From the NCBI GenBank assembly GCA_027618255.1, contig JAQCFG010000001.1, positions 1,225 to 65,224 on the forward strand: a stretch of 64,000 nucleotides of DNA, written 5' to 3'. A program made the position numbers and the translations under genes. The DNA is from Cyanobacteriota bacterium (lineage in GTDB: Bacteria > Cyanobacteriota > Vampirovibrionia > LMEP-6097). The notes beneath the pieces were generated by a model. It had not been told where the DNA came from. It saw only the letters and a program-made list of their open reading frames with translations, and did no database searches. Within the stretch, counting starts at the first letter, position 1. Each line of letters opens with the position of its first letter. This document shows, in pieces, positions 1 to 64,000 of the stretch.

Positions 1-783
1 AAAGAAGAAGCAAGAGAACTTGCTGAACAAAAAGCTCTTGAACAAATTACTATTTTGATGAATCACTTCCCCGGTGAAATTGCAGCAATTATAATAGAAC
101 CGCTAGTCCAAGCAGCTAGTGGCATGAAATTCCATAGACCTGTATTTTTGCAAAAGCTCAGACGCTTAGCTGATCAAGCCGGCATATTTATTATTGCCGA
201 TGAGGTTTTCACGGGCTTTGGTAGAACGGGTAGTGACTTTGCTTGCCAGCAAGCAGCAATCGTACCGGATATCATTGCACTCTCCAAAGGAATCACTGGT
301 GGTTATATGCCAATGGGACTTACTGTGTGTACTGAAGAGATTTATTCAGCCTTTCATTCTAAATCAGCATCCAAAACATTTTTTCATGGTCACTCCTATA
401 CCGGCAACTCACTGAGTTGTGCTGCGGCACTCGCAAGTCTTGAGCTTTATATCAAAGAAGATAGGCTCAAGGACGTAAACTATATCAACATGGTGATGCA
501 AAAAGAACTTCCTGAACTGATCCAACTTGATTGCGTCAAAGACGTAAGAATAATGGGAGCAATTGGCGTAATTGAATTTAACACAGATACTAGTTATCTT
601 TCAGAGCTGGGACCCAAACTCACCCAAGCATTTTTGGAGAAGCAAATCCTTCTCAGACCCCTTGGCAATGTGCTTTACTTCATGCCTCCTTATACTATTT
701 CAATTGATTCTCTGAATTATTGTTTACAAACTATCAAAGAACTTGCCCAAGGCTTAGCAAAAGAAAGCTATAATTTAGCTTAG
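1..783 (+). CDS. bioA: Class III (PLP) aminotransferase, BioA-like; 5' end lies outside the window
   Basis: The reading frame is open from nt 1 into ORF 55..783. Motifs DEVFTGFGRTG, LSKGITGGYMP (PLP lysine context) and FHGHSYTGN are present. Confidence 0.6.
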   Translation, partial: KEEARELAEQKALEQITILMNHFPGEIAAIIIEPLVQAASGMKFHRPVFLQKLRRLADQAGIFIIADEVFTGFGRTGSDFACQQAAIVPDIIALSKGITGGYMPMGLTVCTEEIYSAFHSKSASKTFFHGHSYTGNSLSCAAALASLELYIKEDRLKDVNYINMVMQKELPELIQLDCVKDVRIMGAIGVIEFNTDTSYLSELGPKLTQAFLEKQILLRPLGNVLYFMPPYTISIDSLNYCLQTIKELAQGLAKESYNLA

Positions 784-802
784 ATATCTTCCAAACAATG
801 CT

Positions 803-1951
803 TTGTTAGTGATCTGGATAGACAAGATGAATTTCCTTGAGACCAGCTTCAATTCTGTAACCGAGCTTTCAAGCTCTCAGCCCATTGGCTTTGTTCTTGC
901 CTGTTTGATTAGTCTTGCTATCACACCGTTTATCAAAGAACGTGCCAGTATGCTGCAACTGGTGGACAGAGGCGAGGGTAGAGCCTATCCTAATATCCCA
1001 AGACTCGGCGGTATTGCTATTTTAATTGCATTGATTAGTACAATCGGTTTTTACCTGATAGTCTATGGTCGCTACACACCATCTGGAGTTGTACATCTTG
1101 AACTTGAGGGCATGATAGCTGGTGCCTTGATTATTTTTTTTATTGGATTATTTGATGACCTTAAACCAATCCCTGCTCCAATCAAACTTGCAGGTCAAGT
1201 GCTTGCAGCCGTAACAGCTTGGTTGATGAATGTAAGAATCGAGTTTCTCGCTAACCCAATTCACTATATTGATCATGCCAGAATTGCAGCAGTGCCGCTT
1301 GATGATATTGCTAGCTTGATTACTACAGTGATCTTTATGGTGGCAATCACTAACGCCATCAACTTGATAGATGGCATCGATGGGCTTGCTGTTGGTGTGA
1401 CAATAATTTGTTGTGCCGCTAGTTGGGCGATCAATCTAAGTCCAATTCTTAATCAACCAGCTGGAGCGATTCTTGCAGCTACTCTTGCTGGCGCTTGTTT
1501 TGGATTTCTACGTTACAACTTTAATCCAGCCAGGATCTTCTTAGGGGACAACGGCGCATACTTGCTTGGCTTCTTACTTGCCTGCATTTCTTGCATTGGT
1601 CTCACCAAAAAAGTAACAGTCGTTACTCTCTCGCCGATTATTGTTTTGATTTTCGTTTTACCTTTAATTGATATCACTCTTGCTATTCTCCGTCGTGCTA
1701 GCAAAAACAAACCAATTATGAAACCAGACCTAGAACATCTTCATCATCAACTACTTGATAGAGGCTTTAGCCATAAACAAATCAACTATCTTTTTTATGG
1801 AGTTACTTTCATCGCCGGGCTAATAGGTACATACCTGCTGGGGCTTGATATTGCTGTTATGTATCTGACTATTTGCGGCTCTATATTGGGAATTTGGTTG
1901 TTTTTTAGTTTAGTGCTTAATCGAGCTAACAATAATCGTAGTCGAAGCTAA
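803..1951 (+). CDS. Polyprenyl-phosphate sugar-1-phosphate transferase (glycosyltransferase family 4, MraY/WecA family)
   Basis: Polytopic membrane protein with DDLKPIP, NAINLIDGIDGLAVG and EHLHHQLL motifs typical of the MraY/WecA superfamily. Confidence 0.65.
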   Translation: MLVIWIDKMNFLETSFNSVTELSSSQPIGFVLACLISLAITPFIKERASMLQLVDRGEGRAYPNIPRLGGIAILIALISTIGFYLIVYGRYTPSGVVHLELEGMIAGALIIFFIGLFDDLKPIPAPIKLAGQVLAAVTAWLMNVRIEFLANPIHYIDHARIAAVPLDDIASLITTVIFMVAITNAINLIDGIDGLAVGVTIICCAASWAINLSPILNQPAGAILAATLAGACFGFLRYNFNPARIFLGDNGAYLLGFLLACISCIGLTKKVTVVTLSPIIVLIFVLPLIDITLAILRRASKNKPIMKPDLEHLHHQLLDRGFSHKQINYLFYGVTFIAGLIGTYLLGLDIAVMYLTICGSILGIWLFFSLVLNRANNNRSRS

Positions 1952-1967
1952 GCTAGAATAAAACCTT

Positions 1968-2882
1968 ATGCCTCTCACACAAGAAATCTCAATCCGCATC
2001 CAAGACCCTCGCATTATTCTCAATGAATTTTTTGGTTATTTATCATTTAGCATGGGGATCTTAACTGCTCTCTCTGTAATTTTTAATCATCCTTTATATG
2101 AAACTCTCAATCAAATCATGCTCGCCAGTTGTGGTCTGCAAAACGTACCGCTGTTGATGGTTTACATGCCTCAATGGCGAGTTCTTATAAGTAGCGGGAT
2201 TCTTGGCATCGTTGTTACAAATTATTTTGCAACCATGCCTATTGGACAAGCATTCCGTGAAGGACTTTTTGTTAGTTTAATTAAAGTAGATTACAGCTAT
2301 GAAGCACTTGTGAAGTATCATCCAGACCAATATGCTTCTGAGACAGAAAGACTTGGAACTAAAAGCAAAGAGAGCTTTATTACAAGGTTGGTTTCTTACT
2401 TGAGTACAGTTGCCAAAGAAACTCTCATCCGTTCTAAAGAAATGCTGCAAGAAATCAAGAAGGGCAATTTCAAAGTCTTTACTACAGATGCGATTCGTTC
2501 TCAATTCTTCTCATCATTGATGCGAGTGATTTCAGCAAGTCCGTTATTCATTATTGCAATTTTTGAACTACTTGCTTATTTGGGAGTCTATGACAAAAGC
2601 CAGAGCTATATTGAGATTGCTGGGCTATGGACCACTATCTCAGTGCGCGCACTTGCGTTTTCTAGCTTTATTGATGGACTTTCCAAGATCGCTTTTGGTT
2701 TTATGCGCGAAAGCATAATGATGCGTATTGGCGGCTCTATATTTGCTGCTGCCCAGTTCTACCTTATCTTTGCAGGCGAGCATGGACTCAAATTAGTTAT
2801 ACCTTTGTCTCTTGCTGGACTCGCTGCCTATCCTATTGTTGAAGGTGAGAGATTACGCAAAATGGCTTTACAAAAATCATGA
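1968..2882 (+). CDS. Hypothetical integral membrane protein
   Basis: Long ORF with several hydrophobic segments in an operon-like position; no recognisable motif. Confidence 0.4.
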   Translation: MPLTQEISIRIQDPRIILNEFFGYLSFSMGILTALSVIFNHPLYETLNQIMLASCGLQNVPLLMVYMPQWRVLISSGILGIVVTNYFATMPIGQAFREGLFVSLIKVDYSYEALVKYHPDQYASETERLGTKSKESFITRLVSYLSTVAKETLIRSKEMLQEIKKGNFKVFTTDAIRSQFFSSLMRVISASPLFIIAIFELLAYLGVYDKSQSYIEIAGLWTTISVRALAFSSFIDGLSKIAFGFMRESIMMRIGGSIFAAAQFYLIFAGEHGLKLVIPLSLAGLAAYPIVEGERLRKMALQKS

Positions 2883-3784
2883 AACTCAAAGTTGCAATCA
2901 TCGGACTAGGATACCTTGGACAAAACCTCGCCGGTAAATTAATAGAAGACCAGAGGTTTGAATTAACCGCACTCATTGACAGCGATCCAAGCAAACAAGG
3001 ATTGAGTATCGCAGGGATTGCAGTGAGCGACGATCTTGAAGCGAAGCTCAAGAATATTGATTTGGTTTTTATTACAACTAGCTCACTTCTTAGTCAAATT
3101 AAAGATACACTAGTCACAGTAATCAAACACAAAGTAAATATAGTCTCAAGCTGTGAAGAATTGATCTTCCCTTATTATAGTCATCCTCAGCTCTCTGGAG
3201 AACTTGATCAACTGGCTAAATTAAACAGTGTTCAATTACTTGGCACTGGTATCAATCCAGGTTTCTTGATGGATTATTTGATTACGGTTTGCAGCAAAGC
3301 TGTACTCAATGTCAAAGCCATTAAATACACTCGTCATATTGACACTGCTAATCGCCGCGTGACTTTCCAAGACAAAGTCGGTCTAGGACTAAGTCTAAAT
3401 GAATTCAAAAACAAACAAGCAGAAGGACGAATCGGACATGTCGGCTTTAGACAAAGCGTGGATATGCTTTTGCATTATTTCAATTGGACAGTTGATAGTT
3501 ATGAAGAAAATATCAAAGCAATCGAAGCTGATGCTATTGTTCAAGGCATTCACCAAGAGGCTAAATGCATCACCAAGGACAAACAAAGCATAGAGTTGTT
3601 GTTTATTGCTTCTTCTCAAGCAAGTGACAACGATCACTTAGTGCTTGAGCTTGAAAACGCAGCTCCATTAATAATTGATATCCCGAATGGTATTAACGGC
3701 GAGTCTGGAACAGCTGCTATGCTTATGAATTCAGCAGCCCTGCTTCATAAGACCCAGCCTGGGCTTAAAACAATGCTTGATTAA
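2879..3784 (+). CDS. NAD(P)-binding DapB-like / 2,4-diaminopentanoate dehydrogenase-like oxidoreductase
   Basis: N-terminal Rossmann motif VAIIGLGYLGQNL and a GTGINPGF motif; it overlaps the upstream gene by 4 nt. Confidence 0.4.
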   Translation: MKLKVAIIGLGYLGQNLAGKLIEDQRFELTALIDSDPSKQGLSIAGIAVSDDLEAKLKNIDLVFITTSSLLSQIKDTLVTVIKHKVNIVSSCEELIFPYYSHPQLSGELDQLAKLNSVQLLGTGINPGFLMDYLITVCSKAVLNVKAIKYTRHIDTANRRVTFQDKVGLGLSLNEFKNKQAEGRIGHVGFRQSVDMLLHYFNWTVDSYEENIKAIEADAIVQGIHQEAKCITKDKQSIELLFIASSQASDNDHLVLELENAAPLIIDIPNGINGESGTAAMLMNSAALLHKTQPGLKTMLD

Positions 3785-3872
3785 TCAAGAACATCGGGGA
3801 AATAAACCCAAAGACAATTAAAAAATGGCTTTGAATAACAATAACCCGGTCTAGATAAGCTACAATATCTAA

Positions 3873-4580
3873 ATGCATGATTACGTCATATCTTTACTTG
3901 AAATAGCCGATATTATACTTGCTAACCAAAGAAAAAAACTCGGCTTGATTCCATTAAATCAAGAAAACCAAAGAAAAATTTTCACAGAAGAATTCGATAA
4001 ATTAACTAAAGGTGTTCTCGATGATTATAAAGGCTCTTTTGAAGCAGAATCTAACAGACGTGCAATAAGATATATCTCAGTTCTTGAGGATTTTGACAAA
4101 AAAGGTCTCGAGAAAAATATATTAGAACAAGTCTATAAACATTCCAAATCAATATTCGATAATCTATATGACTTAGTTCATTTAGCAGGAACTAACAGAG
4201 AGGCTGCGATAGAAAAAACCAAAACACAATTAAATCAAATCTATACAAAAGTATCTCGTTATTTACCAGATAAAGTTCTAGACGATGGACAAAAGTCTAG
4301 TGAGATAGCTTTTCAGATGATTACTAAAGATCGCTTAATAGATTCAAAATTGAGAGATCTAGTTAAACGCTCATTTGGTTATATCAGCAGCAGATGTAGT
4401 AGTATTTTAGTGTCCTTTAAAAACATCATTAAAATAGCAAATGAGCACGATGTTCAATTTAATAAGAAGAAATACCTAAAAAAATTCACAAATACTTTAC
4501 CAGAGCTGCTTAAACACAGAGACTATATGTATGAATTAGCCAATAAATTTCAAGCAGCTACGCGACAAGCCAATTCTTAA
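3873..4580 (+). CDS. Hypothetical alpha-helical protein
   Basis: 235-aa ORF with no signal peptide, lying just upstream of the Pif1-like helicase. Confidence 0.4.
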   Translation: MHDYVISLLEIADIILANQRKKLGLIPLNQENQRKIFTEEFDKLTKGVLDDYKGSFEAESNRRAIRYISVLEDFDKKGLEKNILEQVYKHSKSIFDNLYDLVHLAGTNREAAIEKTKTQLNQIYTKVSRYLPDKVLDDGQKSSEIAFQMITKDRLIDSKLRDLVKRSFGYISSRCSSILVSFKNIIKIANEHDVQFNKKKYLKKFTNTLPELLKHRDYMYELANKFQAATRQANS

Positions 4581-4660
4581 AAATGACGATACCCGGGATC
4601 TCCATTTGCGCCAAAACGCAGCTTCAGAAACCAAGCCCCAAAACCTGCTAAAATTGTTAT

Positions 4661-5953
4661 ATGACCACTCTCGTGCAAGACACTACGCTAAAACTCAATC
4701 AAGAACAAGAAAAGCTCAGAGAGCTAATTGAAAATACCAATCAACATGTTTTTATCACTGGTAAAGCCGGCACTGGTAAATCAACCCTACTACAAGAGCT
4801 CAAAAACTCCAGCAGCAAAGAATTAGTAGTTGTGGCACCTACAGGCGTTGCAGCGCTCAATATCGGCGGTCAAACAATTCATTCATTCTTTAAAATCAAA
4901 CCAACTGGTTTCATTGATAAAAAACAACTTAAAGTAAGTCAAGAAAGCAAAAAACTCTTTAATAAGATCAACACCGTTATCATCGATGAGATTTCAATGG
5001 TAAGAGCTGACTTGATGGATGCGATTGATTTCATTCTGAAACAAGCACGCCAATGCAGTGAGCCGTTTGGCGGCGCGCAAATAATTATGTTCGGTGATCT
5101 ATATCAATTGCCGCCTGTCGTCGCTGACAAAAGCCTAGAGCAATACCTTAGAGAGGTTTATGGTGGATTTTATTTCTTCAACGCCAATGTTTGGTCAGAA
5201 GCTGATCTTGAGATCCATGAACTCAAAGAAAATATGCGCCAAAAGGATGAGGAGTTTAGAGAAATCCTAGATGCCATTCGTATTCGCGAGTTTGATACTG
5301 CACTATTAAATAGCCTCAATGAAAGAGCTCAAGTCCAGCCGCCAAATAATGACTTCATCACTCTTGCGCTCACCAATAGTGCAGTGCAAGCAATCAACCT
5401 TGAAAAGCTCAACGCACTTCATAGTAAGAAACACGAATACAAAGCCAAGATAGAAGGGCACCTAGAACCCTCTGCCTATCCTACAGAACAAAAACTACAG
5501 CTCAAAGAAGGCGCCCAAGTAATGTTTTTAAAAAACGACCGAGAAGGTCGTTGGGTCAATGGCAGTATTGGAACTATTTTTAGTTTAAGTCGTAATGAAG
5601 TTGAAGTTGAACTTGATGGTGAGATCCATGTAATCAAACCAGAGAAGTGGGACAAGATACGCTACTCCATTGATAGCGACAGCAACAAAATCACCGAAGA
5701 AACTGTCAGCTCATTTAAACAATTCCCGCTTAGACTTGCCTGGGCAATCACAGTGCACAAATCACAAGGACAAACTCTTGATAGAGTTGTGCTTGATATG
5801 GGCAGAGGTGCCTTTGCTCATGGTCAAACCTACGTCGCCCTTAGTCGTTGCCGCAAGCTCGACCAGCTCTACCTCAAGCGTGAAATCAAAGCTAGAGACA
5901 TCATTATTGACCCTCAAGTTAGTGATTTTATGCGTAAAACCATCAAGAACTAG
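4661..5953 (+). CDS. Pif1/RecD-family SF1B DNA helicase
   Basis: Walker A GKAGTGKST, Walker B IIDEISMV, FGDLYQLPPV, ENMRQ and AITVHKSQGQTLDRVVL motifs. Confidence 0.7.
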   Translation: MTTLVQDTTLKLNQEQEKLRELIENTNQHVFITGKAGTGKSTLLQELKNSSSKELVVVAPTGVAALNIGGQTIHSFFKIKPTGFIDKKQLKVSQESKKLFNKINTVIIDEISMVRADLMDAIDFILKQARQCSEPFGGAQIIMFGDLYQLPPVVADKSLEQYLREVYGGFYFFNANVWSEADLEIHELKENMRQKDEEFREILDAIRIREFDTALLNSLNERAQVQPPNNDFITLALTNSAVQAINLEKLNALHSKKHEYKAKIEGHLEPSAYPTEQKLQLKEGAQVMFLKNDREGRWVNGSIGTIFSLSRNEVEVELDGEIHVIKPEKWDKIRYSIDSDSNKITEETVSSFKQFPLRLAWAITVHKSQGQTLDRVVLDMGRGAFAHGQTYVALSRCRKLDQLYLKREIKARDIIIDPQVSDFMRKTIKN

Positions 5954-6002
5954 GGTTTTCAGCTATCAAATCTTGCTCACTTCGCGTCTTGTATAAGCAT
6001 CT

Positions 6003-7049
6003 ATGGGGGATACACAAACTAGAATTAGGCCTCGAATCAATCTGCCGGAACCAGCTCCGGTCAACTCAATTTATACAATTAAACAAGGTGATGGATTAAT
6101 TTCTGCACTAAAAGCTCTAAAATCAAAAATCAAAACAGACAATGGTGGTAGAGTGCCAAGTAAATTACAGTATCTTTTTGATAAGGAATCTGCTTCATTA
6201 TATCTACATAGTCAATTCAATAAAGACAATCCTGGGCATCCAATTAAACCAGGTGACAAGTTATCAATAGACAATACTGGTAATGTCAATCTTAAACAAG
6301 CAGGGACTGAAGACAAAACCATAATCCCCAAACCACAAGAAGTTCCTGTTCTTAAATTGCCAGAGCCAGCTAAAGCAGATAGTTTCATTAACTACAATAT
6401 TTTAGATCCAGGTCACGGTAGCCACAAAGACCATAAAATATGGGGCAAAATTTTTGATTCTGGTAGCATAGCAATTCACAACGGCCTACGCAATGACGAA
6501 GAAGAAGTTGTAGAAAGGCTTGCACTAGATCACTTCAAGCCAGAACTTGATAAACAATTTCATGTGGTTACAACAAGAGACGGAGACCTCGGGGTTGAAG
6601 ATATCGATGGAAGGATCGCTAGAATTAATTCTGGAATAGCTGCAGCCAAAAAAGAAAAACCTGAATTACCAACTACTCTAATTTCAGTACATGCAAACTG
6701 GTCCTCGAAGTCAAGTGATAGTGGCATGATTATTTTTATTGCCGATGCTGATTTTAAGAACAAATCATCTGATAGTTACCAGCTAGCGAGCAAAATAGCA
6801 GGGTCAATGCAAACTCAAGCAGGACTCGCGGTAAAAATTAAATCAGATAGAGACACGAGGCACGAATCCATAGGTATTTTAAGAAGAACTCATGCTGATG
6901 CCAAAATTTTAATTGAAACTGGTTTCATGACCAACGCTAATGACATTCGTATGATGACAGAAGCAGATATCGAAGGCATGGCAGACCAAACAGAATTGTC
7001 ACAAGCACTAAGGCTAGGTTTAGCTGAATATTACAAAGAGAAACAGTAA
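6003..7049 (+). CDS. LysM-like domain plus N-acetylmuramoyl-L-alanine amidase (Amidase_3) protein
   Basis: N-terminal YTIKQGDGLISALK...PGDKLSI resembles LysM; the C-terminal region has LISVHANW and ETGFMTNANDIRMMT, matching Amidase_3. There is no obvious signal peptide. Confidence 0.55.
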   Translation: MGDTQTRIRPRINLPEPAPVNSIYTIKQGDGLISALKALKSKIKTDNGGRVPSKLQYLFDKESASLYLHSQFNKDNPGHPIKPGDKLSIDNTGNVNLKQAGTEDKTIIPKPQEVPVLKLPEPAKADSFINYNILDPGHGSHKDHKIWGKIFDSGSIAIHNGLRNDEEEVVERLALDHFKPELDKQFHVVTTRDGDLGVEDIDGRIARINSGIAAAKKEKPELPTTLISVHANWSSKSSDSGMIIFIADADFKNKSSDSYQLASKIAGSMQTQAGLAVKIKSDRDTRHESIGILRRTHADAKILIETGFMTNANDIRMMTEADIEGMADQTELSQALRLGLAEYYKEKQ

Positions 7050-7166
7050 TAGGTATAACTACTCAACCCACAAAATAAAGATAAGATAAATTTAATGTAG
7101 CTTTACTGGATGTGTGATATTATCTATATTAATTCGCAGGGATTCTATAGATTAAGGAGTAAAGCA

Positions 7167-8309
7167 ATGAGTATTGGAGAAACAATTAGAAATTTAACAA
7201 CTGGAGTCGCAGCTGCTGCAGCAGCAATAAATGCAACAGCAAATCCACCAGGACTAGCTGCAGACACCAACCCTACAAGCGTAGTGGAGCTTGCACAAAA
7301 CCAAGCACCGCAGGAAAGAATAAATCCAATACCTGACCCTATATCACAAGCTCTCGCAAAGCCAAGACCAAATACAAAACCAGATCAAGTGCCACCTCCC
7401 CCACAGCAGATTGATACATTAAATCAAGCAAAAACACTTGTCGTAGGTTTAAACGAAATCGAAACATATCTTAAGAGTGATCAAATCAAGAACTCTAAAC
7501 AACTTCTAAGTGCACTTGAACAAGTTGCTAAGACTCAGGGTTATGACATGGGCTATGCACAAGGGCTTAACGACTATAACCTAATCAGAGAAATTGTAAG
7601 AAAAATAGATAGAGAAGTCGACTACCCACTCGAAACAGAAATTGATGAAACTAATTACAGTAGAACCAGAAATACAGCAGAAGAAGCTACTCAAGCTGCA
7701 GAAGAAGCCTTTATGGCTGGAGCCAAAGGAAGTGTCTCAGCTCTAAACGCTGTTGCCAAATTTGATCTTGCAATGGAAGAGGCAGCAGCAATGATTCCTG
7801 TCTATCAACTTCCACAAAAAGGTAGTCTTACAGCAAGAATGCGCAGCCTCGTCGAAGCACTCACGCAAGAACTTGCACCAATTACATACGGAACAGACAA
7901 TCTTCCTAAATCTGTTGCAAAAGGTCCAAGATTTATTGCAGCAACAAATACAACTGATCCTTATGGTGAAGTAATAGAATTAGTTGGAAAAGGCCTTCCA
8001 GGGGCAATTGGAGCAACACTAGTAACAGCCCATAAAGCAATGTCTTCTCTTCCTAGACTTAGTTATGATGATAGAGGCAAATTGCTCAATGACGGAAATA
8101 ACATAAAAATATTTGGACTCTTAGCAAAAGTAGTTAAGGCTTATATACCTACAATCCAAATGATCTTAGATAGAGAAGCAAGATCAGAAAATGCACCGGC
8201 ACCAGTTGATCAAGAGGCCCCCGTTTTTGTTGCTCCAGTCGAGCCGAAAAATAAACAAGACAATAATAACGGGCCTTTATTTTCACCATTGTTAATTCCA
8301 CAGCAATAA
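7167..8309 (+). CDS. Hypothetical Ala/Pro-rich protein
   Basis: The ORF track starts at 7110, but an AAGGAG Shine-Dalgarno sits 8 nt upstream of the ATG at 7167. The N-terminus is low-complexity (AAAAAAINATANPP) with PPPPQQ stretches. Confidence 0.4.
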   Translation: MSIGETIRNLTTGVAAAAAAINATANPPGLAADTNPTSVVELAQNQAPQERINPIPDPISQALAKPRPNTKPDQVPPPPQQIDTLNQAKTLVVGLNEIETYLKSDQIKNSKQLLSALEQVAKTQGYDMGYAQGLNDYNLIREIVRKIDREVDYPLETEIDETNYSRTRNTAEEATQAAEEAFMAGAKGSVSALNAVAKFDLAMEEAAAMIPVYQLPQKGSLTARMRSLVEALTQELAPITYGTDNLPKSVAKGPRFIAATNTTDPYGEVIELVGKGLPGAIGATLVTAHKAMSSLPRLSYDDRGKLLNDGNNIKIFGLLAKVVKAYIPTIQMILDREARSENAPAPVDQEAPVFVAPVEPKNKQDNNNGPLFSPLLIPQQ

Positions 8310-8412
8310 GATTAATCAAAAGCATTAATCACAGATCCAACCATCAAAATATTTACCAACAAGCTAAACACCTTTTAAAATAAGGCTTTTGAGTATTGTG
8401 TAATGCACGATT

Positions 8413-9753
8413 ATGTCCGTTGTCAGGATACGACCCTGTTGCCTCTCAGAATTGAGAATAAGACCAGCTCCAGAAAATTCTTCTGGAGCTGGTTCAGCGC
8501 AATGCCCAACTCAGCATTTGGAAGCAAGGGGGCGCTTATCAATAGCTCGAAATCAAACACAAGAACAAAATCACAATTTAGATAGACCGAATCAATTTTT
8601 AACACCAGAAGAATTCAAACGGAAATTTAACACCTCGCTTGAGAATGTGCTTCTAGCTCCCAGAGCTAGGATGGAAAAAGGTGATACTGGGGCTTGTCGT
8701 ATTAACATTTCAGAAGAGTCATGGATTTTAAAAATTAGCGATAGGAAAGAAAAAGCAATAAATGAGCTTTTGATACGTAATGTTATCAATGAATTCTTCC
8801 CAAATCTACTCAGCACAACAGAAGCCTATGCTGTTGGTGCGGATGACCATACTTTATGCCTTAATCGATTTAGCCCAGCATCTAATAATCAGGAACTTTT
8901 TAACGACCTGAAGATGCAAGATAGAATTGAAATCTCAATACTTGCTCTTGTATTTGGTGTTAAAGATTTCAATTCTGGTAACATCTTATTTAAAGATGAT
9001 CAAACACCTGTATTGATAGACTTTGAAACCACTCATCATAGTCCAGAAAATTACAAAATTTATAAAAGAGGGAGGGAACTATTGCGTGAGAAATATCCAT
9101 ATATTTTAAGTGAAATGGATCCGACTAAATTAGATCAATATAAAGCTAAACAACGAGAATGGTTAAAAATAGTTAATGACGATAGTTTTAGAGCAAGGCT
9201 TTTTGAAATAGTGAAAATTTCAGGTGGGGATGAAACTATGGCAAAAATTTATTATGAGACTATCAAAAGAAATTTAAGTAATTATGAAAGAACATTACAA
9301 CTCTTAACAGAAATGAAAAGCTTAGGTATTCCTAAGACTGAATTAAATTCTTTGGGCTGGAAAGGTGGAATAAATAGTTTGAATTTTGACGAAAATACTA
9401 GTATCTTTGATACTGGAAAGAAACTTGAACTTAAAGAGGGTGAGCAATTGCTTCTAGAATTTGCTTCAGATGGAGTATTACTCATTGAATATGATGGACA
9501 ATCCTTTAAATTTCTATACAGGGATAATCATAGACAAGTGGAGAAAACTAGACAGGTAGGATGTGAATTTAAAATTGGTACGAGTGCTGATTCTAATGAT
9601 GTCATTATTTGTTTAAAAGATGAGGCGGGAGAAAAATGTCCTTGTGACTTAAATATAAGCCTAGCCGCAAATGGGAGAATCACTTTTAAACATCGACAGC
9701 CAGAACAAACAAATAATGTGAGGTTAATAGGTGTCTTTGCTAATAATCTGTAG
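8413..9753 (+). CDS. Protein-kinase-like fold protein (APH/ChoK/PI3K-like catalytic motifs); the start is uncertain and is probably near 8671
   Basis: Motifs WILKISDRKEKAINELL, KDFNSGNILF (catalytic-loop-like D-x-N-x-G-N-I-L) and VLIDFE (DFG-like). The first 87 codons contain a perfect 12-bp hairpin and no Met until codon 87. Confidence 0.4.
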   Translation: MSVVRIRPCCLSELRIRPAPENSSGAGSAQCPTQHLEARGRLSIARNQTQEQNHNLDRPNQFLTPEEFKRKFNTSLENVLLAPRARMEKGDTGACRINISEESWILKISDRKEKAINELLIRNVINEFFPNLLSTTEAYAVGADDHTLCLNRFSPASNNQELFNDLKMQDRIEISILALVFGVKDFNSGNILFKDDQTPVLIDFETTHHSPENYKIYKRGRELLREKYPYILSEMDPTKLDQYKAKQREWLKIVNDDSFRARLFEIVKISGGDETMAKIYYETIKRNLSNYERTLQLLTEMKSLGIPKTELNSLGWKGGINSLNFDENTSIFDTGKKLELKEGEQLLLEFASDGVLLIEYDGQSFKFLYRDNHRQVEKTRQVGCEFKIGTSADSNDVIICLKDEAGEKCPCDLNISLAANGRITFKHRQPEQTNNVRLIGVFANNL

Positions 9754-9808
9754 AGAAACTGAAGAATAATTCTGGCCATTTTACAAATAATTTCTTATAA
9801 TTATCAAT

Positions 9809-10144
9809 ATGAAATACTTCCTATACTGCCGTAAGTCCACTGACTCAGAGGATAGGCAAATGCTTTCTATTGAAGCCCAGCTTCAAGAACTTCGAGACTA
9901 TGCTCGTAAAGAGAAGCTTGATGTAATCAAAGAATTCACTGAATCCAAAACAGCAAAGAAACCTGGTAGAGAAATTTTCAATGAAATGATCTCAGAGATT
10001 GAAGCTGGTAAGGCTGATGGCATAGTAGCTTGGAATCCAGACAGATTAGCTCGCAACTCAGTCGATGGTGGAAGAATAATTTATCTTATTGATGAAGCTG
10101 TAATAAAAGATCTCAAATTTCTGGTTCTTGCTCTGAGATTTTAG
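9809..10144 (+). pseudogene. 5' fragment (N-terminal ~105 codons) of a large serine recombinase gene
   Basis: Its product aligns residue for residue with the first 105 aa of the intact recombinase at 15540..17171 (about 85% nt identity, including the promoter region from ~9770). Similarity ends near 10123, then 6 unrelated codons and a stop follow. Confidence 0.7.
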
Positions 10145-10298
10145 CTACTGCATCATAGCCAAGTTTTTCGATTGCACCTTTTAGTTTTCTTGAATTTGCT
10201 CCAAGGGCTTCGTATCCACTTAAAACTACTGATTTTGCTAAATTTCCTACGCTGATATTACTGTTGCTCATGTTTATATAACTATATTGTACTTGCAA
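10113..10298 (-). CDS. Small hypothetical protein
   Basis: 61-aa ORF immediately downstream of, and on the same strand as, the 366-aa gene; there is no other support. Confidence 0.25.
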   Translation of the reverse strand: MQVQYSYINMSNSNISVGNLAKSVVLSGYEALGANSRKLKGAIEKLGYDAVAKISEQEPEI

Positions 10299-10307
10299 TT
10301 TTGATAG

Positions 10308-11408
10308 TTATTTTGAATTACTCTCTTGAATTTGAGCAAAAAGTTCGCCAAGATCGACAATTTTTTTACCTTCAAATTTTTTCTGAAAGTACTCATCTGC
10401 ATCTTCAGTATTTGCAATAAAGCAACCTTGTTCTTGGATTAATCTTTCTAATTCTTCTACACTTTGCTTTTTAATTGACGATCCAATTTGTGCAGCAAGC
10501 CTGTGACTGTTTGCTAAAACTTTTGCTTGTGTTTGGCTTGAATTAAATCCTGATTCTCCAGAGTGGGCTACCGCTTCTGCTTCTAGGTCTGAATCAATAT
10601 AGCCATCGAGTAGTCTTGCAAGTTCAGTGTTATATAGTCTATGTAAAGTTCCTTGAACTCTATCTTTTCTAGCACCTTTACGAAAATCATTTCTTAAAGC
10701 TTTCCAGAGCATTACTTTTTCTTTTCTAGTAGCTTTATCTTTAAAATCTTGATAACTTTTATAACCAAACTTTTTAGCTTTAGATTCAGCTAGAGTTTTC
10801 AACTCGAAACTTTCCCTTAAAATCCCTTTCTTTTCCATGTAAGTAAGTGCCTTATGGTAGTCACGAAAAGTCTGAATTCGTTCTGGACTTAAACTAGGTC
10901 TTCTGTGTTTCAGTAAGGCAAGTTGTTCTAATGTTTTTGGATAGCTGACACCAATATCTTGCGCATTACCTGATGCTGCTGCCTCAAAATATTGTTGAGT
11001 ATGTTTGAGCTCATGTTTTAGTATCGTTTTGATTTTGTCTAAGCTTAACTTACCTCTTGTTTTGATACTGTTTATTTCAACAATAATTGAATTTGTTTCT
11101 GGTGAATAAGCTGCACTAAATTCTTGCTCAGATTTTTTTGAATTGATAATATATACGTCAGGTTTAAACTCTTTTGGAATTCCGAGTTCTTGTGCTTCTT
11201 TATCTATGACTTTGGCTAAAAAATTTTGTAACCTTTGTGTTTCTTTATCTCTAGAATTACTTAAGCTCATCAATGAAATTTCTGCTCTAGTTTTTAAAGG
11301 TCTTAATTTTCTTTTCAGTCGTTTTGGAAATTCTTCAAGCTGTTTATCCAGCCCTAGCCGAGAGGCAAACCCCATACTTGTGCAAGCTAATTGTTGAATT
11401 CTACTCAT
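10308..11408 (-). CDS. Hypothetical Lys-rich protein with an HExxH motif
   Basis: 366-aa ORF containing LKHELKHTQQ, a possible zinc-metallopeptidase motif; no other recognisable domain. Confidence 0.4.
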   Translation of the reverse strand: MSRIQQLACTSMGFASRLGLDKQLEEFPKRLKRKLRPLKTRAEISLMSLSNSRDKETQRLQNFLAKVIDKEAQELGIPKEFKPDVYIINSKKSEQEFSAAYSPETNSIIVEINSIKTRGKLSLDKIKTILKHELKHTQQYFEAAASGNAQDIGVSYPKTLEQLALLKHRRPSLSPERIQTFRDYHKALTYMEKKGILRESFELKTLAESKAKKFGYKSYQDFKDKATRKEKVMLWKALRNDFRKGARKDRVQGTLHRLYNTELARLLDGYIDSDLEAEAVAHSGESGFNSSQTQAKVLANSHRLAAQIGSSIKKQSVEELERLIQEQGCFIANTEDADEYFQKKFEGKKIVDLGELFAQIQESNSK

Positions 11409-11733
11409 GACCTTTCTATATAAAGATAAGTTATTGAAATTATTGATATTTTTAGGTGTTTTTGCTTATGACTTTTTGTAGCTACTAGCGCGCCACTTCG
11501 TGGCTTGCATCCTTTTGATTTTTTAGCTCCGTTTCATCTGTCTGCTTTACTAACGGCTACAGCAGCCATGATGAAACGAAGCCAAAAAATACAGTGTTAG
11601 CTAATGGGACAGCAGAGAGGGTGTTAAGAAAGACCGCTCTTCTGTCTGCTCGCGTCTCAGCCTCGAGCAAGCGAGCAGCCCAAAGGGCTGCGAGCGTTCC
11701 CAGTTAGGCTTGGCTGGGCTTGAGGTGGGTAAA

Positions 11734-11928
11734 TGGCGCGTCCGGAAGGATTTGAACCTTCGACCATGGTCAAGCCAAATACAATTACCAGTTTACTCAA
11801 TAGACCTAAATCGGCTAAAGCCGAAGTGAATTTTTAATATGTGATTTGCTTTGCAAATCACTGGTTTTGAGAGCACTTCTAGGCTTTTAACCGATTGATC
11901 GAGGGCTAGATCTTGCGAACACTCCTCT
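11734..11928. repeat. Island-end repeat unit A (tRNA 3'-end-like ~30 nt, a spacer with hairpin gtgatttgctttgcaaatcac, and a degenerate tRNA-Lys-like anticodon arm in the opposite orientation)
   Basis: Near-identical to unit B and about 80% identical to unit C. It starts with tggcgcgtccggaaggatttgaaccttcgacc, the reverse complement of a tRNA T-arm, acceptor 3' strand and CCA. Confidence 0.7.
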
Positions 11929-11968
11929 AAAAAACAAAAAGAACCCTAAAGGGCTCTTTTTGTTTTTT
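11929..11968. terminator. Bidirectional intrinsic terminator palindrome (A-run, 17-bp stem, T-run)
   Basis: aaaaacaaaaagaaccc-taaa-gggctctttttgttttt; it has the same architecture as the palindrome at 17363..17402. Confidence 0.6.
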
Positions 11969-11972
11969 AATT

Positions 11973-12160
11973 GTGCGTCCGGAAGGATTTGAACCTTCGA
12001 CCATGGTCAAGCCAAATGCAATTACCAGTTTACTCAATAGACAATAGTGGCTTGACCAAAATCGGCTAAAGCCGAAGTGAATTTTTAATATGTGATTTGC
12101 TTTGCAAATCACTGGTTTGAGAGCACTTCTTAGCTTTTAACTAATTGATCGAAATTCAGA
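11973..12160. repeat. Island-end repeat unit B
   Basis: Second tandem copy of unit A; it contains cttagcttttaactaattg, a degenerate tRNA-Lys anticodon stem-loop. Confidence 0.7.
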
Positions 12161-12176
12161 TTCTACTGGCTACTCC

Positions 12177-12355
12177 ACATCCCCGCAGCCAACTGGCATT
12201 CCGAGCCCCTTATCGGTTGCCCGCTTCCAGGGATTCTTGTGTTCTCAGCTTCCCCACTAGTGTATTTTGCTCTAGGAATTTTTTGAGAGCATAGCTCTGG
12301 CTGCTGTGTAACAGGAATACAGGCAGAGATATGCTCGATAAAAAATTCCATGGCA
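12177..12355 (-). pseudogene. Inverted copy of the last ~176 bp of the serine recombinase gene (left arm of an inverted repeat)
   Basis: It is the reverse complement of 16975..17150 with only a few mismatches. The spurious ORF 12163..12351 encodes SGQPIRGSECQLAAGM, identical to the recombinase C-terminus. Confidence 0.75.
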
Positions 12356-12592
12356 AAGCAAGGAGGAGCAGAGCGACGACGCGCTAGTTTCTGTCAGCGA
12401 GGGCTTTAGCTTAGCCTGTCCAGAGGAGCGTAGCGACGTAGGGAAAGCAATCTCCCAACTTAAGCTACTAACAGCCCTAAAGTGCCACTTCAGACTTTAT
12501 AGCACAACCTTATTTCAGCACGTGGAGCAAGACGCAAGGTGGCTTGCGGAACCCAGTTGAGACAAGTGAAACGCAGGCTCAACTGGAAAAAA

Positions 12593-14935
12593 TCAAGAAG
12601 TAACTTTTTCTTTTAACTGATTCAGTTTTTGTTCTTTCTGTTCTTTAATTTGTTGATTATTAGGGTCATCAAAAGAGACAAAATTTGAACACAAGGCATT
12701 ATAATGCTCTTTATCTTTCAGCTCCAAACACTCAACAATATTTTTTATAATTTGGCTACATTCGTTTATGTCAGAATGTTTGATAAAACTTTCACTAGAT
12801 CCACTATGAGAATAATTATGTACAAACTTTTCTATTCGAGTTGCCTGTATTTTTTCATCAATTAAAAAATGTAACTTTGAAGACCAAGATTTTGAATCTG
12901 GGCATTTCATTCCCAAATATGCCTCCAAAAACTTTCTAATAATATTCCCCAATATATAATGTTGTTCAAACTCCGCGGAAGGATTTTTATAAAATTTATG
13001 AATTAAATAAAAAAGATAAATATATTCCGACTTAAATTTCTTAAGCTGCCAAGGTAGCTTTTTGATTGAAGATGAATTTTTATACTTATTGTGTGTCCTT
13101 TCAATAAAGTAAAACGGTGCTTCATCAAGTTTATTGTTGTTTTGCAACTTAAGTTTTTCTTTGATAAAATCCTTAACCAAATTAAAGAATTCTAGATTAT
13201 GAGTAGAAATAAAAAGTTGTTTGCATTGATTATCTCCCAACCTTTCCCTAATAAAAGAGTACACATTATACAAATGGTTACTATCAAGACTAGAAATTGG
13301 GTCATCAATAAAAACAACAGTTTCAGAAAGATTTGTATTTTTATCTTCTAGGCTAGCAATAAAATAAGCAAAGGATATTGCTGTCTTCTCACCTTCACTT
13401 AAATTTTTGGCCGGCTTGTTGTCTCTTAATAATTTAAAAAGGCCTTTTTCATTAGTTTCAAATACCAAGTTGTCACTATTAAATAGGATTTGCAAATATT
13501 CATTTACTTTCTTAGCCCCATTTGCATTTTCAGAAAGCCTATTCTCTAAACTCACAATTTCAGACTTTAATTCACATATCAGAGTTTTCTTTTCAGATAT
13601 TAACTTCTCTTGTTCTTTTATAAGCTCTTGATTATCTATATAGTTCGTATCATTAATAAATTCATGTGCAAAGTGTTGTATTAATTTCTCTTTCAATAAT
13701 TCTCTCTCTGAATTAAAGTTATTTGTTTTTGCATTGTGCTTATCAATCACTTGATTGATTTTTTCTACAATATTCCTAATCACCTCTACTTCAGTTTTCT
13801 CAAAATCTCTTAAATCCCTAGGTGTCAATTCCTCAAAAGGATTTTCACTTTTTTGCACTAGGCAGGCCTTTAAGTTTTCAAGATATTCAGTAGAAACAGC
13901 AAGTTCATTTTTTAATATACCTTTCAAATTTTCATATTCTAATTGGAAATCATCATAGAATCTTGCTTTATCAATTAACCTTACATCTATCTCGTTAATC
14001 ACTTTAATTTTTTGATCTATCTGGTCTTTTAGTAGGTTTATTTCAGTACGTAATTTGCTCAGATCATCTGAAAAATGTTTTTCTAGCTTCCCGATTAAAT
14101 CAGCGGGTAATTTATTACCACAAAATTTACAATTATCACTATCTTTATGTAAATCCTTACCATGTTCAACCCATCTATTAAGTTCGGTATTTTCCAATAA
14201 CTTCTCTATGGTTTCTGCAATTGGTTTTTTCACCAAAAGTTCTTCTGTTCTTTGGTAAAGATTTTCACTATCAATTTTCAGCAGTATTAAAAATGATATA
14301 CCTTCTTTGACATTTGTATCTTGATAAGAGCGTATCGCTCTTTGTAGAGCATCATCTGTAAGTATTTTGTTCTCATCATTTTTTAGTACAGCACTTTCAA
14401 CATAAGGAATAAATCTATTTTTATCAAAGTTAACAATTGACAAAAGGTTCTTTATATTACTGGCTCTTTCAGAAAGAGATTTTATTAAATTCTGTTGGAG
14501 TAATCCTGTCTCTCCAGCTAAATTAACTAAACTTTCATTCTCTACCTTCAGTTCGTTAGCTTTAGAGCTTAACCGTTCTTGAAGCTCAATATTTTGTTCA
14601 CCAAGAATAAAGATAGGTTGAATCTCATCATCTTGCTGATGCCATTTTAAATTTCTATCTATAAAATCGATATTAAAAACCCTTATATCAATTACCTGAG
14701 TTAGGTCTGAACTTGATTTCAGTCCTTTTTCAGTTTCAAAAACAAACTCTGCATTAGGGTAGTCCTCATGCCTCTCTTGTCTCTCAAAACATTGAAAGAT
14801 ACGGGATAAAGAAGTTTTTCCAGTGTAATTCCAGCCATATATAAGATTATATTTTTCAAAATTTGGCAGCGATTCACTCCAAGTGAAATCCTCAAAGACT
14901 GCAAATTTCTTTATTGTATCTATCTTCACTATCAC
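12593..14935 (-). CDS. AAA_13-family ABC-type ATPase with a coiled-coil CxxC zinc hook and a C-terminal PrrC/RloC-like anticodon nuclease region (RloC-like)
   Basis: The N-terminus KKFAVFEDFTW...NLIYGWNYTGKTSLSRIF carries the AAA_13 Walker A. Also present are a DSDNCKFCGNKL zinc hook in the coiled coil, LSEGEK, VVFIDDPISSLD, FISTHNLEFF, and a C-terminal GNIIRKFLEAY motif (R-x3-E) followed by His residues about 35 aa later. Confidence 0.6.
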   Translation of the reverse strand: MIVKIDTIKKFAVFEDFTWSESLPNFEKYNLIYGWNYTGKTSLSRIFQCFERQERHEDYPNAEFVFETEKGLKSSSDLTQVIDIRVFNIDFIDRNLKWHQQDDEIQPIFILGEQNIELQERLSSKANELKVENESLVNLAGETGLLQQNLIKSLSERASNIKNLLSIVNFDKNRFIPYVESAVLKNDENKILTDDALQRAIRSYQDTNVKEGISFLILLKIDSENLYQRTEELLVKKPIAETIEKLLENTELNRWVEHGKDLHKDSDNCKFCGNKLPADLIGKLEKHFSDDLSKLRTEINLLKDQIDQKIKVINEIDVRLIDKARFYDDFQLEYENLKGILKNELAVSTEYLENLKACLVQKSENPFEELTPRDLRDFEKTEVEVIRNIVEKINQVIDKHNAKTNNFNSERELLKEKLIQHFAHEFINDTNYIDNQELIKEQEKLISEKKTLICELKSEIVSLENRLSENANGAKKVNEYLQILFNSDNLVFETNEKGLFKLLRDNKPAKNLSEGEKTAISFAYFIASLEDKNTNLSETVVFIDDPISSLDSNHLYNVYSFIRERLGDNQCKQLFISTHNLEFFNLVKDFIKEKLKLQNNNKLDEAPFYFIERTHNKYKNSSSIKKLPWQLKKFKSEYIYLFYLIHKFYKNPSAEFEQHYILGNIIRKFLEAYLGMKCPDSKSWSSKLHFLIDEKIQATRIEKFVHNYSHSGSSESFIKHSDINECSQIIKNIVECLELKDKEHYNALCSNFVSFDDPNNQQIKEQKEQKLNQLKEKVTS

Positions 14936-15068
14936 TATCAGGCATCCATTCTATCAAGTAAGTCTCTAATTACTTTTAAACTATATATTTGAGTGAAAAC
15001 CCTCAGTGGTCTTATTTTAATATCAAAAAACCTCAACTGCTAGACTTATATAGTCTAGAGGAAATTTT

Positions 15069-15485
15069 ATGTCTGGTATCACAAATTTAGGTCACATAGT
15101 AACAGATAGAGCTAACGTAGCGCAGGATATTCAAACTAGAGACAAAGTCCGTGAGTTTGGCGATATTGTTGCTGGTGTTTTATCAGGAGCTAATGACGGT
15201 GAACCAAAAGCAAGCTCCCCTGAAGACCAAGCTGCTGCTACAAGATATGCAGCAAATGTTGCAGGAGCACATTTGCTAATGGGAACAGGCAATGTCACAC
15301 CAAAACAAGCTAATCAGTTAAAAAATGACGCTGACTTTGCAAGAAGAGCTGCTGGAGGCGATGAAGTTATTTTAGAGGATGTTATCAAAGTTGCTGAACA
15401 AGTTGCCAATAATGGAGATCCAGAAGTTGGTGGGACTATGATTCTATCGGTTGCAGAGCATCTAGGTAAAATTGCACAATCTTAG
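15069..15485 (+). CDS. Hypothetical Ala/Gly-rich protein, divergent from the RloC-like gene
   Basis: 138-aa ORF with a low-complexity N-terminus MSGITNLGHIV, similar in style to other uncharacterised proteins in this window. Confidence 0.35.
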   Translation: MSGITNLGHIVTDRANVAQDIQTRDKVREFGDIVAGVLSGANDGEPKASSPEDQAAATRYAANVAGAHLLMGTGNVTPKQANQLKNDADFARRAAGGDEVILEDVIKVAEQVANNGDPEVGGTMILSVAEHLGKIAQS

Positions 15486-15539
15486 GAACAAGCAAATTTT
15501 ACTGGCCATTTCTTTTTTAGTTTTGTATAATCCATAATA

Positions 15540-17171
15540 ATGGATAAATATTTTATTTACTGTAGGAAATCCTCCGACTCAGAGGATAGACAAATGCTTT
15601 CTATTGAAGCTCAATTACAAGAACTCAGAGACTATGCTCGTAAAGAAAAGCTTGAAATAGTTAGAGAGTTCACCGAGTCTAAAACAGCGAAGAAACCTGG
15701 CAGAGAGATCTTTAATGAAATGATCTCAGAGATTGAAGCTGGTAAGGCTGATGGGATAGTAGCCTGGAATCCAGATCGCTTAGCAAGGAACTCTGTTGAT
15801 GGTGGAAGAATAATTTATCTTATTGATGAAGCTGTAATAAAGGATCTTAAGTTTCCGACTGCTTGGTTTGATAATTCACCTCAAGGCAAATTCAATCTCT
15901 CTATAGCTTTTGGGCAAGCAAAATTTTATGTCGATAATCTTAGACAGAACGTTCATCGTGGCATACGCCAGAAACTACGCAAAGGACAGTATTGCAATAA
16001 AGCTCCTCTTGGATATATTAATCACCCTAAAACTAGAACTATAGAACCTGATCCTGTTGAGTTTGACTTGATGAGAAAAACTTTTGATCTATTCCTTACT
16101 GGAAACTGTTCACAGACTGAGATTCGACAAGCAATGTTTGAAATGGGAATTAAGAATCAAACTGGTGATAGAATCCACAGAGATAAAGTAAAAAAGACTC
16201 TTCAGAATCCATTTTATTATGGCTACTCCTATCACAAAGGAGAACTCTACGAAGCCTCTCACCAGCCTATGATAACAAAAGCTGAGCATGAAGAAGTACA
16301 AAGAATCCTAAAACTCAAATCTAAGAACAAATACAAAACTACTAAGAAGGATAAGAAGAAAAGAGATTTCTTTTTCTTAGGTTTTGAGAAGTGCGGTGAG
16401 TGTGGCTGTAGTTTTACAGCAGAAAGACATGAAAAGAAAAAATATAACGCAGTCTGGAAATATTACAGATGCTCTAAGAAAAAGAAAGACATGGATTGCG
16501 ATCAACCTTACCTCAAAGAAGAAATACTTTCTGGGCAAGTAAAAGATACTGTCTCAAGGATAGCCTTAAGTGATGACTGGAGCGAGCTTGCGCTTAAGAC
16601 TCTAGACTCCTGGGCAGACACAGAGCGACAGTCATCACTTAAAACAGCCAAGAACCTTGAGTCAGATCTAAAAATCATCAGAGAAAAGCTTGAAAGGCTA
16701 CTAGATCTTCATTTGGATGGTGTTTTATCATCTGGTGAATACAAAAGCAAAAAAAATGCTCTAATAAGCTCCAAGCTAAAACTTGAAACTCAGCTCTCTC
16801 AAATCAAACAAGACGGTGTAGTTTGGCTCGAACCAAGCAAGACACTTATAAAAGAAGCTAATAGAGCCAAGAAATTAGTTGAAGAAGAAAATTATCACGA
16901 AATGCGCTCTTTACTTCAAAAAGCAGGCTCGAACCAATTAATACGAGATAGAAAGTTCAGCATGAACTACCTTGAGCCATGGAATTTTCTTATCGAGCTA
17001 AACTCTTCATTCCTGTTACACAGCAGCCAGAGCTATGCTCTCACTGAATTACCTTCAGAAAATGCGCTAGTGGGGTGGGCGGGAATAAAAAAATCCCCGC
17101 GCAGCGGGCAACCGATAAGGGGCTCGGAATGCCAGTTGGCTGCGGGGATGTCAGAATGGTGCGTCCGCTAG
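15540..17171 (+). CDS. Large serine recombinase (resolvase/invertase catalytic domain, recombinase domain and zinc ribbon)
   Basis: The N-terminus YCRKSSDSEDRQMLSIEAQ carries the catalytic Ser context; CGECGCS...YYRCS is the zinc ribbon; there is a C-terminal coiled coil. The stop codon lies inside repeat unit C. Confidence 0.8.
   Translation: MDKYFIYCRKSSDSEDRQMLSIEAQLQELRDYARKEKLEIVREFTESKTAKKPGREIFNEMISEIEAGKADGIVAWNPDRLARNSVDGGRIIYLIDEAVIKDLKFPTAWFDNSPQGKFNLSIAFGQAKFYVDNLRQNVHRGIRQKLRKGQYCNKAPLGYINHPKTRTIEPDPVEFDLMRKTFDLFLTGNCSQTEIRQAMFEMGIKNQTGDRIHRDKVKKTLQNPFYYGYSYHKGELYEASHQPMITKAEHEEVQRILKLKSKNKYKTTKKDKKKRDFFFLGFEKCGECGCSFTAERHEKKKYNAVWKYYRCSKKKKDMDCDQPYLKEEILSGQVKDTVSRIALSDDWSELALKTLDSWADTERQSSLKTAKNLESDLKIIREKLERLLDLHLDGVLSSGEYKSKKNALISSKLKLETQLSQIKQDGVVWLEPSKTLIKEANRAKKLVEEENYHEMRSLLQKAGSNQLIRDRKFSMNYLEPWNFLIELNSSFLLHSSQSYALTELPSENALVGWAGIKKSPRSGQPIRGSECQLAAGMSEWCVR
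16975..17150. repeat. Right arm of the ~176-bp inverted repeat (the recombinase 3' end)
   Basis: Reverse complement of 12177..12355. Confidence 0.75.
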
Positions 17172-17359
17172 GATTTGAACCTAGGACAATGGTCAAGCCA
17201 AATGCGATTACCAGTCAACCCAATGTCCTTAGGGCTTGACCAAAATCGGCTAAAGCCGAAGTGATTTTTTTATGTAATTTGCTTTGCAAATTACTGGTCT
17301 GAGAGCACTTCTTGGCTTTTAACCGATTGGTCCCGGGTTCAGGTTCTAGTGGAAGTACC
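17156..17359. repeat. Island-end repeat unit C (31 nt identical to the tRNA-Lys 3' end, a spacer with hairpin, and a pseudo tRNA-Lys 3' half in plus orientation)
   Basis: tggtgcgtccgctaggatttgaacctaggac matches 17405..17435. Downstream, gagagcacttcttggcttttaaccgattggtcc mimics the D-arm and anticodon arm of tRNA-Lys(UUU). Confidence 0.7.
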
Positions 17360-17362
17360 TTA

Positions 17363-17402
17363 AAAATCAAAAATCACCCACAAGGGGTGATTTTTGATTT
17401 TT
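17363..17402. terminator. Perfect 18-bp palindromic intrinsic terminator (A-run, stem, T-run) abutting the tRNA-Lys 3' end
   Basis: aaaaatcaaaaatcaccc-acaa-gggtgatttttgattttt. Confidence 0.65.
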
Positions 17403-17404
17403 AA

Positions 17405-17481
17405 TGGTGCGTCCGCTAGGATTTGAACCTAGGACCAATCGGTTAAAAGCCGAGTGCTCTACCGGGCTGAGCTACGGACGC
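17405..17481 (-). tRNA. tRNA-Lys (anticodon UUU) with encoded CCA
   Basis: Reverse complement GCGTCCGTAGCTCAGCCCGGTAGAGCACTCGGCTTTTAACCGATTGGTCCTAGGTTCAAATCCTAGCGGACGCACCA folds by hand into a cloverleaf with a 7-bp acceptor stem, anticodon loop CTTTTAA and T-loop TTCAAAT. Confidence 0.85.
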
Positions 17482-17600
17482 GTATTTAATACGCGCAGAC
17501 GCAAATAGTGTCCTTCTGGTCGTTCAGGACACTAGGCTCAAATATATCATGTGATTTTTGTATGTTTCTGAAGACTTTCTGAATTTTAGCCAGAACTGGT

Positions 17601-18923
17601 CTAGTAAACTAAGGGCAAATCAGTCCACTTAGAGGTAAAACACGGCGACCGATGCCCCTGCTTGGCGTTCCAGCCTGGTTTCTGCTCTTTATTAGAGCGC
17701 TTAGCGCCACTCGCTGCCCAAAACACCGTATTGAGCCCCAATGATAAATTCAGACCATCAACCAAATTAGACAGCTCTTGTTTTTGTCCCGTATTACTAA
17801 CTTGAGCATCCCAAATTGCCAGCTGCCGATCATCCTTATTAGCAAAATTGCTCAGAACCACTCCTGCCTTTCTATAAGAAAGCCCCTCTTCAAAAATATC
17901 ATCCAATATTACAAAAGCAGCTCGAATCAAATCAGGAGTATAAGAAGTTGGCTCCGCAAAATTATAATCAGCGGCAAGCTCTCGACCTCTGTAATGAGAT
18001 GCATCATCTGCCCGTAAAAAAATCTGCAAGGATTTCAATTCTTGATTTTGCACTCGAAGCTTCATCGCGGCACTAGCAACAAAACTGGCAACAGCCTCTC
18101 GCAGTTCTGGTAAAGTCTTGACTTTCGCACCAAATGATCTTGAACAAATGATGGATTTGTTTTGACTAGTGATTGCAGTTGCATCCAAGTCCAAACAAAC
18201 TTTGCCAGCAAGCTCCAAGACAGTGCGCATCGCATTGATACTAGCAACTTGCTTGAGCCAATCTCTATCAACATATTTCAAATCAAGAGCCGTCTTAATC
18301 CCTCTCTGGCTGAGGGTTCTCTGATAACCGCGACCAACTCCCCAAACATCAGCGAGCTCAACTTCTGACAAACAAAAATCAATTTGTGCTTCAGCCAAAG
18401 CCAAATCACTTTGATCAAAATACAAACTATAAACTCCAGTTCCATTTTCTTTGGCTATCTTGTTAGCGACCTTGGCAAGAGTCTTGTTTAGAGCAATGCC
18501 AATTGAAACAGGAATACCGGTGCAGCGTTCTACTTTGTTTTGAATTTGTTTGGCGCGAGTAATTAATTTACTTGGGCTATCCTTGGTCGTGTCCCCGAGT
18601 AAAACAAAGGCTTCATCGATTGAATATATTTCTTTGTGCTCCACTTCTTGGGCAAGTACCGACATCACTCGAGTTGACATATCACTATAAAGAGCAAAAT
18701 TGGAAGAGCGCTTATGTACTTGGTGTTTCCTGAAAATATACTCCAGCTTGAAAACCGGTTCACCCATTGCAATACCAAGGGCTTTTGCTTCCCGGGAGCG
18801 AGCAATTACACAACCATCATTATTTGATAAAACCACCACTGGTTTATTTTTCAAGCTCGGGTCAAAGACCCTCTCGCAAGAAACAAAAAAACTATTGCAA
18901 TCTAATAAAGCAAAAACCTTCAC
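17601..18923 (-). CDS. umuC: Y-family translesion DNA polymerase UmuC
   Basis: The N-terminus [20 protein letters not shown]...[23 protein letters not shown] and the SIDEAF catalytic motif are near-canonical for UmuC. Confidence 0.8.
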
Positions 18924-19249
18924 TCATAACCTCGTATCGAATGCAAGACCACTCCCCACAGCTCTTCTTGCTGACCGGCTTTGCAGTCAGAGAAACGCAT
19001 TAACAATAATTCAGTATCGCCATTAACAACAATCAAACTTGATGCCTTTGGAGTAATTGATCTATCGACAATTAGAAGATCACCATCATTAATACCCAAG
19101 TCTTGATGTCTTTGACCACTCATACGCATCACAAAACTAGCAGAAGGGTGACGTAAAAGATAACGATTAAAATCCAAAGCAAAATCGAATTGCTCCGCTT
19201 GTTCAAATGAGCCCATCTGCTCTGAATTCATAAATCGTAGTCCTGCCAT
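18920..19249 (-). CDS. umuD: UmuD-like protein (S24 LexA-like fold) of UmuD' length that apparently lacks the Ser/Lys dyad
   Basis: [36 protein letters not shown]...GVVLHSIR aligns with E. coli Umu[37 protein letters not shown]...GVVIHVVK. The gene overlaps umuC by 4 nt. Confidence 0.6.
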
Positions 19250-19438
19250 AGGACAATTATACTTACTTTCGTAAGGAGCGACGCTAAATATACTGTTTTA
19301 CCTCTTGACTATGACTTGCGTCAATATGCAAGATCGAATTAGAGCCCAAAAGCCCTGGTTTCACTAATCATTAAAATAAATCCCCAGGGGCTCAATGACC
19401 CCTTTCGATTTAGAGTCGCTTTTGCAATAATCAAAACC

Positions 19439-19675
19439 ATGGTCGAACAAATCAAGAAATTCAATTTCATAAAACCAAACGATAAGCAAAAAACCTATGC
19501 CGCAATAATATTTGCTGTGACTGGTGGTACTCTGATGTACACCGCCTGGCAATTCATTGTTCCAACGGAGTTAGACATGCCACCAATTAATCCTTTCGCA
19601 CTAGTATTCTTGGTACTCATAAGTTTAATTTTCATAAGAGTAGGTTATAATGTTTACTCAAAGGAGAGGAAATAA
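19439..19675 (+). CDS. Small hypothetical membrane protein
   Basis: 78-aa ORF with two hydrophobic helices; weak support. Confidence 0.3.
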   Translation: MVEQIKKFNFIKPNDKQKTYAAIIFAVTGGTLMYTAWQFIVPTELDMPPINPFALVFLVLISLIFIRVGYNVYSKERK

Positions 19676-19972
19676 ATGGACCCAGTCTGGTGGATTATTA
19701 TTTCAGTCATGCCAATACTAATTTTTGGACTCTTGGTAATACAAGCAGATAGACAAGCTCCTGAAGAAGCTTCAGAGCAACAACCCTAAATCTATAAAGG
19801 AGAGGGGAATGATTTTAAAAACTAATAAGGAGAGTATCCTGAGTAGCAAAGCTCAGGGTACGAGCAAAAACGCACATCCCGGCTATTGTAAGAGCTCAGG
19901 GCTTAGATATACCCTTTCGACAAAAGATGGCGGTAGGAGCTCAGGGGCTATATATACCCTTGCAGATGAAAA

Positions 19973-20047
<75 letters not shown>

Positions 20048-20069
20048 ACGGAGCAAGCTCATCAACAAA

Positions 20070-21749
20070 ATGAGTTTCTCTAAGAATACTACAACAACTT
20101 TAGTATCGGTGCTAGTATTGATGATTTTTTCATTTTTAAACCCTCTTCTTGCTAATACCAATTACCAAAGTAAGCTAGTTTTAAGCAAAAATACCAGTAT
20201 TGACCAAATTCGCTTCTTTAGGGATAGCTATATTTATAGCAATTATGGTCAGCTTTATTTTAAAGATTCTGCCATCAAACTACTCAACTCTAATGAGCAG
20301 GGCATAGTGATCAATGACATTTTTATCGACAACAATGATTTCTATCTAGCTACTGACATGGGGATCTTTCATAATTACCGCAGGATTTTTAGCAAAGAAC
20401 CTTGCCAGCAAATTATCAAAACACCTTCGCAAATATTTATCGCTTGCCAGCAAGGAATCTATAACGCCAAAATCGAAAAGAAAACTCTTCAGACTCATTT
20501 TGACTGGCAGCTCGATGAACTCAGTCCGCAAAATCCCAACTTCATTAGTCTCAATAAATCCAAAACCAAAGTCAAATACGCAAGCGCTACTAATGGATTC
20601 TTTTATCACGAGCGAAGCACTAGTTCCGTTAGTAAAGAGGGAATAGATTTGCGCAAGAAATCTAATCAGTGGATTAATAGAAGTTATGGACTCAAACGAG
20701 ACTTTCAAGACTCATTTGGTTTTGGTCGATTCCTAGAGCATGAAGCCAAATTATACCTAGCAACAAGCTCTGGCATTTTCACGAGTGCTAATCAAGGAGA
20801 ATCATGGGTAAAACACAACACTGGGCTCAAAGCCAATGCTGATGGCTTCTTTAGCATTAGGCAAATCAATCTTTACAATGGTCAGCTATTAGCTTTAACT
20901 AGTCAGGGTTTGTATCAATCACTTATACAAGAAGAACTTGACTGGCACCAAATCACAATTGCAAATACAAAAAAATCCTCAAACTATCAAAGTGATTTTT
21001 TGTCACTAGATATTCTTGATTCCACGATAATTCTTAGTAACTCACAAGGACAAGTTTTTAATTTGTCACCAGATACAAGTTATACAGCTTCAATCCACAA
21101 AGAAGAAAATCTACAACAAAATACCATAGAAGCAATAATCAAAGCAGAACCGAAGATCCAAGACTTACATAATATTGCATTAGAATTTGCTGGTATCCCC
21201 ACAGGCAAAAATTTTCGCACTTACAAAAGACAGGCTCGTCTAAGAAATCTCGTACCCGATTTTGAAGCATTTGCTGAGCATGACAGCCAAGACATTCTTT
21301 CAATTGAGACAGATGCTGGAGATAGCTTCACCTCAAATACAAGTAGCATCAACACTGATTTTGGCAAAACCAATCTTGATCGCGATGACGATAAAATCAA
21401 TACCGGAATCAAGTTTAAATGGAACCTGAGTAACTTAATTTATGACCCAGAAATCAATGACATTAATACTAGTGCAAGAATCACCGCCAATATCAGAGAG
21501 AACATTCTGACTGAACTTACCCAGATTTATTACAATCGCAAAGAACTTATTTATAGATTACTCAAACAAAGCCTCAATGAAACGACAGATGGTAATTACA
21601 AAGACAAACTACGTCTTGAAGAATACACTGCTCAACTTGACGCCCGTACCGGAGCTTGGTTTAGTCAAGAGCTTGAAAAAACTATCCAGAGCATAGTCGA
21701 GAATCTCGATCCAGAGAATCGAGCTCGAATACTCGCTCTTTACACATAG
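20070..21749 (+). CDS. Secreted hypothetical protein (Ser/Asn-rich)
   Basis: The ORF track start at 19809 overlaps tRNA-Gln. The first in-frame ATG after the tRNA is at 20070 and gives MSFSKNTTTTLVSVLVLMIFSFLNPLLA, which looks like a signal peptide. Confidence 0.5.
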   Translation: MSFSKNTTTTLVSVLVLMIFSFLNPLLANTNYQSKLVLSKNTSIDQIRFFRDSYIYSNYGQLYFKDSAIKLLNSNEQGIVINDIFIDNNDFYLATDMGIFHNYRRIFSKEPCQQIIKTPSQIFIACQQGIYNAKIEKKTLQTHFDWQLDELSPQNPNFISLNKSKTKVKYASATNGFFYHERSTSSVSKEGIDLRKKSNQWINRSYGLKRDFQDSFGFGRFLEHEAKLYLATSSGIFTSANQGESWVKHNTGLKANADGFFSIRQINLYNGQLLALTSQGLYQSLIQEELDWHQITIANTKKSSNYQSDFLSLDILDSTIILSNSQGQVFNLSPDTSYTASIHKEENLQQNTIEAIIKAEPKIQDLHNIALEFAGIPTGKNFRTYKRQARLRNLVPDFEAFAEHDSQDILSIETDAGDSFTSNTSSINTDFGKTNLDRDDDKINTGIKFKWNLSNLIYDPEINDINTSARITANIRENILTELTQIYYNRKELIYRLLKQSLNETTDGNYKDKLRLEEYTAQLDARTGAWFSQELEKTIQSIVENLDPENRARILALYT

Positions 21750-21761
21750 GAGAAAACAATC

Positions 21762-22814
21762 ATGAATTATATTATTTACCTGCTACTAGTATTAGTAGTA
21801 CTCAATCCAGCACTCGCCCGAAGAATCAAAGGCATACCCAGCCCTGTTATTAATCAAATCGACAAGCCACTTAGCAGCCCAAATACAATCATCGAGCTAC
21901 AAGGGCAAGGTTTTATCAAAGGTATGCCAAACGCTCACAAAGTAATTTTGACTAATAATGAACAAAAAATCAAAGCACAAGTCATCAAAGCCAATGGTGA
22001 TATGCTTAGACTGCAAATTCCACCGGAACTAAGTTATGGTGACTTTGATATTTACGTCCAAATCAAAACTCGTCTACTCAAAAGCAAACGCAGCAAATCA
22101 AGTGAGCCATTATTACTAAGACCAGTCGCTCCAGCCAAACCAGACTTGAATTATCAAACAATACAGCATCAAAGTGAGTTAGATTACATATATAACAATG
22201 ATAATGAGTTAGATTATGAATTATTAGACGAGATCAAAATCGGAGAAAATAAAATACAATCATTTTATTACCAAGATGGTTTTCAAAGTATCAAAAGTGA
22301 GCCCAGTAATTTTTATTATCTCCCAGAACTGGCTATAGAAAACCAACTTGAGATCAACTCTGAATTACCAATCGAATCTTTTGCTGTCAATAAATTCCTC
22401 GGTACAAAGTATGACGTCAGTCCAGTGACTAATACTGAGCTCAATGAACTCTCTAGACATTATTACCTCAAAACCCCATCCCGAGAGCGTTACCTAGAAT
22501 ATTCCATCGAGCTCAGCCCGGTCTTCATTGAGCAAATCCATGTTACAGAACCAGAATATGCACTAATCAAAAACAGATCAAGTACTGACTTCGATTTAAG
22601 CAATTGCAATTTTGCTGACAGTATAAGAGACCGCTATCAATTTACCAATGAAACAATTCCAGCCAAATCACAGCTACGTATCGAAACTAATCTTGGACTC
22701 AATGACACAGGAGCTGATCAACTAAAACTCAAATGTAGTGAAATAAGCATAGATCAGTTTGCTTATGACAAACTCGATGAAGCTGGCTTTGGGATTAAAC
22801 TAAGGACTCGCTGA
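21762..22814 (+). CDS. Secreted hypothetical protein
   Basis: Signal peptide MNYIIYLLLVLVVLNPALA; 13 nt downstream of the previous gene, so probably an operon. Confidence 0.5.
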   Translation: MNYIIYLLLVLVVLNPALARRIKGIPSPVINQIDKPLSSPNTIIELQGQGFIKGMPNAHKVILTNNEQKIKAQVIKANGDMLRLQIPPELSYGDFDIYVQIKTRLLKSKRSKSSEPLLLRPVAPAKPDLNYQTIQHQSELDYIYNNDNELDYELLDEIKIGENKIQSFYYQDGFQSIKSEPSNFYYLPELAIENQLEINSELPIESFAVNKFLGTKYDVSPVTNTELNELSRHYYLKTPSRERYLEYSIELSPVFIEQIHVTEPEYALIKNRSSTDFDLSNCNFADSIRDRYQFTNETIPAKSQLRIETNLGLNDTGADQLKLKCSEISIDQFAYDKLDEAGFGIKLRTR

Positions 22815-22822
22815 ACAAGTGA

Positions 22823-24163
22823 TTAAGCGGTCTTTGGCTTAGCTTGGACTTTTGTTTGAACTCTCTTTGTTTCTTTTTTACTTGCATCTATTGAGATCAC
22901 TTCGGCAAGATTAATATTCTCTACCATCTGTCTAGTAACAGTGATTTCCTTGATTGTCTTCGATGAAGGTACCTCAAACATAAGATCTTTCATCACAGAT
23001 TCAATGATACTTCGAAGTGCTCTTGCACCCATTTTACGCTTTTGAGCTTTCTGCGCAATAGCCACGATCGCATCATCGTTAAAAGTCAATTCAACTCCAT
23101 CCATCTCCATGAGCTTGGCATATTGCTTAGTAAGTGAATTGCGAGGCTTGGTCAAAATCAGTTTGAGAGTCTCAATATCAGGAGCTTCTAAATAGGAGAC
23201 AATCGGCATACGTCCGACAAACTCAGGGATCAAACCAAAATGCACTAAATCCTCAGCTTCAACATACTTGAATGACTCGCTAAGACGCTGTGCCTTCTCA
23301 TCATCAGTAGTACTAATAGAACCAAAACCAACAGTCGAGTGTGATTTGAGCCTACGCTTGTCGATAGTTTTATCCAAACCAACAAAAGCACCACCACAAA
23401 TAAACAAAATATTGCTGGTATCAAGCTCAATCATATCCATCTGTGGATGCTTACGATTACCATGAGCAGGAATATTAGCTTTGGTACCTTCGATCATTTT
23501 GAGCAAGGCTTGTTGCACGCCTTCACCTGAAACATCACGAGTAATAGATGGATTTTCAGATTTGCGAGTAATCTTGTCTATCTCATCAATGTAAATAATT
23601 CCTTTTTCTGCTTTCCCTAAATCATTATCAGCATTTTGATAAAGTCTCTGTAAAATATTTTCAGCATCCTCACCAACATAACCAGCCTCTGTAATAGTGG
23701 TGGCATCTGCAATTGCAAAAGGTACATTGAGATACTTGGCAAGTGTCTCTACCACGTGTGTCTTACCACTACCCGTTGGTCCTATCAATAAAATATTAGA
23801 CTTTTGGATTTCTATCTCATTGTCTTTAGAACTAAAGTTGTGAAAAATTCTTTTGTAATGATTATAGACGGCAACCGACAAAGTCTTCTTCGCTTCATCA
23901 CTACCAATCACATATTCATCAAGATGCGCTTTGATTTCCTTGGGTGTAGGAATCTTGTCAGCATCAAAAAGATCAAAGCCTAATTTCTTAGAGATTTCTT
24001 CTTCATGTTCCGAACTAATACCTTCATCAACCAGAATCTCATTACAGAGATGGACGCATTCGTCACAGATATAAATACCTGGGCCTGCTATTAGTTTTTG
24101 TACTTGATCTTGAGTTTTACCACAAAAAGAACATTGCAAGAGTGGGAGGTCTTTCTTTGCCAT
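22823..24163 (-). CDS. clpX: ATP-dependent Clp protease ATP-binding subunit ClpX
   Basis: N-terminal C4 zinc finger CSFCGK...CDEC, Walker A GPTGSGKT and the canonical ClpX body. Confidence 0.9.
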
Positions 24164-24188
24164 ATATAGATTTAATTATAGTATGAAT

Positions 24189-24791
24189 TTAGTTATTAGA
24201 TTCAAGATCACCAGGACGTTTAATAACTACTTCATCAATCAAGCCATATTCCTTAGCTTGCTGTGCTGTCATGATATTGTCACGATCTGTATCTTTTTCA
24301 ACAACATGAATATCTTTGCCAGTGTTATAAGCAAGAATCTGATTCAATAATTTCTTTAATCTCATAATCTCATTAGCTTGAATTTCAATATCAGAGGCTT
24401 GTCCTTGAGCACCACCAAGTGGTTGGTGAATCAAAACTCTAGAATTAGGTAAAGCCATTCTCTTACCTTTTTGTCCAGAACTTAACAAGAAAGCACCCAT
24501 ACTGGCACACTGTCCAAGACAGATGGTTACGATGTCAGCACGAACATGCTGCATAGTATCGTACATTGCAAGACCAGCAGTAACAGAACCGCCAGGACTG
24601 TTAATGTAAAAATAAATATCTTTTGAAGCATCTTCTGAATCAAGAAGAAGTAATTGTCCAACAATGATACTTGACACTGGATCGTTTACTTCTGAAGTTA
24701 GAAATATAATACGTTCTCTAAGTAGTCTTGAGAATAAGTCAAAGCTTCTCTCTCCTCTTGGAGTTGTCTCAATGACACTTGGCACATACAT
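24189..24791 (-). CDS. clpP: ATP-dependent Clp protease proteolytic subunit ClpP
   Basis: Ser/His/Asp triad context GQCASMG and LIHQP. The ORF track extends to 24923, but the conserved ClpP N-terminus starts at [18 protein letters not shown]. Confidence 0.85.
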
Positions 24792-25020
24792 ACTCGTTAT
24801 GTTATTAGTTGTCCCATGCACATCAAAAGGATTTGGTAATCCTAAGTCTTGGGTTATTGCTCTAATGTTAGCTTTGGTCTCTCGTTTAATATCTCTGTAA
24901 TCCATACCTATAAAATACCACATTTCACAACGAGTCTATCCTCAAAGTCACATCTGTTGCGTTATCTTCTAAGGATGCAAATTCTGGCGTGGCTTATCTT
25001 TAGCGTTACAATTACTATTA

Positions 25021-26190
25021 ATGTCTACACTTTCTCAAAAAATCAACGAACAGCTCGAGAAAAACTATGTCGCTTTTCATAGCCCTGCTCATGCAGGCAA
25101 ATTAAACGCCAGAGACCTCACCGAATTAGATGGTCTAGATGACTTGCAATACCCGGAAGGTGTATTAAAAGAATCTCAAGAATTTGTCGCAGAGATTTTT
25201 GGAGCCCAGCGTAGTTTCTTTTTGGTTAATGGGGCGAGTGTTGGCATGCAAGCAGCCTGTATCGCATTACAAATCTATCTCAATTCAATTAATGACACAC
25301 GCCCTGTGTTAGTTGCCCGCAATGTTCATAAGTCGGTCATTGCAGGAATCATCCTTGCAGGTTTAACAATAGAGTGGTTTGAACCGGAGTGGAACGAAGA
25401 GCTTGGAATCTATACTGTCACCCGCCTTCACGATGCTACGGCGCGATCCAGTCAACAATATTCGGCAATCATTCTAAGCAACCCAACTTATGAAGGTTTT
25501 CACACCGAATTGAGCACAATGGATATTCCAGTCATTATCGACGAAGCGCACGGAGCCCATTACCAATTCTCCAATCAGCTTCCTGCAACGGCTTTAGAGC
25601 AAGGTGCTGATATCTCAGTGCAGTCATGGCACAAAACTCTCGGTAGCTTAGGTCAAACAGGAGTCTTGCATATTTCTAAACAATGCAAAATCCCAAGTCA
25701 ATATATCGAAGACTCGCTACGACTATTACAAACAACCAGCCCGAGTTATTTACTGATGGAGAGTCTGACAGAAACAGCAAGCCTCTACGCTGATGAAGGT
25801 CAAGGAATAGTAGAAGAGACAATTCGCATCAGTAAAAAAATCAAACTCAATCCTTATCTCAATCACGACCCATATCGATTTATTATTCAAGGACCCGGTT
25901 TTGCTATAGAAGATCTATTGAAAGAGAATGGCATATTAATAGAAGCAGCTTATGACAACTTTGCGCTTCTGTTTATTAATCCTGGAAATGATATTGCGGA
26001 TATAGTGAAGCTCAATGCGCAAGCAAGTAAAATCGAAGAATTGATCAAAAATCACAAGACTAAGCCAATCCCCTATTCCCCACTCCCTGGTCCCCATGCA
26101 CTCAGAGAGGCTTTCTTTGCTGGTGATACAAGTATCGAAGCCCCTTGTCCGCCGGGTATTCCCCTAAAGATACCTGGATTCAATCAATAA
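25021..26190 (+). CDS. PLP-dependent Orn/Lys/Arg decarboxylase family protein (short form)
   Basis: SWHKTLGSLGQTGVLHI matches the S-x-HK PLP-lysine motif of the OKR decarboxylase major domain. Confidence 0.6.
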   Translation: MSTLSQKINEQLEKNYVAFHSPAHAGKLNARDLTELDGLDDLQYPEGVLKESQEFVAEIFGAQRSFFLVNGASVGMQAACIALQIYLNSINDTRPVLVARNVHKSVIAGIILAGLTIEWFEPEWNEELGIYTVTRLHDATARSSQQYSAIILSNPTYEGFHTELSTMDIPVIIDEAHGAHYQFSNQLPATALEQGADISVQSWHKTLGSLGQTGVLHISKQCKIPSQYIEDSLRLLQTTSPSYLLMESLTETASLYADEGQGIVEETIRISKKIKLNPYLNHDPYRFIIQGPGFAIEDLLKENGILIEAAYDNFALLFINPGNDIADIVKLNAQASKIEELIKNHKTKPIPYSPLPGPHALREAFFAGDTSIEAPCPPGIPLKIPGFNQ

Positions 26191-26229
26191 GTATTGACCC
26201 CGTCCGCCAATCCGTATTAATATATTAAT

Positions 26230-27795
26230 ATGCAGAGTACTCAAGTAAGTTCTGCCATAAATACTCATCGAAATGACAAGCTTTTTTCATCAAGGCCAGA
26301 CTCTGTTTCGCTTAATACCGGACGCCCCACTAACAATGATATCCATGAAGCACCCAAACTTGTATTAGGTAATCCTCCAGAAGATGCCAACAAGATTGGA
26401 CAAGAAACTAGAAACAAAGCAATCAAAGAAATGAAATTTAACTTCATGGATATTTTCAAACCACATCAAGCCTTTATGAAGCTTGTTAACAAACTTCTTT
26501 ATCAACCACAAAAAATACACCCTCTTAATTTAGCCATGAAATTCCAAGAATTGAAAAATGCAGGCTTACCAATGGAAGATCAATTTATCAAAACAAAAGA
26601 CGATCAATATATAAGGATGTGGTTTGCCCAAAATTCAAAAGCTAATGCAATGACCAAAATTTATTTCCATGGCAACGCTGGAGATATAACTAGCTTTACT
26701 GATCAAGCAATTCAAGACTACCAAGATGGTTACAATGTCTGCATGGCAAGCTATAGAGGCTATTCTGGAACTAATGGTATTCCAACTGAACAAGGCTTGA
26801 TTAATGATGGACTTGCTATATTTGAAGAATTAATAGATAGACGTGGTATTGCAGCTGAGACTATTGATATTAAAGCTCATTCACTTGGCGCGGCTGTAGC
26901 TATTCATGCTATTGAGCAAAGGAATAGAGAACGTAACCCTGCTTACTACAAAGAAATGAAGAATATTAAATCAATAGCTGATTTAGATAAACTGATTATA
27001 GAACGCTTTAATCATCTCACACTAGGCTCGACGTTTGTGAGCATTAAAGAACTAGCAAGAGATAAGTTTAAATTTATACCAAACTTCATCAAACAATTAC
27101 TCACAAAAAACATTTGGGACAACAAAGGTAAAATCAGACTACTCTCCAATATAAAACATATTAGATTTCTTCATGGAGACAAGGATCAAGTTATTCCTCT
27201 TAGACACGGGCAAGAATTACAACAGTTTGTTCGAGGATTGGGAATGCCATCAGAAATAATAATCGCTGAAGGAGCTGATCATGATAATGTCTCTGCAACC
27301 CTATCAAAACAAGGTAAACTCTATGCGATCAAAGCTTTAATACCGTATCAAGGACATTACAATCATATAACCAACCCTCTTTCTCACAGTGAAAAATATG
27401 CTGCAGAACATGCCGTTGATGTTTGTACGCCAATAGGTAGTCCAATATCTGCAATGAGAGATGGTACCGTAATTGATGTTCAAGATCAGTTTGAAGAACA
27501 TCCTCAAGATTTTAGAGCAGAAGCTGATGAAAAAATATTAGAAAAACTCTCTCAAAAAACTAACTACATTTTAATCAAAGGAGAGGATGGCTTAATACAA
27601 ACCTATCTGCACGTACAACAGGCTAGCTCTAAAGTCAAAGTTGGCGACAAAGTCAAAGCTGGACAAGAAATCTGCAGCAGTGGTCACAATGGTGCAACAA
27701 CTGAACCACATATTCATTTGGAAATATCTATTGAGGATGAATCAGCACCAAATGACAAGGTTTCTCTACCAATCCAGTTTACAACAACCCTCTAA
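26230..27795 (+). CDS. Fusion protein: alpha/beta-hydrolase domain plus M23 (LytM-type) metallopeptidase domain
   Basis: HGNAGD and KAHSLGAAVA (GxSxG nucleophile) in the middle; HAVDV (HxxxD) and PHIHLEI (HxH) at the C-terminus. Confidence 0.55.
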   Translation: MQSTQVSSAINTHRNDKLFSSRPDSVSLNTGRPTNNDIHEAPKLVLGNPPEDANKIGQETRNKAIKEMKFNFMDIFKPHQAFMKLVNKLLYQPQKIHPLNLAMKFQELKNAGLPMEDQFIKTKDDQYIRMWFAQNSKANAMTKIYFHGNAGDITSFTDQAIQDYQDGYNVCMASYRGYSGTNGIPTEQGLINDGLAIFEELIDRRGIAAETIDIKAHSLGAAVAIHAIEQRNRERNPAYYKEMKNIKSIADLDKLIIERFNHLTLGSTFVSIKELARDKFKFIPNFIKQLLTKNIWDNKGKIRLLSNIKHIRFLHGDKDQVIPLRHGQELQQFVRGLGMPSEIIIAEGADHDNVSATLSKQGKLYAIKALIPYQGHYNHITNPLSHSEKYAAEHAVDVCTPIGSPISAMRDGTVIDVQDQFEEHPQDFRAEADEKILEKLSQKTNYILIKGEDGLIQTYLHVQQASSKVKVGDKVKAGQEICSSGHNGATTEPHIHLEISIEDESAPNDKVSLPIQFTTTL

Positions 27796-27816
27796 AAGGA
27801 ATAGAATTACAAAATC

Positions 27817-28791
27817 TTGCACCAAACCAAACCTAAACACCTAAAGCATCTGGAAGAACACAAGTTCCACAAACTAATAATTGGTGCAGCACTCAAGGAT
27901 TATAAAACGATAGAAGAGTACTCTCAGCTCTTCACTCATGCTGGAGCCGATGTAATAGATATTTCTGCTTTCCCGCATTCTGTTATTTCTGCTAAACAAG
28001 GAATCGCTAATGCACTTAAAGAAGATGCTAATTTAACAGTGCCATTAATAATGGTTAGTGTGAATATAGGACAAGACCCCCACTTCAGACGTATAGAACT
28101 TCAAGAAGAAAACTGCACTGAGTGTTTGGCATGTGTCCCAACTTGTCCTTCTGGGGCTTTTCAAAATAACGAGTTTAGCTACAATGATGATTTATGTTTT
28201 GGCTGCTCTCTCTGCCTACCGAGTTGCCACTTTGACGCACTCAAATTCACAAACTGGTCAGCTTTTGAAACCAAGTCACTAATTGAGCTTCAAGAGCTTG
28301 GAGCAAGAGCAATTGAAATCCATCTCAATAATGACCTTCATGCCTTTAGTGAATTCTATAAATCAATTCCAGAATTTGAGCTAGAGTCATTTTGTATTGG
28401 CTCTGGGCAAATGGACCCAGCTCAATTAGTCAAAGCAGCTGAAACTATAATCCAGGAAGTCAAAAACAAACATGATGCAGCTAAAGCATTAATTATCCAG
28501 GTTGACGGCAAAGCAATGTCAGGTGCCGCTGAGCAGAACACTGACATCGTAAGTATCGAAGCAGCTAAATCAATAATGCATTTGCAAAGTGATACCGTAT
28601 TTATTCAATTAGCTGGTGGTATCACTGACCAGAGTTTTACTAAAGCATTTAAAGCAGGTGTCAAAGTCAATGGAGTTGCAATTGGATCTTACGCACGCAA
28701 AAAAATATCTACTATAAGGAAGTTCTCAAACAAAATAGAATTCGCCGCAAAACTAGTGCAAAACCCGGGAACACAGAGCCTTGATAATTAA
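27817..28791 (+). CDS. 4Fe-4S dicluster (ferredoxin-type) domain protein
   Basis: Two CxxCxxCxxxCP motifs (CTECLACVPTCP and CFGCSLCLPSCH) flanked by a TIM-barrel-like sequence. Confidence 0.5.
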   Translation: MHQTKPKHLKHLEEHKFHKLIIGAALKDYKTIEEYSQLFTHAGADVIDISAFPHSVISAKQGIANALKEDANLTVPLIMVSVNIGQDPHFRRIELQEENCTECLACVPTCPSGAFQNNEFSYNDDLCFGCSLCLPSCHFDALKFTNWSAFETKSLIELQELGARAIEIHLNNDLHAFSEFYKSIPEFELESFCIGSGQMDPAQLVKAAETIIQEVKNKHDAAKALIIQVDGKAMSGAAEQNTDIVSIEAAKSIMHLQSDTVFIQLAGGITDQSFTKAFKAGVKVNGVAIGSYARKKISTIRKFSNKIEFAAKLVQNPGTQSLDN

Positions 28792-29035
28792 ACTTTAATC
28801 AGCAAATCAAATTATCTAGCAAAAACAGGGCAATTTCGTCTATACAGACTAGGTAAAAGCCGTAAAACATAGTTACAAATTAACAATTCACAGGTATAAT
28901 GCAAATAGGCGCCGTAGCCAATCACGATGACTAAAGTTAAAGCGATTAAGTTTCTAAATAAAATATTAAGATCTTGTTTCATTGGTCAGAATGAATTCGA
29001 CTTAGCACGCCTAAACAAAGGAGAATCATAAACAT

Positions 29036-30427
29036 ATGATGGTAGATATTAGGAACGACGACGTAGCTGAAATCATCGAGCTACTCCCAGTGACAATACA
29101 AAAGATACTCAAAGAACATGACCTCAGCAGACTAATAGAAATAGTAATCGACCTTGGCAGAATCCCCGAAGCCAGATTTGCAAAAAACAAAACAATACTA
29201 CTAGGTGAGACAAGCGCCACCAAAGACACCATTAAAAATATAACAAGCCAGATCGGAGAATTCGATCACTCAAATAGAACAGGACTCGAAGGCACATTAC
29301 ACAGAATAAGTTGTGTCAAAAACAAAAATAACATAGTAATAGGATTAACAATGCGAATTGGCAGATCCATCTTTGGCACCATTCAAATCATCAAAGACTA
29401 TTTAGACCAAAATAAATCTGTACTACTCTTGGGTCCTCCAGGTGTAGGCAAAACTACTATGTTAAGAGAGATTGCTCATCACCTTTCAACTCAAAAGGAA
29501 AAACGTGTAGTTGTCATAGATACATCAAACGAGATTGCAGGAGACAGTGATATACCACACGCAGCAATCGGCAGATCGCGTAGAATGCAATTACCATACG
29601 ACAAGAAACAACACGATGTAATGATTGAAGCTGTTGAAAACCATACACCAGAAGTCATTGTTATTGATGAGATCGGAACCAAAGAAGATGCCGAAGCAGC
29701 AAGAACAATCGCAGAACGTGGTGTAACGCTAGTTGGAACGGCTCATGGTATCAATATAGAAAACGTAATCCAGAATCCAACTCTTAGTGATTTGGTTGGT
29801 GGAATACAATGCGTTACTCTTGGCGACGAAGAAGCCAAAAAGCGCGGTACCCGCAAAACCATATTAGAGAGAGCTTCTAAACCAACTTTTGATATTTGTA
29901 TTGAGATCATTGATAAATATACAGTCAATGTGCACAAGAATGTAGCCAATAGTGTTGACGCGATATTACGTGAATCACCAATACATCCAGAACTGCGCAA
30001 GCGCGATAAGGAAACAGACGAAGTTACTATTTTAGAAAGAGCAGAGACACAAGCAGGTGTTGCAGAGTTACCTTTTCACAAAGATAGTATGACAATTGCT
30101 ATTTATCCTTACGCGATCAGTAAATCATTACTCAAAAGAGCAGCAAGCACTTATAGCGAAATCAAATTCTCTATAGTGAACACGCTTGATGACGCTGATG
30201 TGGTTTTTGCACTCAAGAGTTACACAAGCGCTGATTCCAAGATCTTTAAGATCACAGAATCAAAAAACCTAACAATCAAGATTGTCGATGAGAATTCACT
30301 AGGCAAAATTAGCCAAAGCCTGGAGCAGTTGGTTATTGACCTTCCTTATATAGACAAAGACTGGAATAATGCACAAGGTGGTATTGCAGACCTTGAGAGC
30401 ATTAAGCTAGCAAAGCGAGCTATATAA
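29036..30427 (+). CDS. AAA ATPase of the SpoIIIAA/Ycf45-like family
   Basis: LLLGPPGVGKTTMLREIA, VVVIDTSNEIAG, PEVIVIDEIGTKEDAEAA and TLVGTAHG, a pattern characteristic of SpoIIIAA/Ycf45. Confidence 0.55.
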   Translation: MMVDIRNDDVAEIIELLPVTIQKILKEHDLSRLIEIVIDLGRIPEARFAKNKTILLGETSATKDTIKNITSQIGEFDHSNRTGLEGTLHRISCVKNKNNIVIGLTMRIGRSIFGTIQIIKDYLDQNKSVLLLGPPGVGKTTMLREIAHHLSTQKEKRVVVIDTSNEIAGDSDIPHAAIGRSRRMQLPYDKKQHDVMIEAVENHTPEVIVIDEIGTKEDAEAARTIAERGVTLVGTAHGINIENVIQNPTLSDLVGGIQCVTLGDEEAKKRGTRKTILERASKPTFDICIEIIDKYTVNVHKNVANSVDAILRESPIHPELRKRDKETDEVTILERAETQAGVAELPFHKDSMTIAIYPYAISKSLLKRAASTYSEIKFSIVNTLDDADVVFALKSYTSADSKIFKITESKNLTIKIVDENSLGKISQSLEQLVIDLPYIDKDWNNAQGGIADLESIKLAKRAI

Positions 30428-30625
30428 CAACTCAAAGATTCACTAGATCTCATTACAATAAAGGAAGAGCTCTTCAACAGGGCTCTTTTCTTCATTTAGA
30501 AACCCTTTATTAGCAAGGTGTTATAGCTTCACTAAAAAAAATATCCCAATTTTAACCCAAGCTTAACTTCTATAGGTTAAATAAATCATAGTTGGGCAAA
30601 AGTCCTAGCTACAAGAAGGAAAATC

Positions 30626-32095
30626 ATGGTAACGATCAAAGTATCTATTACAGACCTCAAGTCAGCCATCAGCAAGGCCCAGGCAAAGGCCGCTAATGCA
30701 GAAAATAAAAATACAGACAATAGAATCCTTGATTCACAAATCAGAGGCGCCAATGCAAGAGTTAAAGATGCAGAATCTGCTGTAACCAGATCTGAAATGA
30801 CCAAGCAAGAGGCTCAAGACAAATTATCACCACCACCAACAAAACAAGTAACTTCTGACGGAAAGAAAGGCGGCACCAAGACAGTTGTAGACGAAAGAGA
30901 AAAAGATAAATTACAAGCTCAAGTAAGAGCAGCTGATACGCAAATTCAACAAGCACAATCTGCAGTTGAAGACTCTCGTGCTGAAGCAGAGAAATTGACT
31001 TCTCAAGCATTAGATGGAGCTGGAGTAAGCGGACAGCAGCAGCAAGCAATGGGTGAACTTTCTGATCTTGTTTCTCAGCTTAAAGCTACAGCTGAAAATG
31101 CTACTGAAGATGAGTTAACAGGAGATGATTTCCAAACTAAATTAAAATCAGCAGTAGATCAATCAGCCAAACTAGCAGAAGAATTACCAAATAAGGGAAA
31201 TGAAGCTCTTATTAGTTTCTGGAAGGAAATACAAGAAGGTTTTGAATCAATTAAAGAAGATTTTACGACGGGTACAACACCAGATGCTTATGAAATCCCA
31301 ACCAATGACGATGATAATAATTATGCTCAGTTCTTCCAAGATTTTAACACTGGAATGGCAAAACTAATTACCAGACTAGAACCGGGTGGTACTGACGAGG
31401 ACGCATTAGCTGATCCATCCGGAACAATAGTAACAAGAATCACAAAGGCACGAGATTCAATAATGGACAAGTCAGGCAAATTCCTACAGGGACTTAACGA
31501 GAATGACACCAAAAAATTAACAGAATTGATGGATCAAATCAATATCATGAATAACAATCTTGATAAAGATAGAGAAGTTCCAAGTACTGATTTTTCAAAA
31601 TTGATTGCTTCAACCAATGGATTTTCTAATATATTAGAAAATGGAGGCGGCAACTTTAATCTAATACTAAATACTCAATTCAACACCCTTGATAGTAGTG
31701 CTGGAAGAATCCAAAACAATATCCCAGCAAATCAAAGATTTACAGACCTGATGACTACTTTAGGTGGCATCAATAATCCAAATCAATACAATGGATTACT
31801 TGCAACTGACTTTGAAGCAATCAAAGGGATCCAAGAGCAATTTGCTGATGCATCTACTGCAATTAGGAACCAAGGTGGCTTTAGTACAGATGGAACAGGA
31901 TTTAGTGAGCAAGACTTCACGGAATTGATGGATCAAACAGAGGCATTAGCGACGAGATTAACAGAGGATTACAATCTTAATCCACCACCAGTAGTAACTA
32001 ATTCAGGTTCAGGTACAACACCTAATGGTCCACCAGTAAATAGTAGACGAAGAGGCGAAGCAGCATCAAGGGTAGGCTCAGTGGGAACAAGGTAA
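30626..32095 (+). CDS. Hypothetical coiled-coil protein, paralog A of the 30.6-35.3 kb cluster
   Basis: RBS AAGGAA; no signal peptide; the motif LSPPPTKQVTSDGKKGGTKTVVDE is shared with the 34344 protein. Confidence 0.5.
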   Translation: MVTIKVSITDLKSAISKAQAKAANAENKNTDNRILDSQIRGANARVKDAESAVTRSEMTKQEAQDKLSPPPTKQVTSDGKKGGTKTVVDEREKDKLQAQVRAADTQIQQAQSAVEDSRAEAEKLTSQALDGAGVSGQQQQAMGELSDLVSQLKATAENATEDELTGDDFQTKLKSAVDQSAKLAEELPNKGNEALISFWKEIQEGFESIKEDFTTGTTPDAYEIPTNDDDNNYAQFFQDFNTGMAKLITRLEPGGTDEDALADPSGTIVTRITKARDSIMDKSGKFLQGLNENDTKKLTELMDQINIMNNNLDKDREVPSTDFSKLIASTNGFSNILENGGGNFNLILNTQFNTLDSSAGRIQNNIPANQRFTDLMTTLGGINNPNQYNGLLATDFEAIKGIQEQFADASTAIRNQGGFSTDGTGFSEQDFTELMDQTEALATRLTEDYNLNPPPVVTNSGSGTTPNGPPVNSRRRGEAASRVGSVGTR

Positions 32096-32109
32096 CAAGG
32101 GAGAAAACA

Positions 32110-32784
32110 ATGACAACAACAATAACATCATACTTACAAAAAACAAAACTCTATGAAGAAAAACTTCTTGAGATATATTCTAAGAAGCAAAGCATCATGC
32201 AAGTTTTGAAAGCGGCAGTAGCGCAAGAAGAGCATTTCCGCAAGGGTGCTCACCTCAATAGCAGCACTGTATTAATCAAAGCAGAAAACAGTGATGAAAC
32301 TGGTCTTTGGACAGTTACAATCGAAGTAGATCACGGCAAGGTAGTTTACACCTGCATGGATGAAGATGCAAACCATATCAATATCTTCAGTATTCCAAAC
32401 GCCAAATATATCAAAGACAAAGAGAACTTGTCAGAGGGTGAAATTAAAGCGATTCAAATTCATGCTTCAAACTCAATAGACCTCAACCTTAAAGATGTAA
32501 AGACTTTGAGAATGGCTAAAGAGCATTTCAAAGATGACTATGTTCTTAAGCATGTACCTCTTTATCACTTAGATTCAGACAATGCAGCAAGATTTATCAT
32601 CTGGCACATCAAAGCATACAAAAAAGTATTCAAAGATTATATCAACACTTTTGAATTCCTTTGGGAAGGTACTAGCTTTAAGAATGCTAGAAGCTTAGCT
32701 AAAGAAATGGTTGCAAGAGATTTAGTTGCAGCAGATTATTTCAAAGTAGAAGAGCAGAAGGAACTAACAGAATCACTGGGCTAA
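32110..32784 (+). CDS. Hypothetical protein (cluster member)
   Basis: 224-aa ORF, 15 nt downstream of the previous gene. Confidence 0.45.
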   Translation: MTTTITSYLQKTKLYEEKLLEIYSKKQSIMQVLKAAVAQEEHFRKGAHLNSSTVLIKAENSDETGLWTVTIEVDHGKVVYTCMDEDANHINIFSIPNAKYIKDKENLSEGEIKAIQIHASNSIDLNLKDVKTLRMAKEHFKDDYVLKHVPLYHLDSDNAARFIIWHIKAYKKVFKDYINTFEFLWEGTSFKNARSLAKEMVARDLVAADYFKVEEQKELTESLG

Positions 32785-32801
32785 CGTGAGGATAAAATAT
32801 A

Positions 32802-34325
32802 ATGGCAAACAGCATAACTCAATCAGCAATAGAAGCAACAGGTGATGGTCACAAAATCACCGAGAAAAGCACAATGCAAGCTTACCAGCAGCAAAAAGAA
32901 GAAGCTACTTTTCTTGGTGAAGCAGCACAAACTGGACAAGAAAGATCTAAAGCTATCTCTGAATATTTTTCAAGTGGAGCTGAACAAAGTAAGCAACAAG
33001 GCATGAACCTCATGCAAAGTGGTACTGTCAAAAAAGCAGTGGGTTTCGGTTTTGTCGCACTAGGAGCATCCTTCAAAGCAATGGCAGCAATTCCATTTAT
33101 TGGACCAATGAAAGCAGCAGCAGGTATTGAAATGATGGCCAAGGGTGCTGGTAAAATCGCTGAAGGTGTTATTGATCATAGCCAAGGCAAGAAATTAATT
33201 GCAGCAGCTAATGAAGCATTAGAAAAAGCAACTAATCACAAAGTTATAAGTAAAGATCACGCCAAAGTTGCAAGAAAAGAAATCAACAGAGCAACAATCT
33301 TTGAACGCAAGATTGAAGTATTAAGACAAATGCTCGACGAACTTGGTATCGAAAATGAGGACATGAGCGCTGAGGATTTAGAAAAACTCAAAATAGAATT
33401 CACTGAGAATTTTGATAAGAATTTTGAAGATGCTGCATCAACCCTATTAAACGGCGGCATTATGGCTCTTGATGGTATTCAAGACGAAGCTGGCAAGGAG
33501 ACAGGAACTCAATTCTTTATCAAAGAAGGCGATGATTACTTCGCTCTTGATGTTCCAAGAGACGATCTTGGCAATCCGTTAACTGGTGAAAGAGGCGAAC
33601 CACTAATCAAGTTTGACGAAGAGCAAGGTAGACATCTTGGTGAATTAGTTGTAGACGAAGATTTGATTGATTTACTCGACACCAAATTTAAATTTGTAGA
33701 CGCTCTTAAAAGCATGGCAGCAGAACTAAGTACTACTGGTTTTGACTCCAATGAAAATGCAGTATCTATACCATATGACTTAGGTAATAGAGAACATCTT
33801 GAAGAATTTGTTGATCTGGTTTTTAAAACTAATATTAATGACATTAAACAAGGTAGAGCACCAGCACCACTTCTATTAACTGAGGAAAATGGTGAACCTG
33901 GTTTCCAAAAAGTTGAATATGATCTTGATCCAAACTCTCCAACCTTTGGTAGAACTATACCTGTAGGTATCTTTGTTTCATTCTTTGAAATGGGTGGTGG
34001 TGAAGATCCTCGAGGTGATGGTATTGAATCATTTACTTATGCTATTGAAAGAAGTCAAAGATCATTAGCAGAAGTTGGACTTAATCAAGGTGGCAATATC
34101 TATGGCTATGTTGGACCAACAACAGATCGCCAGCAAGACTTTGCACAAAACACAGACAGTGGCGACTTTGGAGAATTAAGTGGAAGAAACAGCGATGCTT
34201 TTGCTGCTTTTCAATCAAGTATCAGTAGCACAGTAGAACTTAGTCAAGCAAGAAGTATCTTCAGCTCTCAAAGAGACATCCTCGGTGGATCTCAAGCAGA
34301 CGCTGTAGGGGAAGGGCAAGCGTAA
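32802..34325 (+). CDS. Hypothetical protein with a Gly/Ala-rich hydrophobic hairpin (cluster member)
   Basis: Residues ~75-120, VKKAVGFGFVALGASFKAMAAIPFIGPMKAAAGIEMMAKGAG, are followed by a coiled coil and an acidic C-terminus; no signal peptide. Confidence 0.45.
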   Translation: MANSITQSAIEATGDGHKITEKSTMQAYQQQKEEATFLGEAAQTGQERSKAISEYFSSGAEQSKQQGMNLMQSGTVKKAVGFGFVALGASFKAMAAIPFIGPMKAAAGIEMMAKGAGKIAEGVIDHSQGKKLIAAANEALEKATNHKVISKDHAKVARKEINRATIFERKIEVLRQMLDELGIENEDMSAEDLEKLKIEFTENFDKNFEDAASTLLNGGIMALDGIQDEAGKETGTQFFIKEGDDYFALDVPRDDLGNPLTGERGEPLIKFDEEQGRHLGELVVDEDLIDLLDTKFKFVDALKSMAAELSTTGFDSNENAVSIPYDLGNREHLEEFVDLVFKTNINDIKQGRAPAPLLLTEENGEPGFQKVEYDLDPNSPTFGRTIPVGIFVSFFEMGGGEDPRGDGIESFTYAIERSQRSLAEVGLNQGGNIYGYVGPTTDRQQDFAQNTDSGDFGELSGRNSDAFAAFQSSISSTVELSQARSIFSSQRDILGGSQADAVGEGQA

Positions 34326-34343
34326 AAAAAAAGGAAAGACATT

Positions 34344-35321
34344 ATGACAGCAGCAGGGGTAAAATCACAACTAAAATCGGCAATAACAAGTATTCAGAGT
34401 AAGGCTTCAGAAGTTGCTACTGGCTCATTTGCCCAAGATGTCGCAGCTGACAAAGCGACACAATCACAAAGTATTGTCAGAATCAAGGAGAGTGTTACAA
34501 GTGCTCGCGAAAAAGATTTAGACAATATTCTAGAGAAGCTCAACCCTCCACCAACCAAAGATATTGATACAGGTGGTAAGAACGGTGGTACCAAAACTGT
34601 AGTGGATAAAGAAGAAGTTGCTAAACTGGAAAGACAAAAAAATAATATTCAAGGACAACTTGAGCAAGCAAGATCTGACGTAGAAACAGCAAGATCTGAA
34701 GCTGCTACAGATGCAACAGCAGCTCTAGAGAAAGCCGGAGTAACAAAAGAAAAACAATCAGAGATGGGCTCTCTACTGAGTCAAATTAATTCAATGAATG
34801 ATAGTCTCGCTAAAGGAGGCACAGTATCCGAAGATCAAGTCAAACAAATCACTGATAAATTCGCCAGTATTAGTGCTGACCTGGGTAAAGACGATAACGT
34901 CTCTGGGGCAATCACTAAAGCCTTCTATAATCCAGTCAAAGCAGGATTGGAGAAAATGCTTAAATATATTGAAAAACCAGTCGCGCCAAGAGATACAAAT
35001 CCTCAACCGCCAGCACCAGCTGGCACAGTGAATGCTGATCTTGCTGCAGTTGGCATTACTGGTCAAAAATCCGATGACATTATTGGTTTTATGGAAAGAG
35101 TAGCTAATGTTGGCAAAGGCATTGAAGCAGGAGGAAGCTATACTGAAGCGCAAATGCAAACTTTGTTGGACGATCACACAGCCCTTACTTCTGGACTGAC
35201 TGAAGCTCAACAGACTAGTGCACCATTAACCGAATTAAAAACATCTGTCTTCTCTGTAATAAGGGCTAGTGGTCATGGTGACGCAGTACTACCAACAGCT
35301 GGGGCTAACACTGGCGGATAA
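34344..35321 (+). CDS. Hypothetical coiled-coil protein, paralog B of the cluster
   Basis: LNPPPTKDIDTGGKNGGTKTVVDKEE and an N-terminus similar to the 30626 protein. Confidence 0.5.
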   Translation: MTAAGVKSQLKSAITSIQSKASEVATGSFAQDVAADKATQSQSIVRIKESVTSAREKDLDNILEKLNPPPTKDIDTGGKNGGTKTVVDKEEVAKLERQKNNIQGQLEQARSDVETARSEAATDATAALEKAGVTKEKQSEMGSLLSQINSMNDSLAKGGTVSEDQVKQITDKFASISADLGKDDNVSGAITKAFYNPVKAGLEKMLKYIEKPVAPRDTNPQPPAPAGTVNADLAAVGITGQKSDDIIGFMERVANVGKGIEAGGSYTEAQMQTLLDDHTALTSGLTEAQQTSAPLTELKTSVFSVIRASGHGDAVLPTAGANTGG

Positions 35322-37439
35322 TTATTTTTCTTCCAGTTTCTCTCTAAGCGATTTCAAATGATCTCTATAAAGAGCAGCATTCTCAAAGTCTAAAGATTTT
35401 GCAGCATCTTTCATTTCATCCTCGAGCTTATCAATAGCTTGTATCAAATCACGCTTGGACATTTGAGCCAGTGGTTTAGTGAGCATGCTATCAAATAAAG
35501 CACTAGCTGCTATTCTTTGCTCTTCATCCAACTTATCAAAAGCATCAAGAATTGGATTAGAAACAGGTTTTAAAACAGTTCGAGGAATTATACAGTGTTC
35601 AATATTATGAGCAACTTGCATTGCTCTACGTCTATCAGTTTCATCAATCGCTTTTGCCATACTATCTGTAGTCCTGTCTGCAAACATAATTACTTTAGAC
35701 TTGGAGTTACGCGCAGCTCTACCAATCATCTGAATCAAAGTACGGTAATTTCTCAAGAATCCTTCTTTGTCGGCATCCATAATACAAACAAGCGAAACCT
35801 CTGGTAGATCAATCCCCTCTCTTAACAAATTCACACCGACCAAAACATCGTACTCATCTTTACGCAAATCGTTCAATAATTTAATTCGATCAAGTGACTT
35901 GATTTCACTATGTAAATAACGAGCAGCTATTTCATGTTCAACCAAATACTCACTCAAATCCTCTGCCATCTTTTTGGTTAAAGTATTAACTATCACTTTT
36001 TCGTTCTTCGGGAAATACATGGTCGCATCGGCTGCATGATATTGCTCAGGATCAAGTGACCTTGCGGTACGGATCTTAATTTCTTCAATTAATTTATCAA
36101 CTTGTCCTTTGGTTTCGTGAATCTCAAGCTCTGGATCAACCAAACCAGTTGGTCTAATTATCAATTCAGTTGGTTCAGGACTGCGCTCTAGCTCTTCTTC
36201 ACCAGGAGTAGCAGAGACATAAATAATCTGCTTGGCTCTTGAATCAAACTCTTCATATTTAAGAGGTCTGTTGTCAATTGCACAAGGTAAACGAAAACCA
36301 TAGTCAACTAAAACAGACTTGCGACTTAAGTCACCATAATACATCGCTCTTAATTGAGGCAATGTCATATGCGACTCATCAATGAAGCAAATCCAACCAT
36401 CCTCTCCATAACGGCGATTCATATAATCAATCAAAACCTTGGGAGAAGATCCTGGTTCACGTTCTTCTAATATTCGCGAATAATTCTCAATACCATTGCA
36501 ATAACCTACTTCTTTGATCATCTCAATGTCATATCTGGTTCGTTGCAAGATTCTTTGAGCTTCGACATCCTTGCCTTGTTTTTTAAACTCATTAACCTTA
36601 TCTTCAAGCTCTTTTTCAATTTGTTTAACTGCTCTTTCCAAAGTATCTTCATCAGTGACATAATGCTTAGCAGGAAAAACCTTAACTTCTTCCATCAACT
36701 CCAAAATCTCACCAGTGAGCCGGTCAACGTAGGCGAGCCTTTCAATTTCATCTCCAAAAAATTCTATCCGGAGGATTCTTTCTTCATCAGCCTGATGAAT
36801 CTCAATAATCTCACCACGAACTCGAAACAAACCACGAGTGATCTGAGTATCATTGCGGCGATATTGAATTCCAACCAATTGATTCAAGAATTCCTTCAAG
36901 TCAATCAACATGCCGACTTCAAGCAAGATCGCTGACTTGAAATACAACTCAGGAATCCCCAAACCATAAATACAACTCACCGATGCGACCACTATCACAT
37001 CATCTCTTTCAAAAATTGACCTGGTGGTTGAATACCTCATTCTATCAATATCATCATTGACTTTAGCCGTCTTCTCTATAAAGGTGTCAGAGTGAGGGAT
37101 ATAGCTCTCTGGCTGGTAATAATCATAGTAACTAATAAAATACTCAACCCTATTCTCTGGGAAGAATTCCTTGAACTCATTACAAAGCTGCCCAGCCAAA
37201 GTTTTGTTGTGTGCCAAAACCAAAGCCGGTTTTTGAGTCAGCTCAATAATCTTGGCCATCGTAAAAGTCTTACCAGAACCTGTGATCCCCAACAAAGTCT
37301 GTCTTGGAACTGCGTCTTTAACCCTTTGGACTATTTCTTCAATAACTTTGGGTTGATCACCAGCTGGCTCAAACTTGCTTTGGACTTTAAAGTGGTCTTG
37401 CTTTGTTTCTTGCACTTCTTTATTATAGCTTAAAGCCAA
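35322..37439 (-). CDS. uvrB: Excinuclease ABC subunit B
   Basis: GITGSGKTFTMAKII Walker A and full-length UvrB architecture (705 aa). Confidence 0.9.
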   Translation of the reverse strand: MALSYNKEVQETKQDHFKVQSKFEPAGDQPKVIEEIVQRVKDAVPRQTLLGITGSGKTFTMAKIIELTQKPALVLAHNKTLAGQLCNEFKEFFPENRVEYFISYYDYYQPESYIPHSDTFIEKTAKVNDDIDRMRYSTTRSIFERDDVIVVASVSCIYGLGIPELYFKSAILLEVGMLIDLKEFLNQLVGIQYRRNDTQITRGLFRVRGEIIEIHQADEERILRIEFFGDEIERLAYVDRLTGEILELMEEVKVFPAKHYVTDEDTLERAVKQIEKELEDKVNEFKKQGKDVEAQRILQRTRYDIEMIKEVGYCNGIENYSRILEEREPGSSPKVLIDYMNRRYGEDGWICFIDESHMTLPQLRAMYYGDLSRKSVLVDYGFRLPCAIDNRPLKYEEFDSRAKQIIYVSATPGEEELERSPEPTELIIRPTGLVDPELEIHETKGQVDKLIEEIKIRTARSLDPEQYHAADATMYFPKNEKVIVNTLTKKMAEDLSEYLVEHEIAARYLHSEIKSLDRIKLLNDLRKDEYDVLVGVNLLREGIDLPEVSLVCIMDADKEGFLRNYRTLIQMIGRAARNSKSKVIMFADRTTDSMAKAIDETDRRRAMQVAHNIEHCIIPRTVLKPVSNPILDAFDKLDEEQRIAASALFDSMLTKPLAQMSKRDLIQAIDKLEDEMKDAAKSLDFENAALYRDHLKSLREKLEEK

Positions 37440-37551
37440 TATGGACCAGCTGCAGCAAACAGTCTTAACAAACGAAGCTCTGTCAGAAACAAATTTCAGT
37501 AGTGAGAAAAGTAAAAAATCTCCTACTTATCAAAATGCTATAATCAAACAA

Positions 37552-38436
37552 ATGACGGCAGAAATTAAATCACAGAACATAGATGGCAAAGGAATTGCAG
37601 AGACAATCCATGCCGAACTCAAAGCCAAAATCGCAGCCAAAGTTGGAGCACACCCAGAACTAAGAGCACCTGGACTTGCGGTGATTTTAGTTGGTGATGA
37701 TCCAGCTAGTAGTTTTTATGTCAATAAAAAACAACAGTCATGTGCAGCAGTTGGAATTCAATCATTCAAAACAGTTCTTCCCAAAGAAACCACTAGAGAA
37801 GAATTGATTGGCACTATCGAAAAATACAACGCTGATCCCAAAGTAGATGGGATTTTGCTTCAGTTACCTTTGCCTGAAGCAATCAGACCAGATACACAAG
37901 AAATTATTGATCATATCAACTTCAATAAGGATGTCGATGGTTTAACAACTTACAATCTTGGACTTTTAGTTGTCAATGATCGCAAAGCTATTTATCCATG
38001 CACACCTAAGGGCTGTATGGAACTACTCAAAAGAACTGGCATAGAACTTCAAGGTGCCAAAGTCCTTGTAATTGGCAGAAGCACTCTTGTTGGCAAACCA
38101 ATTAGCCTAATGCTCAACCAAGCCAATGCCACAGTCACCATGGCACATAGTAGAACTAAGAACCTAGAAGCAGAGCTTGCAGCTGCTGACATTGTCATAC
38201 CTGCAATTGGAGTACCGGAGTTTGTCAAAGGCGCTAATCTCAAACCAGGAGCTGTCGTCATTGATGTTGGAATCAATAGCATCACAAGAGATGGCAAAAA
38301 GAGACTGGTTGGAGATATGGACTTCTCCTCAGCCCAAGGTATCGCTTCACATATTACGCCCGTACCTGGCGGGGTTGGACCAATGACAGTTGCGATGTTA
38401 TTGAGTAATTGTTTTGAGCTTTACGAAAGGGCTTAG
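37552..38436 (+). CDS. folD: Bifunctional methylenetetrahydrofolate dehydrogenase/cyclohydrolase FolD
   Basis: PGLAVILVGDDPASSFYVNKKQQ and PVPGGVGPMTVAMLL. The ORF track start at 37441 adds a non-conserved 37-aa leader, so I chose the ATG at 37552. Confidence 0.8.
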   Translation: MTAEIKSQNIDGKGIAETIHAELKAKIAAKVGAHPELRAPGLAVILVGDDPASSFYVNKKQQSCAAVGIQSFKTVLPKETTREELIGTIEKYNADPKVDGILLQLPLPEAIRPDTQEIIDHINFNKDVDGLTTYNLGLLVVNDRKAIYPCTPKGCMELLKRTGIELQGAKVLVIGRSTLVGKPISLMLNQANATVTMAHSRTKNLEAELAAADIVIPAIGVPEFVKGANLKPGAVVIDVGINSITRDGKKRLVGDMDFSSAQGIASHITPVPGGVGPMTVAMLLSNCFELYERA

Positions 38437-38501
38437 AAACCTTTAAAGCTATTCTTTCCCTCTTTCTTCTCCCCAAGCTCCCCATTCCCTATATCTTATT
38501 T

Positions 38502-38906
38502 TTGCGATACAATTCAATAATGGTCAACGGACAAATTGGATTAATAGCAGCTCTAGCACTAGTCAATGGCCTGGTTTTACTAGGACTTAGTGCAGGCATT
38601 CAAAAAGTTTTTGGGATTGCTGATCCGGGTGGTGTCAAAAATGAATCCTATGAGTGTGGTATGAAACCAGCGATGGATGCTGTCGTTCAATTTGATATCA
38701 AATACTACTTATTTGCTATCCTCTTTATTATTTTTGATGTTGAATTTGTTTTCTTAATGCCTTGGGCAAGCTTGTTTAATGCTAGTCCAACTGGTAGTCG
38801 TGGATTTATAATTATTGAAGCCTTTGTTTTTGTTGCTATTTTGATGTTTGGATTAATTTATGCCTGGAAGAAAGGTGCGCTAAACTGGCACCAAGACTCT
38901 CACTAA
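38502..38906 (+). CDS. nuoA: NADH-quinone oxidoreductase subunit A (NuoA/NdhC)
   Basis: YECGMKPAMDAVVQFDIKYYLFAILFIIFDVEFVFLMPWA; three transmembrane segments; the alternative start is MVNGQ. Confidence 0.75.
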   Translation: MRYNSIMVNGQIGLIAALALVNGLVLLGLSAGIQKVFGIADPGGVKNESYECGMKPAMDAVVQFDIKYYLFAILFIIFDVEFVFLMPWASLFNASPTGSRGFIIIEAFVFVAILMFGLIYAWKKGALNWHQDSH

Positions 38907-38908
38907 GT

Positions 38909-39592
38909 TCAATTCAAACTCTTTAAACCAGTCAGTATGTTAAGTACATCTATTGGTTTCGCCCGATACCTATAATCAGGATTTGCAAAGGCGTATCTTA
39001 TAATCATGTTTTCATCAACAATATAAGTGGCGGGAACAGGTAGCTCATAAGACAAATCACCGTCTGTAACTGTTGTACTTAAGCCAAGTTCACTCCAAAG
39101 ATCAATATCGGATTCAGATTTGTAAACGAGATTATATTTTTGAGCTACCTTATTTCCACTATCACTTAGAACCTCAAAGCGCAAAGCATTTCGGTCCATA
39201 GTATTCAAGCAATAATCGGGTCGTTCTGAGGAAATTGCAATTACGCCCGCACCTAGTGCTTGAATTTGAGTCAGTATTTTTTGATAAGCGCGAAGTTCTA
39301 AATAGCAGTATGGACACCAACCTCCACGAATAAAACTCAAAACCAATTTACCGTTTTTTACCAAATGACTAAGTTTGATTTTTTTACCGACCGGATTTGC
39401 AATTACAAAATCGGGTGCTCGGTCTCCTATTTTTAAGAAATCATTTGAAATCGATGACGACTTCAGTAAATTAATTTTGTCTTGAATACTTTTGAGTGTC
39501 TTGGGATGCAAGTCGTTTATCAACTCATCTTTGAGAAACTCTATTCTTTCGTATACTACGCGATTGTCATTTTCTGCCATTTTCCCCTTCAC
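38909..39592 (-). CDS. Thioredoxin-fold redoxin (AhpC/TSA or peroxiredoxin-like)
   Basis: GGWCPYCYLELRAY resembles a CxxC/peroxidatic-Cys context. Confidence 0.55.
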   Translation of the reverse strand: MKGKMAENDNRVVYERIEFLKDELINDLHPKTLKSIQDKINLLKSSSISNDFLKIGDRAPDFVIANPVGKKIKLSHLVKNGKLVLSFIRGGWCPYCYLELRAYQKILTQIQALGAGVIAISSERPDYCLNTMDRNALRFEVLSDSGNKVAQKYNLVYKSESDIDLWSELGLSTTVTDGDLSYELPVPATYIVDENMIIRYAFANPDYRYRAKPIDVLNILTGLKSLN

Positions 39593-39798
39593 TCTTTTCT
39601 CCTTTTAGCCCCCGCTATTAACTCCCTGTTGACTATAAAAATAGATATTGACCTAATCTTTGATCGAAAATGGGTATAGAAAATCGATAGCAGTGATCAA
39701 GTTTGTTGATATCGATGCTTTGTATAGCTAAGCAAAATGACCACGTGCTTGGGAAGGACTACTTTATACAGGGATAGAGTACATACAGGGAGCCAAAT

Positions 39799-40773
39799 TT
39801 GTCGTTAAGCTATGATGAGATAGAGACTTTGATTACTGTCGTTGAGATGGGTAGCTTTAGAGCAGCCGGGCTCAAATTGCACAAAGCACAATCATCTATC
39901 AGTTATTCAATTAAAAAAATAGAAACTGACCTAAGAGTCAGAATTTTTGATCGTGACGGACAGAAAGCTAGTCTCACTGAAGCCGGCAAAGTTGTTTATA
40001 ATAAATCACTTGCTATTTACAAAATCAATCAAGAGATAAGTGCCTTTGGTCAATCTCTTGTTGGTGGAGTTGAAACCAAAATCAATTTGGTAGTTTCAGC
40101 CGTAACACCAACTCCTGTCTTGATGGAGATCTTTAAAGAATTCAACTCTGCCTACCCGCAAACAAGTATAGAACTGATATTCAAAACATTTGGAGAGCCG
40201 ACCGAGATGCTGATGGCAGGTGAAGCTGACTTAGTTGTCACTTCATGCAAAACACATATCAACACAACTGAAAGATATAAATGGAACACAATTGAATTCT
40301 TGCCGGTGACAAGCGCTGATCATGAAGCTGCAAATCCAGAACTTGCTGAAGAAGAATTACATAATCTCACTTACTTAGTTGTTGGTGGTAGATCCACTCT
40401 AGCTAAAAAGCTGCCAGCATCAGTAGTAGAGAATGCCAATGTTTGGAATATTACTGATTTTTTGATTAAAAAAGAACTGCTTATTAATGGTCTAGGTTGG
40501 GGTTATATGCCTAGGCAACTAATCGCAAGAGAATTAAATGAAGAACTATTAGTTAAAGTACCAGCCAAAAACATCATGTACAAACAACTTGATTTAGTTC
40601 GCAAAGAATCTCCTTATCATGGTAAAGCAAGTCAGTTTCTTTGGACTTTGTTTTTAAAATACTGCAATAATACAAATCCAAAGCCACTAGCAATAGATTT
40701 CAAAAGAGCTAAGCACGCATGGGCAGGACTAAATTCTCAACATATTTTGCAATCAAATCAATTTCCAGGTTAA
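39799..40773 (+). CDS. LysR-family transcriptional regulator
   Basis: The N-terminal HTH IETLITVVEMGSFRAAGLKLHKAQSSISYSIKKIE is typical of LysR. Confidence 0.7.
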   Translation: MSLSYDEIETLITVVEMGSFRAAGLKLHKAQSSISYSIKKIETDLRVRIFDRDGQKASLTEAGKVVYNKSLAIYKINQEISAFGQSLVGGVETKINLVVSAVTPTPVLMEIFKEFNSAYPQTSIELIFKTFGEPTEMLMAGEADLVVTSCKTHINTTERYKWNTIEFLPVTSADHEAANPELAEEELHNLTYLVVGGRSTLAKKLPASVVENANVWNITDFLIKKELLINGLGWGYMPRQLIARELNEELLVKVPAKNIMYKQLDLVRKESPYHGKASQFLWTLFLKYCNNTNPKPLAIDFKRAKHAWAGLNSQHILQSNQFPG

Positions 40774-41305
40774 GACTAGAACCCAGTTCCAACTTAGACA
40801 AGTTGGTCATCTCCCATGTTTTCGGAATGATACAAACCTTGACTTGATTGCCATTAATTGCAGCAACAGTAAGGCTGATACCATTAAAACAAATCGATCC
40901 TTTGTGGATTACATACTTGGTTGACTCTGCAGGGATTTCGATTATTAACTCATAACTACCATCAACAGACTCCACACTAATCAAACGCGCAACAGCATCC
41001 ACGTGCCCTTGAACTATATGACCGCCTAATCGATCACTCGCTCTCAAACATCTTTCAAGATTGACTTGAGTGCCTGGTTTATAATTATTGAAATTGGTTA
41101 GCTTGAGGGTCTCATCAATAGCAGTTACCTCAAAGCACTGAGACTCAATCTTAGTAACAGTCTGACATACCCCATCAATCGCAATACTGTCCCCAAGCTT
41201 CATGTCTTCAAGCACGAGTCTAGCTGCAACTTCTATATTCAAGTTGCTTCCTGCTCTTTCAAGTTTGCTTATAATGCCTTGTTCTTCTATTAATCCGGTG
41301 AACAT
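40709..41305 (-). CDS. ribE: Riboflavin synthase alpha subunit
   Basis: MFTGLIEEQG N-terminus and a duplicated lumazine-binding repeat. Confidence 0.8.
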   Translation of the reverse strand: MFTGLIEEQGIISKLERAGSNLNIEVAARLVLEDMKLGDSIAIDGVCQTVTKIESQCFEVTAIDETLKLTNFNNYKPGTQVNLERCLRASDRLGGHIVQGHVDAVARLISVESVDGSYELIIEIPAESTKYVIHKGSICFNGISLTVAAINGNQVKVCIIPKTWEMTNLSKLELGSSLNLEIDLIAKYVENLVLPMRA

Positions 41306-41306
41306 A

Positions 41307-41963
41307 TTAAATAACTTTGGCAGTCTTAATATGAACTGGATTAGCAGTCCCGTCAGAACCTGGTGAAGGTGGCACGTTTTCTTTCATTATAAGGTGCACT
41401 ACATCCATTCCACTAACTACTTGTCCAAATACAGCATATCCATAAGGATCAGAACCGCCTGGATTTAAAAATGGTTGCGGTCCAAGATCAATAAAGAACT
41501 GTGAGCTTGCTGAATTAGGATCTGAAGTTCTTGCCATCGCTACTATACCCGCTTTATTGTGTGGGTGCTTACCTGTCCATTCATGCTTAATATATCTTGT
41601 CTTCTTAGTTTCTGGATCAACGAAGTTACCAGTACCGTTGCCAAGCGGGCAACCACCCTGAATCATGAAACCAGAAATTAATCTATGAAAAGTCAAACCA
41701 TTATAGAACTTACGCTCTACAAGATCTTTGAAATTGCCAGCAGTAATCGGTGCATCATCCATAAACAACTCGATTTGGATTTCGCCCTTGTCTGTTTCTA
41801 ATGAAACAACTGGGTTTGCTTTTGTTTGCTCTTTGGCAACTTGTTCTATTAATTCTGATGTCATATCTTTCTTTTCCTTCTTTATTTCTTGAGCTATGCT
41901 GTAACCTGCAAAACCAAGCATAAGTACAAGCGCTAAAATCCATGTTTTCAATTTCATAATCAA
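41307..41963 (-). CDS. Cyclophilin-type peptidyl-prolyl cis-trans isomerase, secreted
   Basis: Signal peptide plus FHRLISGFMIQGGCPLGNGTG. Confidence 0.8.
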   Translation of the reverse strand: MIMKLKTWILALVLMLGFAGYSIAQEIKKEKKDMTSELIEQVAKEQTKANPVVSLETDKGEIQIELFMDDAPITAGNFKDLVERKFYNGLTFHRLISGFMIQGGCPLGNGTGNFVDPETKKTRYIKHEWTGKHPHNKAGIVAMARTSDPNSASSQFFIDLGPQPFLNPGGSDPYGYAVFGQVVSGMDVVHLIMKENVPPSPGSDGTANPVHIKTAKVI

Positions 41964-41978
41964 ATTATAACGCCAAAA

Positions 41979-42440
41979 CTACGCTGTGGGAGTTGCAGTT
42001 TCTTTTTTAGCTTTGGGCTTAGATTCTTTGTTCTCTTGGTCAATAAGTTTTTGTTTAAAATCTTTGGCGATACGCGATGAATCTTCACGCAATCTAGTTG
42101 ACTTAGTACCAACACGGTTACGCATGTAATACAACTTAGCTCTTCTCGCTTTACCTTTACGGAGTACTTTCAGTTCAACTACTTTTGGTGAGTGCACCAT
42201 GAAAGTACGTTCAATTGCAATTCCTTGAAAAGTTCTTCTGACAGTAAATGACTTATTGATACCACCACCCTTGATAGCGATAACCATTCCTTCAAAATTC
42301 TGAGTACGTTCTTTAGTACCCTCACGAATCAATACCTTGACACAAACATTGTCACCAACTTGAAAATCAGTAAAATCTGTTTTCAGTTGGCTGGCTTCTA
42401 TTTTTCTTAGGGTTTCTTGGCTCATACAGCTGGTAATCAT
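41979..42440 (-). CDS. rplS: 50S ribosomal protein L19 with a Lys-rich C-terminal extension
   Basis: FQVGDNVCVKVLIREGTKERTQNFEGMVIAIKGGG matches the L19 core. Confidence 0.85.
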   Translation of the reverse strand: MITSCMSQETLRKIEASQLKTDFTDFQVGDNVCVKVLIREGTKERTQNFEGMVIAIKGGGINKSFTVRRTFQGIAIERTFMVHSPKVVELKVLRKGKARRAKLYYMRNRVGTKSTRLREDSSRIAKDFKQKLIDQENKESKPKAKKETATPTA

Positions 42441-42492
42441 AGCAAATCTGGAGCTTGCTGCGTCTTGTTAATACTTAAAAAACCCTAAGAAT

Positions 42493-42559
42493 ATAAAGTT
42501 TTGCCATGAATTTAACTTACTGGGCTGCAAGCAACCGAGTTTTCACTAGATTCGGAATA
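42493..42559. repeat. Dispersed intergenic repeat, compact copy (ataaagttttgccatgaatttaa ... gggctgcaagcaaccgagttttcactagattcggaata)
   Basis: Both halves recur at 59145..59167 and 59386..59425 with about 90% identity. Confidence 0.7.
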
Positions 42560-43538
42560 GGCTAGACAAGAGCTTTGGATCGATATTTCCACCTGAAATA
42601 ATCAAACCAGCCCTAGAAATACCATCCAATGGCACTTTTCCCTTCATTAAAGCGGCGACAACTAAGGCAGAACTAGGTTCTATCACGATTTTCATCCGTT
42701 CTATCACATAACTAAGCGCCTCGATGATCTCAGCTTCACTGATCAAAATCACCCCATCCATTTGGTCCTTGAGTATCTCAAAAGGCAGCTTACCTGGCGT
42801 GCATAATGAAACCCCATCTGCAATAGTTTTGGGGGCCGGAATGGACATACGCTTGCCGGCTTTAATCGACAAATCCCAGTCATTAGCGACTTCTGGTTCA
42901 ACTCCATAAACCTTGATCTTGGGATTATAAGCGCGTGCTGCAATCATAGTGCCAGACAACAAACCGCCACCACCAAGCGGAGTCATAATTAAATCCAAAT
43001 CAGGAATCTCGTGCATCAATTCAAGAGCTGCTGTTCCTTGCCCCGCTATAATATCGGGATCATCATAACCATGAATCAAAGTCACACCTTGCTCTATCAA
43101 TCTTGTTGCAAGATCATCTCTATCATCTTTTTCACGATCAAAAAATTCTAACTTTGCTCCGTAACCAGCAGTCGCCTCGATCTTGCTTGGCGGCGCATCT
43201 TCTGGTAAATAAATAGTAACTGGCACTCCCAATAACTTGGCAGCAAGCGCAACTCCCTGCGAATGATTCCCTGAAGAAATTGCAACGATACCTTTCTGCT
43301 GGAGTTCAGGATTATTACTAAGTCTTTTGGCGATGCAATTATAAGCACCTCTGAATTTAAAAGCACCAACTCGCTGAAAATTTTCACACTTGAGAAAGAC
43401 CTGAACCCCACAAATCTCACTGAGATTACGAGAAGTCATCACTGGAGTTTTGTTAGCGACACCCTTGAGCCTGTTGACTGCTGCAACAACGTCATCGAAA
43501 GTAACCATGATTTGATCAGTGTTTGACATTGAGTTCAT
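42546..43538 (-). CDS. Threonine/serine dehydratase (PLP-dependent, IlvA-like short form)
   Basis: KCENFQRVGAFKFRGAYN PLP-lysine motif and GGGGL glycine loop. Confidence 0.7.
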   Translation of the reverse strand: MNSMSNTDQIMVTFDDVVAAVNRLKGVANKTPVMTSRNLSEICGVQVFLKCENFQRVGAFKFRGAYNCIAKRLSNNPELQQKGIVAISSGNHSQGVALAAKLLGVPVTIYLPEDAPPSKIEATAGYGAKLEFFDREKDDRDDLATRLIEQGVTLIHGYDDPDIIAGQGTAALELMHEIPDLDLIMTPLGGGGLLSGTMIAARAYNPKIKVYGVEPEVANDWDLSIKAGKRMSIPAPKTIADGVSLCTPGKLPFEILKDQMDGVILISEAEIIEALSYVIERMKIVIEPSSALVVAALMKGKVPLDGISRAGLIISGGNIDPKLLSSLFRI

Positions 43539-43550
43539 TATAGCAAAGCA

Positions 43551-44651
43551 TTAGCTCTCGTCACCAATTGCATCAAGAAAATTATCCACGGTATCTCTGT
43601 TTACAGGTAAATTGAATTGCGCTAGAGCTAGATCTTTTGCTTCCATAAATTTAGCTAACATTTCAGTAAAAAAATTACGGAAATTCTGTTTCAATTCTTC
43701 TGGTACAGTATCTTGTAATTTACAAATTGCTAATGACACCAGAGCTTGAAAACCGAATGCATTTAGTAGCGCTTCTGCTAAGTTTTTACGCGGCATAGGT
43801 TTATAGTCATCTTCAGAGCTAAGTTTTGGCTCCTTAAATTCAGCCTCTAATCTAGTTATTGAACCAGGCTGTTTTGCCAAGTGCAAAACAAGTTCAAAAA
43901 AATTATCATCAAGTAAGCTCTTTGGAGTTATAGAAGGATAGGCTAACATACAATAAAGTATTTTAAACAAGTCATCTTGACTATACCTCTTCGTCATAAG
44001 GTCAAAATCAACATCACGCATAATAATTCCCAATAATCGTGAAACAACTGGTGCTGAATTAGACTTTAAGGCCTCATCTAAAAAACTTTGTAACGAATCT
44101 CGATTATAATGTGCACAAATCATATAAGCGCTTGTAGCCAAAGCTCTTTGTCTATGAGCAAGATTGGTATTCAAGGCAAGATTTTTCAATTCAGCTAGAA
44201 CCTCATTCTTATCATGATCAAGGAAACTTACAAATTGATTCAAGGTTGTATAATCATTGCTGATGCCAAGCAAAACTTTTTGAGCTATCTCCCATTCTGG
44301 TTGAATGTCAAAATGCATAAAGTATTTTGCAAGAAAATATGCTGATCGCTGATTAGAACTAGGATCATCTAAACTAGCCTTTATCAATTCTTGAATAGTA
44401 TCAATGTCGGGTCTGCTTAGAACTTCTTCTGTCAAAATAGTAATTTGCTGCTTACTGAAATTCCCTGTTAGAAATACTTCACTAACATGCTCACTTGAAT
44501 AACTACTCAGCCCTAAATCATCGTTCCCATGATGTAAAGCCTTAACACTTGATTCCAAATCATCGTGAAGCCTAGCAAATCTATTTTTATCGCCTGGACT
44601 TAAACTGACAATTTTATTCGGGTCAACTATTGTTTGAACTAACTCAATCAC
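43551..44651 (-). CDS. Hypothetical alpha-helical protein
   Basis: 366 aa with no recognisable motifs. Confidence 0.4.
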   Translation of the reverse strand: MIELVQTIVDPNKIVSLSPGDKNRFARLHDDLESSVKALHHGNDDLGLSSYSSEHVSEVFLTGNFSKQQITILTEEVLSRPDIDTIQELIKASLDDPSSNQRSAYFLAKYFMHFDIQPEWEIAQKVLLGISNDYTTLNQFVSFLDHDKNEVLAELKNLALNTNLAHRQRALATSAYMICAHYNRDSLQSFLDEALKSNSAPVVSRLLGIIMRDVDFDLMTKRYSQDDLFKILYCMLAYPSITPKSLLDDNFFELVLHLAKQPGSITRLEAEFKEPKLSSEDDYKPMPRKNLAEALLNAFGFQALVSLAICKLQDTVPEELKQNFRNFFTEMLAKFMEAKDLALAQFNLPVNRDTVDNFLDAIGDES

Positions 44652-44707
44652 AGATCACAATCTTAACATAATATCAATAGTAATTGGCAAGTCTTTTATT
44701 AAATATT

Positions 44708-46540
44708 TTAGTCTGGGTCAACTAACTTAAGATGAAGCTCATCAAGCTGCTCTTGATCTGTTTCTGACGGTGCAGAAGACAGTGGACAAAAAGCACTTTG
44801 ATTCTTAGGAAAAGCAATGACATCACGAATAGTCTCTGAGCCAGTCAAGAGCATCACAAAACGATCCAGTCCAAGTGCGATTCCACCGTGAGGCGGTGCA
44901 CCGAGTTCAAGCGCTTCAAGCAAGAAACCAAATCTTGCTTGTGCATTCTCATCACTAATACCGAGTGCTTTAAAGATACGTCTCTGTACATCCATCTTGT
45001 GGACTCTGATAGAACCACCACCAAGCTCAACACCGTTGAAAATAATGTCGTAAGCATTAGTTCTAACATTGGCTGGATCAGTTTCTAATTTATCAAGATC
45101 TTCTTCAACAGGCATGGTGAATGGATGATGATTTGCTTTAAAACGTTTTGATTTGTCATCCCATTCAAACATCGGAAAATCTACAACCCAAACTAATTTA
45201 ATATCACGTGAATCAAGCAAGTCTTCATTTCGAGCAATTTGTAAACGCAACTTACCCAGTACATGCTGTACTAGCTTGGCTTTATCAGCAACAAACAGTA
45301 GTACATCTCCTGCCTCTGCTTTGCAAAGCTCTGTAATTTGCTCAAGCTCTTCTTCTTTAAAAAATTTGGCGATTGGAGAAGCGATCTCATAGCCGCCCTC
45401 TTCATCAGTAGGCTTGTAAGTAACCCAAGCAAGGCCTTTAGCCCCATACTCTGAGCTCATAGCAAGATCACGCAAGTCATCAATATCTTTACGACTGAGC
45501 TTCGCTCCGCCTTTGTAGTTGATCGCATTAACTATGCCACCGTCTTTGGCAACAGAAGCAAATGCTTGAAACTCTGAACCAGCCATAATTTCACTAAGGT
45601 CAACTAGCTCCATATCAAAACGGAGATCTGGTTTATCAGAACCAAAACGGCTCATCGCATCAGTGTGAGTGATACGTTCAAACGGTGCTTCAACTTCAAC
45701 ACCCATCACTTCAAAAGCAACCTTGATCAGTCCTTCTGTCGCAGACATGACTTCTTCTTGAGTAACAAAGCTCATCTCCAAGTCGATTTGAGTAAACTCA
45801 GGTTGTCTATCAGAACGAAGATCTTCATCACGAAAACATCTAGCAACTTGATAGTACTTGTCAAAGCCACTCATCATAAGCAATTGCTTATAGAGCTGCG
45901 GCGATTGCGGCAAAGCATAAAAATTGTTTGGGTGCACTCTACTTGGAACTAAGTAGTCTCTTGCACCTTCAGGTGTTGACTTAGAAAGTATCGGTGTTTC
46001 GATATCTAAAAAGTATTCACTGTTAAGATAGTTTCTCATCGCATGAACAATCTTGTGTCTATTGATGATGTTCTCGCGTTTCTTTTCATTACGCAGCTCT
46101 AGGTAACGGTATCTAAGTCTCAGATCTTCATTAACTTCTTCTGCTAAATCAATCTGGAAAGGTAGAACCTTACAAGTGTTGAGGATCTCAACTTCAGTTG
46201 GATAGATTTCAACAGCACCAGATTTAATAGAAGTATTTTGAGAACCTTCTGGTCGAATAGTAACTGGTCCCTTACAAGAAATTACATACTCCGTTTTTAC
46301 CTTCTCAAAAATCTTGTGTGCTTCTGGATTTTTAGTAGGGTCAGTTACAACTTGAATTGTGCCCTTGTGATCTCTAAGATCGATAAAAATGATTCCACCA
46401 AGATCTCTTGCTGTTTCAACCCAACCTGCAACAATTGCTTCCTGTCCGGCACTAGCTTCAGTCAATGAAGCTGAACTATGGGTTCTTTTTAAACTAGTCG
46501 AGCCTTGCACTTTCATTTTTACTTTGGTTACTGTTTTCAC
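44708..46540 (-). CDS. aspS: Aspartyl-tRNA synthetase
   Basis: Class II aaRS motifs, full length (610 aa), N-terminal OB fold. Confidence 0.9.
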   Translation of the reverse strand: MKTVTKVKMKVQGSTSLKRTHSSASLTEASAGQEAIVAGWVETARDLGGIIFIDLRDHKGTIQVVTDPTKNPEAHKIFEKVKTEYVISCKGPVTIRPEGSQNTSIKSGAVEIYPTEVEILNTCKVLPFQIDLAEEVNEDLRLRYRYLELRNEKKRENIINRHKIVHAMRNYLNSEYFLDIETPILSKSTPEGARDYLVPSRVHPNNFYALPQSPQLYKQLLMMSGFDKYYQVARCFRDEDLRSDRQPEFTQIDLEMSFVTQEEVMSATEGLIKVAFEVMGVEVEAPFERITHTDAMSRFGSDKPDLRFDMELVDLSEIMAGSEFQAFASVAKDGGIVNAINYKGGAKLSRKDIDDLRDLAMSSEYGAKGLAWVTYKPTDEEGGYEIASPIAKFFKEEELEQITELCKAEAGDVLLFVADKAKLVQHVLGKLRLQIARNEDLLDSRDIKLVWVVDFPMFEWDDKSKRFKANHHPFTMPVEEDLDKLETDPANVRTNAYDIIFNGVELGGGSIRVHKMDVQRRIFKALGISDENAQARFGFLLEALELGAPPHGGIALGLDRFVMLLTGSETIRDVIAFPKNQSAFCPLSSAPSETDQEQLDELHLKLVDPD

Positions 46541-46693
46541 AGCTTCCTATTCTACTATGCCCTTTTCCCACCCGTACCTAGTAGTTCACAATTCTACAGA
46601 TAATTTCAATAATTAAAATCATCATTAATCCCCTGAACTCGTAGTCCATACAGGAAATTATCTGCAGAATTATGACATACCAGGTACGGGTGG

Positions 46694-47962
46694 CTAAAGA
46701 ACCCGTATCACACTCTCAACAGCCTTAATAGAGTCCATCGCTTCAAGATCTTTGACAATCTCTCTTAATTCTTTCTCTTGGATAGGGTCAATAATAAAAT
46801 CCGCATGTGCTTCTGAACCATGCACATCATATTGATCAATAAATTTAACATTGGCATTATGTTTAAACAAAGTCTCACCAAGATCACGCAAAACCCCAAG
46901 TTTGTCATGCATCGATATTCTGATATAAAAAGAATTCTCGATTTCATCAATATTTTTCAATTCTGCTGCTTCCGTAAAATTGGAGATTTGCAAGGGATTT
47001 GGTTCTGAAGACTCTTGTGAAATCAAAATCAAAATGTCGCCAGCCACTGAACTAGCTGTCGGCAAGGAACCAGCACCCTTGCCAATTAAAGTGATCGTAC
47101 CTGAAGCATCTCCCTTAACCAAAATTGCATTATTTTCCATCGATACATTAGCAAGTGGATTATCACGTGGCACAAAAACCGGATGTACTCTTGCGTCTAA
47201 TTTATCATCATTATTAAAAATCATTCCAAGCAATTTAATTTCATAACCACGCTTGTGTGCCGAATTAATATCCATCTTGGTGATCTTGCTTATACCTTCG
47301 CGATAGACCTTGTTTACATCAACCCGCTTACCAGAAATAATTGAAGCTAAGATCGCAACTTTGTAAGCTGCATCATGCCCGTCAATATCATTAGTAGGGT
47401 CAGCCTCTGCAAAACCAAGTTCTTGAGCAGCCTTGAGCACTTCAGCAAAGGGTTTGCCTTCTTTTTTCATGACATCAAGAATGTAATTTGTGGTTCCGTT
47501 AAGTATTCCTTGCAAGCAAATAATTTTGTTTGCAGCAAGACTTTGTTTCAAAGTTGTAATAATTGGAATGCCGCCAGCTACCGCTGCTTCATACATAATG
47601 GTGCGCTGATGTTTTGCAGCTGCGATAAATAAATCATCCCCTTCAAGAGCCAGCAAGTCCTTATTGGCAGTAACAATATTTTTACCATTTCCAAGTGCCT
47701 TAATTAAGTGCTTCTTGGTCTGCTCGACTCCGCCCATTAATTCAACAACAATACTGATACTAGAGTCGGTTAAAACATCATCTATATTCCAAGTAAAAAT
47801 ACCGAGATCCAAGCCCAAATCTTTGGCAATTTCGCTTGCACGTTTTTCATTACGAACAAAAATCTTGGCAATTTGAACCTGCTTATGATTATTGAGTATT
47901 TTCACTAAGCCTGAACCAACAGTTCCACAGCCAAGTAATCCAATTTTAATTTTGGAGGACAT
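46694..47962 (-). CDS. hom: Homoserine dehydrogenase with a C-terminal ACT domain
   Basis: IGLLGCGTVGSG Rossmann motif and central Hom domain. Confidence 0.8.
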   Translation of the reverse strand: MSSKIKIGLLGCGTVGSGLVKILNNHKQVQIAKIFVRNEKRASEIAKDLGLDLGIFTWNIDDVLTDSSISIVVELMGGVEQTKKHLIKALGNGKNIVTANKDLLALEGDDLFIAAAKHQRTIMYEAAVAGGIPIITTLKQSLAANKIICLQGILNGTTNYILDVMKKEGKPFAEVLKAAQELGFAEADPTNDIDGHDAAYKVAILASIISGKRVDVNKVYREGISKITKMDINSAHKRGYEIKLLGMIFNNDDKLDARVHPVFVPRDNPLANVSMENNAILVKGDASGTITLIGKGAGSLPTASSVAGDILILISQESSEPNPLQISNFTEAAELKNIDEIENSFYIRISMHDKLGVLRDLGETLFKHNANVKFIDQYDVHGSEAHADFIIDPIQEKELREIVKDLEAMDSIKAVESVIRVL

Positions 47963-48172
47963 GAATCATATTATAACCATAGTCACTTAAGCCTAGTTAG
48001 AACACCTATTTTTGGCAAAGAATTGAAAATAATCAAGGTTTTTCAATGGTTTTCACCTAGCCGCATAACGCTTACTTAACCTGTATCGGGTATATTAAAA
48101 CTAACAAGAAGGCATATAAGAGTTTTTGACATAGGCGTCGAAAGTTTTTGTACAGCTTAAAGGAGGTGCTAT

Positions 48173-48370
48173 ATGCATTTAATTAACTTGATCTCATCAC
48201 TACTCTTAGTAGTAGGAGCATTGAATTGGGGATTAGTAGGAATCCTTGATATCAACATAGTAGAAATGCTATTTGGTAGTTTCGGAATGGTAGTTGATTT
48301 AGTTTACGGACTAATTGGACTTTCATCTATACACTACATCATGCAGGGTAAATTATTCCCTGTTCAATAA
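48173..48370 (+). CDS. DUF378-family small membrane protein
   Basis: GALNWGLVGILD signature; an AGGAGG Shine-Dalgarno lies upstream. Confidence 0.6.
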   Translation: MHLINLISSLLLVVGALNWGLVGILDINIVEMLFGSFGMVVDLVYGLIGLSSIHYIMQGKLFPVQ

Positions 48371-48507
48371 TAAACACGAACAATCAATCACTCAAATTTG
48401 GTAGAGTTATTGCGGACCCATTTATGGGTTTCGAAAGAACTCTAATAAACAATGAAAGCCTCAGCTTAGTCTGAGGCTTTTGCTTTGCTTACCAATTTTG
48501 ATGTAGA

Positions 48508-49281
48508 ATGCAGTTAGTGGGCTTTGTTAGCATACAAAAAAATATTGAAGAAGTACTCGCTCTTGTGGGCAGAGCAGCAAGCAACTTTGCACAAATTACT
48601 TATGCAATTGCTTGGGGCAGATTCAATATTGCAAGTTTCTTTACAGAAGCGAATATTTTTGTTTATGGCGTTATTATTCCGGTCATGGTTATTTCAATAG
48701 CACTTGGAGTCGTGATTGGAGTTCAACTTGGACCAGAATTTGTCTCAAAAGGAATCGGCAGCAAGCTCGGTATTCTTTCAGCTTTAACAATGACTAGAGA
48801 ATTAATTCCCGTAGTTGGCTCTTTAATGATTGCAACTCAATACGGCACGGGGCTAGCAGCAGAACTTGCCAATATGCAAATTACCGAACAAATCGATGCG
48901 CTCAAAGTATTCAAAGTCAATCACCTCGAGTATTTAATAGTGCCTAAATTCTTGGCTGCGGTAATTTTTTCACCAATAATTATTTGGCTTGCAAGTATCG
49001 TTGCAGTAGCAAGTTCATACATAACAGTCTGGCTGACAGAAGACCTCAGCTTCAAAGGTTTTATGGGCAGCATCTGGTCCTATATCAAAATCTCCGACGT
49101 CACACTTTGCCTGATCAAATCAGCTGTCTTTGCTGCACTGATAATCATAATTGCAACCACGCTCGGGCTCAATGTCAAAGGTGGTGCCAAAGAAGTTGGT
49201 AAGGCAACTACATTGACTGTGATTCTGAGTTTTGTTGCTATTGTGGCTGTTGATTTTTTGATTACATCTGTGTATTTGTAA
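48508..49281 (+). CDS. MlaE-like ABC transporter permease
   Basis: LIPVVGSLMIATQYGTGLAAELANMQITEQIDALKV matches the MlaE/Tgd1 family. Confidence 0.6.
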   Translation: MQLVGFVSIQKNIEEVLALVGRAASNFAQITYAIAWGRFNIASFFTEANIFVYGVIIPVMVISIALGVVIGVQLGPEFVSKGIGSKLGILSALTMTRELIPVVGSLMIATQYGTGLAAELANMQITEQIDALKVFKVNHLEYLIVPKFLAAVIFSPIIIWLASIVAVASSYITVWLTEDLSFKGFMGSIWSYIKISDVTLCLIKSAVFAALIIIIATTLGLNVKGGAKEVGKATTLTVILSFVAIVAVDFLITSVYL

Positions 49282-49372
49282 AGTTTTGCCGGTCAATCCT
49301 CCGAGAGCAAGCTCTCTGTTTGCGCTTCGCTGCCTCTTCAAGTGGAAGATGTTAGAATCATAGGTACTTACG

Positions 49373-50023
49373 ATGCAAAACTACCCTCAACACTCAGACC
49401 AATTCACCAAGCTCTACGAGCTTTATACTGACTACAACTCACACACCAATATTTCTGCAATTAAAGACAAAGCCGAAGTCTATCAAAAACATTTTGAAGA
49501 TTCTTTGAGCATTGTGCCATTTCTTGAAAACACCGAAGCTAATGTCATAGACGTTGGTACTGGTGGTGGCTTCCCAGCTTTGCCGCTTGCAATTGTGCTC
49601 CCGCAAATAACTATCACAGCAATTGATGGCACTGGCAAAAAGATTAGATTTGTGGAGCTTGCAAAAGAAGAACTAGAACTTACAAATCTCACTGCAATTA
49701 CAGCAAGAGCAGAAGAACTGGCACACGACCAAAATCATCGCGAACAATATGATATGGCAATATCAAGAGCGGTAGCAGAACTCAGAATACTGCTTGAATA
49801 TACTTGCGCCTTTGTTAAACCCAATGGATTTATTATTGCCTTCAAAAAACAAGGTATCGAAGAAGAGATTGCCATGGCACAAGCTGCAATGCACGAACTT
49901 AGTCTCAAATTGATTCAACAAATTGATCAAGGTGATAAACAATTATTGGTTTTCAAAAAAACTGCCAAGACGACAGCACTTTATCCTCGGAGCAATAAAG
50001 AAATTAAAAACAAAACTCTTTAG
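49373..50023 (+). CDS. rsmG: 16S rRNA (guanine527-N7)-methyltransferase RsmG
   Basis: VIDVGTGGGFPALPLAIVLP SAM-binding motif. Confidence 0.8.
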   Translation: MQNYPQHSDQFTKLYELYTDYNSHTNISAIKDKAEVYQKHFEDSLSIVPFLENTEANVIDVGTGGGFPALPLAIVLPQITITAIDGTGKKIRFVELAKEELELTNLTAITARAEELAHDQNHREQYDMAISRAVAELRILLEYTCAFVKPNGFIIAFKKQGIEEEIAMAQAAMHELSLKLIQQIDQGDKQLLVFKKTAKTTALYPRSNKEIKNKTL

Positions 50024-50141
50024 CTCAATCATCTATCAAAGGGAGCTGGGACAAAATTCCACAGATAACGTTGAGATTCTCGATAAAAGCTTCACCATTA
50101 TGAACAAAATATAAATGCAGCACTCTAAATAGCCAACTTTG

Positions 50142-50147
50142 CTATAA
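50142..50147 (+). promoter_or_regulatory. Candidate -10 box (TATAAT) for tRNA-Met
   Basis: gctataatca lies 7 nt upstream of the tRNA 5' end. Confidence 0.4.
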
Positions 50148-50153
50148 TCATCC

Positions 50154-50230
<77 letters not shown>

Positions 50231-50390
50231 TTCGTCTTCGCTTGCGCTACGACGCAATCTGGCTCAAAACTCTAGATATAAATGTTATAAATAGTCGTAG
50301 CGTTAGCGAGACGAATGCCACGTTGAAGCAAAATCGCGTAGCGATGAAGTGAAAACGGGCAAAGCCGTTACATATATATTCAAAATATCA

Positions 50391-50630
50391 ATGAAATATG
50401 TATATATTTTAGAAAGTAGAGACTTTAATGGTAAATTTTATGTAGGGTCAACTTACGACCTGAAAAAGAGATTACTTGACCATAATTCAAAGAATTCTGG
50501 CTATACACAAAAATATACACCGTGGCAACTAAAAAACTATTTTGCATTCTCATCACCAGAAAAAGCGAATGACTTTGAAACATATCTCAAATCAAGCTCA
50601 GGAAGAAGTTTTTCAAAGAAACATTTTTAA
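50391..50630 (+). CDS. GIY-YIG nuclease superfamily protein (YhbQ/UPF0213-like)
   Basis: MKYVYILESRDFNGKFYVGSTYDLKKRLLDHN carries the GIY-x10-YVG and R...H/E...N pattern. Confidence 0.6.
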   Translation: MKYVYILESRDFNGKFYVGSTYDLKKRLLDHNSKNSGYTQKYTPWQLKNYFAFSSPEKANDFETYLKSSSGRSFSKKHF

Positions 50631-50634
50631 TATC

Positions 50635-50868
50635 ATGCCTAAAGAAACTCTAAATTTAAAAAATACCCCTTGCCCAATCAATTTCGTTAGGACAAAGCTC
50701 AAACTCGATGAAATGCAAGCTGGTAATCAATTAAGCGTCTCGCTTGATGATGGCGAAGCAATCACGAGTGTAACGACCAGCATTCAAGAAGAAGGTCATA
50801 TCATTAAATCCAAGACTCAACAAGAAGATGGTTCTTGGTTGCTTGAAATTATTAAAACAGCTAGTTAA
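50635..50868 (+). CDS. TusA-like sulfurtransferase
   Basis: LKNTPCPINFVRTKLKLDEM carries the CPxP motif; the ATG at 50635 follows the GIY-YIG stop. Confidence 0.65.
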   Translation: MPKETLNLKNTPCPINFVRTKLKLDEMQAGNQLSVSLDDGEAITSVTTSIQEEGHIIKSKTQQEDGSWLLEIIKTAS

Positions 50869-51244
50869 ACTCAGGTCTAGCAACAATACTGTCAAAAAGC
50901 ACATTCGATTTAGGCTCTTCTTTCTTTGGCTCTTGATCATTCCAAAGTCTTTCTAGTTTGACTTTGTCTTCAACTGTCTTAGTGATATAACCTGTGACCA
51001 TAGCGCTATAGAGTATTTGTCGAAGAGCCGATTTGTGCGTGGTAATCATTGTTTCACCAAGCTCTTCAGGCATAGTACCAAGTAAAGCAGCTAGGCTTCC
51101 ACCAAAAAATTCTCCAGCTTCTTCACTTAAATCATCAGCAAGCTTGGTAAGCTCCTCTGTGTCTCTTTCAAGAAAAAATTTAAGTATAGGACCCATTTCC
51201 ACTTCAAATTTTTGTTTATTTATTCTTCTGTCGCCAAAATCCAT
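50861..51244 (-). CDS. Hypothetical acidic protein
   Basis: 127-aa ORF upstream of tpiA on the same strand. Confidence 0.35.
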   Translation of the reverse strand: MDFGDRRINKQKFEVEMGPILKFFLERDTEELTKLADDLSEEAGEFFGGSLAALLGTMPEELGETMITTHKSALRQILYSAMVTGYITKTVEDKVKLERLWNDQEPKKEEPKSNVLFDSIVARPEFN

Positions 51245-51298
51245 AGTTTGTTATATGATAGCACGGCATTACCAAAGAATGCTCTGATCTGTTAAAGC

Positions 51299-52093
51299 CT
51301 AAGCCACCGTCTTATTTGCTTCTTTGGCAGCGGATGCAACAAGCGCAGGAAACTCTGCAACTTGAATAGAAGCGCCGCCAACTAGAGCACCGTCAATATC
51401 AGACTGTCCCATAATCTCATCAATATTACTAGACTTAACTGAACCACCATAAAGGATGCTAGTAGCATCTGCTGTTGTTTGATTAAGTAGTTGAGCAAGC
51501 TTGCCGCGAATAACCTTGATGACACGATTGGCTTCAGCAGAATCGCAAACCTTGCCAGTACCAATTGCCCAAATCGGTTCATAAGCAATTGTAATTCTTG
51601 ATGCAAAATCATTTAGCTCAAGACCCTTGATGCCAGCTTCAATTTGACCAGCAACCCAAGCATCTGTTTCACCAGACTCTCTTGTTGCTTCAGACTCACC
51701 GCAACAAAGAATTACTTGAAGACCAGCTTCGATTCCAGTTTTAACTTTGGCGTTGATAGTTGCGTTATCTTCTGAGAAATGTTCTCTACGTTCAGAGTGA
51801 CCAACTAATACATGAGTGACTCCAATTTCTTTTAGCATCTCAGTGTTGATCTCACCAGTATAAGCGCCAGACTTGTGCTGACTACAATTTTGTGCACCAA
51901 GTGCAATCGTCAAACCTGATTCTTTAATCGCGTTTGCAGCTGCAGCCAAACTCGTAAAGGGCGGACAAACTAATGCTTGTACTTGCGTCAAATCATTTTG
52001 ATTTAATTTGCTACTCACTTCACTCAAAAAAGACTTGGTCTGGTCTTGAGTCATGTTTAGTTTCCAATTACCTGCGATTATTTTTTTTCTCAT
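51299..52093 (-). CDS. tpiA: Triosephosphate isomerase
   Basis: IIAGNWKLN, GHSERR and AYEPIWAIGTG motifs. Confidence 0.9.
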   Translation of the reverse strand: MRKKIIAGNWKLNMTQDQTKSFLSEVSSKLNQNDLTQVQALVCPPFTSLAAAANAIKESGLTIALGAQNCSQHKSGAYTGEINTEMLKEIGVTHVLVGHSERREHFSEDNATINAKVKTGIEAGLQVILCCGESEATRESGETDAWVAGQIEAGIKGLELNDFASRITIAYEPIWAIGTGKVCDSAEANRVIKVIRGKLAQLLNQTTADATSILYGGSVKSSNIDEIMGQSDIDGALVGGASIQVAEFPALVASAAKEANKTVA

Positions 52094-52344
52094 AGTGCAG
52101 ACAATATTAGCAACAAACTAACTAGATCTGATCGACCTGTACATCGAAACTTCGTTTCGAAACATGTCTAAAGTATTGCTTACAAAAGAATTGACAAAAA
52201 CATATTTATTTCTTATAAGAAATTTTCAATTGAAATAAATTCCAAAGTATATACAGATAACTTCAAAAGATTTAAAAATGTTCCGAGAATCTATTGACGG
52301 CCCGGGCCTATGGTATTAAGATTTTTAATATCAGGAACAAAAAT

Positions 52345-52989
52345 ATGAGATTAGATTTTTCAGAAAGCACAGATTTAGAGATAGTAGAACTTTGTCAGAT
52401 AGGAAAGAAAGAAGCTTTTAAGGAACTCGTCAAGAGATACCAAAAAAATGTTTTTGCTCTTTTATATCAACTGGCGCCAGAGTGGAGAGACCTCAATGAC
52501 TTATCCCAAGAGGTTTTCATTAGAGTTTATAGAGGAGTACACAATCTTCGCAACCCTAAGATCTTCAAATCATGGCTAAACCAAATTGTATTGAATTTAT
52601 TTTACGATGAGCTTCGCAAAAGACCACGTCGCGTCAAAACGGTAAGCATGGATCAAACTTATGAAGATGATAGTGGTGAGAACGAATTCATTAGAGAAGT
52701 TAGAGATCTCAAGCAAAAACCTGATGAAATCATCAGTAGCAACGAAACTAAGAACGCTATCAAAAAAGCAATGGCTCAATTACCGGAACAGTTCAGAACG
52801 GCAATCGTCTTGAGAGAACTACAGGGTCTGCAATACGAGGAGATCGCCGAATTACTCGGATGCGCTCTAGGCACTGTAAAATCGAGGATTTGGCGTGCAA
52901 GAGAAAGATTACAGGTATTACTTGAACCATTTTTACAAGAGGCTGGCTATTTTCATGCAGACGGCGGATTTCAGTCAAACGCGTTCTAA
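52345..52989 (+). CDS. ECF-type RNA polymerase sigma factor
   Basis: Region 2 (EVFIRVYRGVHNLRNP) and region 4 (RTAIVLRELQGLQYEEIAELLGCALGTVKSRIWRARERL) are present. The ATG at 52345 has an AGGAA Shine-Dalgarno. Confidence 0.75.
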   Translation: MRLDFSESTDLEIVELCQIGKKEAFKELVKRYQKNVFALLYQLAPEWRDLNDLSQEVFIRVYRGVHNLRNPKIFKSWLNQIVLNLFYDELRKRPRRVKTVSMDQTYEDDSGENEFIREVRDLKQKPDEIISSNETKNAIKKAMAQLPEQFRTAIVLRELQGLQYEEIAELLGCALGTVKSRIWRARERLQVLLEPFLQEAGYFHADGGFQSNAF

Positions 52990-53099
52990 CAGAGTTCTTT
53001 CTAAGCCATTTATGGATTCAACAGAACTCTACCAAAGAGCTTGTAACCAGGTAGCTAAAGCCACTAGGACCAGCTAATAGAGTATAATTAAGCCAGGTA

Positions 53100-53840
53100 T
53101 TGATACCTGGCTATTGTTTTTACATGATTGACAAAGAAGATAAAACCAAAAACAAAGACTCCAAGGACAGAAAGCCCGATGAGATCATTGAATTATTAAC
53201 TAATTTTTATGAACCTGAGGATTTAGAAATAGAAGAGTTTGATTTATTCTTTGACTCCATTGAACAAAAACTAGAAGATCAAAATCCAGTAAACAGAATT
53301 TCCAAGATTAGTGATCAAATTGAAACCAATATTAATCTTCGCGAACAAAAATTAGCCCAACTACTTAGAAGACTCGATCAAAAGAAAAATACCAGTCAAG
53401 TGAAAAAATCTAAGAAGTTGAAATTGAAACCTATTATCGCAATCGTGGTGATTTTACTGCTCATTACCTTAGCAAGTATTGCAAGAATCAACAATACTCA
53501 AAACTATAATTACATTAGCCTTGAAGGCGAGAATCTTGATTGGCAAAGTCTCAATCTAAACGAGACTCAAAAAACTCAACTTGAAGCAATCGATAACGAA
53601 TGGTTAGCGTTTAAAAGCAGTGAAGAGACTCTCATTGAAAGCAGAAGAACAAAACTAGTTACTGAGATGAACGCAAGTTCTCCTGACTTCTTGCAAATAG
53701 ATAAATACCAAAGAGAGATACTTGACCACGAGGTTATGCTCAAGCGTCAAAAACTAAACACTTTTCTTGAAAAACGTTTTATTCTTAATGAAGAACAGAG
53801 TCTTCAATTAATTAGAGAGATTGGTAAGCAAGCTAAATAG
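53100..53840 (+). CDS. Putative anti-sigma factor: a single-pass membrane, coiled-coil protein
   Basis: Located directly downstream of the ECF sigma gene; one transmembrane helix IIAIVVILLLITLASIA; called by position only. Confidence 0.35.
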   Translation: MIPGYCFYMIDKEDKTKNKDSKDRKPDEIIELLTNFYEPEDLEIEEFDLFFDSIEQKLEDQNPVNRISKISDQIETNINLREQKLAQLLRRLDQKKNTSQVKKSKKLKLKPIIAIVVILLLITLASIARINNTQNYNYISLEGENLDWQSLNLNETQKTQLEAIDNEWLAFKSSEETLIESRRTKLVTEMNASSPDFLQIDKYQREILDHEVMLKRQKLNTFLEKRFILNEEQSLQLIREIGKQAK

Positions 53841-55077
53841 CCTTCAAAGCAACAAAAATCATATCAGACTGATCTTCCTTCAACAAAGCCTTGATCTCAG
53901 GATAGGCTCTCAGCGTTTGCGCGCCGAATAATCTAATCACATGGTCATTCTCAGAAAGCAAAGCCAATTCTTCATTAAAAAACTCAAGTGAATAATTCTT
54001 AGGGTCAATCAAATTACGCTCTCCGCTTAATTTAATCCCCAAAATGTTCTGCGACTCGTTTCTATTAAGTGCAAACTCAACTTGATGAATTCTTTCCATG
54101 TAATTAAACAAGGAGGTATATTCTTCCGAGACTTGTTTTTCTTTGTTTAAGACATAGGCTTGAGTAGTTAAGAACTGTTGGTTCTTGGCTTTAAAGAAAT
54201 CCAAAAGAGCTTTCTTGACAACAAAAATCTCCATAATAAAATTGACCGGCTCTAATGGCTTATCAAACTGCGCTAACAAGTCCTCTAGTGATTTAATTTC
54301 TCCTGCCTGCCCCTTAAGTACAAAACCCTTGCCTTCATAGTCACTGATCTCAATAGCTTTGTTGGCACTAAAATAAGCATGGATCAAATGATTGATATCA
54401 AACTCATTTACAAATACCGGTTGGTAGATCTTTACTGTTGGCGGGCGATCAAACTGCTTAATAAACAACTTGGCAGCGTCTACCTGGTCTTGATCACCAA
54501 AAAGAATAATCGAATTTTTGCTGGGATCAAGAACGGCATTCGGTTTATTACGACTAGGATCCTGAGTAATCAGTAAATGCTCAAAAAGAATCTCATTCAA
54601 TGCTTGGACGATTTTTCCAGCTGAATAATAAGTAACGGGAACTGATTCAAAAAACTGTCCTAGACCTTGCTTAGATGAGACGATTAAACTATTAGCCTTG
54701 AATTGATAACTTAGTCCGGCAAGCTCAATAACATCTTCGATTGCATCAATCACTCGCTGTTCATGAATGGTAATTGTTAGTTTACGATCATACTTCTCTG
54801 GCAAAACCACATTGAAATCAGCCTGCCTTGCCAAAACCAAAAGTATCTTAGAAAGCTCAGTTTCAAAGAAAGAGAAGTTGACCGACATTGTTAGCTTGGG
54901 ATTATTAGCATGTGGTGTTTTAAAGAAAGACTCATCAACTGGTTGAGCTTTAAAAGCAGTTGCTGCTTGAACTGGCATCATCACGCTTAAAACCAAAGCT
55001 GAACTTATTAAAACAAGAGCACTAGATTGCTTGAGCCTCAGGGCTTGGGATTCTGCCCATATCAAAACATTGCGCAT
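53833..55077 (-). CDS. Secreted hypothetical protein
   Basis: 414 aa with an N-terminal hydrophobic signal ALVLISSALVLSVMMPVQA. Confidence 0.4.
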   Translation of the reverse strand: MRNVLIWAESQALRLKQSSALVLISSALVLSVMMPVQAATAFKAQPVDESFFKTPHANNPKLTMSVNFSFFETELSKILLVLARQADFNVVLPEKYDRKLTITIHEQRVIDAIEDVIELAGLSYQFKANSLIVSSKQGLGQFFESVPVTYYSAGKIVQALNEILFEHLLITQDPSRNKPNAVLDPSKNSIILFGDQDQVDAAKLFIKQFDRPPTVKIYQPVFVNEFDINHLIHAYFSANKAIEISDYEGKGFVLKGQAGEIKSLEDLLAQFDKPLEPVNFIMEIFVVKKALLDFFKAKNQQFLTTQAYVLNKEKQVSEEYTSLFNYMERIHQVEFALNRNESQNILGIKLSGERNLIDPKNYSLEFFNEELALLSENDHVIRLFGAQTLRAYPEIKALLKEDQSDMIFVALKAI

Positions 55078-55100
55078 GCTCTTTATACTATAATAGTGCT

Positions 55101-56729
55101 ATGTCTAAGTCAATTGAAGAGTTAAAAACAGAGGTCGGCGGATTAGAGGTTTGGTCACATATCGAAGAAGCGTCCAAGATTGGATACCAGGCAGTCAATC
55201 CTGACTTAGTTCCACTTTTTAAGTGGTATGGAATTTACGCACAAAAACCAAATGCAGAGGGTTACTTTATGATGCGTATCAAAGTACCGGGCGGCAAGCT
55301 TACGGCAAATCAACTTCGCACAATAAACGATCTAACCGAAAGATACGCTAGAGGAGTTGCTGATATTACAACAAGACAAGCCGTACAACTTCATTGGCTC
55401 AGAATTGAAGACATGCCAACTATTCTTCAAGAGCTCAAAGCAGTCGGTATGGATACTGCTGGTGGCTGCGGTGACATTTTGCGCAATGTAACAGGTTGCC
55501 CGCTTGCTGGACTTATTGAAGATGAAATTTTTGACGCTAGTAATGATCTTGTTGCAATAGATTCATACTTCACTCGCAACAAAGACTTTGCCAACCTACC
55601 ACGCAAGTACAAAATGACAGTAACTGGCTGCACTTCTTGGTGCTCGCAACCAGATATCAACTGTATTGCCCTCGTTGGAGTCAAACATCCAAAGACAGGC
55701 GAACTTGGCTACGGACTCAAAATGGGTGGTGGACTCAGTACTAAACCGATGATCTCACGCAATTTTCCAGTTTTTGTACCACGTGACAAAGCCAAAGAAG
55801 TCACAATCGCTGCAACCAAGGTTTATAGAGACAATGGCTTTAGAGACAAACGCCACAAAGCCAGAATTAAATTTCTTATCGAAGACTGGGGAGTTGATAA
55901 ATTTCTTGAAGCAATAGAAGCAGAGCTTGGTTACTCTCTTGAAAGAGTTGAACTAATTAGAACAATGGAAACGGGCGCACCTGAATACTTCCCTAGCCCC
56001 AAAGTCTCTCACCAAGATCATCTTGGCATCAACAAACTCAAGAATGGCCACTATGCTGTGGGCTTAGCTTTTGTTAGTGGCAGATCTTACTCTCCTGACT
56101 TTGCAAATATCGCCAGCTTGATTGAAAAATATTGCAAAGATGGTGAAGCTAGAACAACCAATAAACAAAACCTAATCATTGTTAATGTACTTGAATCCAA
56201 ACTCAATGACTTAATTAAAGAAGCGCAAGAACTAGGACTAAAAACCGAACACTCTGCCTTTACGCAATTGGGTGTAGCTTGTACCGGCACTGAATTTTGC
56301 AACCTGGCGATAGTTGAAACCAAGACCAAGGCCAAAAAACTTTTTGATTATTTAGATAAAGAATTTCCCGGCTTCGCGATAAATGGCAAAGCTGAGGATA
56401 AGTCTCAAGAGCTCATGATTTCGGTAACTGGCTGCCCAAACAACTGCGCCCAATACTCTATAGCCGATATCGGTTTAGTTGGCGCCAAAATCAAAACCGA
56501 CTCAGGCGAGATGCTTGACGCATTTAGAATATTTCTGGGTGGCAGACTTGGTAATAATGCACAATTTGGTAAAGCACTGGACGGAAGATTTTTACATGCA
56601 GACATAGATGTCACCTTGTCAAAGCTGCTACAATACTATACAAAGCACAAAAAAGAAAACGAATTTTTCAGAGATTTTGTCGACCGTATTGGCACCGTGG
56701 CCATTCAATCCGAGGCACTTGCTCAATGA
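55101..56729 (+). CDS. sir: Ferredoxin-type sulfite (or nitrite) reductase, siroheme/4Fe-4S
   Basis: Two NIR_SIR ferredoxin-like half-domains; VTGCPNNCAQ and ACTGTEFCNLA cluster motifs; the stop overlaps the cysH start. Confidence 0.75.
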   Translation: MSKSIEELKTEVGGLEVWSHIEEASKIGYQAVNPDLVPLFKWYGIYAQKPNAEGYFMMRIKVPGGKLTANQLRTINDLTERYARGVADITTRQAVQLHWLRIEDMPTILQELKAVGMDTAGGCGDILRNVTGCPLAGLIEDEIFDASNDLVAIDSYFTRNKDFANLPRKYKMTVTGCTSWCSQPDINCIALVGVKHPKTGELGYGLKMGGGLSTKPMISRNFPVFVPRDKAKEVTIAATKVYRDNGFRDKRHKARIKFLIEDWGVDKFLEAIEAELGYSLERVELIRTMETGAPEYFPSPKVSHQDHLGINKLKNGHYAVGLAFVSGRSYSPDFANIASLIEKYCKDGEARTTNKQNLIIVNVLESKLNDLIKEAQELGLKTEHSAFTQLGVACTGTEFCNLAIVETKTKAKKLFDYLDKEFPGFAINGKAEDKSQELMISVTGCPNNCAQYSIADIGLVGAKIKTDSGEMLDAFRIFLGGRLGNNAQFGKALDGRFLHADIDVTLSKLLQYYTKHKKENEFFRDFVDRIGTVAIQSEALAQ

Positions 56730-57508
56730 CAATCCCAGACTGGCAAGAACTAGGTTTGGACTTTGAAGAAAAAAGCTCAAAAGCTTTGGAATTTGCATTA
56801 AGTGAATTACTTAAGCAAGGAGATATCATTTTCTTAACTGCTTTTGGTTCCGAGGGTTGCATCATATTTAAGATGATTGCAGACCTTATCAATCAAGGAC
56901 AATTGGACAAAACAATGTTGGTAGAAGACCTCGACGAGCTCAAACAAGAAGCCAGCCACGGTAGATTAGCTATCGTCAACTTGGATACTGGTTATCAATT
57001 TAAAGAAACTCTTGAACTCAAAGACAAACTTGAAACCAAATATGGACTCAAGGTTATTATGCTTGAGCCCAAACATAGCGTCAGTGAACAAGACGAAGAA
57101 TATGGCAAGGATTTATTCAAAACCGATCCTGATCAATGCTGCTACATGCGCAAGCTAGTACCACTCTCCAATCTTTTACAAAACAAACTTGCATGGATTA
57201 CTTCTATTCGTCGTGAGCAAAGTTCTCATCGTGCCAGCGCTTTAGCTTTTGAATACGACAAAAAATTCAAACTAGGTAAAATCAATCCTCTAATCAAGTG
57301 GACCAAGTCTGATGTCTGGAAATATATTCACGAAAATCAAATACCTTATAACTTACTTTTGGATCAGGGTTATGACAGTATTGGCTGCGAACCTTGTACT
57401 AGTCCCGGAGAGGGGCGCAAAGGACGCTGGGCAGGACAAGACAAAATCGAGTGCGGTTTACATATTCAAGAAGAAGAGATGGAACAAGGAGGAGAGTTTA
57501 CAATCTAA
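56726..57508 (+). CDS. cysH: Phosphoadenosine phosphosulfate (PAPS/APS) reductase
   Basis: CCYMRKLVPL and C-terminal ECGLH motifs. Confidence 0.8.
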   Translation: MTIPDWQELGLDFEEKSSKALEFALSELLKQGDIIFLTAFGSEGCIIFKMIADLINQGQLDKTMLVEDLDELKQEASHGRLAIVNLDTGYQFKETLELKDKLETKYGLKVIMLEPKHSVSEQDEEYGKDLFKTDPDQCCYMRKLVPLSNLLQNKLAWITSIRREQSSHRASALAFEYDKKFKLGKINPLIKWTKSDVWKYIHENQIPYNLLLDQGYDSIGCEPCTSPGEGRKGRWAGQDKIECGLHIQEEEMEQGGEFTI

Positions 57509-57514
57509 ACCAAA

Positions 57515-58150
57515 ATGTCACAAAACAAACTATATCCAATATTTCTCAAACTTGAAAACAAAAAAGTCCTCATTGTTGGTGGTGGCTTGATTGCCTTACA
57601 AAAACTAGTGGGCTTACTCAATACAGATGCAGCGATCACAGTACTAGCTCCAACTATTATTAATGAGCTTTATGCCTGCAAAGGAGTGTTTCCCGATATT
57701 AGACATATTAAATTCATAGAGCGAGAATATGAACTTGGAGACGAAAAGGATTTCGATCTAGTAATTGCAGCGACAGACATCAACGAACTCAATAATACAA
57801 TTGCTAATCGTTGTCGCGATCAATTGATACTAGTCAACTCAGTTGATCAAATGGATTACTGTGATTTTTACGTACCGAGCATCGTTGATTCAGGCGATGT
57901 CAAAATCGCAATTAGCACCAATGGCAAAGCTCCTGCTATTGCCCAAAAACTCAGACTCGAGCTTGAAAGAAACCTAGACAATGGTTTTCAAGATCTTGTT
58001 ACTAAGGTCTCAGAATTTCGCACTAAGGTCAAAAAGAAATTCAGCAAGGACTCAGACTCAAGACGTCGCATGAAACTGGTTTGCTGGTACACCGATAGAG
58101 AATGGTCAAAATTTCAAAACAAGGAGAGAGTCAATGTTTATCAATACTAA
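57515..58150 (+). CDS. sirC: Precorrin-2 dehydrogenase / sirohydrochlorin ferrochelatase (SirC/Met8-like)
   Basis: KVLIVGGGLIALQKL Rossmann motif; position within the siroheme/sulfate operon. Confidence 0.65.
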   Translation: MSQNKLYPIFLKLENKKVLIVGGGLIALQKLVGLLNTDAAITVLAPTIINELYACKGVFPDIRHIKFIEREYELGDEKDFDLVIAATDINELNNTIANRCRDQLILVNSVDQMDYCDFYVPSIVDSGDVKIAISTNGKAPAIAQKLRLELERNLDNGFQDLVTKVSEFRTKVKKKFSKDSDSRRRMKLVCWYTDREWSKFQNKERVNVYQY

Positions 58151-58163
58151 CAATCTAGATACA

Positions 58164-59129
58164 ATGAAAAGAAAGACTCAAGCCATGCTTAGCTTGGTTG
58201 GTGCTGGTCCTGGTGATCCTGAGTTGATTTCAATTAAAGCCCTCAAAACCATCCAAAAAGCCGATGTGATTCTTTATGACTCACTGGTAAATCCACAAGT
58301 CTTCAATTTGGCTTTTGAGAATTTCGATCCTTATAACAAAACTAAATGGATCGACAGTATTGATCTTGCACCAGATGATTTTGACAGCTCAGTAATTTAT
58401 GAATGGCTCAATGAACAAAACCAAGAGCTTGATCTTTTGAGTCCGAGTAATAGACGTGAAGCAAAGCAACCAAGCAAAAGTAGATACCCGGAGTTGATTT
58501 TTGTCGGCAAGCGCAAGGGACACAAATCAGTCAAACAAGAAGATATCAACAACCTGATTCTTGATAGGCTCAAAGCCGGTCAGCATGTACTCAGACTCAA
58601 AGGTGGTGATCCATTTATTTTTGCAAGAGGAGTAGAAGAGCTTGAAATTGCAAAAGACAATGGCTATGACTATCAAGTCATTCCCGGCTTAACAAGTGGT
58701 CTTGCCGTGCCAGTGTCACGTGCGATTTCACTCACTCGCAGGGGGCAAAGTGATTCTGTCACTCTTGTGACCGGGCATGAAATAGATGAACTGAAACTAG
58801 AAACCTGGGCAAGAATTCTTGACTCTGGTTCGACCCTCATCGTTTATATGGGTCTTAGTAATGTCGTGCAAATTCTTAGAGGACTCAAAAAGAACCTGGA
58901 CACAGATATGCCAGCACTTGCAATACACAACGGTACACTCGAAAACGAAATAGTAGTTACCAGTAATCTCCAATCTTTGGCTCAGGATATGATTAACCAT
59001 GGCATCAAATCACCAGCCATCTTGATATTTGGCAAATATATTAACCCCGATCTCAAAATCAAGATAGCCAATGAACTCAGCAAGATAAAGCCAGAGGACA
59101 AGCTGGAAACTGTTTGGACGGCTCATTAA
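58164..59129 (+). CDS. cobA: Uroporphyrinogen-III C-methyltransferase
   Basis: LVGAGPGDPELISIKAL and VLRLKGGDPFIF motifs. The ATG at 58164 avoids an overlap with sirC. Confidence 0.8.
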   Translation: MKRKTQAMLSLVGAGPGDPELISIKALKTIQKADVILYDSLVNPQVFNLAFENFDPYNKTKWIDSIDLAPDDFDSSVIYEWLNEQNQELDLLSPSNRREAKQPSKSRYPELIFVGKRKGHKSVKQEDINNLILDRLKAGQHVLRLKGGDPFIFARGVEELEIAKDNGYDYQVIPGLTSGLAVPVSRAISLTRRGQSDSVTLVTGHEIDELKLETWARILDSGSTLIVYMGLSNVVQILRGLKKNLDTDMPALAIHNGTLENEIVVTSNLQSLAQDMINHGIKSPAILIFGKYINPDLKIKIANELSKIKPEDKLETVWTAH

Positions 59130-59167
59130 TTTAGTTAAAAAGCTATAAAGTTTTGCCATGAATTTAA

Positions 59168-59265
59168 TCGTCTCTGGGTTCAATTCCCCGCAGCTTGCTG
59201 CGCAAAAGGGAAGTCGCAGGAAACCGTAGGTTTCTTGCTGAGGGGAATTAAACCTAGAATGACGA
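59168..59265. mobile_element. MITE-like ~98-bp element with 22-24 bp terminal inverted repeats, inserted into the dispersed repeat
   Basis: The termini tcgtctctgggttcaattcccc and ggggaattaaacctagaatgacga are imperfect reverse complements. The element sits exactly where the two halves of the repeat are contiguous in the 42.5 kb copy. Confidence 0.5.
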
Positions 59266-59351
59266 TTAAAAAAACAAAAAAAATCATATCGAGTGCTCTG
59301 GTGTTTATATGGTGGACTGGAGATTAGCTAAGCACTCGATTAAATGTAGAT

Positions 59352-59381
59352 ACCCCTAGGCTTGCCTAGGGGTTCTTCATT
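59352..59381 (+). terminator. Intrinsic terminator-like hairpin (cccctagg-cttg-cctagggg followed by ttcttcatttt)
   Basis: 8-bp GC-rich stem plus a T-rich tract, downstream of cobA. Confidence 0.45.
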
Positions 59382-59494
59382 TTACTCGGCTGCAAGCAAC
59401 CGGGTTTTCACTACATTCGGAATAAACAGTGAGTTATTTGTATAAAAATTATTAACATGATGATTCTACCAGCTGATCTTGATAGAATTAGTCT

Positions 59495-60736
59495 ATGGGA
59501 GCAACTATAACTAATCCGGAGAAAGAAACTATGCAAATAGGCTTGGGGAAACAAACTCGCAGGGCTTATGGTTTTGATGAGATCGCCTTAGTACCAACTG
59601 GCAATACTCTAGATGTCGAGCTTTGTGACACTAGCTGGCAACTAGGTCAATTCAAATTTGATGTGCCAATTATCGCCAGTGCCATGGATTCAGTAGTGAG
59701 CCCAGAGAATGCAGGAATCATTGTTAACGAGGGTGCACTTGCAGTACTCAACCTCCAGGGAATTTATACTAGATACGAAGACTATTCCAAAGTACTAAGA
59801 GAGATGGCTCTTGCAACAAAAACAGAATTTGTTGAATTGATGCAAAAAATCTACAAAGAACCAATTAAACCTGAACTAGTCAAAAAAGTAGTTAAGCAAA
59901 TCAAAGCGAGTTTTAAAGATAAAGCAAAACCCGTTGCAATCTCACTTGCACCGTATCTAGCAAACGAATACTTACCTATACTTGAAGAGGCTGGTGTCGA
60001 TATCATCGTTATCCAATCAACGGTAGTTGGTCTTGAACATAGATCGGCTCCTAATAATCAATCTAAAGACCTACTTGATACAAAACCAACCCAACTCAAG
60101 CTAGAAGAATTTTGCAAAAGATCATCTATCCCAGTAGTAGTTGGCAATTGTGTTGATTACAAAATCGCTCTTAAATTAATGGACACAGGAATTGCTGGAC
60201 TATTAATCGGTATTGGACCAGGTGCTGCTTGCACATCTAGAGGCGTACTTGGCATTGGCGTACCAATGGCAACAGCAATCGCTGACTGCCGTCAAGCAAG
60301 AGATGATCATTATAAAGAAACCGGCAACTATGTGCCAATCATTGCAGACGGTGGTATGGGCATCGGTGGTGATATTTGTAAAGCAATAGCTTGCGGTGCT
60401 GACTCTGTAATGATTGGTTCACCATTTGCAAGAACAGTCGAAGCTCCTGCTCCTGGATTTCATTGGGGCATGGCAACGCCAAGCCCAGTACTTCCAAGAG
60501 GAACTAGAATCAAGGTTGGTACTCACTGTACGATTAATGAGTTAATTCATGGTCCAGCTAAAAGAGATGACGGAAGTCAAAATCTTTTGGGTGCACTCAA
60601 AACTTCAATGGCAACTCTTGGTGCCCAAAATCTTAAAGAGATGCAAGATGCTGAAGTTATTATTGCTCCTTCTATTTTGACTGAGGGGAAAGTATTTCAG
60701 ACGGCGCAGGAGATTGGCATGGGGTCGTCTAGATGA
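59495..60736 (+). CDS. IMP dehydrogenase/GMP reductase-family protein lacking CBS domains
   Basis: TIM-barrel motifs IGIGPGAACTSRGVLGIGVP and IADGGMGIGGDICKAIACGADSVMIG. Confidence 0.6.
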   Translation: MGATITNPEKETMQIGLGKQTRRAYGFDEIALVPTGNTLDVELCDTSWQLGQFKFDVPIIASAMDSVVSPENAGIIVNEGALAVLNLQGIYTRYEDYSKVLREMALATKTEFVELMQKIYKEPIKPELVKKVVKQIKASFKDKAKPVAISLAPYLANEYLPILEEAGVDIIVIQSTVVGLEHRSAPNNQSKDLLDTKPTQLKLEEFCKRSSIPVVVGNCVDYKIALKLMDTGIAGLLIGIGPGAACTSRGVLGIGVPMATAIADCRQARDDHYKETGNYVPIIADGGMGIGGDICKAIACGADSVMIGSPFARTVEAPAPGFHWGMATPSPVLPRGTRIKVGTHCTINELIHGPAKRDDGSQNLLGALKTSMATLGAQNLKEMQDAEVIIAPSILTEGKVFQTAQEIGMGSSR

Positions 60737-60748
60737 TACAATGAGGCT

Positions 60749-60910
60749 GTGAGCCCAACTGTATTTAAATACAAGAACTACAGATTCTTTTTCTTTTCAA
60801 GAGAAGAAACAAGGAGGCATATACATATAAGTTCTACTGAAGGTGAGGCAAAATTTTGGCTTGAACCAACAATTGAATTAGCAAAAGCATATAAGTTATC
60901 AGAAGTTTAA
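60749..60910 (+). CDS. DUF4160-family small protein (GTG start), absent from the ORF track
   Basis: The frame encodes (M)SPTVFKYKNYRFFFFSREETRRHIHISSTEGEAKFWLEPTIELAKAYKLSEV, matching the DUF4160 pattern. It lies 37 nt upstream of its usual DUF2442 partner. Confidence 0.45.
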   Translation: MSPTVFKYKNYRFFFFSREETRRHIHISSTEGEAKFWLEPTIELAKAYKLSEV

Positions 60911-60947
60911 CTCAATGAACTTCAAAAGATAGTAGAGGAGAAAAAAG

Positions 60948-61211
60948 ATGAAATCTGCAAAGCATGGAACAAACACTTCAAAAGTTGAAGTTGTCGGAAT
61001 CACGATGAATGGAATATGGCTCCATGTTAATGAAATGGAATATTTCCTACCATTTGAGGATTACCCTTGGTTCCAAGAAGCTAAATTAGGCGATATTCCC
61101 AAAGTAGAATTACTGCATGGACATCATTTGCGTTGGGATAAATTAGATATTGATATAGAACTTGAATCACTCACCAATATTGAAAAGTATCCACTTAAGT
61201 ATCAACGCTGA
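60948..61211 (+). CDS. DUF2442-family protein
   Basis: VVGITMNGIWLHV...HHLRWDKLDIDIELESL; a strong AGGAG Shine-Dalgarno lies upstream. Confidence 0.6.
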   Translation: MKSAKHGTNTSKVEVVGITMNGIWLHVNEMEYFLPFEDYPWFQEAKLGDIPKVELLHGHHLRWDKLDIDIELESLTNIEKYPLKYQR

Positions 61212-62257
61212 TGTCTAAACCATTATTCATCCTAGTAATCTCCGGCACCGATACCATCAAGCACCCAGGTATCTCAGCTGCTGGCGCCACTCAAGACATG
61301 CTCAAATACACTGCTGCACTTGACGCGGAGTTTATTTATCATGGCAAAGTCAAAACCCTTCCAGAGCTGCCAGTTTCACCTGATGGCATCGTAAGTCCTG
61401 CACTTATTAGCAAAGCCTGTCTCAACTTGATGCATATACCAAGTATCATTATTGACGCGGGAGCTCACGTCAAACCTCAATGCCCATATATCCAAGTTCG
61501 CTATCAGCCTGCAGCAGACATCTCAACAGGCAAAGCCATGACTCGCCATGAGGTACTTGAATTAATTCTTACAGGCAATGAACTAGCTGAAGAATTTGCA
61601 GATTTTGATGAATTGATTATTGCCGAGTGTGTAGTCGGAGGAACAACTACTGCACTTGGTTTACTGACTGCACTTGGTTATGACTGCCTGGATATGGTTT
61701 CTAGTAGTTTTCCAAATGGTAATCATGCTTTGAAGCGGGAGATTATAGAGCAAGGCTTGTCGCGTCGTAACGAAGCGAAGACCGGAGTGAAGACGGATGA
61801 CGGACTATCAGCACTTGCTGCCATGGGTGATCCAAGCCAAGCATTAATTGCAGGACTAGTGCAAGGCTCTAAGCAAGAAGTCACACTTGCAGGTGGGACG
61901 CAGATGCTAGCAATCGCTGCGCTCATCAAAAGACTAGGCAAAGAAGCTCAGTTTAGTATTTCACCAAGCCCTTGGGTAATCAAAGACCAATCAGCAAAGT
62001 TCTTTGAGCTACATCAACTTGTTTGTCCAGAGATTGAAATCAAAAACCTAGAACTCAAAGCCTGCCAAAGCCTAGAACTAGAAGACAAAGTCAAAGAACT
62101 CTCTGGTTTAGAACTTAAAGATATATTTGCTAGATACGATGAGGGTCATGTCAAAGAAGGTGTGGGCATGGGTGCTTTGCTCACAAGGTTGATTTCTGCA
62201 GCTCAGTGCGAATATCATCCGACTTCACCGACAAAGGGCTTTCAGCTTAGATTTTAG
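61211..62257 (+). CDS. UPF0284 / CobT-like (NaMN:DMB phosphoribosyltransferase-like) protein
   Basis: ILVISGTDTIKHPGISAAGA and VVGGTTTALGLLTALG motifs. Confidence 0.55.
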   Translation: MSKPLFILVISGTDTIKHPGISAAGATQDMLKYTAALDAEFIYHGKVKTLPELPVSPDGIVSPALISKACLNLMHIPSIIIDAGAHVKPQCPYIQVRYQPAADISTGKAMTRHEVLELILTGNELAEEFADFDELIIAECVVGGTTTALGLLTALGYDCLDMVSSSFPNGNHALKREIIEQGLSRRNEAKTGVKTDDGLSALAAMGDPSQALIAGLVQGSKQEVTLAGGTQMLAIAALIKRLGKEAQFSISPSPWVIKDQSAKFFELHQLVCPEIEIKNLELKACQSLELEDKVKELSGLELKDIFARYDEGHVKEGVGMGALLTRLISAAQCEYHPTSPTKGFQLRF

Positions 62258-62337
62258 CCATTACCTGAGCCGATCAGCACAAATAATCGGCTCATCCAAG
62301 GGTTATTTATGAGCCGATTACGTGGTATAATCGGCTC

Positions 62338-63441
62338 ATGGCATACAACTGGCAACTAAAAGACTGGCCTGATTTTAGTTATGACTTAGCCCAAATTCAT
62401 GACTTGTTGATTGATTCAGTTGAAAGAATCTCTTTACTTACCGGTGGAATCAAAGAACTTGAAGACAAGAATAAACTAGATGCCGTTATCAAAATCATGC
62501 TATCTGAAGCTCTAAAAAGTTCAGAGATTGAGGGAGAACTTCTTAATCAAGAAGCAGTCTTCTCTTCAATTAGACAACAGATGGGATTAAAACCCACTCT
62601 TAGTCAAAAAAATTCTAAAGCAGACTCAATCACGAGAGTAATTGTTGATGCGTACAGAAGCTTTGATAAAACTCTTACAATCAAACAACTCAACAATTGG
62701 CACGCAAGTTTATTTCAAGATCATAAAGATATTGTAGTTGGTGACTTTCGAAAACATAAAGAACCAATGCAAGTTGTCTCTGGAGATATTGGCAAACCCA
62801 AAATCCATTTCCAAGCGCCTCCCTCAGCTAGTTTAAAGAAAGAGATGCGCGATTTTGTTAAGTGGTTCAATCAAACAGCAAGCAAACAAGACCAAGAAAT
62901 CAAAGCCGCACCAATACGTGCAGCTATTACTCATTTGTATTTTGAATCAATTCATCCCTATGAAGATGGTAACGGGCGCATTGGTAGAGTGCTTGCAGAA
63001 AAAGCATTATCACAAACAATGGGCTATCCATTGATTATTTGCATGTCATTAGAGATAGAATCCAAGAAAAAACTCTATTATTCCAAGCTCGAAGAAGCTC
63101 AAAAATCTAATGAGATCACCGAATGGTTAGAATATTTTTTAGCAATGCTCATCAAAGCAAGTTATAGAACCGAGAAAATAATCCAATTTGTTATCAAAAA
63201 ATCACAATTCTTCAAGCGTCACAGTCAAAGACTCAACCAAAGACAAACCAAAACTGTTCAACGCATGCTAGAAGAAGGTGTTGAAGGTTTTCAAGGCGGC
63301 ATGACTGCTGCCAAATATATTAAAATCACAAAATGCTCTAAAGCCACAGCAACAAGAGACCTCGCTGATTTATTAGAATCTGCTGTTTTCATTAAACGAC
63401 CAGGAGAAGGTAGAAGCACAAGTTATGACTTGAATCTTTGA
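62338..63441 (+). CDS. Fic/Doc-family protein (probable AMPylase) with a C-terminal winged helix
   Basis: HPYEDGNGRIGR matches the Fic motif HPFx(D/E)GNGR. Confidence 0.8.
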   Translation: MAYNWQLKDWPDFSYDLAQIHDLLIDSVERISLLTGGIKELEDKNKLDAVIKIMLSEALKSSEIEGELLNQEAVFSSIRQQMGLKPTLSQKNSKADSITRVIVDAYRSFDKTLTIKQLNNWHASLFQDHKDIVVGDFRKHKEPMQVVSGDIGKPKIHFQAPPSASLKKEMRDFVKWFNQTASKQDQEIKAAPIRAAITHLYFESIHPYEDGNGRIGRVLAEKALSQTMGYPLIICMSLEIESKKKLYYSKLEEAQKSNEITEWLEYFLAMLIKASYRTEKIIQFVIKKSQFFKRHSQRLNQRQTKTVQRMLEEGVEGFQGGMTAAKYIKITKCSKATATRDLADLLESAVFIKRPGEGRSTSYDLNL

Positions 63442-63488
63442 TTGATAGGGTTCTCAATGTGGAATTGTTGAGAGCTGACCGTCCTCCC

Positions 63489-63992
63489 TCATATCCAGCC
63501 TTGTTCTTGGGCATGAGATTTTAATTCCCTAATATTCCTAGAGATAGTCTCAACACTGGGTAATCCCACCCAAGTAAGATCTTCCTCCAATTCAGAAGCA
63601 TATTCATCACAAAACCCCAACCACATTACAACAATATCTTTTACATGATATTTTACAAAACTTGTATTTGTAATAAAGTCCTTCCCCTTTAATTGTCTAG
63701 TTTTATACTCTTCCTCCATTGCTTCAAAGTAATCAAGCATAAATTGATAATCTTCTTCTTCTGCTTTGCGGCAAGGATCAGCAAACAATCTATCACCATT
63801 AGAGTAGGTTGGTCTGTCCTTGTAGTGACTCCAAAAATAAATTGACTCATCGACTGCTAAGTTATTGAATATATAGACAAATCCTGCCTCTTCACCGTTG
63901 AAAAGATCGAGATAGTCTCTCTCCTCTTGCTCAGATTGTCCAGCCTTAGTTATAAAACGATGTAGGAAACATAAAAAAGTTGCGACAAACAC
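63489..63992 (-). CDS. Hypothetical acidic protein
   Basis: 167-aa ORF near the window edge; no recognisable motifs. Confidence 0.35.
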   Translation of the reverse strand: MFVATFLCFLHRFITKAGQSEQEERDYLDLFNGEEAGFVYIFNNLAVDESIYFWSHYKDRPTYSNGDRLFADPCRKAEEEDYQFMLDYFEAMEEEYKTRQLKGKDFITNTSFVKYHVKDIVVMWLGFCDEYASELEEDLTWVGLPSVETISRNIRELKSHAQEQGWI

Positions 63993-64000
63993 GATGTAGT

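What the first reader, a model, noticed from the sequence alone, without database searches (positions are those of the whole stretch)
12177..17150. A ~176-bp inverted repeat made from the 3' end of the recombinase gene brackets a 4.6-kb segment
The segment 12177..12355 is the near-exact reverse complement of 16975..17150, which covers the last ~55 codons of the intact serine recombinase. Each arm directly abuts one of the tRNA-derived repeat units: unit B on the left and unit C on the right. The 4.6-kb segment between them carries the RloC-like gene, the 138-aa gene and the recombinase.

There are two readings. One is a serine-invertase-style invertible segment. The other is the terminal remnant of a second element copy inserted in opposite orientation, whose body was lost. 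Either way it is unusual that the recombinase's own C-terminal coding sequence forms the repeat. The recombinase C-terminal tail (…SGQPIRGSECQLAAGMSEWCVR) is therefore encoded by repeat DNA. The repeat arms are also markedly GC-richer than their surroundings.
Basis: seen in the sequence. Interest (0 to 1): 0.65.

Follow-up and report, generated by a model that had tools for sequence, protein, structure and literature searches.

The report
Recombinase island's built-in inverted attachment arm
The inverted repeat is real but diverged, and it is a built-in, conserved feature of a widespread family of tRNA-targeting serine-recombinase islands whose attachment site lies inside the recombinase's own gene, not the wreck of a second element.

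Summary
The repeat exists at the stated place (12177-12354 vs 17151-16976). It is 84% identical with 8 gap positions, not near-exact. Two blocks stand out: 32 bp at 100% and the outer 56 bp at 95%.

It is not an accident. In 47 of 50 testable loci encoding homologous large serine recombinases, the last 70-210 bp of the gene recur inverted upstream of it. In 55 of 64 loci the ORF runs into a convergent tRNA gene.

Three-way junctions in relatives show a canonical attL and attR, plus an internal inverted copy of the attP region. So attP lies inside the recombinase's 3' end. One element was found both integrated (L014) and as a circular or tandem form with a complete gene (L093).

In the window, four islands sit in tandem at tRNA-Lys, bounded by 33-35-bp core repeats. 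The left arm is orthologous to that of the closest relative (89%, against 76% between arms). It is better conserved than the gene and folds into a ~30-bp hairpin that the coding arm lacks.

The "remnant" reading is rejected. Inversion is plausible for the family but unproven here. Function is inferred: a second recombinase site acting as flip partner or regulator.

The parts
9787..10121 (+). 5' fragment (upstream 25 bp plus first ~103 codons) of another recombinase copy; relic of an older island (E0) in the tandem array
   Evidence: 85.5% identical, ungapped, to 15546-15855. The 111-aa ORF hits Pfam Resolvase at 9.4e-18. 83% identical to L002 5781-6114.
11484..11731 (.). GC-rich non-coding region 'X' that abuts the first core copy; role open
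   Evidence: 75% identical to L002 8981-9214, where it lies inverted next to a tRNA-3'-end-like inverted pair. No ORF and no detectable similarity to the arms.
11732..11968 (.). Unit A, a recombinase-less mini-island: core copy (11732-11766), ~100-nt spacer, decayed plus-strand tRNA-Lys-like piece, hairpin
   Evidence: Direct-repeat families D1, D3, D5. 78% identical to unit C plus the start of the tRNA. Junction alignment.
11969..12176 (.). Unit B, the left end of island E1: core copy (11969-12003, attL-like) and spacer. 12118-12176 is a decayed inverted copy of tRNA-Lys (anticodon arm to 3' end) that abuts the left arm
   Evidence: 84% identical to unit C. The alignment of the left-arm outer flank with the antisense tRNA-Lys runs through the anticodon arm.
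12177..12354 (-). Left arm: internal inverted copy of the recombinase-proximal att arm (P arm). Contains the outer 56-bp block (12177-12232), the 32-bp block (12284-12315) and a ~30-bp-stem hairpin (about 12276-12348)
   Evidence: Orthologous to L002 4538-4660 at 88.9%. Hairpin dG -31.6 kcal/mol, z -5.4, conserved in L002 and L005 with compensatory changes. The recombinase frame stays open for only 47 codons (read).
12355..12592 (.). GC-rich non-coding stretch inside the bracketed segment, partly conserved with L002
   Evidence: 12228-12390 matches L002 4538-4695 (84%). 12547-12599 matches L002 4761-4813 (81%). The plus-strand fold of 12177-12600 has z = -4.07.
12593..14935 (-).
   Evidence: Pfam AAA_13 at 7.4e-138. 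PDC-S06 at 1e-163 and PrrC at 1.9e-12.
15069..15485 (+). 138-aa ORF of unknown function directly upstream of the recombinase
   Evidence: ORF list. No Pfam, PADLOC or NCBIfam hit.
15540..17171 (+). Large serine recombinase (543 aa), the integrase of island E1. The family-conserved core ends near codon 482 (EPWNFL)
   Evidence: Pfam Resolvase, Recombinase and Zn_ribbon_recom. Sub-threshold NCBIfam similarity to XisF and CcrA/B/C. 31-sequence alignment.
16976..17151 (+). Right arm: 3' end of the recombinase ORF, equal to the P arm of the att site. Runs into the core copy at 17155
   Evidence: Its middle part (VGWAGIKKSP...QPI.GSE) looks similar at protein level to L005's tail on comparing the translations; not formally aligned.
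17155..17402 (.). Unit C, a recombinase-less mini-island between E1 and the tRNA: core copy 17155-17187 (100% identical to the tRNA 3' end), spacer, decayed plus-strand tRNA-Lys-like piece 17300-17360, perfect 20-bp hairpin 17360-17404
   Evidence: (D1-D5, I3, I9).
17405..17481 (-). tRNA-Lys(UUU), the integration target. Its 3'-terminal 33 nt are the core repeated at 17155, 11969 and 11732
   Evidence: ARAGORN. Rfam tRNA at 70.9 bits. 33/33 identity of 17155-17187 with 17403-17435.

Best explanation
The two arms are the two copies of the recombinase-proximal attachment arm (the 'P arm') of a genomic island that integrates into the 3' end of a tRNA gene using a large serine recombinase. In this recombinase family the phage-type site attP lies inside the 3' end of the recombinase ORF. 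After integration the ORF therefore runs across the junction into the antisense of the tRNA, or, in a tandem array as here, into the tRNA-like core of the next island.

Every member also carries a second, inverted copy of that arm plus core, placed at the other side of the recombinase-bearing segment. That copy is the window's left arm. In this lineage it is joined to a decayed inverted tRNA-Lys copy.

The window holds a tandem array at tRNA-Lys(UUU): a decayed island (E0), unit A, island E1 (unit B + left arm + defence gene + 138-aa ORF + recombinase + right arm), unit C, then the tRNA. Each is bounded by a 33-35-bp copy of the tRNA 3' end.

Inferred function. The inverted copy is a second recombinase-recognised site. 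Ancestrally it served as partner for flipping the recombinase segment, probably by homologous recombination between the arms, since serine integrases are not known to pair such sites. Alternatively it served as a second attP.

In the candidate-phyla relatives, flipping or excision re-attaches the gene to a conserved 20-codon tail that integration cuts off. That would make a built-in on/off device for a self-splitting integrase.

In the window's lineage the left copy no longer encodes a usable tail. It has evolved independently of the right arm for a long time and has been remodelled into a long hairpin plus a conserved 56-bp block. Here it most likely acts in cis, by recombinase binding or regulation, perhaps with rare inversion, and not as a frequently flipping switch.

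Sub-confidences: structural identity about 0.85; flip-partner or regulatory function about 0.35.
For: **Shown**
1. The repeat is real.
2. Family rule.
- 55/64 homologous loci have a convergent tRNA gene at the end of the ORF, covering 12 tRNA types.
- ORF tails translate antisense tRNA, 'WWT.DSNPRP'.
- 47/50 testable loci have the ORF's last 70-210 bp inverted upstream, mostly 93-100% identical. This includes three genome-derived loci L005, L008 and L009.
3. Three-way junctions. An example is L054: B-TGGCTCCG-tail / linker-TGGCTCCG-tail (inverted) / linker-TGGCTCCG-tRNA-Asn. Thirteen loci have a far-left direct tail copy.
4. The flank of the inverted copy encodes a peptide conserved at protein level, WWC[LI]L..[IV]RT.F[EQ].NP, with Arg coded as CGA or AGA. 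It is the real C-terminus of 15/120 database homologues.
5. The same element (99.8% over 5,990 bp) occurs integrated at tRNA-Ala with a truncated ORF (L014), and as a circular or tandem form with the full ORF and a 448-bp perfect inverted repeat (L093).
6. The GAAC motif lies 5 bp further from the core on the tail side than on the tRNA side in 15/25 loci by first-match. Reading the listed sequences, 5 more show it at a second GAAC. This is the attP/attB hallmark of serine integrases (PMC3783163).
7. L090 has the recombinase joined by its 3' end to the copy next to the conserved HTH gene. That is the opposite orientation to L014 and L066 and, by BLAST of the conserved upstream region, several other loci. 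Its arms are only 83% identical, so this is not an assembly artefact.
8. In the window:
- Core repeats bound the islands.
- Left arms are orthologous (88.9%), against 76% left-right.
- Only the left arms fold into a long hairpin: z -5.4, -8.1 and -5.5, against -0.9, +0.1 and -1.6 for the right arms.

**Inferred:** that the arms recombine, and what the left copy does.
Against: - No read-level or population data were available, so no inversion was observed for this element or for any single element.
- The window, L002 and L005 all have the same orientation.
- The window's arms show no concerted evolution, and their longest perfect match is 32 bp, which is poor substrate for homologous inversion.
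- Published rules say serine integrases do not recombine pairings other than attP x attB and attL x attR (PMC3783163).
- In the window, L002 and L005 the left copy is not a usable coding 'spare end': the frame stops after 47 codons in the window and 14 in L005.
- L090's orientation could equally come from integration through the second site, without in-situ flipping.
- Tail-bearing database proteins can be explained by circular or tandem forms alone.
Confidence: 0.55

Rival explanations
1. The left copy never takes part in DNA rearrangement. It is a cis-regulatory element. It could be an operator or decoy that binds the recombinase near its own segment for autoregulation. It could also act as an RNA or DNA hairpin, for example an RNase III target or a transcript-stabilising structure for the cargo or recombinase transcripts.
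For: - The left-arm-specific long hairpin has compensatory changes.
- The left arm is more conserved than the coding arm.
- The plus-strand fold of 12177-12600 has z = -4.07.
- The outer 56-bp block is conserved in both arms, as expected of a protein-binding site.
- The same orientation is seen in the window, L002 and L005.
- Integrases are not expected to recombine such site pairs.
Against: - In most relatives the copy is a perfect 90-450-bp duplicate that includes a protein-coding tail. That is far more than an operator needs.
- L090 shows the opposite orientation of the recombinase segment.
- There is no terminator-like U-run after the hairpin (read), and no Rfam family matches.
Confidence: 0.17
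2. This is a currently active invertible segment in this genome. The recombinase flips 12355-16975 at high frequency as a phase-variation switch affecting the defence gene and/or the recombinase's own C-terminus.
For: - Inverted sites bracket a segment that encodes a serine recombinase.
- The outer 56 bp are 95% and the 32-bp block 100% identical despite 76% elsewhere.
- If flipped, the ORF would stay open 47 codons into the left arm, because the indels -1 and +4 restore the frame.
Against: - The enzyme is a 543-aa integrase type, not a Hin/Gin-type invertase.
- The arms have diverged independently since before the split from L002.
- The defence gene's upstream region (14936-15068) lies inside the bracketed segment, so if its promoter is there, flipping would not switch the gene.
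- The orientation is identical in three relatives.
Confidence: 0.12
3. The left arm is the terminal remnant of a second element copy that had integrated in the opposite orientation into a plus-strand tRNA-Lys copy and then lost its body.
For: - The left arm abuts a decayed plus-strand tRNA-Lys-like sequence, with the same geometry as the right arm and the tRNA core.
- The locus does contain other decayed pieces, such as the 5' recombinase fragment at 9787-10121.
- The arms are diverged (84%).
Against: - The same arrangement recurs in 47/50 family loci, which independent deletions cannot explain.
- It is inherited: the left arm plus inner flank are collinear in L002, with different cargo.
- The left arm is under purifying selection and has a derived hairpin.
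- The 5' fragment is on the wrong strand and too far away to be the same copy.
Confidence: 0.05
4. The arms are terminal inverted repeats of an IS- or transposon-like cassette (recombinase with or without cargo) that moves on its own between tRNA-like sites.
For: - Many relatives look like a 1.8-kb unit made of the recombinase flanked by ~100-150-bp perfect inverted repeats.
- In units A and C a hairpin occupies exactly the place taken by the arm-bounded segment in unit B.
Against: - Island ends are direct core repeats with attL/attR composition, and cargo commonly lies outside the arms.
- The integrated and circular/tandem forms of one element differ at the core, not at both arm ends.
- The hairpins of units A and C share no sequence with the arm ends.
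Confidence: 0.04

Closest known systems
Dehalococcoides ssrA-specific genomic islands with the serine integrase DsiB (McMurdie et al. 2011, PMC3146451)
   Same: - A ~540-aa CcrB-like large serine recombinase sits at the island edge.
- Its ORF always overlaps the att site and reads into the tRNA-like gene or its direct repeat.
- Tandem arrays of islands are bounded by direct repeats of the gene's 3' end.
- The authors already suggested the gene may be complete only on the circle or next to another island.
   Different: No inverted copy of the recombinase 3' end is described there ('inverted' occurs 0 times in the text). The target is tmRNA rather than tRNAs. Sequence relationship to DsiB was not tested here.
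SSV-type 'suicidal' integrases of archaeal viruses and plasmids (review PMC8371274)
   Same: The att site lies inside the integrase's own gene, so integration into a tRNA gene splits the gene. The complete gene exists only on the free element.
   Different: Those are tyrosine recombinases, stated to be exclusive to Archaea, and the gene is split deeply. Here the enzyme is a bacterial serine recombinase, only the last ~20 codons are removed, and the element carries an inverted spare copy of the att region.
Tycheposons and other tRNA-targeting islands forming tandem arrays (Hackl et al., bioRxiv 10.1101/2020.12.28.424599)
   Same: Site-specific integration at tRNA genes, partial tRNA repeats, degenerate elements accumulating in tandem, and defence or niche cargo. 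A minority use a large serine recombinase.
   Different: No inverted att-arm duplicate and no recombinase ORF crossing the att site is reported in the passages read.
Hin/Gin/Cin/Pin invertible segments, which switch protein C-termini (from general knowledge)
   Same: Inverted recombination sites lie inside coding sequence, so that inversion swaps the C-terminal part of a protein.
   Different: Those use small ~190-aa serine invertases with 26-bp sites and a Fis enhancer. The invertase gene lies outside the switched gene, and the switched proteins are tail fibres or flagellins, not the recombinase itself.
Yeast 2-micron plasmid layout (from general knowledge)
   Same: In the free form (L093) there are two unique segments separated by two long perfect inverted repeats that contain the recombinase's target.
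   Different: Flp is a tyrosine recombinase acting on FRT for copy-number amplification. Nothing here shows replication or amplification.

Membership tests
Large serine recombinase (serine integrase) | N-terminal resolvase catalytic domain followed by a recombinase domain and a zinc-ribbon domain; about 450-700 aa | tested here: met
   Pfam PF00239 (9.4e-22), PF07508 (1.8e-11) and PF13408 (5.3e-11) in the 543-aa ORF.
Large serine recombinase (serine integrase) | attP and attB half-sites share a motif displaced by 5 bp | tested here: met
   In relatives, GAAC lies at offset 14 on the tRNA side and 19 on the tail side in 15/25 loci by first-match. On my reading of the listed sequences, 5 more show it at a second GAAC. 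The rule is from PMC3783163. It is not assessable in the window itself, where the core is 33 bp.
Site-specifically integrated genomic island at a tRNA gene | Island bounded by the intact tRNA gene and a direct repeat of its 3' end | tested here: met
   17155-17187 equals 17403-17435 (33/33). The copies at 11969-12003 and 11732-11766 are ~86% identical, with compensatory T-stem changes.
Site-specifically integrated genomic island at a tRNA gene | The same element is seen both integrated and excised or at another junction | tested here: inconclusive
   Met for a relative: L014 integrated versus L093 circular or tandem, 99.8% identical. Not available for the window's own element.
Self-splitting ('suicidal', SSV-type) integrase | The att site lies within the integrase ORF, so integration changes the gene | tested here: met
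   The ORF crosses the junction in the window and in 55/64 relatives. Full-length versus truncated ORF of one element is seen in L093 versus L014.
Self-splitting ('suicidal', SSV-type) integrase | Tyrosine recombinase fold; archaeal host | tested here: not met
   The domains are those of a serine recombinase. The source is labelled a bacterial MAG.
Hin/Gin-type invertible segment | Small (~190 aa) serine invertase with a C-terminal HTH; short (~26 bp) inverted sites | tested here: not met
   The recombinase is 543 aa with an integrase architecture. The arms are ~176 bp.
Hin/Gin-type invertible segment | Both orientations of the segment occur in one population | not testable with these tools
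   No read data. Across the family both orientations relative to the HTH module occur (L090 versus L014/L066). Within the window's lineage only one is seen.
Insertion sequence or transposon with terminal inverted repeats | Inverted repeats form the outermost ends of the mobile unit | tested here: not met
   The mobile unit's ends are the core direct repeats. Cargo and a direct tail copy lie outside the arms in 13 relatives. In the window unit B lies outside the left arm but inside the island.
DsiB-type ssrA/tRNA islands (Dehalococcoides) | Serine integrase ORF overlapping att; tandem islands separated by direct repeats of the target's 3' end | tested here: met
   The description is in PMC3146451.
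DsiB-type ssrA/tRNA islands (Dehalococcoides) | Sequence homology to DsiB and a companion small serine recombinase DsiA | not tested
   No DsiB sequence was compared. No second recombinase ORF is evident between the arms.

The most novel reading that the evidence does not exclude
A large, mostly candidate-phyla family of bacterial serine integrases is 'self-splitting': attP lies inside the gene, which a review describes as exclusive to Archaea. Each element carries an inverted spare copy of the att region. Recombination between the two arms flips the integrase segment and rebuilds, or again truncates, the full-length gene. This would be a heritable, reversible on/off switch for island mobility, with a 2-micron-like flip-flop layout in the free circle. 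The window's element would be an old derivative in which the spare copy was converted into a structured cis-element.
Probability: 0.3. Interest if true: 0.8.

Novelty: new variant of a known kind. Interest (0 to 1): 0.62.

Why it matters
Serine integrases are prized genome-engineering tools, and what controls their direction is an active question.

This family has four notable properties:
- It places attP inside the integrase gene. A review calls this exclusive to Archaea; in bacteria it has been hinted at only for DsiB.
- It targets the 3' end of at least 13 different tRNA species.
- It always keeps a second, inverted att region.
- It ferries defence cargo (R-M systems, a PrrC/RloC-like ATPase) through genomes of candidate-phyla bacteria and of a cyanobacteria-labelled MAG.

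If the arms do recombine, this is a natural, self-contained switch that turns an integrase on and off by rebuilding its gene.

There are practical consequences too:
- The inverted arms exceed common assembler k-mer sizes and probably break many metagenome contigs at these loci.
- The recombinase ORFs in databases carry meaningless antisense-tRNA tails.

Tried and rejected
- **Exact-protein look-up.** Including the stop codon found nothing. The 100% match appeared in the homologue search instead.
- **Viral contigs.** The 25-nt core of the 32-bp block had no match.
- **Rfam.** At E <= 1, 9000-21000 gave only the two tRNAs plus chance hits. There was nothing for the arms, the units or region X.
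- **Direct copies of the tRNA 3' end.** A search within 1.5 kb upstream in typical relatives found none. This was later explained: their core is only 6-8 bp and attL lies further away.
- **Region X as a third arm.** I proposed that X (11484-11740) is a third, P-type arm of the decayed island. There is no ORF and no detectable similarity to any arm, so the idea rests on position only and is left open.
- **IS-like cassette idea.** The idea that the arms are termini of an IS-like cassette was abandoned once the three-way junctions and cargo positions were seen.
- **Same element in both orientations.** A search found none. L090, L092 and L022 have no near-identical partner among the fetched loci.
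- **Short contigs as evidence of inversion.** The many ~1.8-kb contigs that break at the arms were rejected as evidence of inversion. An inverted repeat longer than the assembler's k breaks the graph anyway.
- **Literature.** Searches found no description of the inverted att-arm copy.
Full report
**1. The observation**

BLASTN of the window against itself pairs 12177-12354 with 17151-16976. The match is 84.0% identical over 181 columns with 8 gap positions, E = 1.5e-46. MAFFT gives the same picture. The repeat is contiguous and far beyond chance, but it is not near-exact.

Identity is concentrated in two blocks:
- The outer 56 bp are 95% identical (I2).
- A 32-bp block at 12284-12315 / 17012-17043 is identical; shuffles expect 0 matches.

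The remainder is 60-78% identical with indels of -1, +4 and -1.

The right arm is the end of a 543-aa ORF (15540-17171) with Resolvase, Recombinase and Zn_ribbon_recom domains. The bracketed segment also holds two other ORFs:
- A 780-aa AAA_13 protein that matches the PADLOC candidate defence family PDC-S06 (1e-163) and, C-terminally, PrrC (1.9e-12).
- A 138-aa ORF with no family match.

The arms are GC-richer than the island body.

**2. Local anatomy**

tRNA-Lys(UUU) lies at 17405-17481 on the minus strand. Its 3'-terminal 33 nt recur as direct copies:
- at 17155-17187 (33/33);
- at 11969-12003 and 11732-11766, about 86% identical, with compensatory changes in the T-stem.

Each copy starts a ~240-bp 'unit'. 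A unit consists of the core, a ~100-nt spacer, and a decayed plus-strand tRNA-Lys-like piece that keeps the anticodon loop. In units A and C a perfect hairpin follows.

In unit B the hairpin's place is taken by the whole arm-bounded segment. The left arm abuts the decayed plus-strand tRNA-Lys copy in the same geometry in which the right arm abuts the core of unit C.

A 5' fragment of another recombinase copy lies at 9787-10121 (85.5% to the intact gene).

The locus therefore reads as a tandem array at tRNA-Lys:

E0 (decayed) | unit A | E1 (unit B + left arm + cargo + recombinase + right arm) | unit C | tRNA

**3. Closest relatives**

The exact protein is labelled a cyanobacterial MAG protein (P0001).

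*L002-L004 (P0002, 78% aa identity).* These loci also carry an inverted copy of the recombinase 3' end upstream. It is collinear with the window's left arm and inner flank: window 12228-12390 matches L002 4538-4695 at 84%. The cargo between arm and recombinase is different (a PhzF-family gene), and an ISL3 element is inserted in the right arm.

*Four-arm comparison.*

| Pair | Identity |
|---|---|
| left-left (window vs L002) | 88.9% |
| right-right (window vs L002) | 80.7% |
| left-right, window | 76.0% |
| left-right, L002 | 75.5% |

The duplication therefore predates the split of the two lineages, and the arms have not been homogenised since. The non-coding left arm is better conserved than the coding arm, and better than the gene as a whole (77% nt).

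*Hairpin in the left arms only.*

| Locus | Left arm dG (kcal/mol) | Left arm z | Right arm z |
|---|---|---|---|
| window | -31.6 | -5.4 | -0.9 |
| L002 | -36.6 | -8.1 | +0.1 |
| L005 | -33.7 | -5.5 | -1.6 |

The left arms fold into a ~27-30-bp-stem hairpin; the homologous right arms do not. The distal stem differs between the window/L002 and L005 (52% aa relative) while pairing is kept.

*Coding capacity.* The left arms are not usable coding copies. In the recombinase frame the window's stops after 47 codons and L005's after 14.

**4. Family-wide survey**

I collected genome-derived loci for three ~50%-identical homologues (L005, L008, L009) and 80 metagenome loci at 41-51% aa identity.

- *tRNA adjacency.* Of 64 loci with at least 150 bp downstream, 55 have a convergent tRNA gene overlapping or abutting the end of the ORF. 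Twelve tRNA types are represented.
- *Tails.* The protein alignment shows the conserved core ending at 'KKPWNYL' (window EPWNFL). The tails are antisense-tRNA translations, WWT.DSNPRP.
- *Inverted copy.* Of 50 loci with enough upstream sequence, 47 have the last ~70-210 bp of the ORF repeated in inverted orientation upstream. The copy is usually 50-150 bp before the start codon and mostly 93-100% identical. In cargo-bearing cases it lies up to ~6 kb away (L008, L063).
- *Extent.* The repeat extends 3-8 nt into the tRNA 3' end.

**5. What lies beyond the inverted copy**

Reading outward from the upstream copy, the flank is not host DNA. In frame with the copied recombinase end, it encodes a peptide conserved with synonymous and conservative codon changes. 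The pattern is WW-C-[LI]-L-x-x-[IV]-R-T-x-F-[EQ]-x-N-P, with Arg as CGA or AGA.

The same peptide is the real C-terminus of 15 of the 120 best database homologues.

In 13 loci a further copy of this tail lies kilobases upstream in direct orientation, preceded by unrelated sequence. Aligning the three junctions gives the classical pattern. For L054:

| Position | Composition | Type |
|---|---|---|
| far left | B-TGGCTCCG-tail | attL |
| middle, inverted | linker-TGGCTCCG-tail | intact attP-type copy |
| right | linker-TGGCTCCG-tRNA-Asn | attR |

A GAAC motif sits 5 bp further from the core on the tail side than on the tRNA side in 15/25 loci by first-match. On my reading of the listed sequences, 5 more show it at a second GAAC. 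This is the published difference between attP and attB half-sites of serine integrases (PMC3783163).

**6. One element in two states**

L014 and L093 are 99.8% identical over 5,990 bp.

- In L014 the ORF runs into tRNA-Ala and ends in antisense-tRNA residues.
- In L093 the ORF ends in the conserved tail (P0091) and is followed by the far end of the cargo (KAP NTPase, DpnII-type R-M, XRE regulator).
- The L093 contig wraps with a period of 8,026 bp. There the inverted repeat is 448 bp and perfect, covering linker, core, tail and a ~260-bp structured module.

L093 is therefore the circular or tandem form. So attP lies inside the recombinase ORF, integration removes the last ~20 codons, and the element permanently carries a second, inverted copy of the att region.

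**7. Orientation states**

In L014 and L066 a small XRE-HTH gene adjoins the internal copy, and the recombinase starts next to that copy. BLAST of the conserved region upstream points to the same arrangement in L053, L022, L032, L054 and L030.

In L090 the recombinase is joined by its 3' end to the HTH-adjacent copy, which is the opposite orientation. Its two arms are only 83% identical, so an assembly artefact is unlikely.

The family therefore contains both orientations of the recombinase segment. This does not show whether the difference arose by in-situ flipping or by integration through the second site. No single element was found in both orientations.

**8. Interpretation for the window**

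The right arm is the P arm of island E1's att site running into a core copy. The left arm is the family-typical internal inverted copy of that arm. Here it is joined to a decayed inverted tRNA-Lys copy, so it is attR-like rather than attP-like. L009, L062 and L084 are comparable: a full plus-strand tRNA lies upstream of the recombinase.

Unlike most relatives, the cargo sits between the internal copy and the recombinase. This is also the case in L002, L005, L008 and L063.

The structural identification is well supported (about 0.85).

The function is inferred. A pair of inverted recombinase-site-bearing arms around the recombinase segment is the substrate for inversion. In the candidate-phyla members, inversion would swap the truncated ORF end for the conserved tail. 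Serine integrases are not expected to pair such sites. Homologous recombination between the 90-450-bp perfect arms is therefore the likelier driver there.

In the window's lineage several facts point to a mainly cis-acting role, such as recombinase binding, regulation or a structured RNA/DNA element, with inversion at most rare:
- the arms diverged long ago;
- the left copy cannot supply a tail;
- the left copy has been remodelled into a hairpin;
- the 56-bp block is still kept in both arms.

**9. Rivals**

| Rival | Confidence | Main objection |
|---|---|---|
| Purely regulatory or structural left copy | 0.17 | hard to separate from the main explanation with these tools |
| Currently active phase-variable inversion in this genome | 0.12 | divergent arms; same orientation in three relatives |
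| Remnant of a second, opposite element | 0.05 | family recurrence, orthology, selection, derived hairpin |
| IS-like cassette with terminal inverted repeats | 0.04 | island ends are direct core repeats |

**10. Comparison with the known**

- *Closest description.* The Dehalococcoides ssrA islands, whose serine integrase DsiB always overlaps att at its 3' end. The authors speculated that the gene is complete only on the circle or beside another island (PMC3146451). No inverted copy is mentioned there.
- *Same principle.* The archaeal SSV-type 'suicidal' tyrosine integrases, with att inside their own gene, described as exclusive to Archaea (PMC8371274).
- *Shared with tycheposons.* The tRNA-anchored tandem arrays.
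- *Analogies only.* Hin/Gin systems and the 2-micron plasmid.

I found no paper describing the inverted att-arm copy. The searchable library is incomplete, so this is absence of evidence.

**11. Verdict**

The finding is a real, old and diverged instance of a conserved architecture. I rate it a new variant of a known kind, serine-integrase islands at tRNA genes. The twist, apparently undescribed, is that attP lies inside the integrase gene and is duplicated in inverted orientation.

Interest is 0.62. It is driven by the family-level architecture and the testable switch hypothesis, and tempered because no rearrangement was observed and the window's own copy looks largely fixed.

Noticed in passing
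window 11863-11930, 12113-12180, 17295-17365: Units A, B and C each keep a plus-strand tRNA-Lys-like piece. Its anticodon stem-loop (loop CTTTTAA, anticodon UUU) is the best-preserved part, while the T-arm part has decayed. The island's cargo is a PrrC/RloC-like ATPase, and PrrC's classical substrate is the tRNA-Lys anticodon loop (from general knowledge). A decoy or substrate-mimic role is pure speculation.
   Followed up: partly
window 11924-11968 and 17360-17404: The hairpins that end units A and C are perfect ~20-bp stems flanked by A and T runs, like bidirectional terminators. The stem sequences differ between the two units while pairing is kept. They occupy exactly the position where unit B carries the arm-bounded 4.97-kb segment.
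   Followed up: partly
window 11484-11740; L002 8981-9214: GC-rich non-coding region X is conserved (75%) between the window and L002. It lies next to a tRNA-3'-end-like core in direct orientation in the window and in inverted orientation in L002. It has no ORF, no Rfam hit and no similarity to the arms.
   Followed up: partly
window 9787-10121 and 10308-11408: A 5' fragment of a second recombinase copy, including 25 bp of upstream sequence, is followed by an opposite-strand 366-aa ORF with no family match apart from a weak ZorA/MotA-like hit (1e-4). It looks like an older island whose recombinase was overwritten.
   Followed up: partly
window 12547-12599; L002 2826-2874 and 4729-4813: A ~50-nt hairpin motif (CCAGTTGAGACAAGTGAAACGCAGGCTCAACTGG in the window) recurs once in the window and twice in L002. 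It may be a small dispersed repeat.
   Followed up: no
L002 7343-~8656: An ISL3-family insertion sequence is inserted in the right arm of the closest relative's recombinase. It replaces the C-terminal residues after ...LVGWAG.
   Followed up: partly
L005 7378-8250 and 8226-8433: A 52%-identical relative at tRNA-His has four tandem ~208-229-bp units, each starting with 20-22 nt of the tRNA-His 3' end and ending in a hairpin. A 205-bp module bounded by a perfect 21-bp inverted pair follows. This parallels the window's units A-C.
   Followed up: partly
L093 (whole contig, 12,034 bp): The contig wraps around itself (54-4008 equals 8080-12034, 100% identical, period 8,026 bp) and ends 55 nt inside the inverted repeat. 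This fits a circular element or a tandem dimer. It carries a DpnII-type R-M system, a KAP NTPase and an XRE regulator.
   Followed up: partly
loci L012, L024, L028, L035, L039, L046, L071, L075, L080, L083, L091, L092, L097, L098: Many public contigs for this family are only ~1.75-2.0 kb and break at or inside the arms. Inverted repeats near or above assembler k-mer length probably fragment these loci systematically. Database ORFs also carry antisense-tRNA tails.
   Followed up: partly
window 19385-19408, 19888-19976 (next to tRNA-Gln 19973-20047): A ~44-nt motif (GCTCAGGG...ATATACCCTT...) occurs in tandem just before tRNA-Gln and once more ~500 bp upstream. A 646-aa ORF (19809-21749) with no Pfam hit nominally overlaps the tRNA on the other strand, so its real start is probably downstream.
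   Followed up: no
window 17601-19249: Y-family polymerase (UmuC-like, IMS domains) and a Peptidase_S24 (UmuD/LexA-like) ORF lie immediately on the other side of tRNA-Lys.
   Followed up: no

What the first reader, a model, noticed from the sequence alone, without database searches (positions are those of the whole stretch)
12593..14935. RloC-like anticodon nuclease candidate carried next to copies of its likely tRNA substrate
This 780-aa protein has AAA_13 (PF13166) hallmarks. These are an N-terminal FxxFxDFxW...IYGWNYTGKTS P-loop, an LSEGEK signature, a VVFIDDPISSLD Walker B and an STHN H-loop. A long coiled-coil insert carries a CxxC zinc hook (NCKFCGN), as in RloC and Rad50. The C-terminal ~170 aa contain GNIIRKFLEAY, an R-x3-E arrangement like the PrrC/RloC catalytic Arg-Glu pair, with His residues about 35 aa downstream.

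PrrC and RloC cleave tRNA anticodon loops, and PrrC targets tRNA-Lys specifically. Here the gene sits in an island integrated into tRNA-Lys(UUU). The island repeats also carry pseudo-tRNA-Lys anticodon stem-loops (cttggCTTTTAAccgat in unit C). This looks like a stand-alone translation-arrest defence or suicide module. The divergent 138-aa gene at 15069..15485 may be a partner or regulator.
Basis: partly seen in the sequence, partly recalled or inferred. Interest (0 to 1): 0.7.

Follow-up and report, generated by a model that had tools for sequence, protein, structure and literature searches.

The report
RloC-type anticodon nuclease on integrative island
The gene is a real but ordinary, divergent member of the large RloC/PrrC-type family of bacterial defence proteins (a Rad50-like ATPase fused to an RNA-cutting domain); its position next to a lysine tRNA gene reflects where its mobile island inserted, not what the enzyme cuts.

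Summary
It matches Pfam AAA_13 end to end (E 7e-138) and the PADLOC candidate family PDC-S06 (E 1e-163). It matches the PrrC model only weakly (E 2e-12).

The RloC-like call is therefore supported, as a new member of a known kind.

- The tRNA-Lys neighbourhood is the attachment region of a serine-recombinase island. Only 1 of 60 relatives' loci has any tRNA-Lys nearby. Characterised RloCs cut tRNA-Glu and tRNA-Gln in vivo, or many tRNAs in vitro.
- The 138-aa neighbour has no homologue anywhere I searched, so it is not a conserved partner.

I could not align the protein directly to E. coli PrrC or Geobacillus RloC.

The parts
12593..14935 (-). RloC-like gene, 780 aa, GTG start: ABC-ATPase head, coiled-coil/CxxC insert, C-terminal HEPN-like nuclease domain. 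GC is 29.6% against 38.6% for the window.
14810..14836 (-). Walker A / P-loop GWNYTGKTS (residues 34-42; K40 and T41)
   Evidence: K40 is present in 138 of 140 relatives.
13481..14599 (-). Helical (coiled-coil) insert, residues ~113-485, splitting the ATPase head
   Evidence: The AlphaFold model has long helices 113-165 and 432-485 with broken helices between them. Best PDB matches are Rad50, SMC and LmuB.
14120..14131 (-). CKFC (C269-x2-C272), the zinc-hook-type motif, in the non-helical apex of the insert
   Evidence: C269 is present in 139 of 140 relatives and C272 in 140 of 140.
13385..13402 (-). ABC signature LSEGEK (residues 512-517)
13283..13318 (-). Walker B and D-loop VVFIDDPISSLD (residues 540-551; D544, D545, D551)
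   Evidence: The spacing matches the PrrC-essential residues D215, D216 and D222 (PMC3025547).
13196..13207 (-). H-loop STHN (T578, H579)
12671..13051 (-). C-terminal all-helical domain (residues ~629-755), HEPN-like, the predicted anticodon nuclease domain
12923..12937 (-). R667-K-F-L-E671, the R-x3-E half of the catalytic triad
   Evidence: R is present in 139 of 140 relatives and E or D in 139 of 140. Motif definition is from PMC2610378.
12806..12829 (-). K703-F-V-H706-N-Y-S709-H710. This is the [R/K]-x6-H HEPN-type motif with the catalytic His preceded by Ser.
   Evidence: H710 is present in 138 of 140 relatives and S709 in 137 of 140. Position 703 is K in 64 and R in 64. By spacing it corresponds to PrrC R349, N352 and H356.
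15069..15485 (+). Divergent 138-aa gene with no homologues; probably unrelated island cargo, not a conserved partner
15540..17171 (+). Large serine recombinase (Resolvase, Recombinase and Zn_ribbon_recom domains), the island's integrase
17405..17481 (-). Intact tRNA-Lys(UUU), the attachment-site gene of the island
17155..17187 (.). 33-bp perfect direct repeat of the tRNA-Lys 3' end (identical to 17403-17435), an att-type duplication
12177..12341 (.). Left arm of the ~165-bp inverted repeat that bounds the module carrying the RloC-like gene, the 138-aa gene and the recombinase
   Evidence: 83% identity to 16990-17151; the outer 49 bp are identical
16990..17151 (.). Right arm of the inverted repeat, which is also the 3' end of the recombinase ORF

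Best explanation
The gene encodes a stand-alone RloC-type defence protein. It is a Rad50-like ABC ATPase whose head is split by a coiled-coil arm tipped with a CxxC zinc hook, fused to a C-terminal HEPN-type, metal-independent ribonuclease.

By analogy with characterised RloC, the hook and ATPase should keep the nuclease silent. DNA ends, or DNA damage such as that accompanying phage attack, should trigger ATP hydrolysis and release the nuclease. The nuclease should then cut tRNA anticodon loops, around the wobble base in RloC, and stop translation.

The gene arrived by horizontal transfer as cargo of a small serine-recombinase island inserted at tRNA-Lys(UUU).

Shown here: family membership at profile level, intact ATPase and nuclease motifs, HEPN-like fold, mobile-island context, and defence-island or restriction-modification context of relatives. 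Inferred: the tRNA target, wobble excision, the DNA-damage switch and the anti-phage role.
For: - Full-length match to Pfam AAA_13 (E 7.4e-138) and to PADLOC PDC-S06 (E 1e-163). The PrrC model is hit at E 1.9e-12 over residues 474-756.
- Closest relatives carry JGI's name 'wobble nucleotide-excising tRNase'.
- All ABC motifs are intact and invariant in the family.
- The full-length AlphaFold model (pLDDT 82) has a long helical insert with CxxC at a non-helical apex. Its best PDB matches are Rad50, SMC heads and Lamassu LmuB. A family profile hits the Rad50 head in the PDB (E 1.6e-5).
- R667-x3-E671-x38-S709-H710 fits the RloC motif R-x3-E-x36-52-(S)H. Mutating the equivalent residues abolished nuclease activity in Geobacillus RloC (PMC2610378).
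- These residues are present in 138-139 of 140 relatives.
- Context of relatives: the nearest (43% identity) follows hsdS-hsdR and precedes GmrSD. At least 11 of 80 loci have HsdS directly upstream and at least 7 of 80 have HsdR directly downstream. Others sit beside GmrSD, Abi_C or type III restriction genes.
- The literature notes that rloC is often the single cargo of integrated elements and needs no external silencer (PMC3458546).
- The gene's GC is 29.6% against 38.6% for the window. It sits beside a serine recombinase and tRNA-derived repeats.
Against: - There is no direct alignment to Geobacillus RloC or E. coli PrrC, because neither sequence could be retrieved.
- The C-domain alone does not reach the PADLOC PrrC model.
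- Position 703 is Lys, whereas the equivalent PrrC Arg349 could not be replaced by Lys. However, half of the family has Lys at this position.
- No equivalent of the PrrC-essential His295 was found.
- PDC-S06 is only a candidate defence family with no published validation that I found.
- No expression signals stand out.
Confidence: 0.78

Rival explanations
1. The architecture is the same, but the HEPN nuclease cuts something other than tRNA anticodon loops (mRNA, rRNA or another RNA), as RnlA/LsoA or Las1-type HEPN enzymes do.
For: The target cannot be read from sequence. The best structural matches are generic HEPN toxins and Las1, not a solved anticodon nuclease. The PrrC region implicated in anticodon recognition and His295 have no visible counterpart. 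The gene scores far better on PDC-S06 than on the PrrC model.
Against: The active-site motif and its spacing are those specific to PrrC/RloC. Both characterised members of this ABC-HEPN group are anticodon nucleases (PMC2610378, PMC3874168).
Confidence: 0.13
2. One reading: a tRNA-Lys-specific nuclease that is functionally coupled to the adjacent tRNA-Lys gene and pseudo-tRNA-Lys stem-loops (as substrate, decoy or regulator), with the 138-aa protein as its partner.
For: Pseudo anticodon stem-loops that keep the CTTTTAA loop are present in units A and C, with a degraded copy in unit B. Unit C lies just downstream of the recombinase stop, on the same strand, and folds very stably (z -11.8). Geobacillus RloC can cut anticodon stem-loop mimics in vitro.
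Against: - Only 1 of 60 relatives' loci has a tRNA-Lys nearby, and it is a CUU isoacceptor.
- The pseudo-tRNA copies sit in repeats that begin with 31-33 nt of the tRNA-Lys 3' end, as expected of integration scars, and units A and B are degraded.
- The known in vivo targets of Acinetobacter RloC are tRNA-Glu and tRNA-Gln.
- The 138-aa protein has no homologue anywhere and none near relatives.
- The protein lacks PrrC's architecture and restriction-modification linkage.
Confidence: 0.03
3. A decaying or catalytically silent copy: an intact ORF that no longer works as a nuclease.
For: Lys replaces the Arg that is essential in PrrC. The gene has a GTG start with no obvious ribosome-binding site or promoter. 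It has an extra 27-residue low-complexity C-terminal tail not seen in relatives. The neighbouring island copies are degraded.
Against: The 780-codon ORF is intact in an AT-rich gene. Every family-invariant residue is retained. Lys at position 703 is found in half the family. The same sequence recurs at 99.9-100% identity in three other assemblies. GTG starts are noted as typical of rloC genes.
Confidence: 0.05
4. A Rad50/SbcC-like DNA repair or plasmid-maintenance ATPase with no nuclease role.
For: The best structural matches for the whole protein are Rad50 and SMC heads. The Pfam family name is simply 'AAA domain'.
Against: Rad50 and SbcC lack the C-terminal domain, which here is conserved with catalytic-type residues. 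No Mre11/SbcD-type partner lies adjacent.
Confidence: 0.01

Closest known systems
RloC (Geobacillus kaustophilus and Acinetobacter baylyi; COG4694 'wobble nucleotide-excising tRNase')
   Same: It is about 780 aa. It has an ABC-ATPase head split by a coiled-coil insert with a CxxC. Its C-terminal domain carries R-x3-E-x38-(S)H, within the published x36-52 range. It is a stand-alone gene on an integrated element, has a GTG start, and its relatives are often linked to restriction-modification genes.
   Different: It was not aligned directly to an experimentally studied RloC. It is at most 43% identical to anything in the databases. It has an extra 27-residue K/E/Q-rich C-terminal tail. Its activity, target and DNA-damage switch are untested.
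PrrC (E. coli tRNA-Lys anticodon nuclease)
   Same: It has homologous ATPase motifs (K40/T41, D544/D545, D551-x-N553-H554, T578/H579) with the same spacings as the PrrC-essential residues. The nuclease motifs have the same internal spacing: R-x3-E and [R/K]-x2-[N/H]-x3-H.
   Different: PrrC is about 396 aa with no coiled-coil or zinc-hook insert, and it is always embedded in a type Ic hsd locus that silences it. PrrC has Arg where this protein has Lys703 and Asn where it has Lys668. PrrC's lysine-anticodon recognition peptide and His295 are not recognisable here. The PrrC model score is weak (E 2e-12, against 1e-163 for PDC-S06).
PADLOC PDC-S06 (candidate single-gene phage defence family)
   Same: It gives full-length matches to three PDC-S06 models at E 1e-161 to 1e-163.
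   Different: PDC-S06 is a computational candidate label, not a characterised system. It adds no information about mechanism.
Rad50 / SbcC / SMC heads and Lamassu LmuB
   Same: It shares the ABC head with an antiparallel coiled-coil arm and an apical CxxC. These are the best structural matches for the whole protein.
   Different: Those proteins lack the C-terminal HEPN-like domain and work with separate nuclease partners. The arm here is much shorter.
Minimal HEPN toxins (HEPN-MNT), Las1, Csm6 and Cas13 HEPN domains
   Different: Sequence identity is below 10%. The R-x3-E element is specific to the PrrC/RloC type. Foldseek does not find the similarity.

Membership tests
RloC (as defined by Davidov & Kaufmann 2008) | ABC-ATPase motifs: Walker A, signature, Walker B/D-loop and linchpin His | tested here: met
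   G34-S42, LSEGEK 512-517, D544/D545...D551 and T578/H579 are all present and invariant in the family.
RloC (as defined by Davidov & Kaufmann 2008) | Coiled-coil insert in the ATPase domain with a central CxxC (zinc hook) | tested here: met
   The helical insert spans ~113-485, with C269-x2-C272 in its non-helical apex. The cysteines are present in 139-140 of 140 relatives. Rad50 and SMC are the top structural matches. Zinc binding itself was not tested.
RloC (as defined by Davidov & Kaufmann 2008) | C-proximal Arg-x3-Glu-x36-52-His motif, with Ser often preceding His | tested here: met
   R667-x3-E671-x38-S709-H710. Conservation in the family is 138-139 of 140.
RloC (as defined by Davidov & Kaufmann 2008) | Residue-level alignment or orthology with an experimentally characterised RloC (Geobacillus R692/E696/H737) | not tested
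   No Geobacillus or Acinetobacter RloC sequence could be retrieved. Only indirect support exists: JGI's COG-derived name on close relatives, and similar offsets of the triad from the C-terminus.
RloC (as defined by Davidov & Kaufmann 2008) | Excises the tRNA wobble nucleotide; nuclease switched on by the DNA-dependent ATPase and zinc hook | not testable with these tools
   This needs biochemistry.
PrrC/RloC nuclease domain as a HEPN superfamily member (Anantharaman 2013) | All-helical HEPN fold with an R-x4-6-H-type motif | tested here: inconclusive
Pfam AAA_13 (PF13166) | Score above the gathering threshold over the full model | tested here: met
   461.7 bits against a cut-off of 36, covering profile positions 2-711 of 713. 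The C-domain alone scores 65.3 bits on profile positions 582-711.
PADLOC PDC-S06 | Full-length HMM match | tested here: met
   E 1e-163, covering residues 1-750 and profile positions 1-736 of 740.
PrrC | About 400-aa protein with the ATPase and nuclease domains contiguous, without a coiled-coil/zinc-hook insert | tested here: not met
   The protein is 780 aa with a ~370-aa insert.
PrrC | Gene embedded in a type Ic restriction-modification (hsd) locus that silences it | tested here: not met
   The neighbours are a 138-aa gene with no homologues, a serine recombinase and repeats. None of the ORFs scanned against Pfam between 803 and 22814 gave an hsd hit.
PrrC | Best-scoring family model is PrrC; anticodon-recognition peptide and His295 present | tested here: not met
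   The PrrC model scores only E 1.9e-12, against 1e-163 for PDC-S06. The C-domain alone gives no PrrC hit. There is no conserved His about 25 residues before R667; the family has the motif S-E-Y-x-Y-L-F there instead.

The most novel reading that the evidence does not exclude
The 5-kb module bounded by 165-bp inverted repeats (RloC-like gene, 138-aa gene with no homologues, serine recombinase) is a self-contained mobile defence cassette that targets the T-arm of tRNA-Lys. Its highly structured tRNA-Lys-derived repeat units lie just downstream of the recombinase gene on the same strand. They would act as decoy or sensor substrates, or as antisense regulators, that tune the anticodon nuclease or tRNA-Lys itself.
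Probability: 0.03. Interest if true: 0.7.

Novelty: new member of a known kind. Interest (0 to 1): 0.2.

Why it matters
The practical value is a better name for the gene: 'RloC-type ABC-ATPase/HEPN anticodon nuclease' rather than NCBI's 'AAA family ATPase'. It also adds one more example of this defence gene travelling as the main cargo of a small integrative element, here in an uncultivated lineage labelled 'Cyanobacteria bacterium'.

It does not open a new question. The family has thousands of members, and its prototype has been characterised biochemically since 2008. The family as a whole still lacks a solved structure and a demonstrated phage-defence phenotype, but this copy offers no special handle on that. 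The only unusual material is the surrounding architecture of inverted repeats and tRNA-derived repeats, which is a side observation.

Tried and rejected
- **Retrieving E. coli PrrC or Geobacillus/Acinetobacter RloC for a direct alignment.** The genome scan returned 80 other relatives. A second protein search with the family profile added only distant unnamed proteins. DNA searches of E. coli genomes found RloC-like 764-aa genes but no PrrC. tblastn against plasmids found 272 records, all named 'AAA family ATPase'. The supplement of the HEPN paper holds no alignments.
- **AlphaFold database fold search.** The library was not available.
- **PDB sequence searches.** Searches with the protein, the family profile and the C-domain profile found no solved PrrC or RloC, only Rad50 heads.
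- **Foldseek of the C-domain against the PDB.** Nothing significant.
- **Partner hypothesis.** There is no Pfam, PADLOC or NCBIfam hit for the 138-aa protein, no homologue near 80 relatives, and no homologue in 5.8 billion proteins. Rejected.
- **General tRNA-Lys linkage.** A tRNA scan of 60 relatives' loci. Rejected.
- **Inversion or absence of the module in other assemblies.** The three other contigs that carry it are collinear with the window.
- **Related islands elsewhere.** Metagenome scans for the repeat-unit core and for the recombinase found nothing.
- **Rfam.** Only the tRNAs and chance hits in 9000-21000.
- **Promoter and terminator scan.** Not above the shuffled background.
Full report

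Yes. An ORF runs from 14935 to 12593 on the minus strand: 780 codons with a GTG start. The public record for the same protein starts two codons later, giving 778 aa. It is named 'MAG: AAA family ATPase [Cyanobacteria bacterium]' and sits on a 65.8-kb contig. Relatives begin MIxKI, so the longer start fits better.

- P-loop GWNYTGKTS at 34-42
- CKFC at 269-272
- LSEGEK at 512-517
- VVFIDDPISSLD at 540-551
- STHN at 577-580
- GNIIRKFLEAY at 663-673
- NYSHSG at 707-712

**2. What family is it?**

Pfam AAA_13 matches from residue 11 to 733, over 710 of 713 profile positions, with E 7.4e-138. Three PADLOC models of the candidate single-gene defence family PDC-S06 match end to end at E 1e-161 to 1e-163. 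The PADLOC PrrC model matches residues 474-756 at E 1.9e-12. NCBIfam has nothing specific.

The nearest relatives are only 38-43% identical. Several carry JGI's name 'wobble nucleotide-excising tRNase', the RloC name.

A profile search of 1.84 billion cluster representatives finds 4,236 relatives at E<=1e-30 and 11,581 at E<=1e-3. The query is its own 50% cluster. Relatives occur across many bacterial phyla and some archaea. They also occur on 272 plasmids, mostly conjugative. This is a large, mobile and well-populated family.

**3. Anatomy**

*ATPase head.* Walker A K40/T41, signature S513/G515/E516, Walker B D544/D545, D-loop D551 followed by N553/H554, Q573 and T578/H579 are all present. 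Except for H554 (67 of 140) and N553 (122 of 140), they are invariant or nearly so in 140 aligned relatives. Their spacings mirror residues shown to be essential in E. coli PrrC (K46/T47, D215/D216, D222-D223-N224-H225, T250/H251; PMC3025547).

*Insert.* The full-length AlphaFold model (pLDDT 82) shows long helices 113-165 and 432-485 flanking shorter helices. C269-x2-C272 lies in a non-helical apex. Its best PDB matches are Rad50, SMC heads and Lamassu LmuB. A family profile finds the Chaetomium Rad50 head by sequence (E 1.6e-5). Both cysteines are conserved in 139-140 of 140 relatives. W255, G259, H263 and H287 around them are also conserved.

**4. The catalytic triad**

Davidov and Kaufmann defined RloC by a C-proximal Arg-x3-Glu-x36-52-His motif in which Ser often precedes His. 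It matches PrrC R320/E324/H356 and Geobacillus RloC R692/E696/H737. Alanine substitution of any of the three Geobacillus residues abolished nuclease activity and toxicity (PMC2610378).

Here the motif is R667-x3-E671-x38-S709-H710. Conservation in 140 relatives:

| Position | Conservation |
|---|---|
| R667 | 139 of 140 |
| E671 | E or D in 139 of 140 |
| S709 | 137 of 140 |
| H710 | 138 of 140 |
| N664 | 138 of 140 |

The other PrrC-essential residues that are shared with RloC, R349 and N352, are spaced R-x2-N-x3-H. They correspond by spacing to K703-x2-H706-x3-H710. Position 703 is K in 64 relatives and R in 64. Position 706 is N in 80, H in 40 and D in 15. The protein therefore carries the family-typical active site.

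Three differences from PrrC remain:
- Lys replaces the Arg that PrrC could not exchange for Lys.
- Lys668 replaces PrrC's Asn321.
- There is no recognisable His295 or lysine-anticodon recognition peptide. The family has a conserved S-E-Y-x-Y-L-F motif in that area instead.

The C-domain alone passes the AAA_13 threshold on profile positions 582-711 (E 6e-18). It does not reach the PADLOC PrrC model. I could not obtain E. coli PrrC or Geobacillus RloC sequences. The correspondence therefore rests on the published motif and its spacing, not on an alignment made here.

**5. Genomic context**

*Here.* The gene's GC is 29.6%, against 38.6% for the window. Upstream and divergent lies a 138-aa ORF, followed by a 543-aa large serine recombinase with Resolvase, Recombinase and Zn_ribbon_recom domains. 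An intact tRNA-Lys(UUU) is at 17405-17481. umuDC lies beyond it.

A perfect 33-bp copy of the tRNA 3' end sits at 17155-17187. Diverged copies sit at 11732 and 11969. A truncated second recombinase copy is at 9809-10144. This is an integrative island, or a stack of islands, at tRNA-Lys.

The same arrangement is 99.9-100% identical in three other assemblies: two ENA metagenome contigs and one Logan contig.

*In relatives.* The closest relative (43% identity) follows hsdS-hsdR and precedes a GmrSD gene. Another sits next to an MmeI-type enzyme. Among 80 genome loci, at least 11 have HsdS immediately upstream and at least 7 have HsdR immediately downstream. Others neighbour GmrSD, Abi_C and type III restriction genes. 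In E. coli, a 29%-identical, 764-aa relative that aligns end to end sits in islands with integrases.

This is the known RloC pattern. The gene is sometimes a 'restriction-linked ORF' and is often the single cargo of an integrated element (PMC3458546).

**6. The tRNA-Lys idea**

The pseudo anticodon stem-loops exist on the + strand in three ~190-nt units. The evidence points to integration history rather than function:
- Each unit begins with 31-33 nt of the tRNA-Lys 3' end.
- Units A and B are degraded copies.
- All three pseudo copies share a 2-nt insertion in the anticodon stem, so they descend from one pseudo copy.
- Of 60 relatives' loci, 9 have any tRNA within 6 kb and only one has a tRNA-Lys (CUU).
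- tRNA-Lys specificity belongs to PrrC. Geobacillus RloC cuts many tRNAs. [quoted passage not shown]

**7. The 138-aa 'partner'**

It has no Pfam, PADLOC or NCBIfam match. There is no tblastn hit below E=1 in the 80 relatives' loci. Its only match among 5.8 billion proteins is itself. It is not a conserved partner. The RloC literature also explains why none is needed, because RloC has an internal zinc-hook and ATPase switch.

**8. Mechanism**

*Shown.* The gene belongs to the AAA_13 family. It has intact ATPase and nuclease motifs, a Rad50-like arm with CxxC and an HEPN-like C-domain. It sits on a mobile island, and its relatives sit in defence neighbourhoods.

*Inferred from Geobacillus and Acinetobacter RloC.* Dimers are held inactive through the zinc hook. 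DNA ends together with ATP hydrolysis release the nuclease. The nuclease makes metal-independent cuts in the anticodon loop, excising the wobble nucleotide in RloC. This halts translation during phage attack or genotoxic stress.

**9. Verdict**

This is a correct and well-read observation of an ordinary thing: a divergent new member of the RloC-type ABC-HEPN family. The added speculation about substrate copies and a partner gene is not supported. Interest is low.

The surrounding repeat architecture is the only unusual feature and is recorded under things noticed in passing. It consists of 165-bp inverted repeats bounding the module, plus strongly folding tRNA-derived units.

Noticed in passing
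12177-12341 and 16990-17151: The module carrying the RloC-like gene, the 138-aa gene and the serine recombinase is bounded by ~165-bp inverted repeats (83% identical; the outer 49 bp are identical). The right arm is the 3' end of the recombinase ORF. Each arm abuts a tRNA-Lys-3'-end-like sequence in inverted orientation. This could be a remnant of a second, inverted element copy, or an invertible or transposable cassette. Other assemblies show the same orientation.
   Followed up: partly
11732-11905, 11969-12155, 17155-17337: There are three ~190-nt units. Each consists of 31-33 nt of the tRNA-Lys 3' end (antisense on the + strand), a ~110-nt core with hairpins that itself holds an antisense copy of the anticodon arm, and then the 3' two-thirds of a pseudo-tRNA-Lys on the + strand. 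Unit C folds very stably: -118.9 kcal/mol with its terminator (z -11.8), and -93.0 on the + strand against -78.2 kcal/mol on the - strand without it. Between unit C and units A/B there are compensatory changes in the T stem and in one hairpin. There is no Rfam match, and no copy was found elsewhere in the window or in JGI metagenomes.
   Followed up: partly
9809-10144: A truncated second copy of the serine recombinase gene (111 codons, 86% nucleotide identity to 15546-15845). It suggests tandem or successive islands at this tRNA-Lys.
   Followed up: no
7110-11408: ORFs with no or only marginal Pfam hits. They are a 399-aa protein, a 446-aa protein with a weak kinase-like (APH) hit, and a 366-aa protein with weak HtpX/metallopeptidase-like hits. 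They may be cargo of the older island.
   Followed up: no
17601-19249: umuC-like (IMS, IMS_C, DUF4113) and umuD-like (Peptidase_S24) genes lie immediately on the other side of tRNA-Lys.
   Followed up: no
19809-21749 and 19973-20047: The mechanical 646-aa ORF overlaps tRNA-Gln(UUG) on the opposite strand. Its real start is probably further downstream.
   Followed up: no
12319-12592 and 11460-11735: These are GC-richer non-coding stretches flanking the repeat units. The first contains a GGAGCxxAGCGACG-like motif twice. They have no Rfam match and were not examined further.
   Followed up: no
12593-12673 (residues 754-780): The protein has a 27-residue K/E/Q-rich C-terminal tail, predicted helical, that is absent from the 20 aligned relatives.
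   Followed up: no
L071-L073; plasmid hits H15-H26: One RloC-like gene is carried on large plasmids of E. coli, Enterobacter, Citrobacter, Klebsiella, Salmonella and Pseudomonas aeruginosa, with identical or nearly identical tblastn scores against the query. Where tested at DNA level, two E. coli plasmids are 99.5% identical to the Pantoea copy. It is also found in Pantoea and Pseudomonas genome assemblies, so this family member appears to have spread widely and recently.
   Followed up: partly

What the first reader, a model, noticed from the sequence alone, without database searches (positions are those of the whole stretch)
18920..19249. UmuD homolog of UmuD' size that appears to lack the self-cleavage Ser/Lys dyad
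By eye I aligned this 109-aa protein to E. coli UmuD over HPSA...DGDLLIVD...GVV.H. At UmuD's ASGDSM (Ser60 nucleophile) the protein has MSGQRH, so Ser becomes Arg. At UmuD's FTVKKLQ (Lys97) it has ELLLMRF, so Lys becomes Leu. It has no N-terminal arm or Cys-Gly site and is about as long as processed UmuD'.

It would then be a constitutively UmuD'-like, RecA-independent accessory subunit for the adjacent, apparently intact UmuC. This bears on mutagenesis control in this organism and on umuDC as flanking cargo next to an integration hotspot.
Basis: inference. Interest (0 to 1): 0.5.

Follow-up and report, generated by a model that had tools for sequence, protein, structure and literature searches.

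The report
Catalytically dead mini-UmuD beside UmuC
This small gene encodes a shrunken, conserved relative of the mutagenesis protein UmuD that can no longer cut itself, so the adjoining error-prone DNA polymerase is probably switched on without the usual RecA-triggered cleavage step; similar proteins turn out to be common in uncultured bacteria.

Summary
The ORF at 18920..19249 (-) encodes a 109-aa Peptidase_S24/UmuD-fold protein. UmuD Ser60 is replaced by Arg47.

- An ~18-residue internal deletion, which by alignment covers UmuD residues ~101-118.
- A 25-residue N-terminal arm whose tip, MAGLRFM, is invariant.
- Conserved chromosomal synteny (tRNA-Gln, umuD-like, umuC, tRNA-Lys), so umuDC is native here, not cargo.

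The gene is under purifying selection (dN/dS 0.05-0.19). It overlaps an intact umuC by 4 bp. That umuC keeps its catalytic residues, clamp motif, RecA-NT-like region and C-terminal tail.

The protein is not a one-off. In 271 aligned S24 relatives (a sample enriched for such proteins), 92 carry the same deletion and only 8 of those keep the dyad, against 149 of 179 full-length forms. All five more distant members whose downstream gene could be read sit directly upstream of a umuC.

Best reading: a born-processed, non-cleaving Pol V accessory subunit. RecA is bypassed for the cleavage step only. The closest precedent is phage P1/P7 HumD. I found no description of this class in the literature searched. 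Function is inferred, not shown.

The parts
18920..19249 (-). Mini-UmuD: a 109-aa S24-fold protein without the Ser/Lys dyad (Arg47, Met84). It lacks ~18 residues matching UmuD ~101-118. Its N-terminal arm (residues 1-25) has an invariant tip, MAGLRFM.
17601..18923 (-). umuC: a 440-aa Y-family polymerase with a GTG start that overlaps the mini-UmuD stop codon (GTGA). It keeps catalytic D8 and D103/E104, a QLAIW clamp motif, a RecA-NT-like region and the conserved C-terminal tail ...[15 protein letters not shown].
   Evidence: IMS, IMS_C and DUF4113 domains; PRK03609, 332 bits over the full length; 42% identity to E. coli UmuC with these motifs aligned.
19256..19261 (-). A perfect TATAAT exactly 6 nt upstream of the ATG, conserved in all five orthologous loci. 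No Shine-Dalgarno sequence is present, so this is a candidate promoter for a leaderless mRNA.
   Evidence: The consensus promoter scan found no paired -35/-10.
19262..19275 (.). Palindrome CTTAC-N4-GTAAG abutting the -10 box: a candidate operator. It is a perfect ACTTAT-N4-ATAAGT in L001 and degenerate in L005 and L008.
   Evidence: one hit in the window; 28 of 100 shuffles give at least one hit, so it is not significant by count.
17405..17481 (-). tRNA-Lys(UUU), the downstream boundary of the conserved umuDC locus. Its 3' side is the integration site for the neighbouring mobile elements.
19973..20047 (-). tRNA-Gln(UUG), the upstream boundary of the conserved locus.

Best explanation
The gene encodes a non-catalytic, miniaturised UmuD'-type accessory subunit of a Pol V-like translesion polymerase. 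It is co-transcribed and probably translationally coupled with umuC.

It keeps five strands of the UmuD' beta core and the conserved C-terminal strand (LWGVV). It has lost three things: the Ser/Lys dyad, a usable cleavage site with its propeptide, and ~18 residues that by alignment match UmuD ~101-118. By my recollection of the UmuD' structure, that segment is the beta5-beta6 hairpin. The protein is therefore made directly in its final form, and the RecA*-stimulated self-cleavage checkpoint of E. coli UmuD is absent.

Inferred steps:
- The former active-site cleft still serves as the docking groove for the UmuC C-terminal tail. The invariant Arg47 and Arg85 may supply the positive charge that Lys97 gives in E. 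coli.
- The invariant N-terminal tip (Ala-Gly-Leu-Arg-Phe after Met removal) plays the role of the UmuD' Gly25-Phe26 arm tip, which is modelled to reach into UmuC near its active site.
- Control of mutagenesis would then rest on transcription (a candidate operator overlaps the -10 box) and on RecA binding to the RecA-NT-like motif of UmuC.
For: Shown here:
- S24/UmuD fold and homology.
- Ser60 to Arg and Lys97 to Met in four independent alignments.
- Five orthologues of identical length: four distinct proteins, and all five genes, including the window and L005. Arg47 is invariant among them. Position 84 is Met, Cys or Lys.
- dN/dS is 0.05-0.19. Codons 2-6 carry only synonymous changes across the five loci, so translation starts at Met1 and the tip is constrained at the protein level.
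- A 4-bp GTGA stop/start overlap with umuC in the window and in L001, L007 and L008.
- UmuC keeps its active-site residues, clamp motif, RecA-NT-like region and C-terminal tail.
- Conserved synteny.

Class-level evidence:
- Short S24 proteins with the same deletion keep the dyad in only 8 of 92 cases, against 149 of 179 for full-length forms (Fisher p 2e-34).
- The more distant short members P0170 (CPR Kaiserbacteria), P0167, P0155, L018 and L019 each lie immediately upstream of an IMS+IMS_C+DUF4113 umuC.
- The UmuCs most similar to the window's pair with short dyad-less partners.

From the literature:
- A published AlphaFold Pol V model places the UmuC C-terminal carboxylate against UmuD' S36/T71/K73 and E69. 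That is UmuD S60/T95/K97/E93, the former active site. The same model puts one UmuD' arm tip near the UmuC active site (PMC11791011).
- Glu80, the counterpart of E93, is retained here and in 46 of 70 short members. A basic residue at position 97 or 98 is retained in 48 of 70.

Precedents:
- P7/P1 HumD starts at M-GFPSP with no propeptide. From my own knowledge (McLenigan et al. 1999), it complements UmuD'.
- Also from my own knowledge (Nohmi et al. 1988), Ser60Ala does not impair engineered UmuD'.
Against: - No functional data exist for any member.
- NCBIfam UmuD and HumD models score far below their cut-offs (59.6 versus 110; 38 versus 120).
- Depending on the alignment, the protein carries either about 13 residues N-terminal to the UmuD' start or an insertion in the arm.
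- In E. coli, a non-cleavable UmuD with only 7 extra residues (UmuD 18) gives low mutagenesis (PMC5342242). A residual extension might therefore keep the protein in a UmuD-like rather than a UmuD'-like state.
- The proposed role of Arg47 is inference. Across the wider class the residue at this position is variable (Ala 17, Ser 16, Arg 11 of 70).
- The samples used for the short/long statistics were selected with dyad-less profiles, so they are not unbiased.
Confidence: 0.6

Rival explanations
1. A permanent 'uncleaved-UmuD-state' manager. Because it can never be processed and keeps residues ahead of the UmuD' start, the protein would hold UmuC in a non-mutagenic or checkpoint-like mode, or modulate other polymerases or the clamp, rather than activating translesion synthesis.
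For: - In one alignment, residues 2-13 align with UmuD 13-24. LRFM then falls opposite the UmuD clamp-binding motif TFPLF.
- E. coli non-cleavable UmuD variants with residual arms give little mutagenesis (PMC5342242).
- From established knowledge of E. coli UmuD2C, uncleaved UmuD has checkpoint and anti-mutagenic roles.
Against: - A second alignment places Ala2-Gly3...Phe6 on the Cys24-Gly25-Phe26 site itself, making the protein born-processed.
- The partner UmuC keeps all catalytic and interaction motifs under conservation. That is hard to reconcile with a constitutive inhibitor as its only partner.
- Many class members start 0-5 residues before the GF motif, as HumD does.
Confidence: 0.17
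2. Still a self-cleaving or otherwise active S24 peptidase that uses displaced residues, for example Ser44 as nucleophile and the subfamily-invariant Lys90 as base.
For: Ser44 and Lys90 are invariant in the four distinct orthologous proteins aligned. An Ala-Gly dipeptide exists at residues 2-3.
Against: - Ser44 aligns with UmuD Ser57, which is conserved but is not the nucleophile.
- Lys90 is His in the syntenic, more distant orthologue P0009.
- Cleaving Ala2-Gly3 would remove only two residues.
- Across the short class, both dyad positions are highly variable.
Confidence: 0.04
3. A decaying remnant: a umuD on its way to becoming a pseudogene, tolerated because UmuC no longer needs it.
For: Loss of the catalytic residues plus an internal deletion. 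Low scores against curated UmuD models. Annotated as 'hypothetical protein' in NCBI.
Against: - dN/dS is 0.05-0.19 with saturated synonymous sites.
- Identical length in five orthologues down to 61% identity, and 109 aa again in P0009 at 38%.
- A conserved 4-bp overlap with umuC.
- A confident folded core.
- The same architecture recurs next to umuC in unrelated lineages.
Confidence: 0.03
4. A UmuDAb/LexA-like transcriptional regulator of the umuDC operon.
For: JGI labels cluster members 'SOS-response transcriptional repressor LexA'. A palindrome lies at the promoter.
Against: No DNA-binding domain is present. Only about 25 disordered residues precede the S24 core. The JGI label most likely reflects generic homology-based annotation; this is my inference.
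Confidence: 0.03

Closest known systems
E. coli UmuD' (processed UmuD, accessory subunit of Pol V; PDB 1UMU, 1AY9)
   Same: Best sequence and structure match. The gene sits immediately upstream of umuC and overlaps it. It has a disordered N-terminal arm plus a beta core. The conserved motifs [12 protein letters not shown] and WGVV are present, and Glu80 (the counterpart of E93) is retained.
   Different: There is no precursor, no Ser60/Lys97 and no Cys-Gly site. About 18 residues matching UmuD ~101-118 are deleted. The arm is longer and has a different tip (AGLRFM versus GFPSP). It scores below the NCBIfam UmuD cut-off.
Phage P1/P7 HumD
   Same: It is translated directly at UmuD' size with no propeptide (M-GFPSPAADY). 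From my own knowledge (McLenigan et al. 1999), it functions as UmuD' without cleavage.
   Different: HumD keeps a Ser and a Lys at the aligned dyad positions and keeps the full-length core. It has no cognate umuC next to it, and a LexA site is annotated upstream. The window protein scores 38 bits against a 120-bit cut-off on the HumD model.
YolD/YqjX family small subunits of Gram-positive YqjW/UvrX polymerases
   Same: A non-proteolytic small partner encoded next to a UmuC-like polymerase. It has an SH3-like beta core and an N-terminal arm predicted to insert into the polymerase (PMC6511836, PMC12926913).
   Different: It is a different sequence family (PF08863), and the window protein has no Pfam hit to it. 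YqjX is predicted to be monomeric and not to bind the polymerase C-terminal tail (PMC12926913).
Engineered non-cleavable or truncated E. coli UmuD variants (UmuD S60A, UmuD 8, UmuD 18)
   Same: They are uncleavable and have shortened N-terminal arms. UmuD 18 partially mimics UmuD' (PMC5342242).
   Different: They are laboratory constructs with a full-size core, and they support mutagenesis only weakly. The natural protein has presumably co-evolved with its own UmuC; that is an inference.
Non-cleavable LexA of Synechocystis PCC 6803
   Same: An S24 family member in the same phylum-level lineage, reported to have lost its nucleophile and cleavage bond while staying functional (as summarised in PMC2921402).
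   Different: It is a DNA-binding transcription factor, not a polymerase subunit.

Membership tests
Peptidase S24 (LexA/UmuD) domain family, PF00717 | Sequence match to the family profile above the curated threshold | tested here: met
   28.2 bits against a 23.3 cut-off, residues 12-90.
Peptidase S24 (as an active peptidase) | Nucleophilic Ser at the UmuD Ser60 / LexA Ser119 position | tested here: not met
   Arg47 occupies this position in four alignments and is invariant in the orthologues.
Peptidase S24 (as an active peptidase) | General-base Lys at the UmuD Lys97 / LexA Lys156 position | tested here: not met
   Met84 in the window; Cys or Lys in orthologues, so the position is unconstrained.
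Peptidase S24 (as an active peptidase) | Ala/Cys-Gly scissile bond preceded by a removable N-terminal segment | tested here: not met
   The only Ala-Gly is at residues 2-3. The position aligned to Cys24-Gly25 is Gly13-Ser14 in one alignment and Ala2-Gly3 in another.
UmuD / Pol V accessory subunit (NCBIfam PRK10276) | Score above the curated family cut-off | tested here: not met
   59.6 bits against 110. Only residues 21-86 match.
UmuD / Pol V accessory subunit | Encoded immediately upstream of, and co-oriented with, a UmuC-type Y-family polymerase | tested here: met
   4-bp overlap with the 440-aa UmuC. The same arrangement is seen in L001, L007 and L008.
UmuD / Pol V accessory subunit | UmuD' three-dimensional fold | tested here: met
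   AlphaFold core pLDDT >90. The top Foldseek hits are 1AY9, 8GMT and 1UMU, TM 0.63-0.70. Two of the strands are missing (inferred).
UmuD / Pol V accessory subunit | Homodimerisation and binding to the UmuC C-terminal tail and RecA | not testable with these tools
Only indirect evidence is available: the UmuC tail and the C-terminal strand of the small protein are conserved.
HumD family (NCBIfam NF051876) | Score above the curated cut-off | tested here: not met
   38.1 bits against 120. HumD keeps Ser and Lys and the full core.
YolD-like (PF08863) | Profile match | tested here: not met
   No hit at E <= 1 in Pfam.
LexA / UmuDAb-type S24 repressors | N-terminal DNA-binding domain | tested here: not met
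   No HTH domain is detected. Only about 25 low-confidence residues precede the core.

The most novel reading that the evidence does not exclude
The window protein belongs to a large, phylogenetically scattered and apparently undescribed class of 'mini-UmuD' proteins of about 95-120 aa. They occur in Melainabacteria-type Cyanobacteriota, CPR Kaiserbacteria and many unnamed metagenomic lineages.

In this class, loss of the Ser/Lys dyad goes together with loss of the ~18-residue segment that aligns with UmuD ~101-118. That would mark the segment as a module needed only for RecA*-dependent self-cleavage. It would also show that the post-translational checkpoint on Pol V has been discarded repeatedly in nature. 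The former active site would survive only as the docking groove for the UmuC C-terminus.
Probability: 0.5. Interest if true: 0.6.

Novelty: new variant of a known kind. Interest (0 to 1): 0.5.

Why it matters
In the E. coli paradigm, Pol V is held back by several layers: LexA repression, slow RecA*-dependent UmuD cleavage, proteolysis, and RecA transfer. A natural, conserved UmuD homologue that cannot cleave shows that the cleavage layer is dispensable in some lineages. It also gives a minimal scaffold, five strands and an arm, for asking what UmuD' actually contributes to the polymerase.

The tight association between dyad loss and loss of the ~18-residue segment suggests a testable structure-function split: a cleavage module versus a polymerase-binding module.

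Practically, these genes are currently labelled 'hypothetical protein' or 'LexA'. Surveys that rely on curated UmuD models will therefore undercount Pol V-type mutasomes in uncultured bacteria.

Tried and rejected
- **Complex modelling.** I built a fused mini-UmuD, linker, mini-UmuD, linker, UmuC alignment with 8 paired and 97 unpaired rows. The aim was to see whether the arm tip and the UmuC tail gain confidence in a complex.
- **AFDB search.** A Foldseek search of afdb50, to find annotated structural twins, was unavailable.
- **Known RNA families.** An Rfam scan of 17200-20200 found only the two tRNAs and sub-threshold noise.
- **Promoter scan.** The consensus scan found no paired -35/-10. 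The leaderless-promoter idea rests only on the conserved TATAAT.
- **Operator test.** CTTAYNNNNRTAAG occurs once in the window, but 28 of 100 shuffles do as well. TTAC-N4-GTAA occurs three times against 0.8 expected. No recA or lexA is in the window to test a regulon. An S24 profile scan of all window ORFs found only this gene.
- **Literature.** Six full-text searches were completed and a seventh was rejected for syntax. Targeted reading of eight papers found no description of dyad-less short UmuD homologues. This is absence in an open-access library, not proof.
- **Rejected readings.** Pseudogene, rejected on selection and conservation. LexA-like repressor, rejected because there is no DNA-binding domain. 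Ser44 as an alternative nucleophile, rejected because it aligns with UmuD Ser57.
Full report
**1. What is there**

The ORF at 18920..19249 on the minus strand encodes 109 aa:

[109 protein letters not shown].

An in-frame stop lies 16 codons upstream, with no start codon in between. The TGA stop overlaps the GTG start of a 440-aa ORF (17601..18923) in the sequence GTGA.

The small protein matches:
- Pfam Peptidase_S24 above its threshold (28.2 versus 23.3 bits);
- E. coli UmuD/UmuD' chains at E 1e-10.

It scores far below the curated cut-offs of the NCBIfam UmuD model (59.6 versus 110) and the HumD model (38 versus 120). The large ORF is a complete UmuC-type polymerase, with IMS, IMS_C and DUF4113 domains and 332 bits over the whole PRK03609 model.

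**2. The catalytic residues**

phmmer aligns query 19-83 to UmuD 32-96 without a gap. MAFFT alignments of 7, 156 and 8 sequences agree with it. The consequences are:
- UmuD Ser60 (SGDSM) corresponds to Arg47 (SGQRH).
- Lys97 corresponds to Met84, and Lys98 to Arg85.

The E. coli UmuD sequence used for comparison is identical to b1183 of NC_000913.3.

**3.

(a) *An internal deletion.* About 18 residues are missing where UmuD has residues ~101-118. The AlphaFold model has mean pLDDT 82.5, with >90 from residue 31 onward. It shows five strands (38-42, 58-62, 72-76, 81-85, 96-105). Its best PDB matches are UmuD' structures at TM ~0.7, ahead of LexA. By alignment, and by my recollection of the UmuD' structure, the lost piece is the beta5-beta6 hairpin.

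(b) *An N-terminal arm.* Residues 1-25 are low-confidence and extended. The first seven residues, MAGLRFM, are invariant in all orthologues. Codons 2-6 differ only synonymously among five loci: GCA/GCC, GGA/GGT, CTA/CTG/TTG/CTT, CGA/AGA. Translation therefore starts at Met1, and the tip is constrained at the protein level.

Alignments disagree on how the arm maps onto UmuD. One places Gly13-Ser14-Phe15 on Cys24-Gly25-Phe26, which gives a 13-residue residual extension. Another places Ala2-Gly3...Phe6 on Cys24-Gly25-Phe26, with a 7-residue insertion further along. Either way, no propeptide of meaningful size can be removed.

**4. It is a maintained gene**

- Word-indexed and exhaustive profile searches found three further distinct proteins of identical length, at 94, 67 and 61% identity. 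A fifth orthologue, from locus L005, was found in the genome scan.
- Pairwise dN/dS among the five loci is 0.05-0.19, with synonymous sites near saturation in the deeper pairs.
- Arg47 is invariant. Position 84 is Met, Cys or, in L005, Lys. That is the pattern expected if this position no longer matters for catalysis.
- The exact window protein is in NCBI as MDA0771325.1 / MDA1020521.1, labelled 'MAG: hypothetical protein [Cyanobacteria bacterium]'. Relatives are labelled Candidatus Melainabacteria. JGI calls cluster members 'LexA'.

**5. Genomic context**

The order clpP-clpX, LTD-domain protein, large unknown protein, tRNA-Gln, 78-aa ORF, mini-umuD, umuC, tRNA-Lys is seen in the window. It recurs, in whole or in part, in:
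- L001/L002;
- L005 and L018;
- the contig of P0009, a 38%-identical 109-aa orthologue that also has Arg and Met at the dyad positions.

The operon is therefore native and vertically inherited.

That side holds:
- partial copies of the tRNA 3' half at 17155-17228, 11969-12042 and 11732-11805;
- a large serine recombinase (15540-17171);
- an 86%-identical copy of the recombinase 5' end at 9812-10111.

These features indicate tandem integrated elements.

**6. The partner polymerase**

Aligned with E. coli UmuC (42% identity over the full length), the window UmuC keeps:
- Asp8 (Ec D6) and Asp103-Glu104 (Ec D101-E102, SIDEAF);
- Phe at the steric-gate position (Ec Y11);
- QLAIW opposite the clamp motif QLNLF;
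- the helix-strand segment aligned to the E. coli RecA-NT region;
- the conserved tail W...SP.[FY]T..W.DLP.V.

Hence 'RecA-independent' can refer only to the cleavage step.

**7. A wider class**

A profile of the four orthologues, searched against 1.84 billion representative proteins, gave 3049 hits at E <= 0.001. I aligned the best 150, together with P0002-P0005, the window protein and E. coli UmuD.

| Group | n | Both Ser and Lys | Neither | Median length | Median residues before Gly25 column |
|---|---|---|---|---|---|
| Short (same deletion) | 70 | 6 | 46 | 109 aa | 8 |
| Full-length | 86 | 59 | n/a | 149 aa | 25 |

A second sample, the best 120 hits to a 37-member short-class profile, gave 2 of 22 short forms and 90 of 93 long forms with an intact dyad. 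Pooled, the counts are 8 of 92 against 149 of 179 (Fisher p 2e-34). Both samples were retrieved with dyad-less queries, so they are enriched, not population estimates.

Five more distant short members whose downstream gene could be read each sit directly upstream of an IMS+IMS_C+DUF4113 polymerase:
- P0170 (Candidatus Kaiserbacteria);
- P0167, which also has a divergent HTH_3+S24 repressor gene next to it;
- P0155;
- the short partners in L018 and L019.

The UmuCs closest to the window's (44-61% identity) pair with such short partners. Dyad loss also occurs in some full-length forms, for example Rivularia PCC 7116 'UmuD' with Ala and Arg.

**8. Mechanism**

*Shown:* the fold, the loss of the catalytic apparatus, purifying selection, the overlap with an intact umuC, and recurrence of this architecture.

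*Inferred:* the protein is a born-processed Pol V accessory subunit.

Two literature points make this concrete. First, a published AlphaFold model of Pol V has the last residues of UmuC adding a strand to the UmuD'2 sheet. The UmuC terminal carboxylate contacts UmuD' S36, T71 and K73, and its side chain contacts E69 (PMC11791011, Fig. 7 legend). Adding 24 converts these to UmuD S60, T95, K97 and E93, which is the former active site. In the window protein these positions are Arg47, Leu82, Met84 (followed by Arg85) and Glu80. The acidic residue and a nearby positive charge are kept. Across the short class, Glu is kept in 46 of 70 and a basic residue at 97 or 98 in 48 of 70. I therefore propose that the cleft survives as a tail-docking groove, with Arg47/Arg85 replacing Lys97 as the carboxylate partner.

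Second, the same model puts one UmuD' arm tip next to the UmuC active site, and single-residue changes at that tip affect mutagenesis (PMC11791011). The invariant MAGLRFM tip fits that role. CPR members have a similar M-G/A-x-x-F start.

Precedents:
- P7/P1 HumD begins M-GFPSPAADY with no propeptide. From my own knowledge (McLenigan et al. 1999), it substitutes for UmuD'. HumD, however, keeps Ser and Lys and the full core.
- From my own knowledge (Nohmi et al. 1988), Ser60Ala does not impair engineered UmuD'.

Caveat: E. coli UmuD 18, which is uncleavable and has 7 residual residues, supports only weak mutagenesis (PMC5342242). A 'permanent UmuD-state manager' remains a live rival at about 0.17.

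**9. Regulation (lead only)**

In all five loci a perfect TATAAT lies exactly 6 nt before the ATG, with no Shine-Dalgarno sequence. This suggests a leaderless transcript.

Abutting the TATAAT is a palindrome: CTTAC-N4-GTAAG in the window, and a perfect ACTTAT-N4-ATAAGT in L001. It is degenerate in L005 and L008. It resembles two reported LexA boxes: TTAC-N3-GTAA in Bdellovibrio (PMC8565304) and TAGTACA-N2-TGTACTA in Prochlorococcus (PMC2921402). Its count in the window is not significant, and no lexA or recA is in the window.

**10. Novelty and verdict**

Seven full-text searches were attempted, six of which completed, and eight papers were read in part, including three systematic surveys of bacterial Y-family polymerases and their partners. 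None described short, dyad-less UmuD homologues.

I rate this a new variant of a known kind. It is a UmuD'-type subunit, but it is not a member of the curated UmuD or HumD families, and it is not an S24 peptidase in the catalytic sense. It is foreshadowed by HumD and by the non-proteolytic YolD-type partners, and there is no functional evidence.

Noticed in passing
window 9800-17481: Tandem integrated elements lie at the 3' end of tRNA-Lys. Partial copies of the tRNA 3' half sit at 17155-17228, 11969-12042 and 11732-11805, with accompanying flanking repeats. A large serine recombinase is at 15540-17171, and an 86%-identical 300-nt copy of its 5' end is at 9812-10111.
   Followed up: partly
window 12593-14935 (-): A 780-aa AAA_13 (plus SMC_N-like) ATPase lies inside the integrated region. 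It may be defence-type cargo.
   Followed up: no
window 19386-19403 (+), and the same place in L001, L005, L007, L008: A conserved G+C-rich hairpin (AGGGGCTCAATGACCCCT) followed by a T-run lies between the mini-umuD promoter and the divergent 78-aa ORF (19439-19675). It is nearly invariant across relatives. It has no Rfam match.
   Followed up: partly
window 19256-19261 (-) and orthologous loci: A perfect TATAAT sits exactly 6 nt upstream of the ATG in all five loci, with no ribosome-binding site. This suggests a leaderless mRNA for the umuDC operon.
   Followed up: partly
window 19809-21749 (+): The mechanically listed 646-aa ORF runs across tRNA-Gln (19973-20047, minus strand). The real start is probably the Met near 20073. 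The product has no Pfam hit, but it is syntenic in relatives (607-657 aa).
   Followed up: no
L013 2707-3324 (-): In an unrelated lineage, a 205-aa HTH_3 + Peptidase_S24 repressor-like gene is divergently transcribed from a short dyad-less umuD and its umuC. This is consistent with damage control having moved to the transcriptional level.
   Followed up: no
L005 3137-3463: The orthologue in MAG JABHOV01 has Lys at position 84 (ELLLKRF) while keeping Arg47. The former general-base position therefore drifts freely.
   Followed up: yes
P0186 / P0197 (Rivularia sp. PCC 7116): A full-length (138 aa) cyanobacterial 'UmuD' has Ala at the Ser60 position and Arg at the Lys97 position, while keeping an SAGFPSP site. 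This Ala/Arg combination is seen in several full-length homologues.
   Followed up: partly
cluster of the window protein: Several public gene calls start at Met7 (103 aa). The synonymous-only variation in codons 2-6 argues that these are mis-called. Public names are 'hypothetical protein' (NCBI) or 'SOS-response transcriptional repressor LexA' (JGI).
   Followed up: yes
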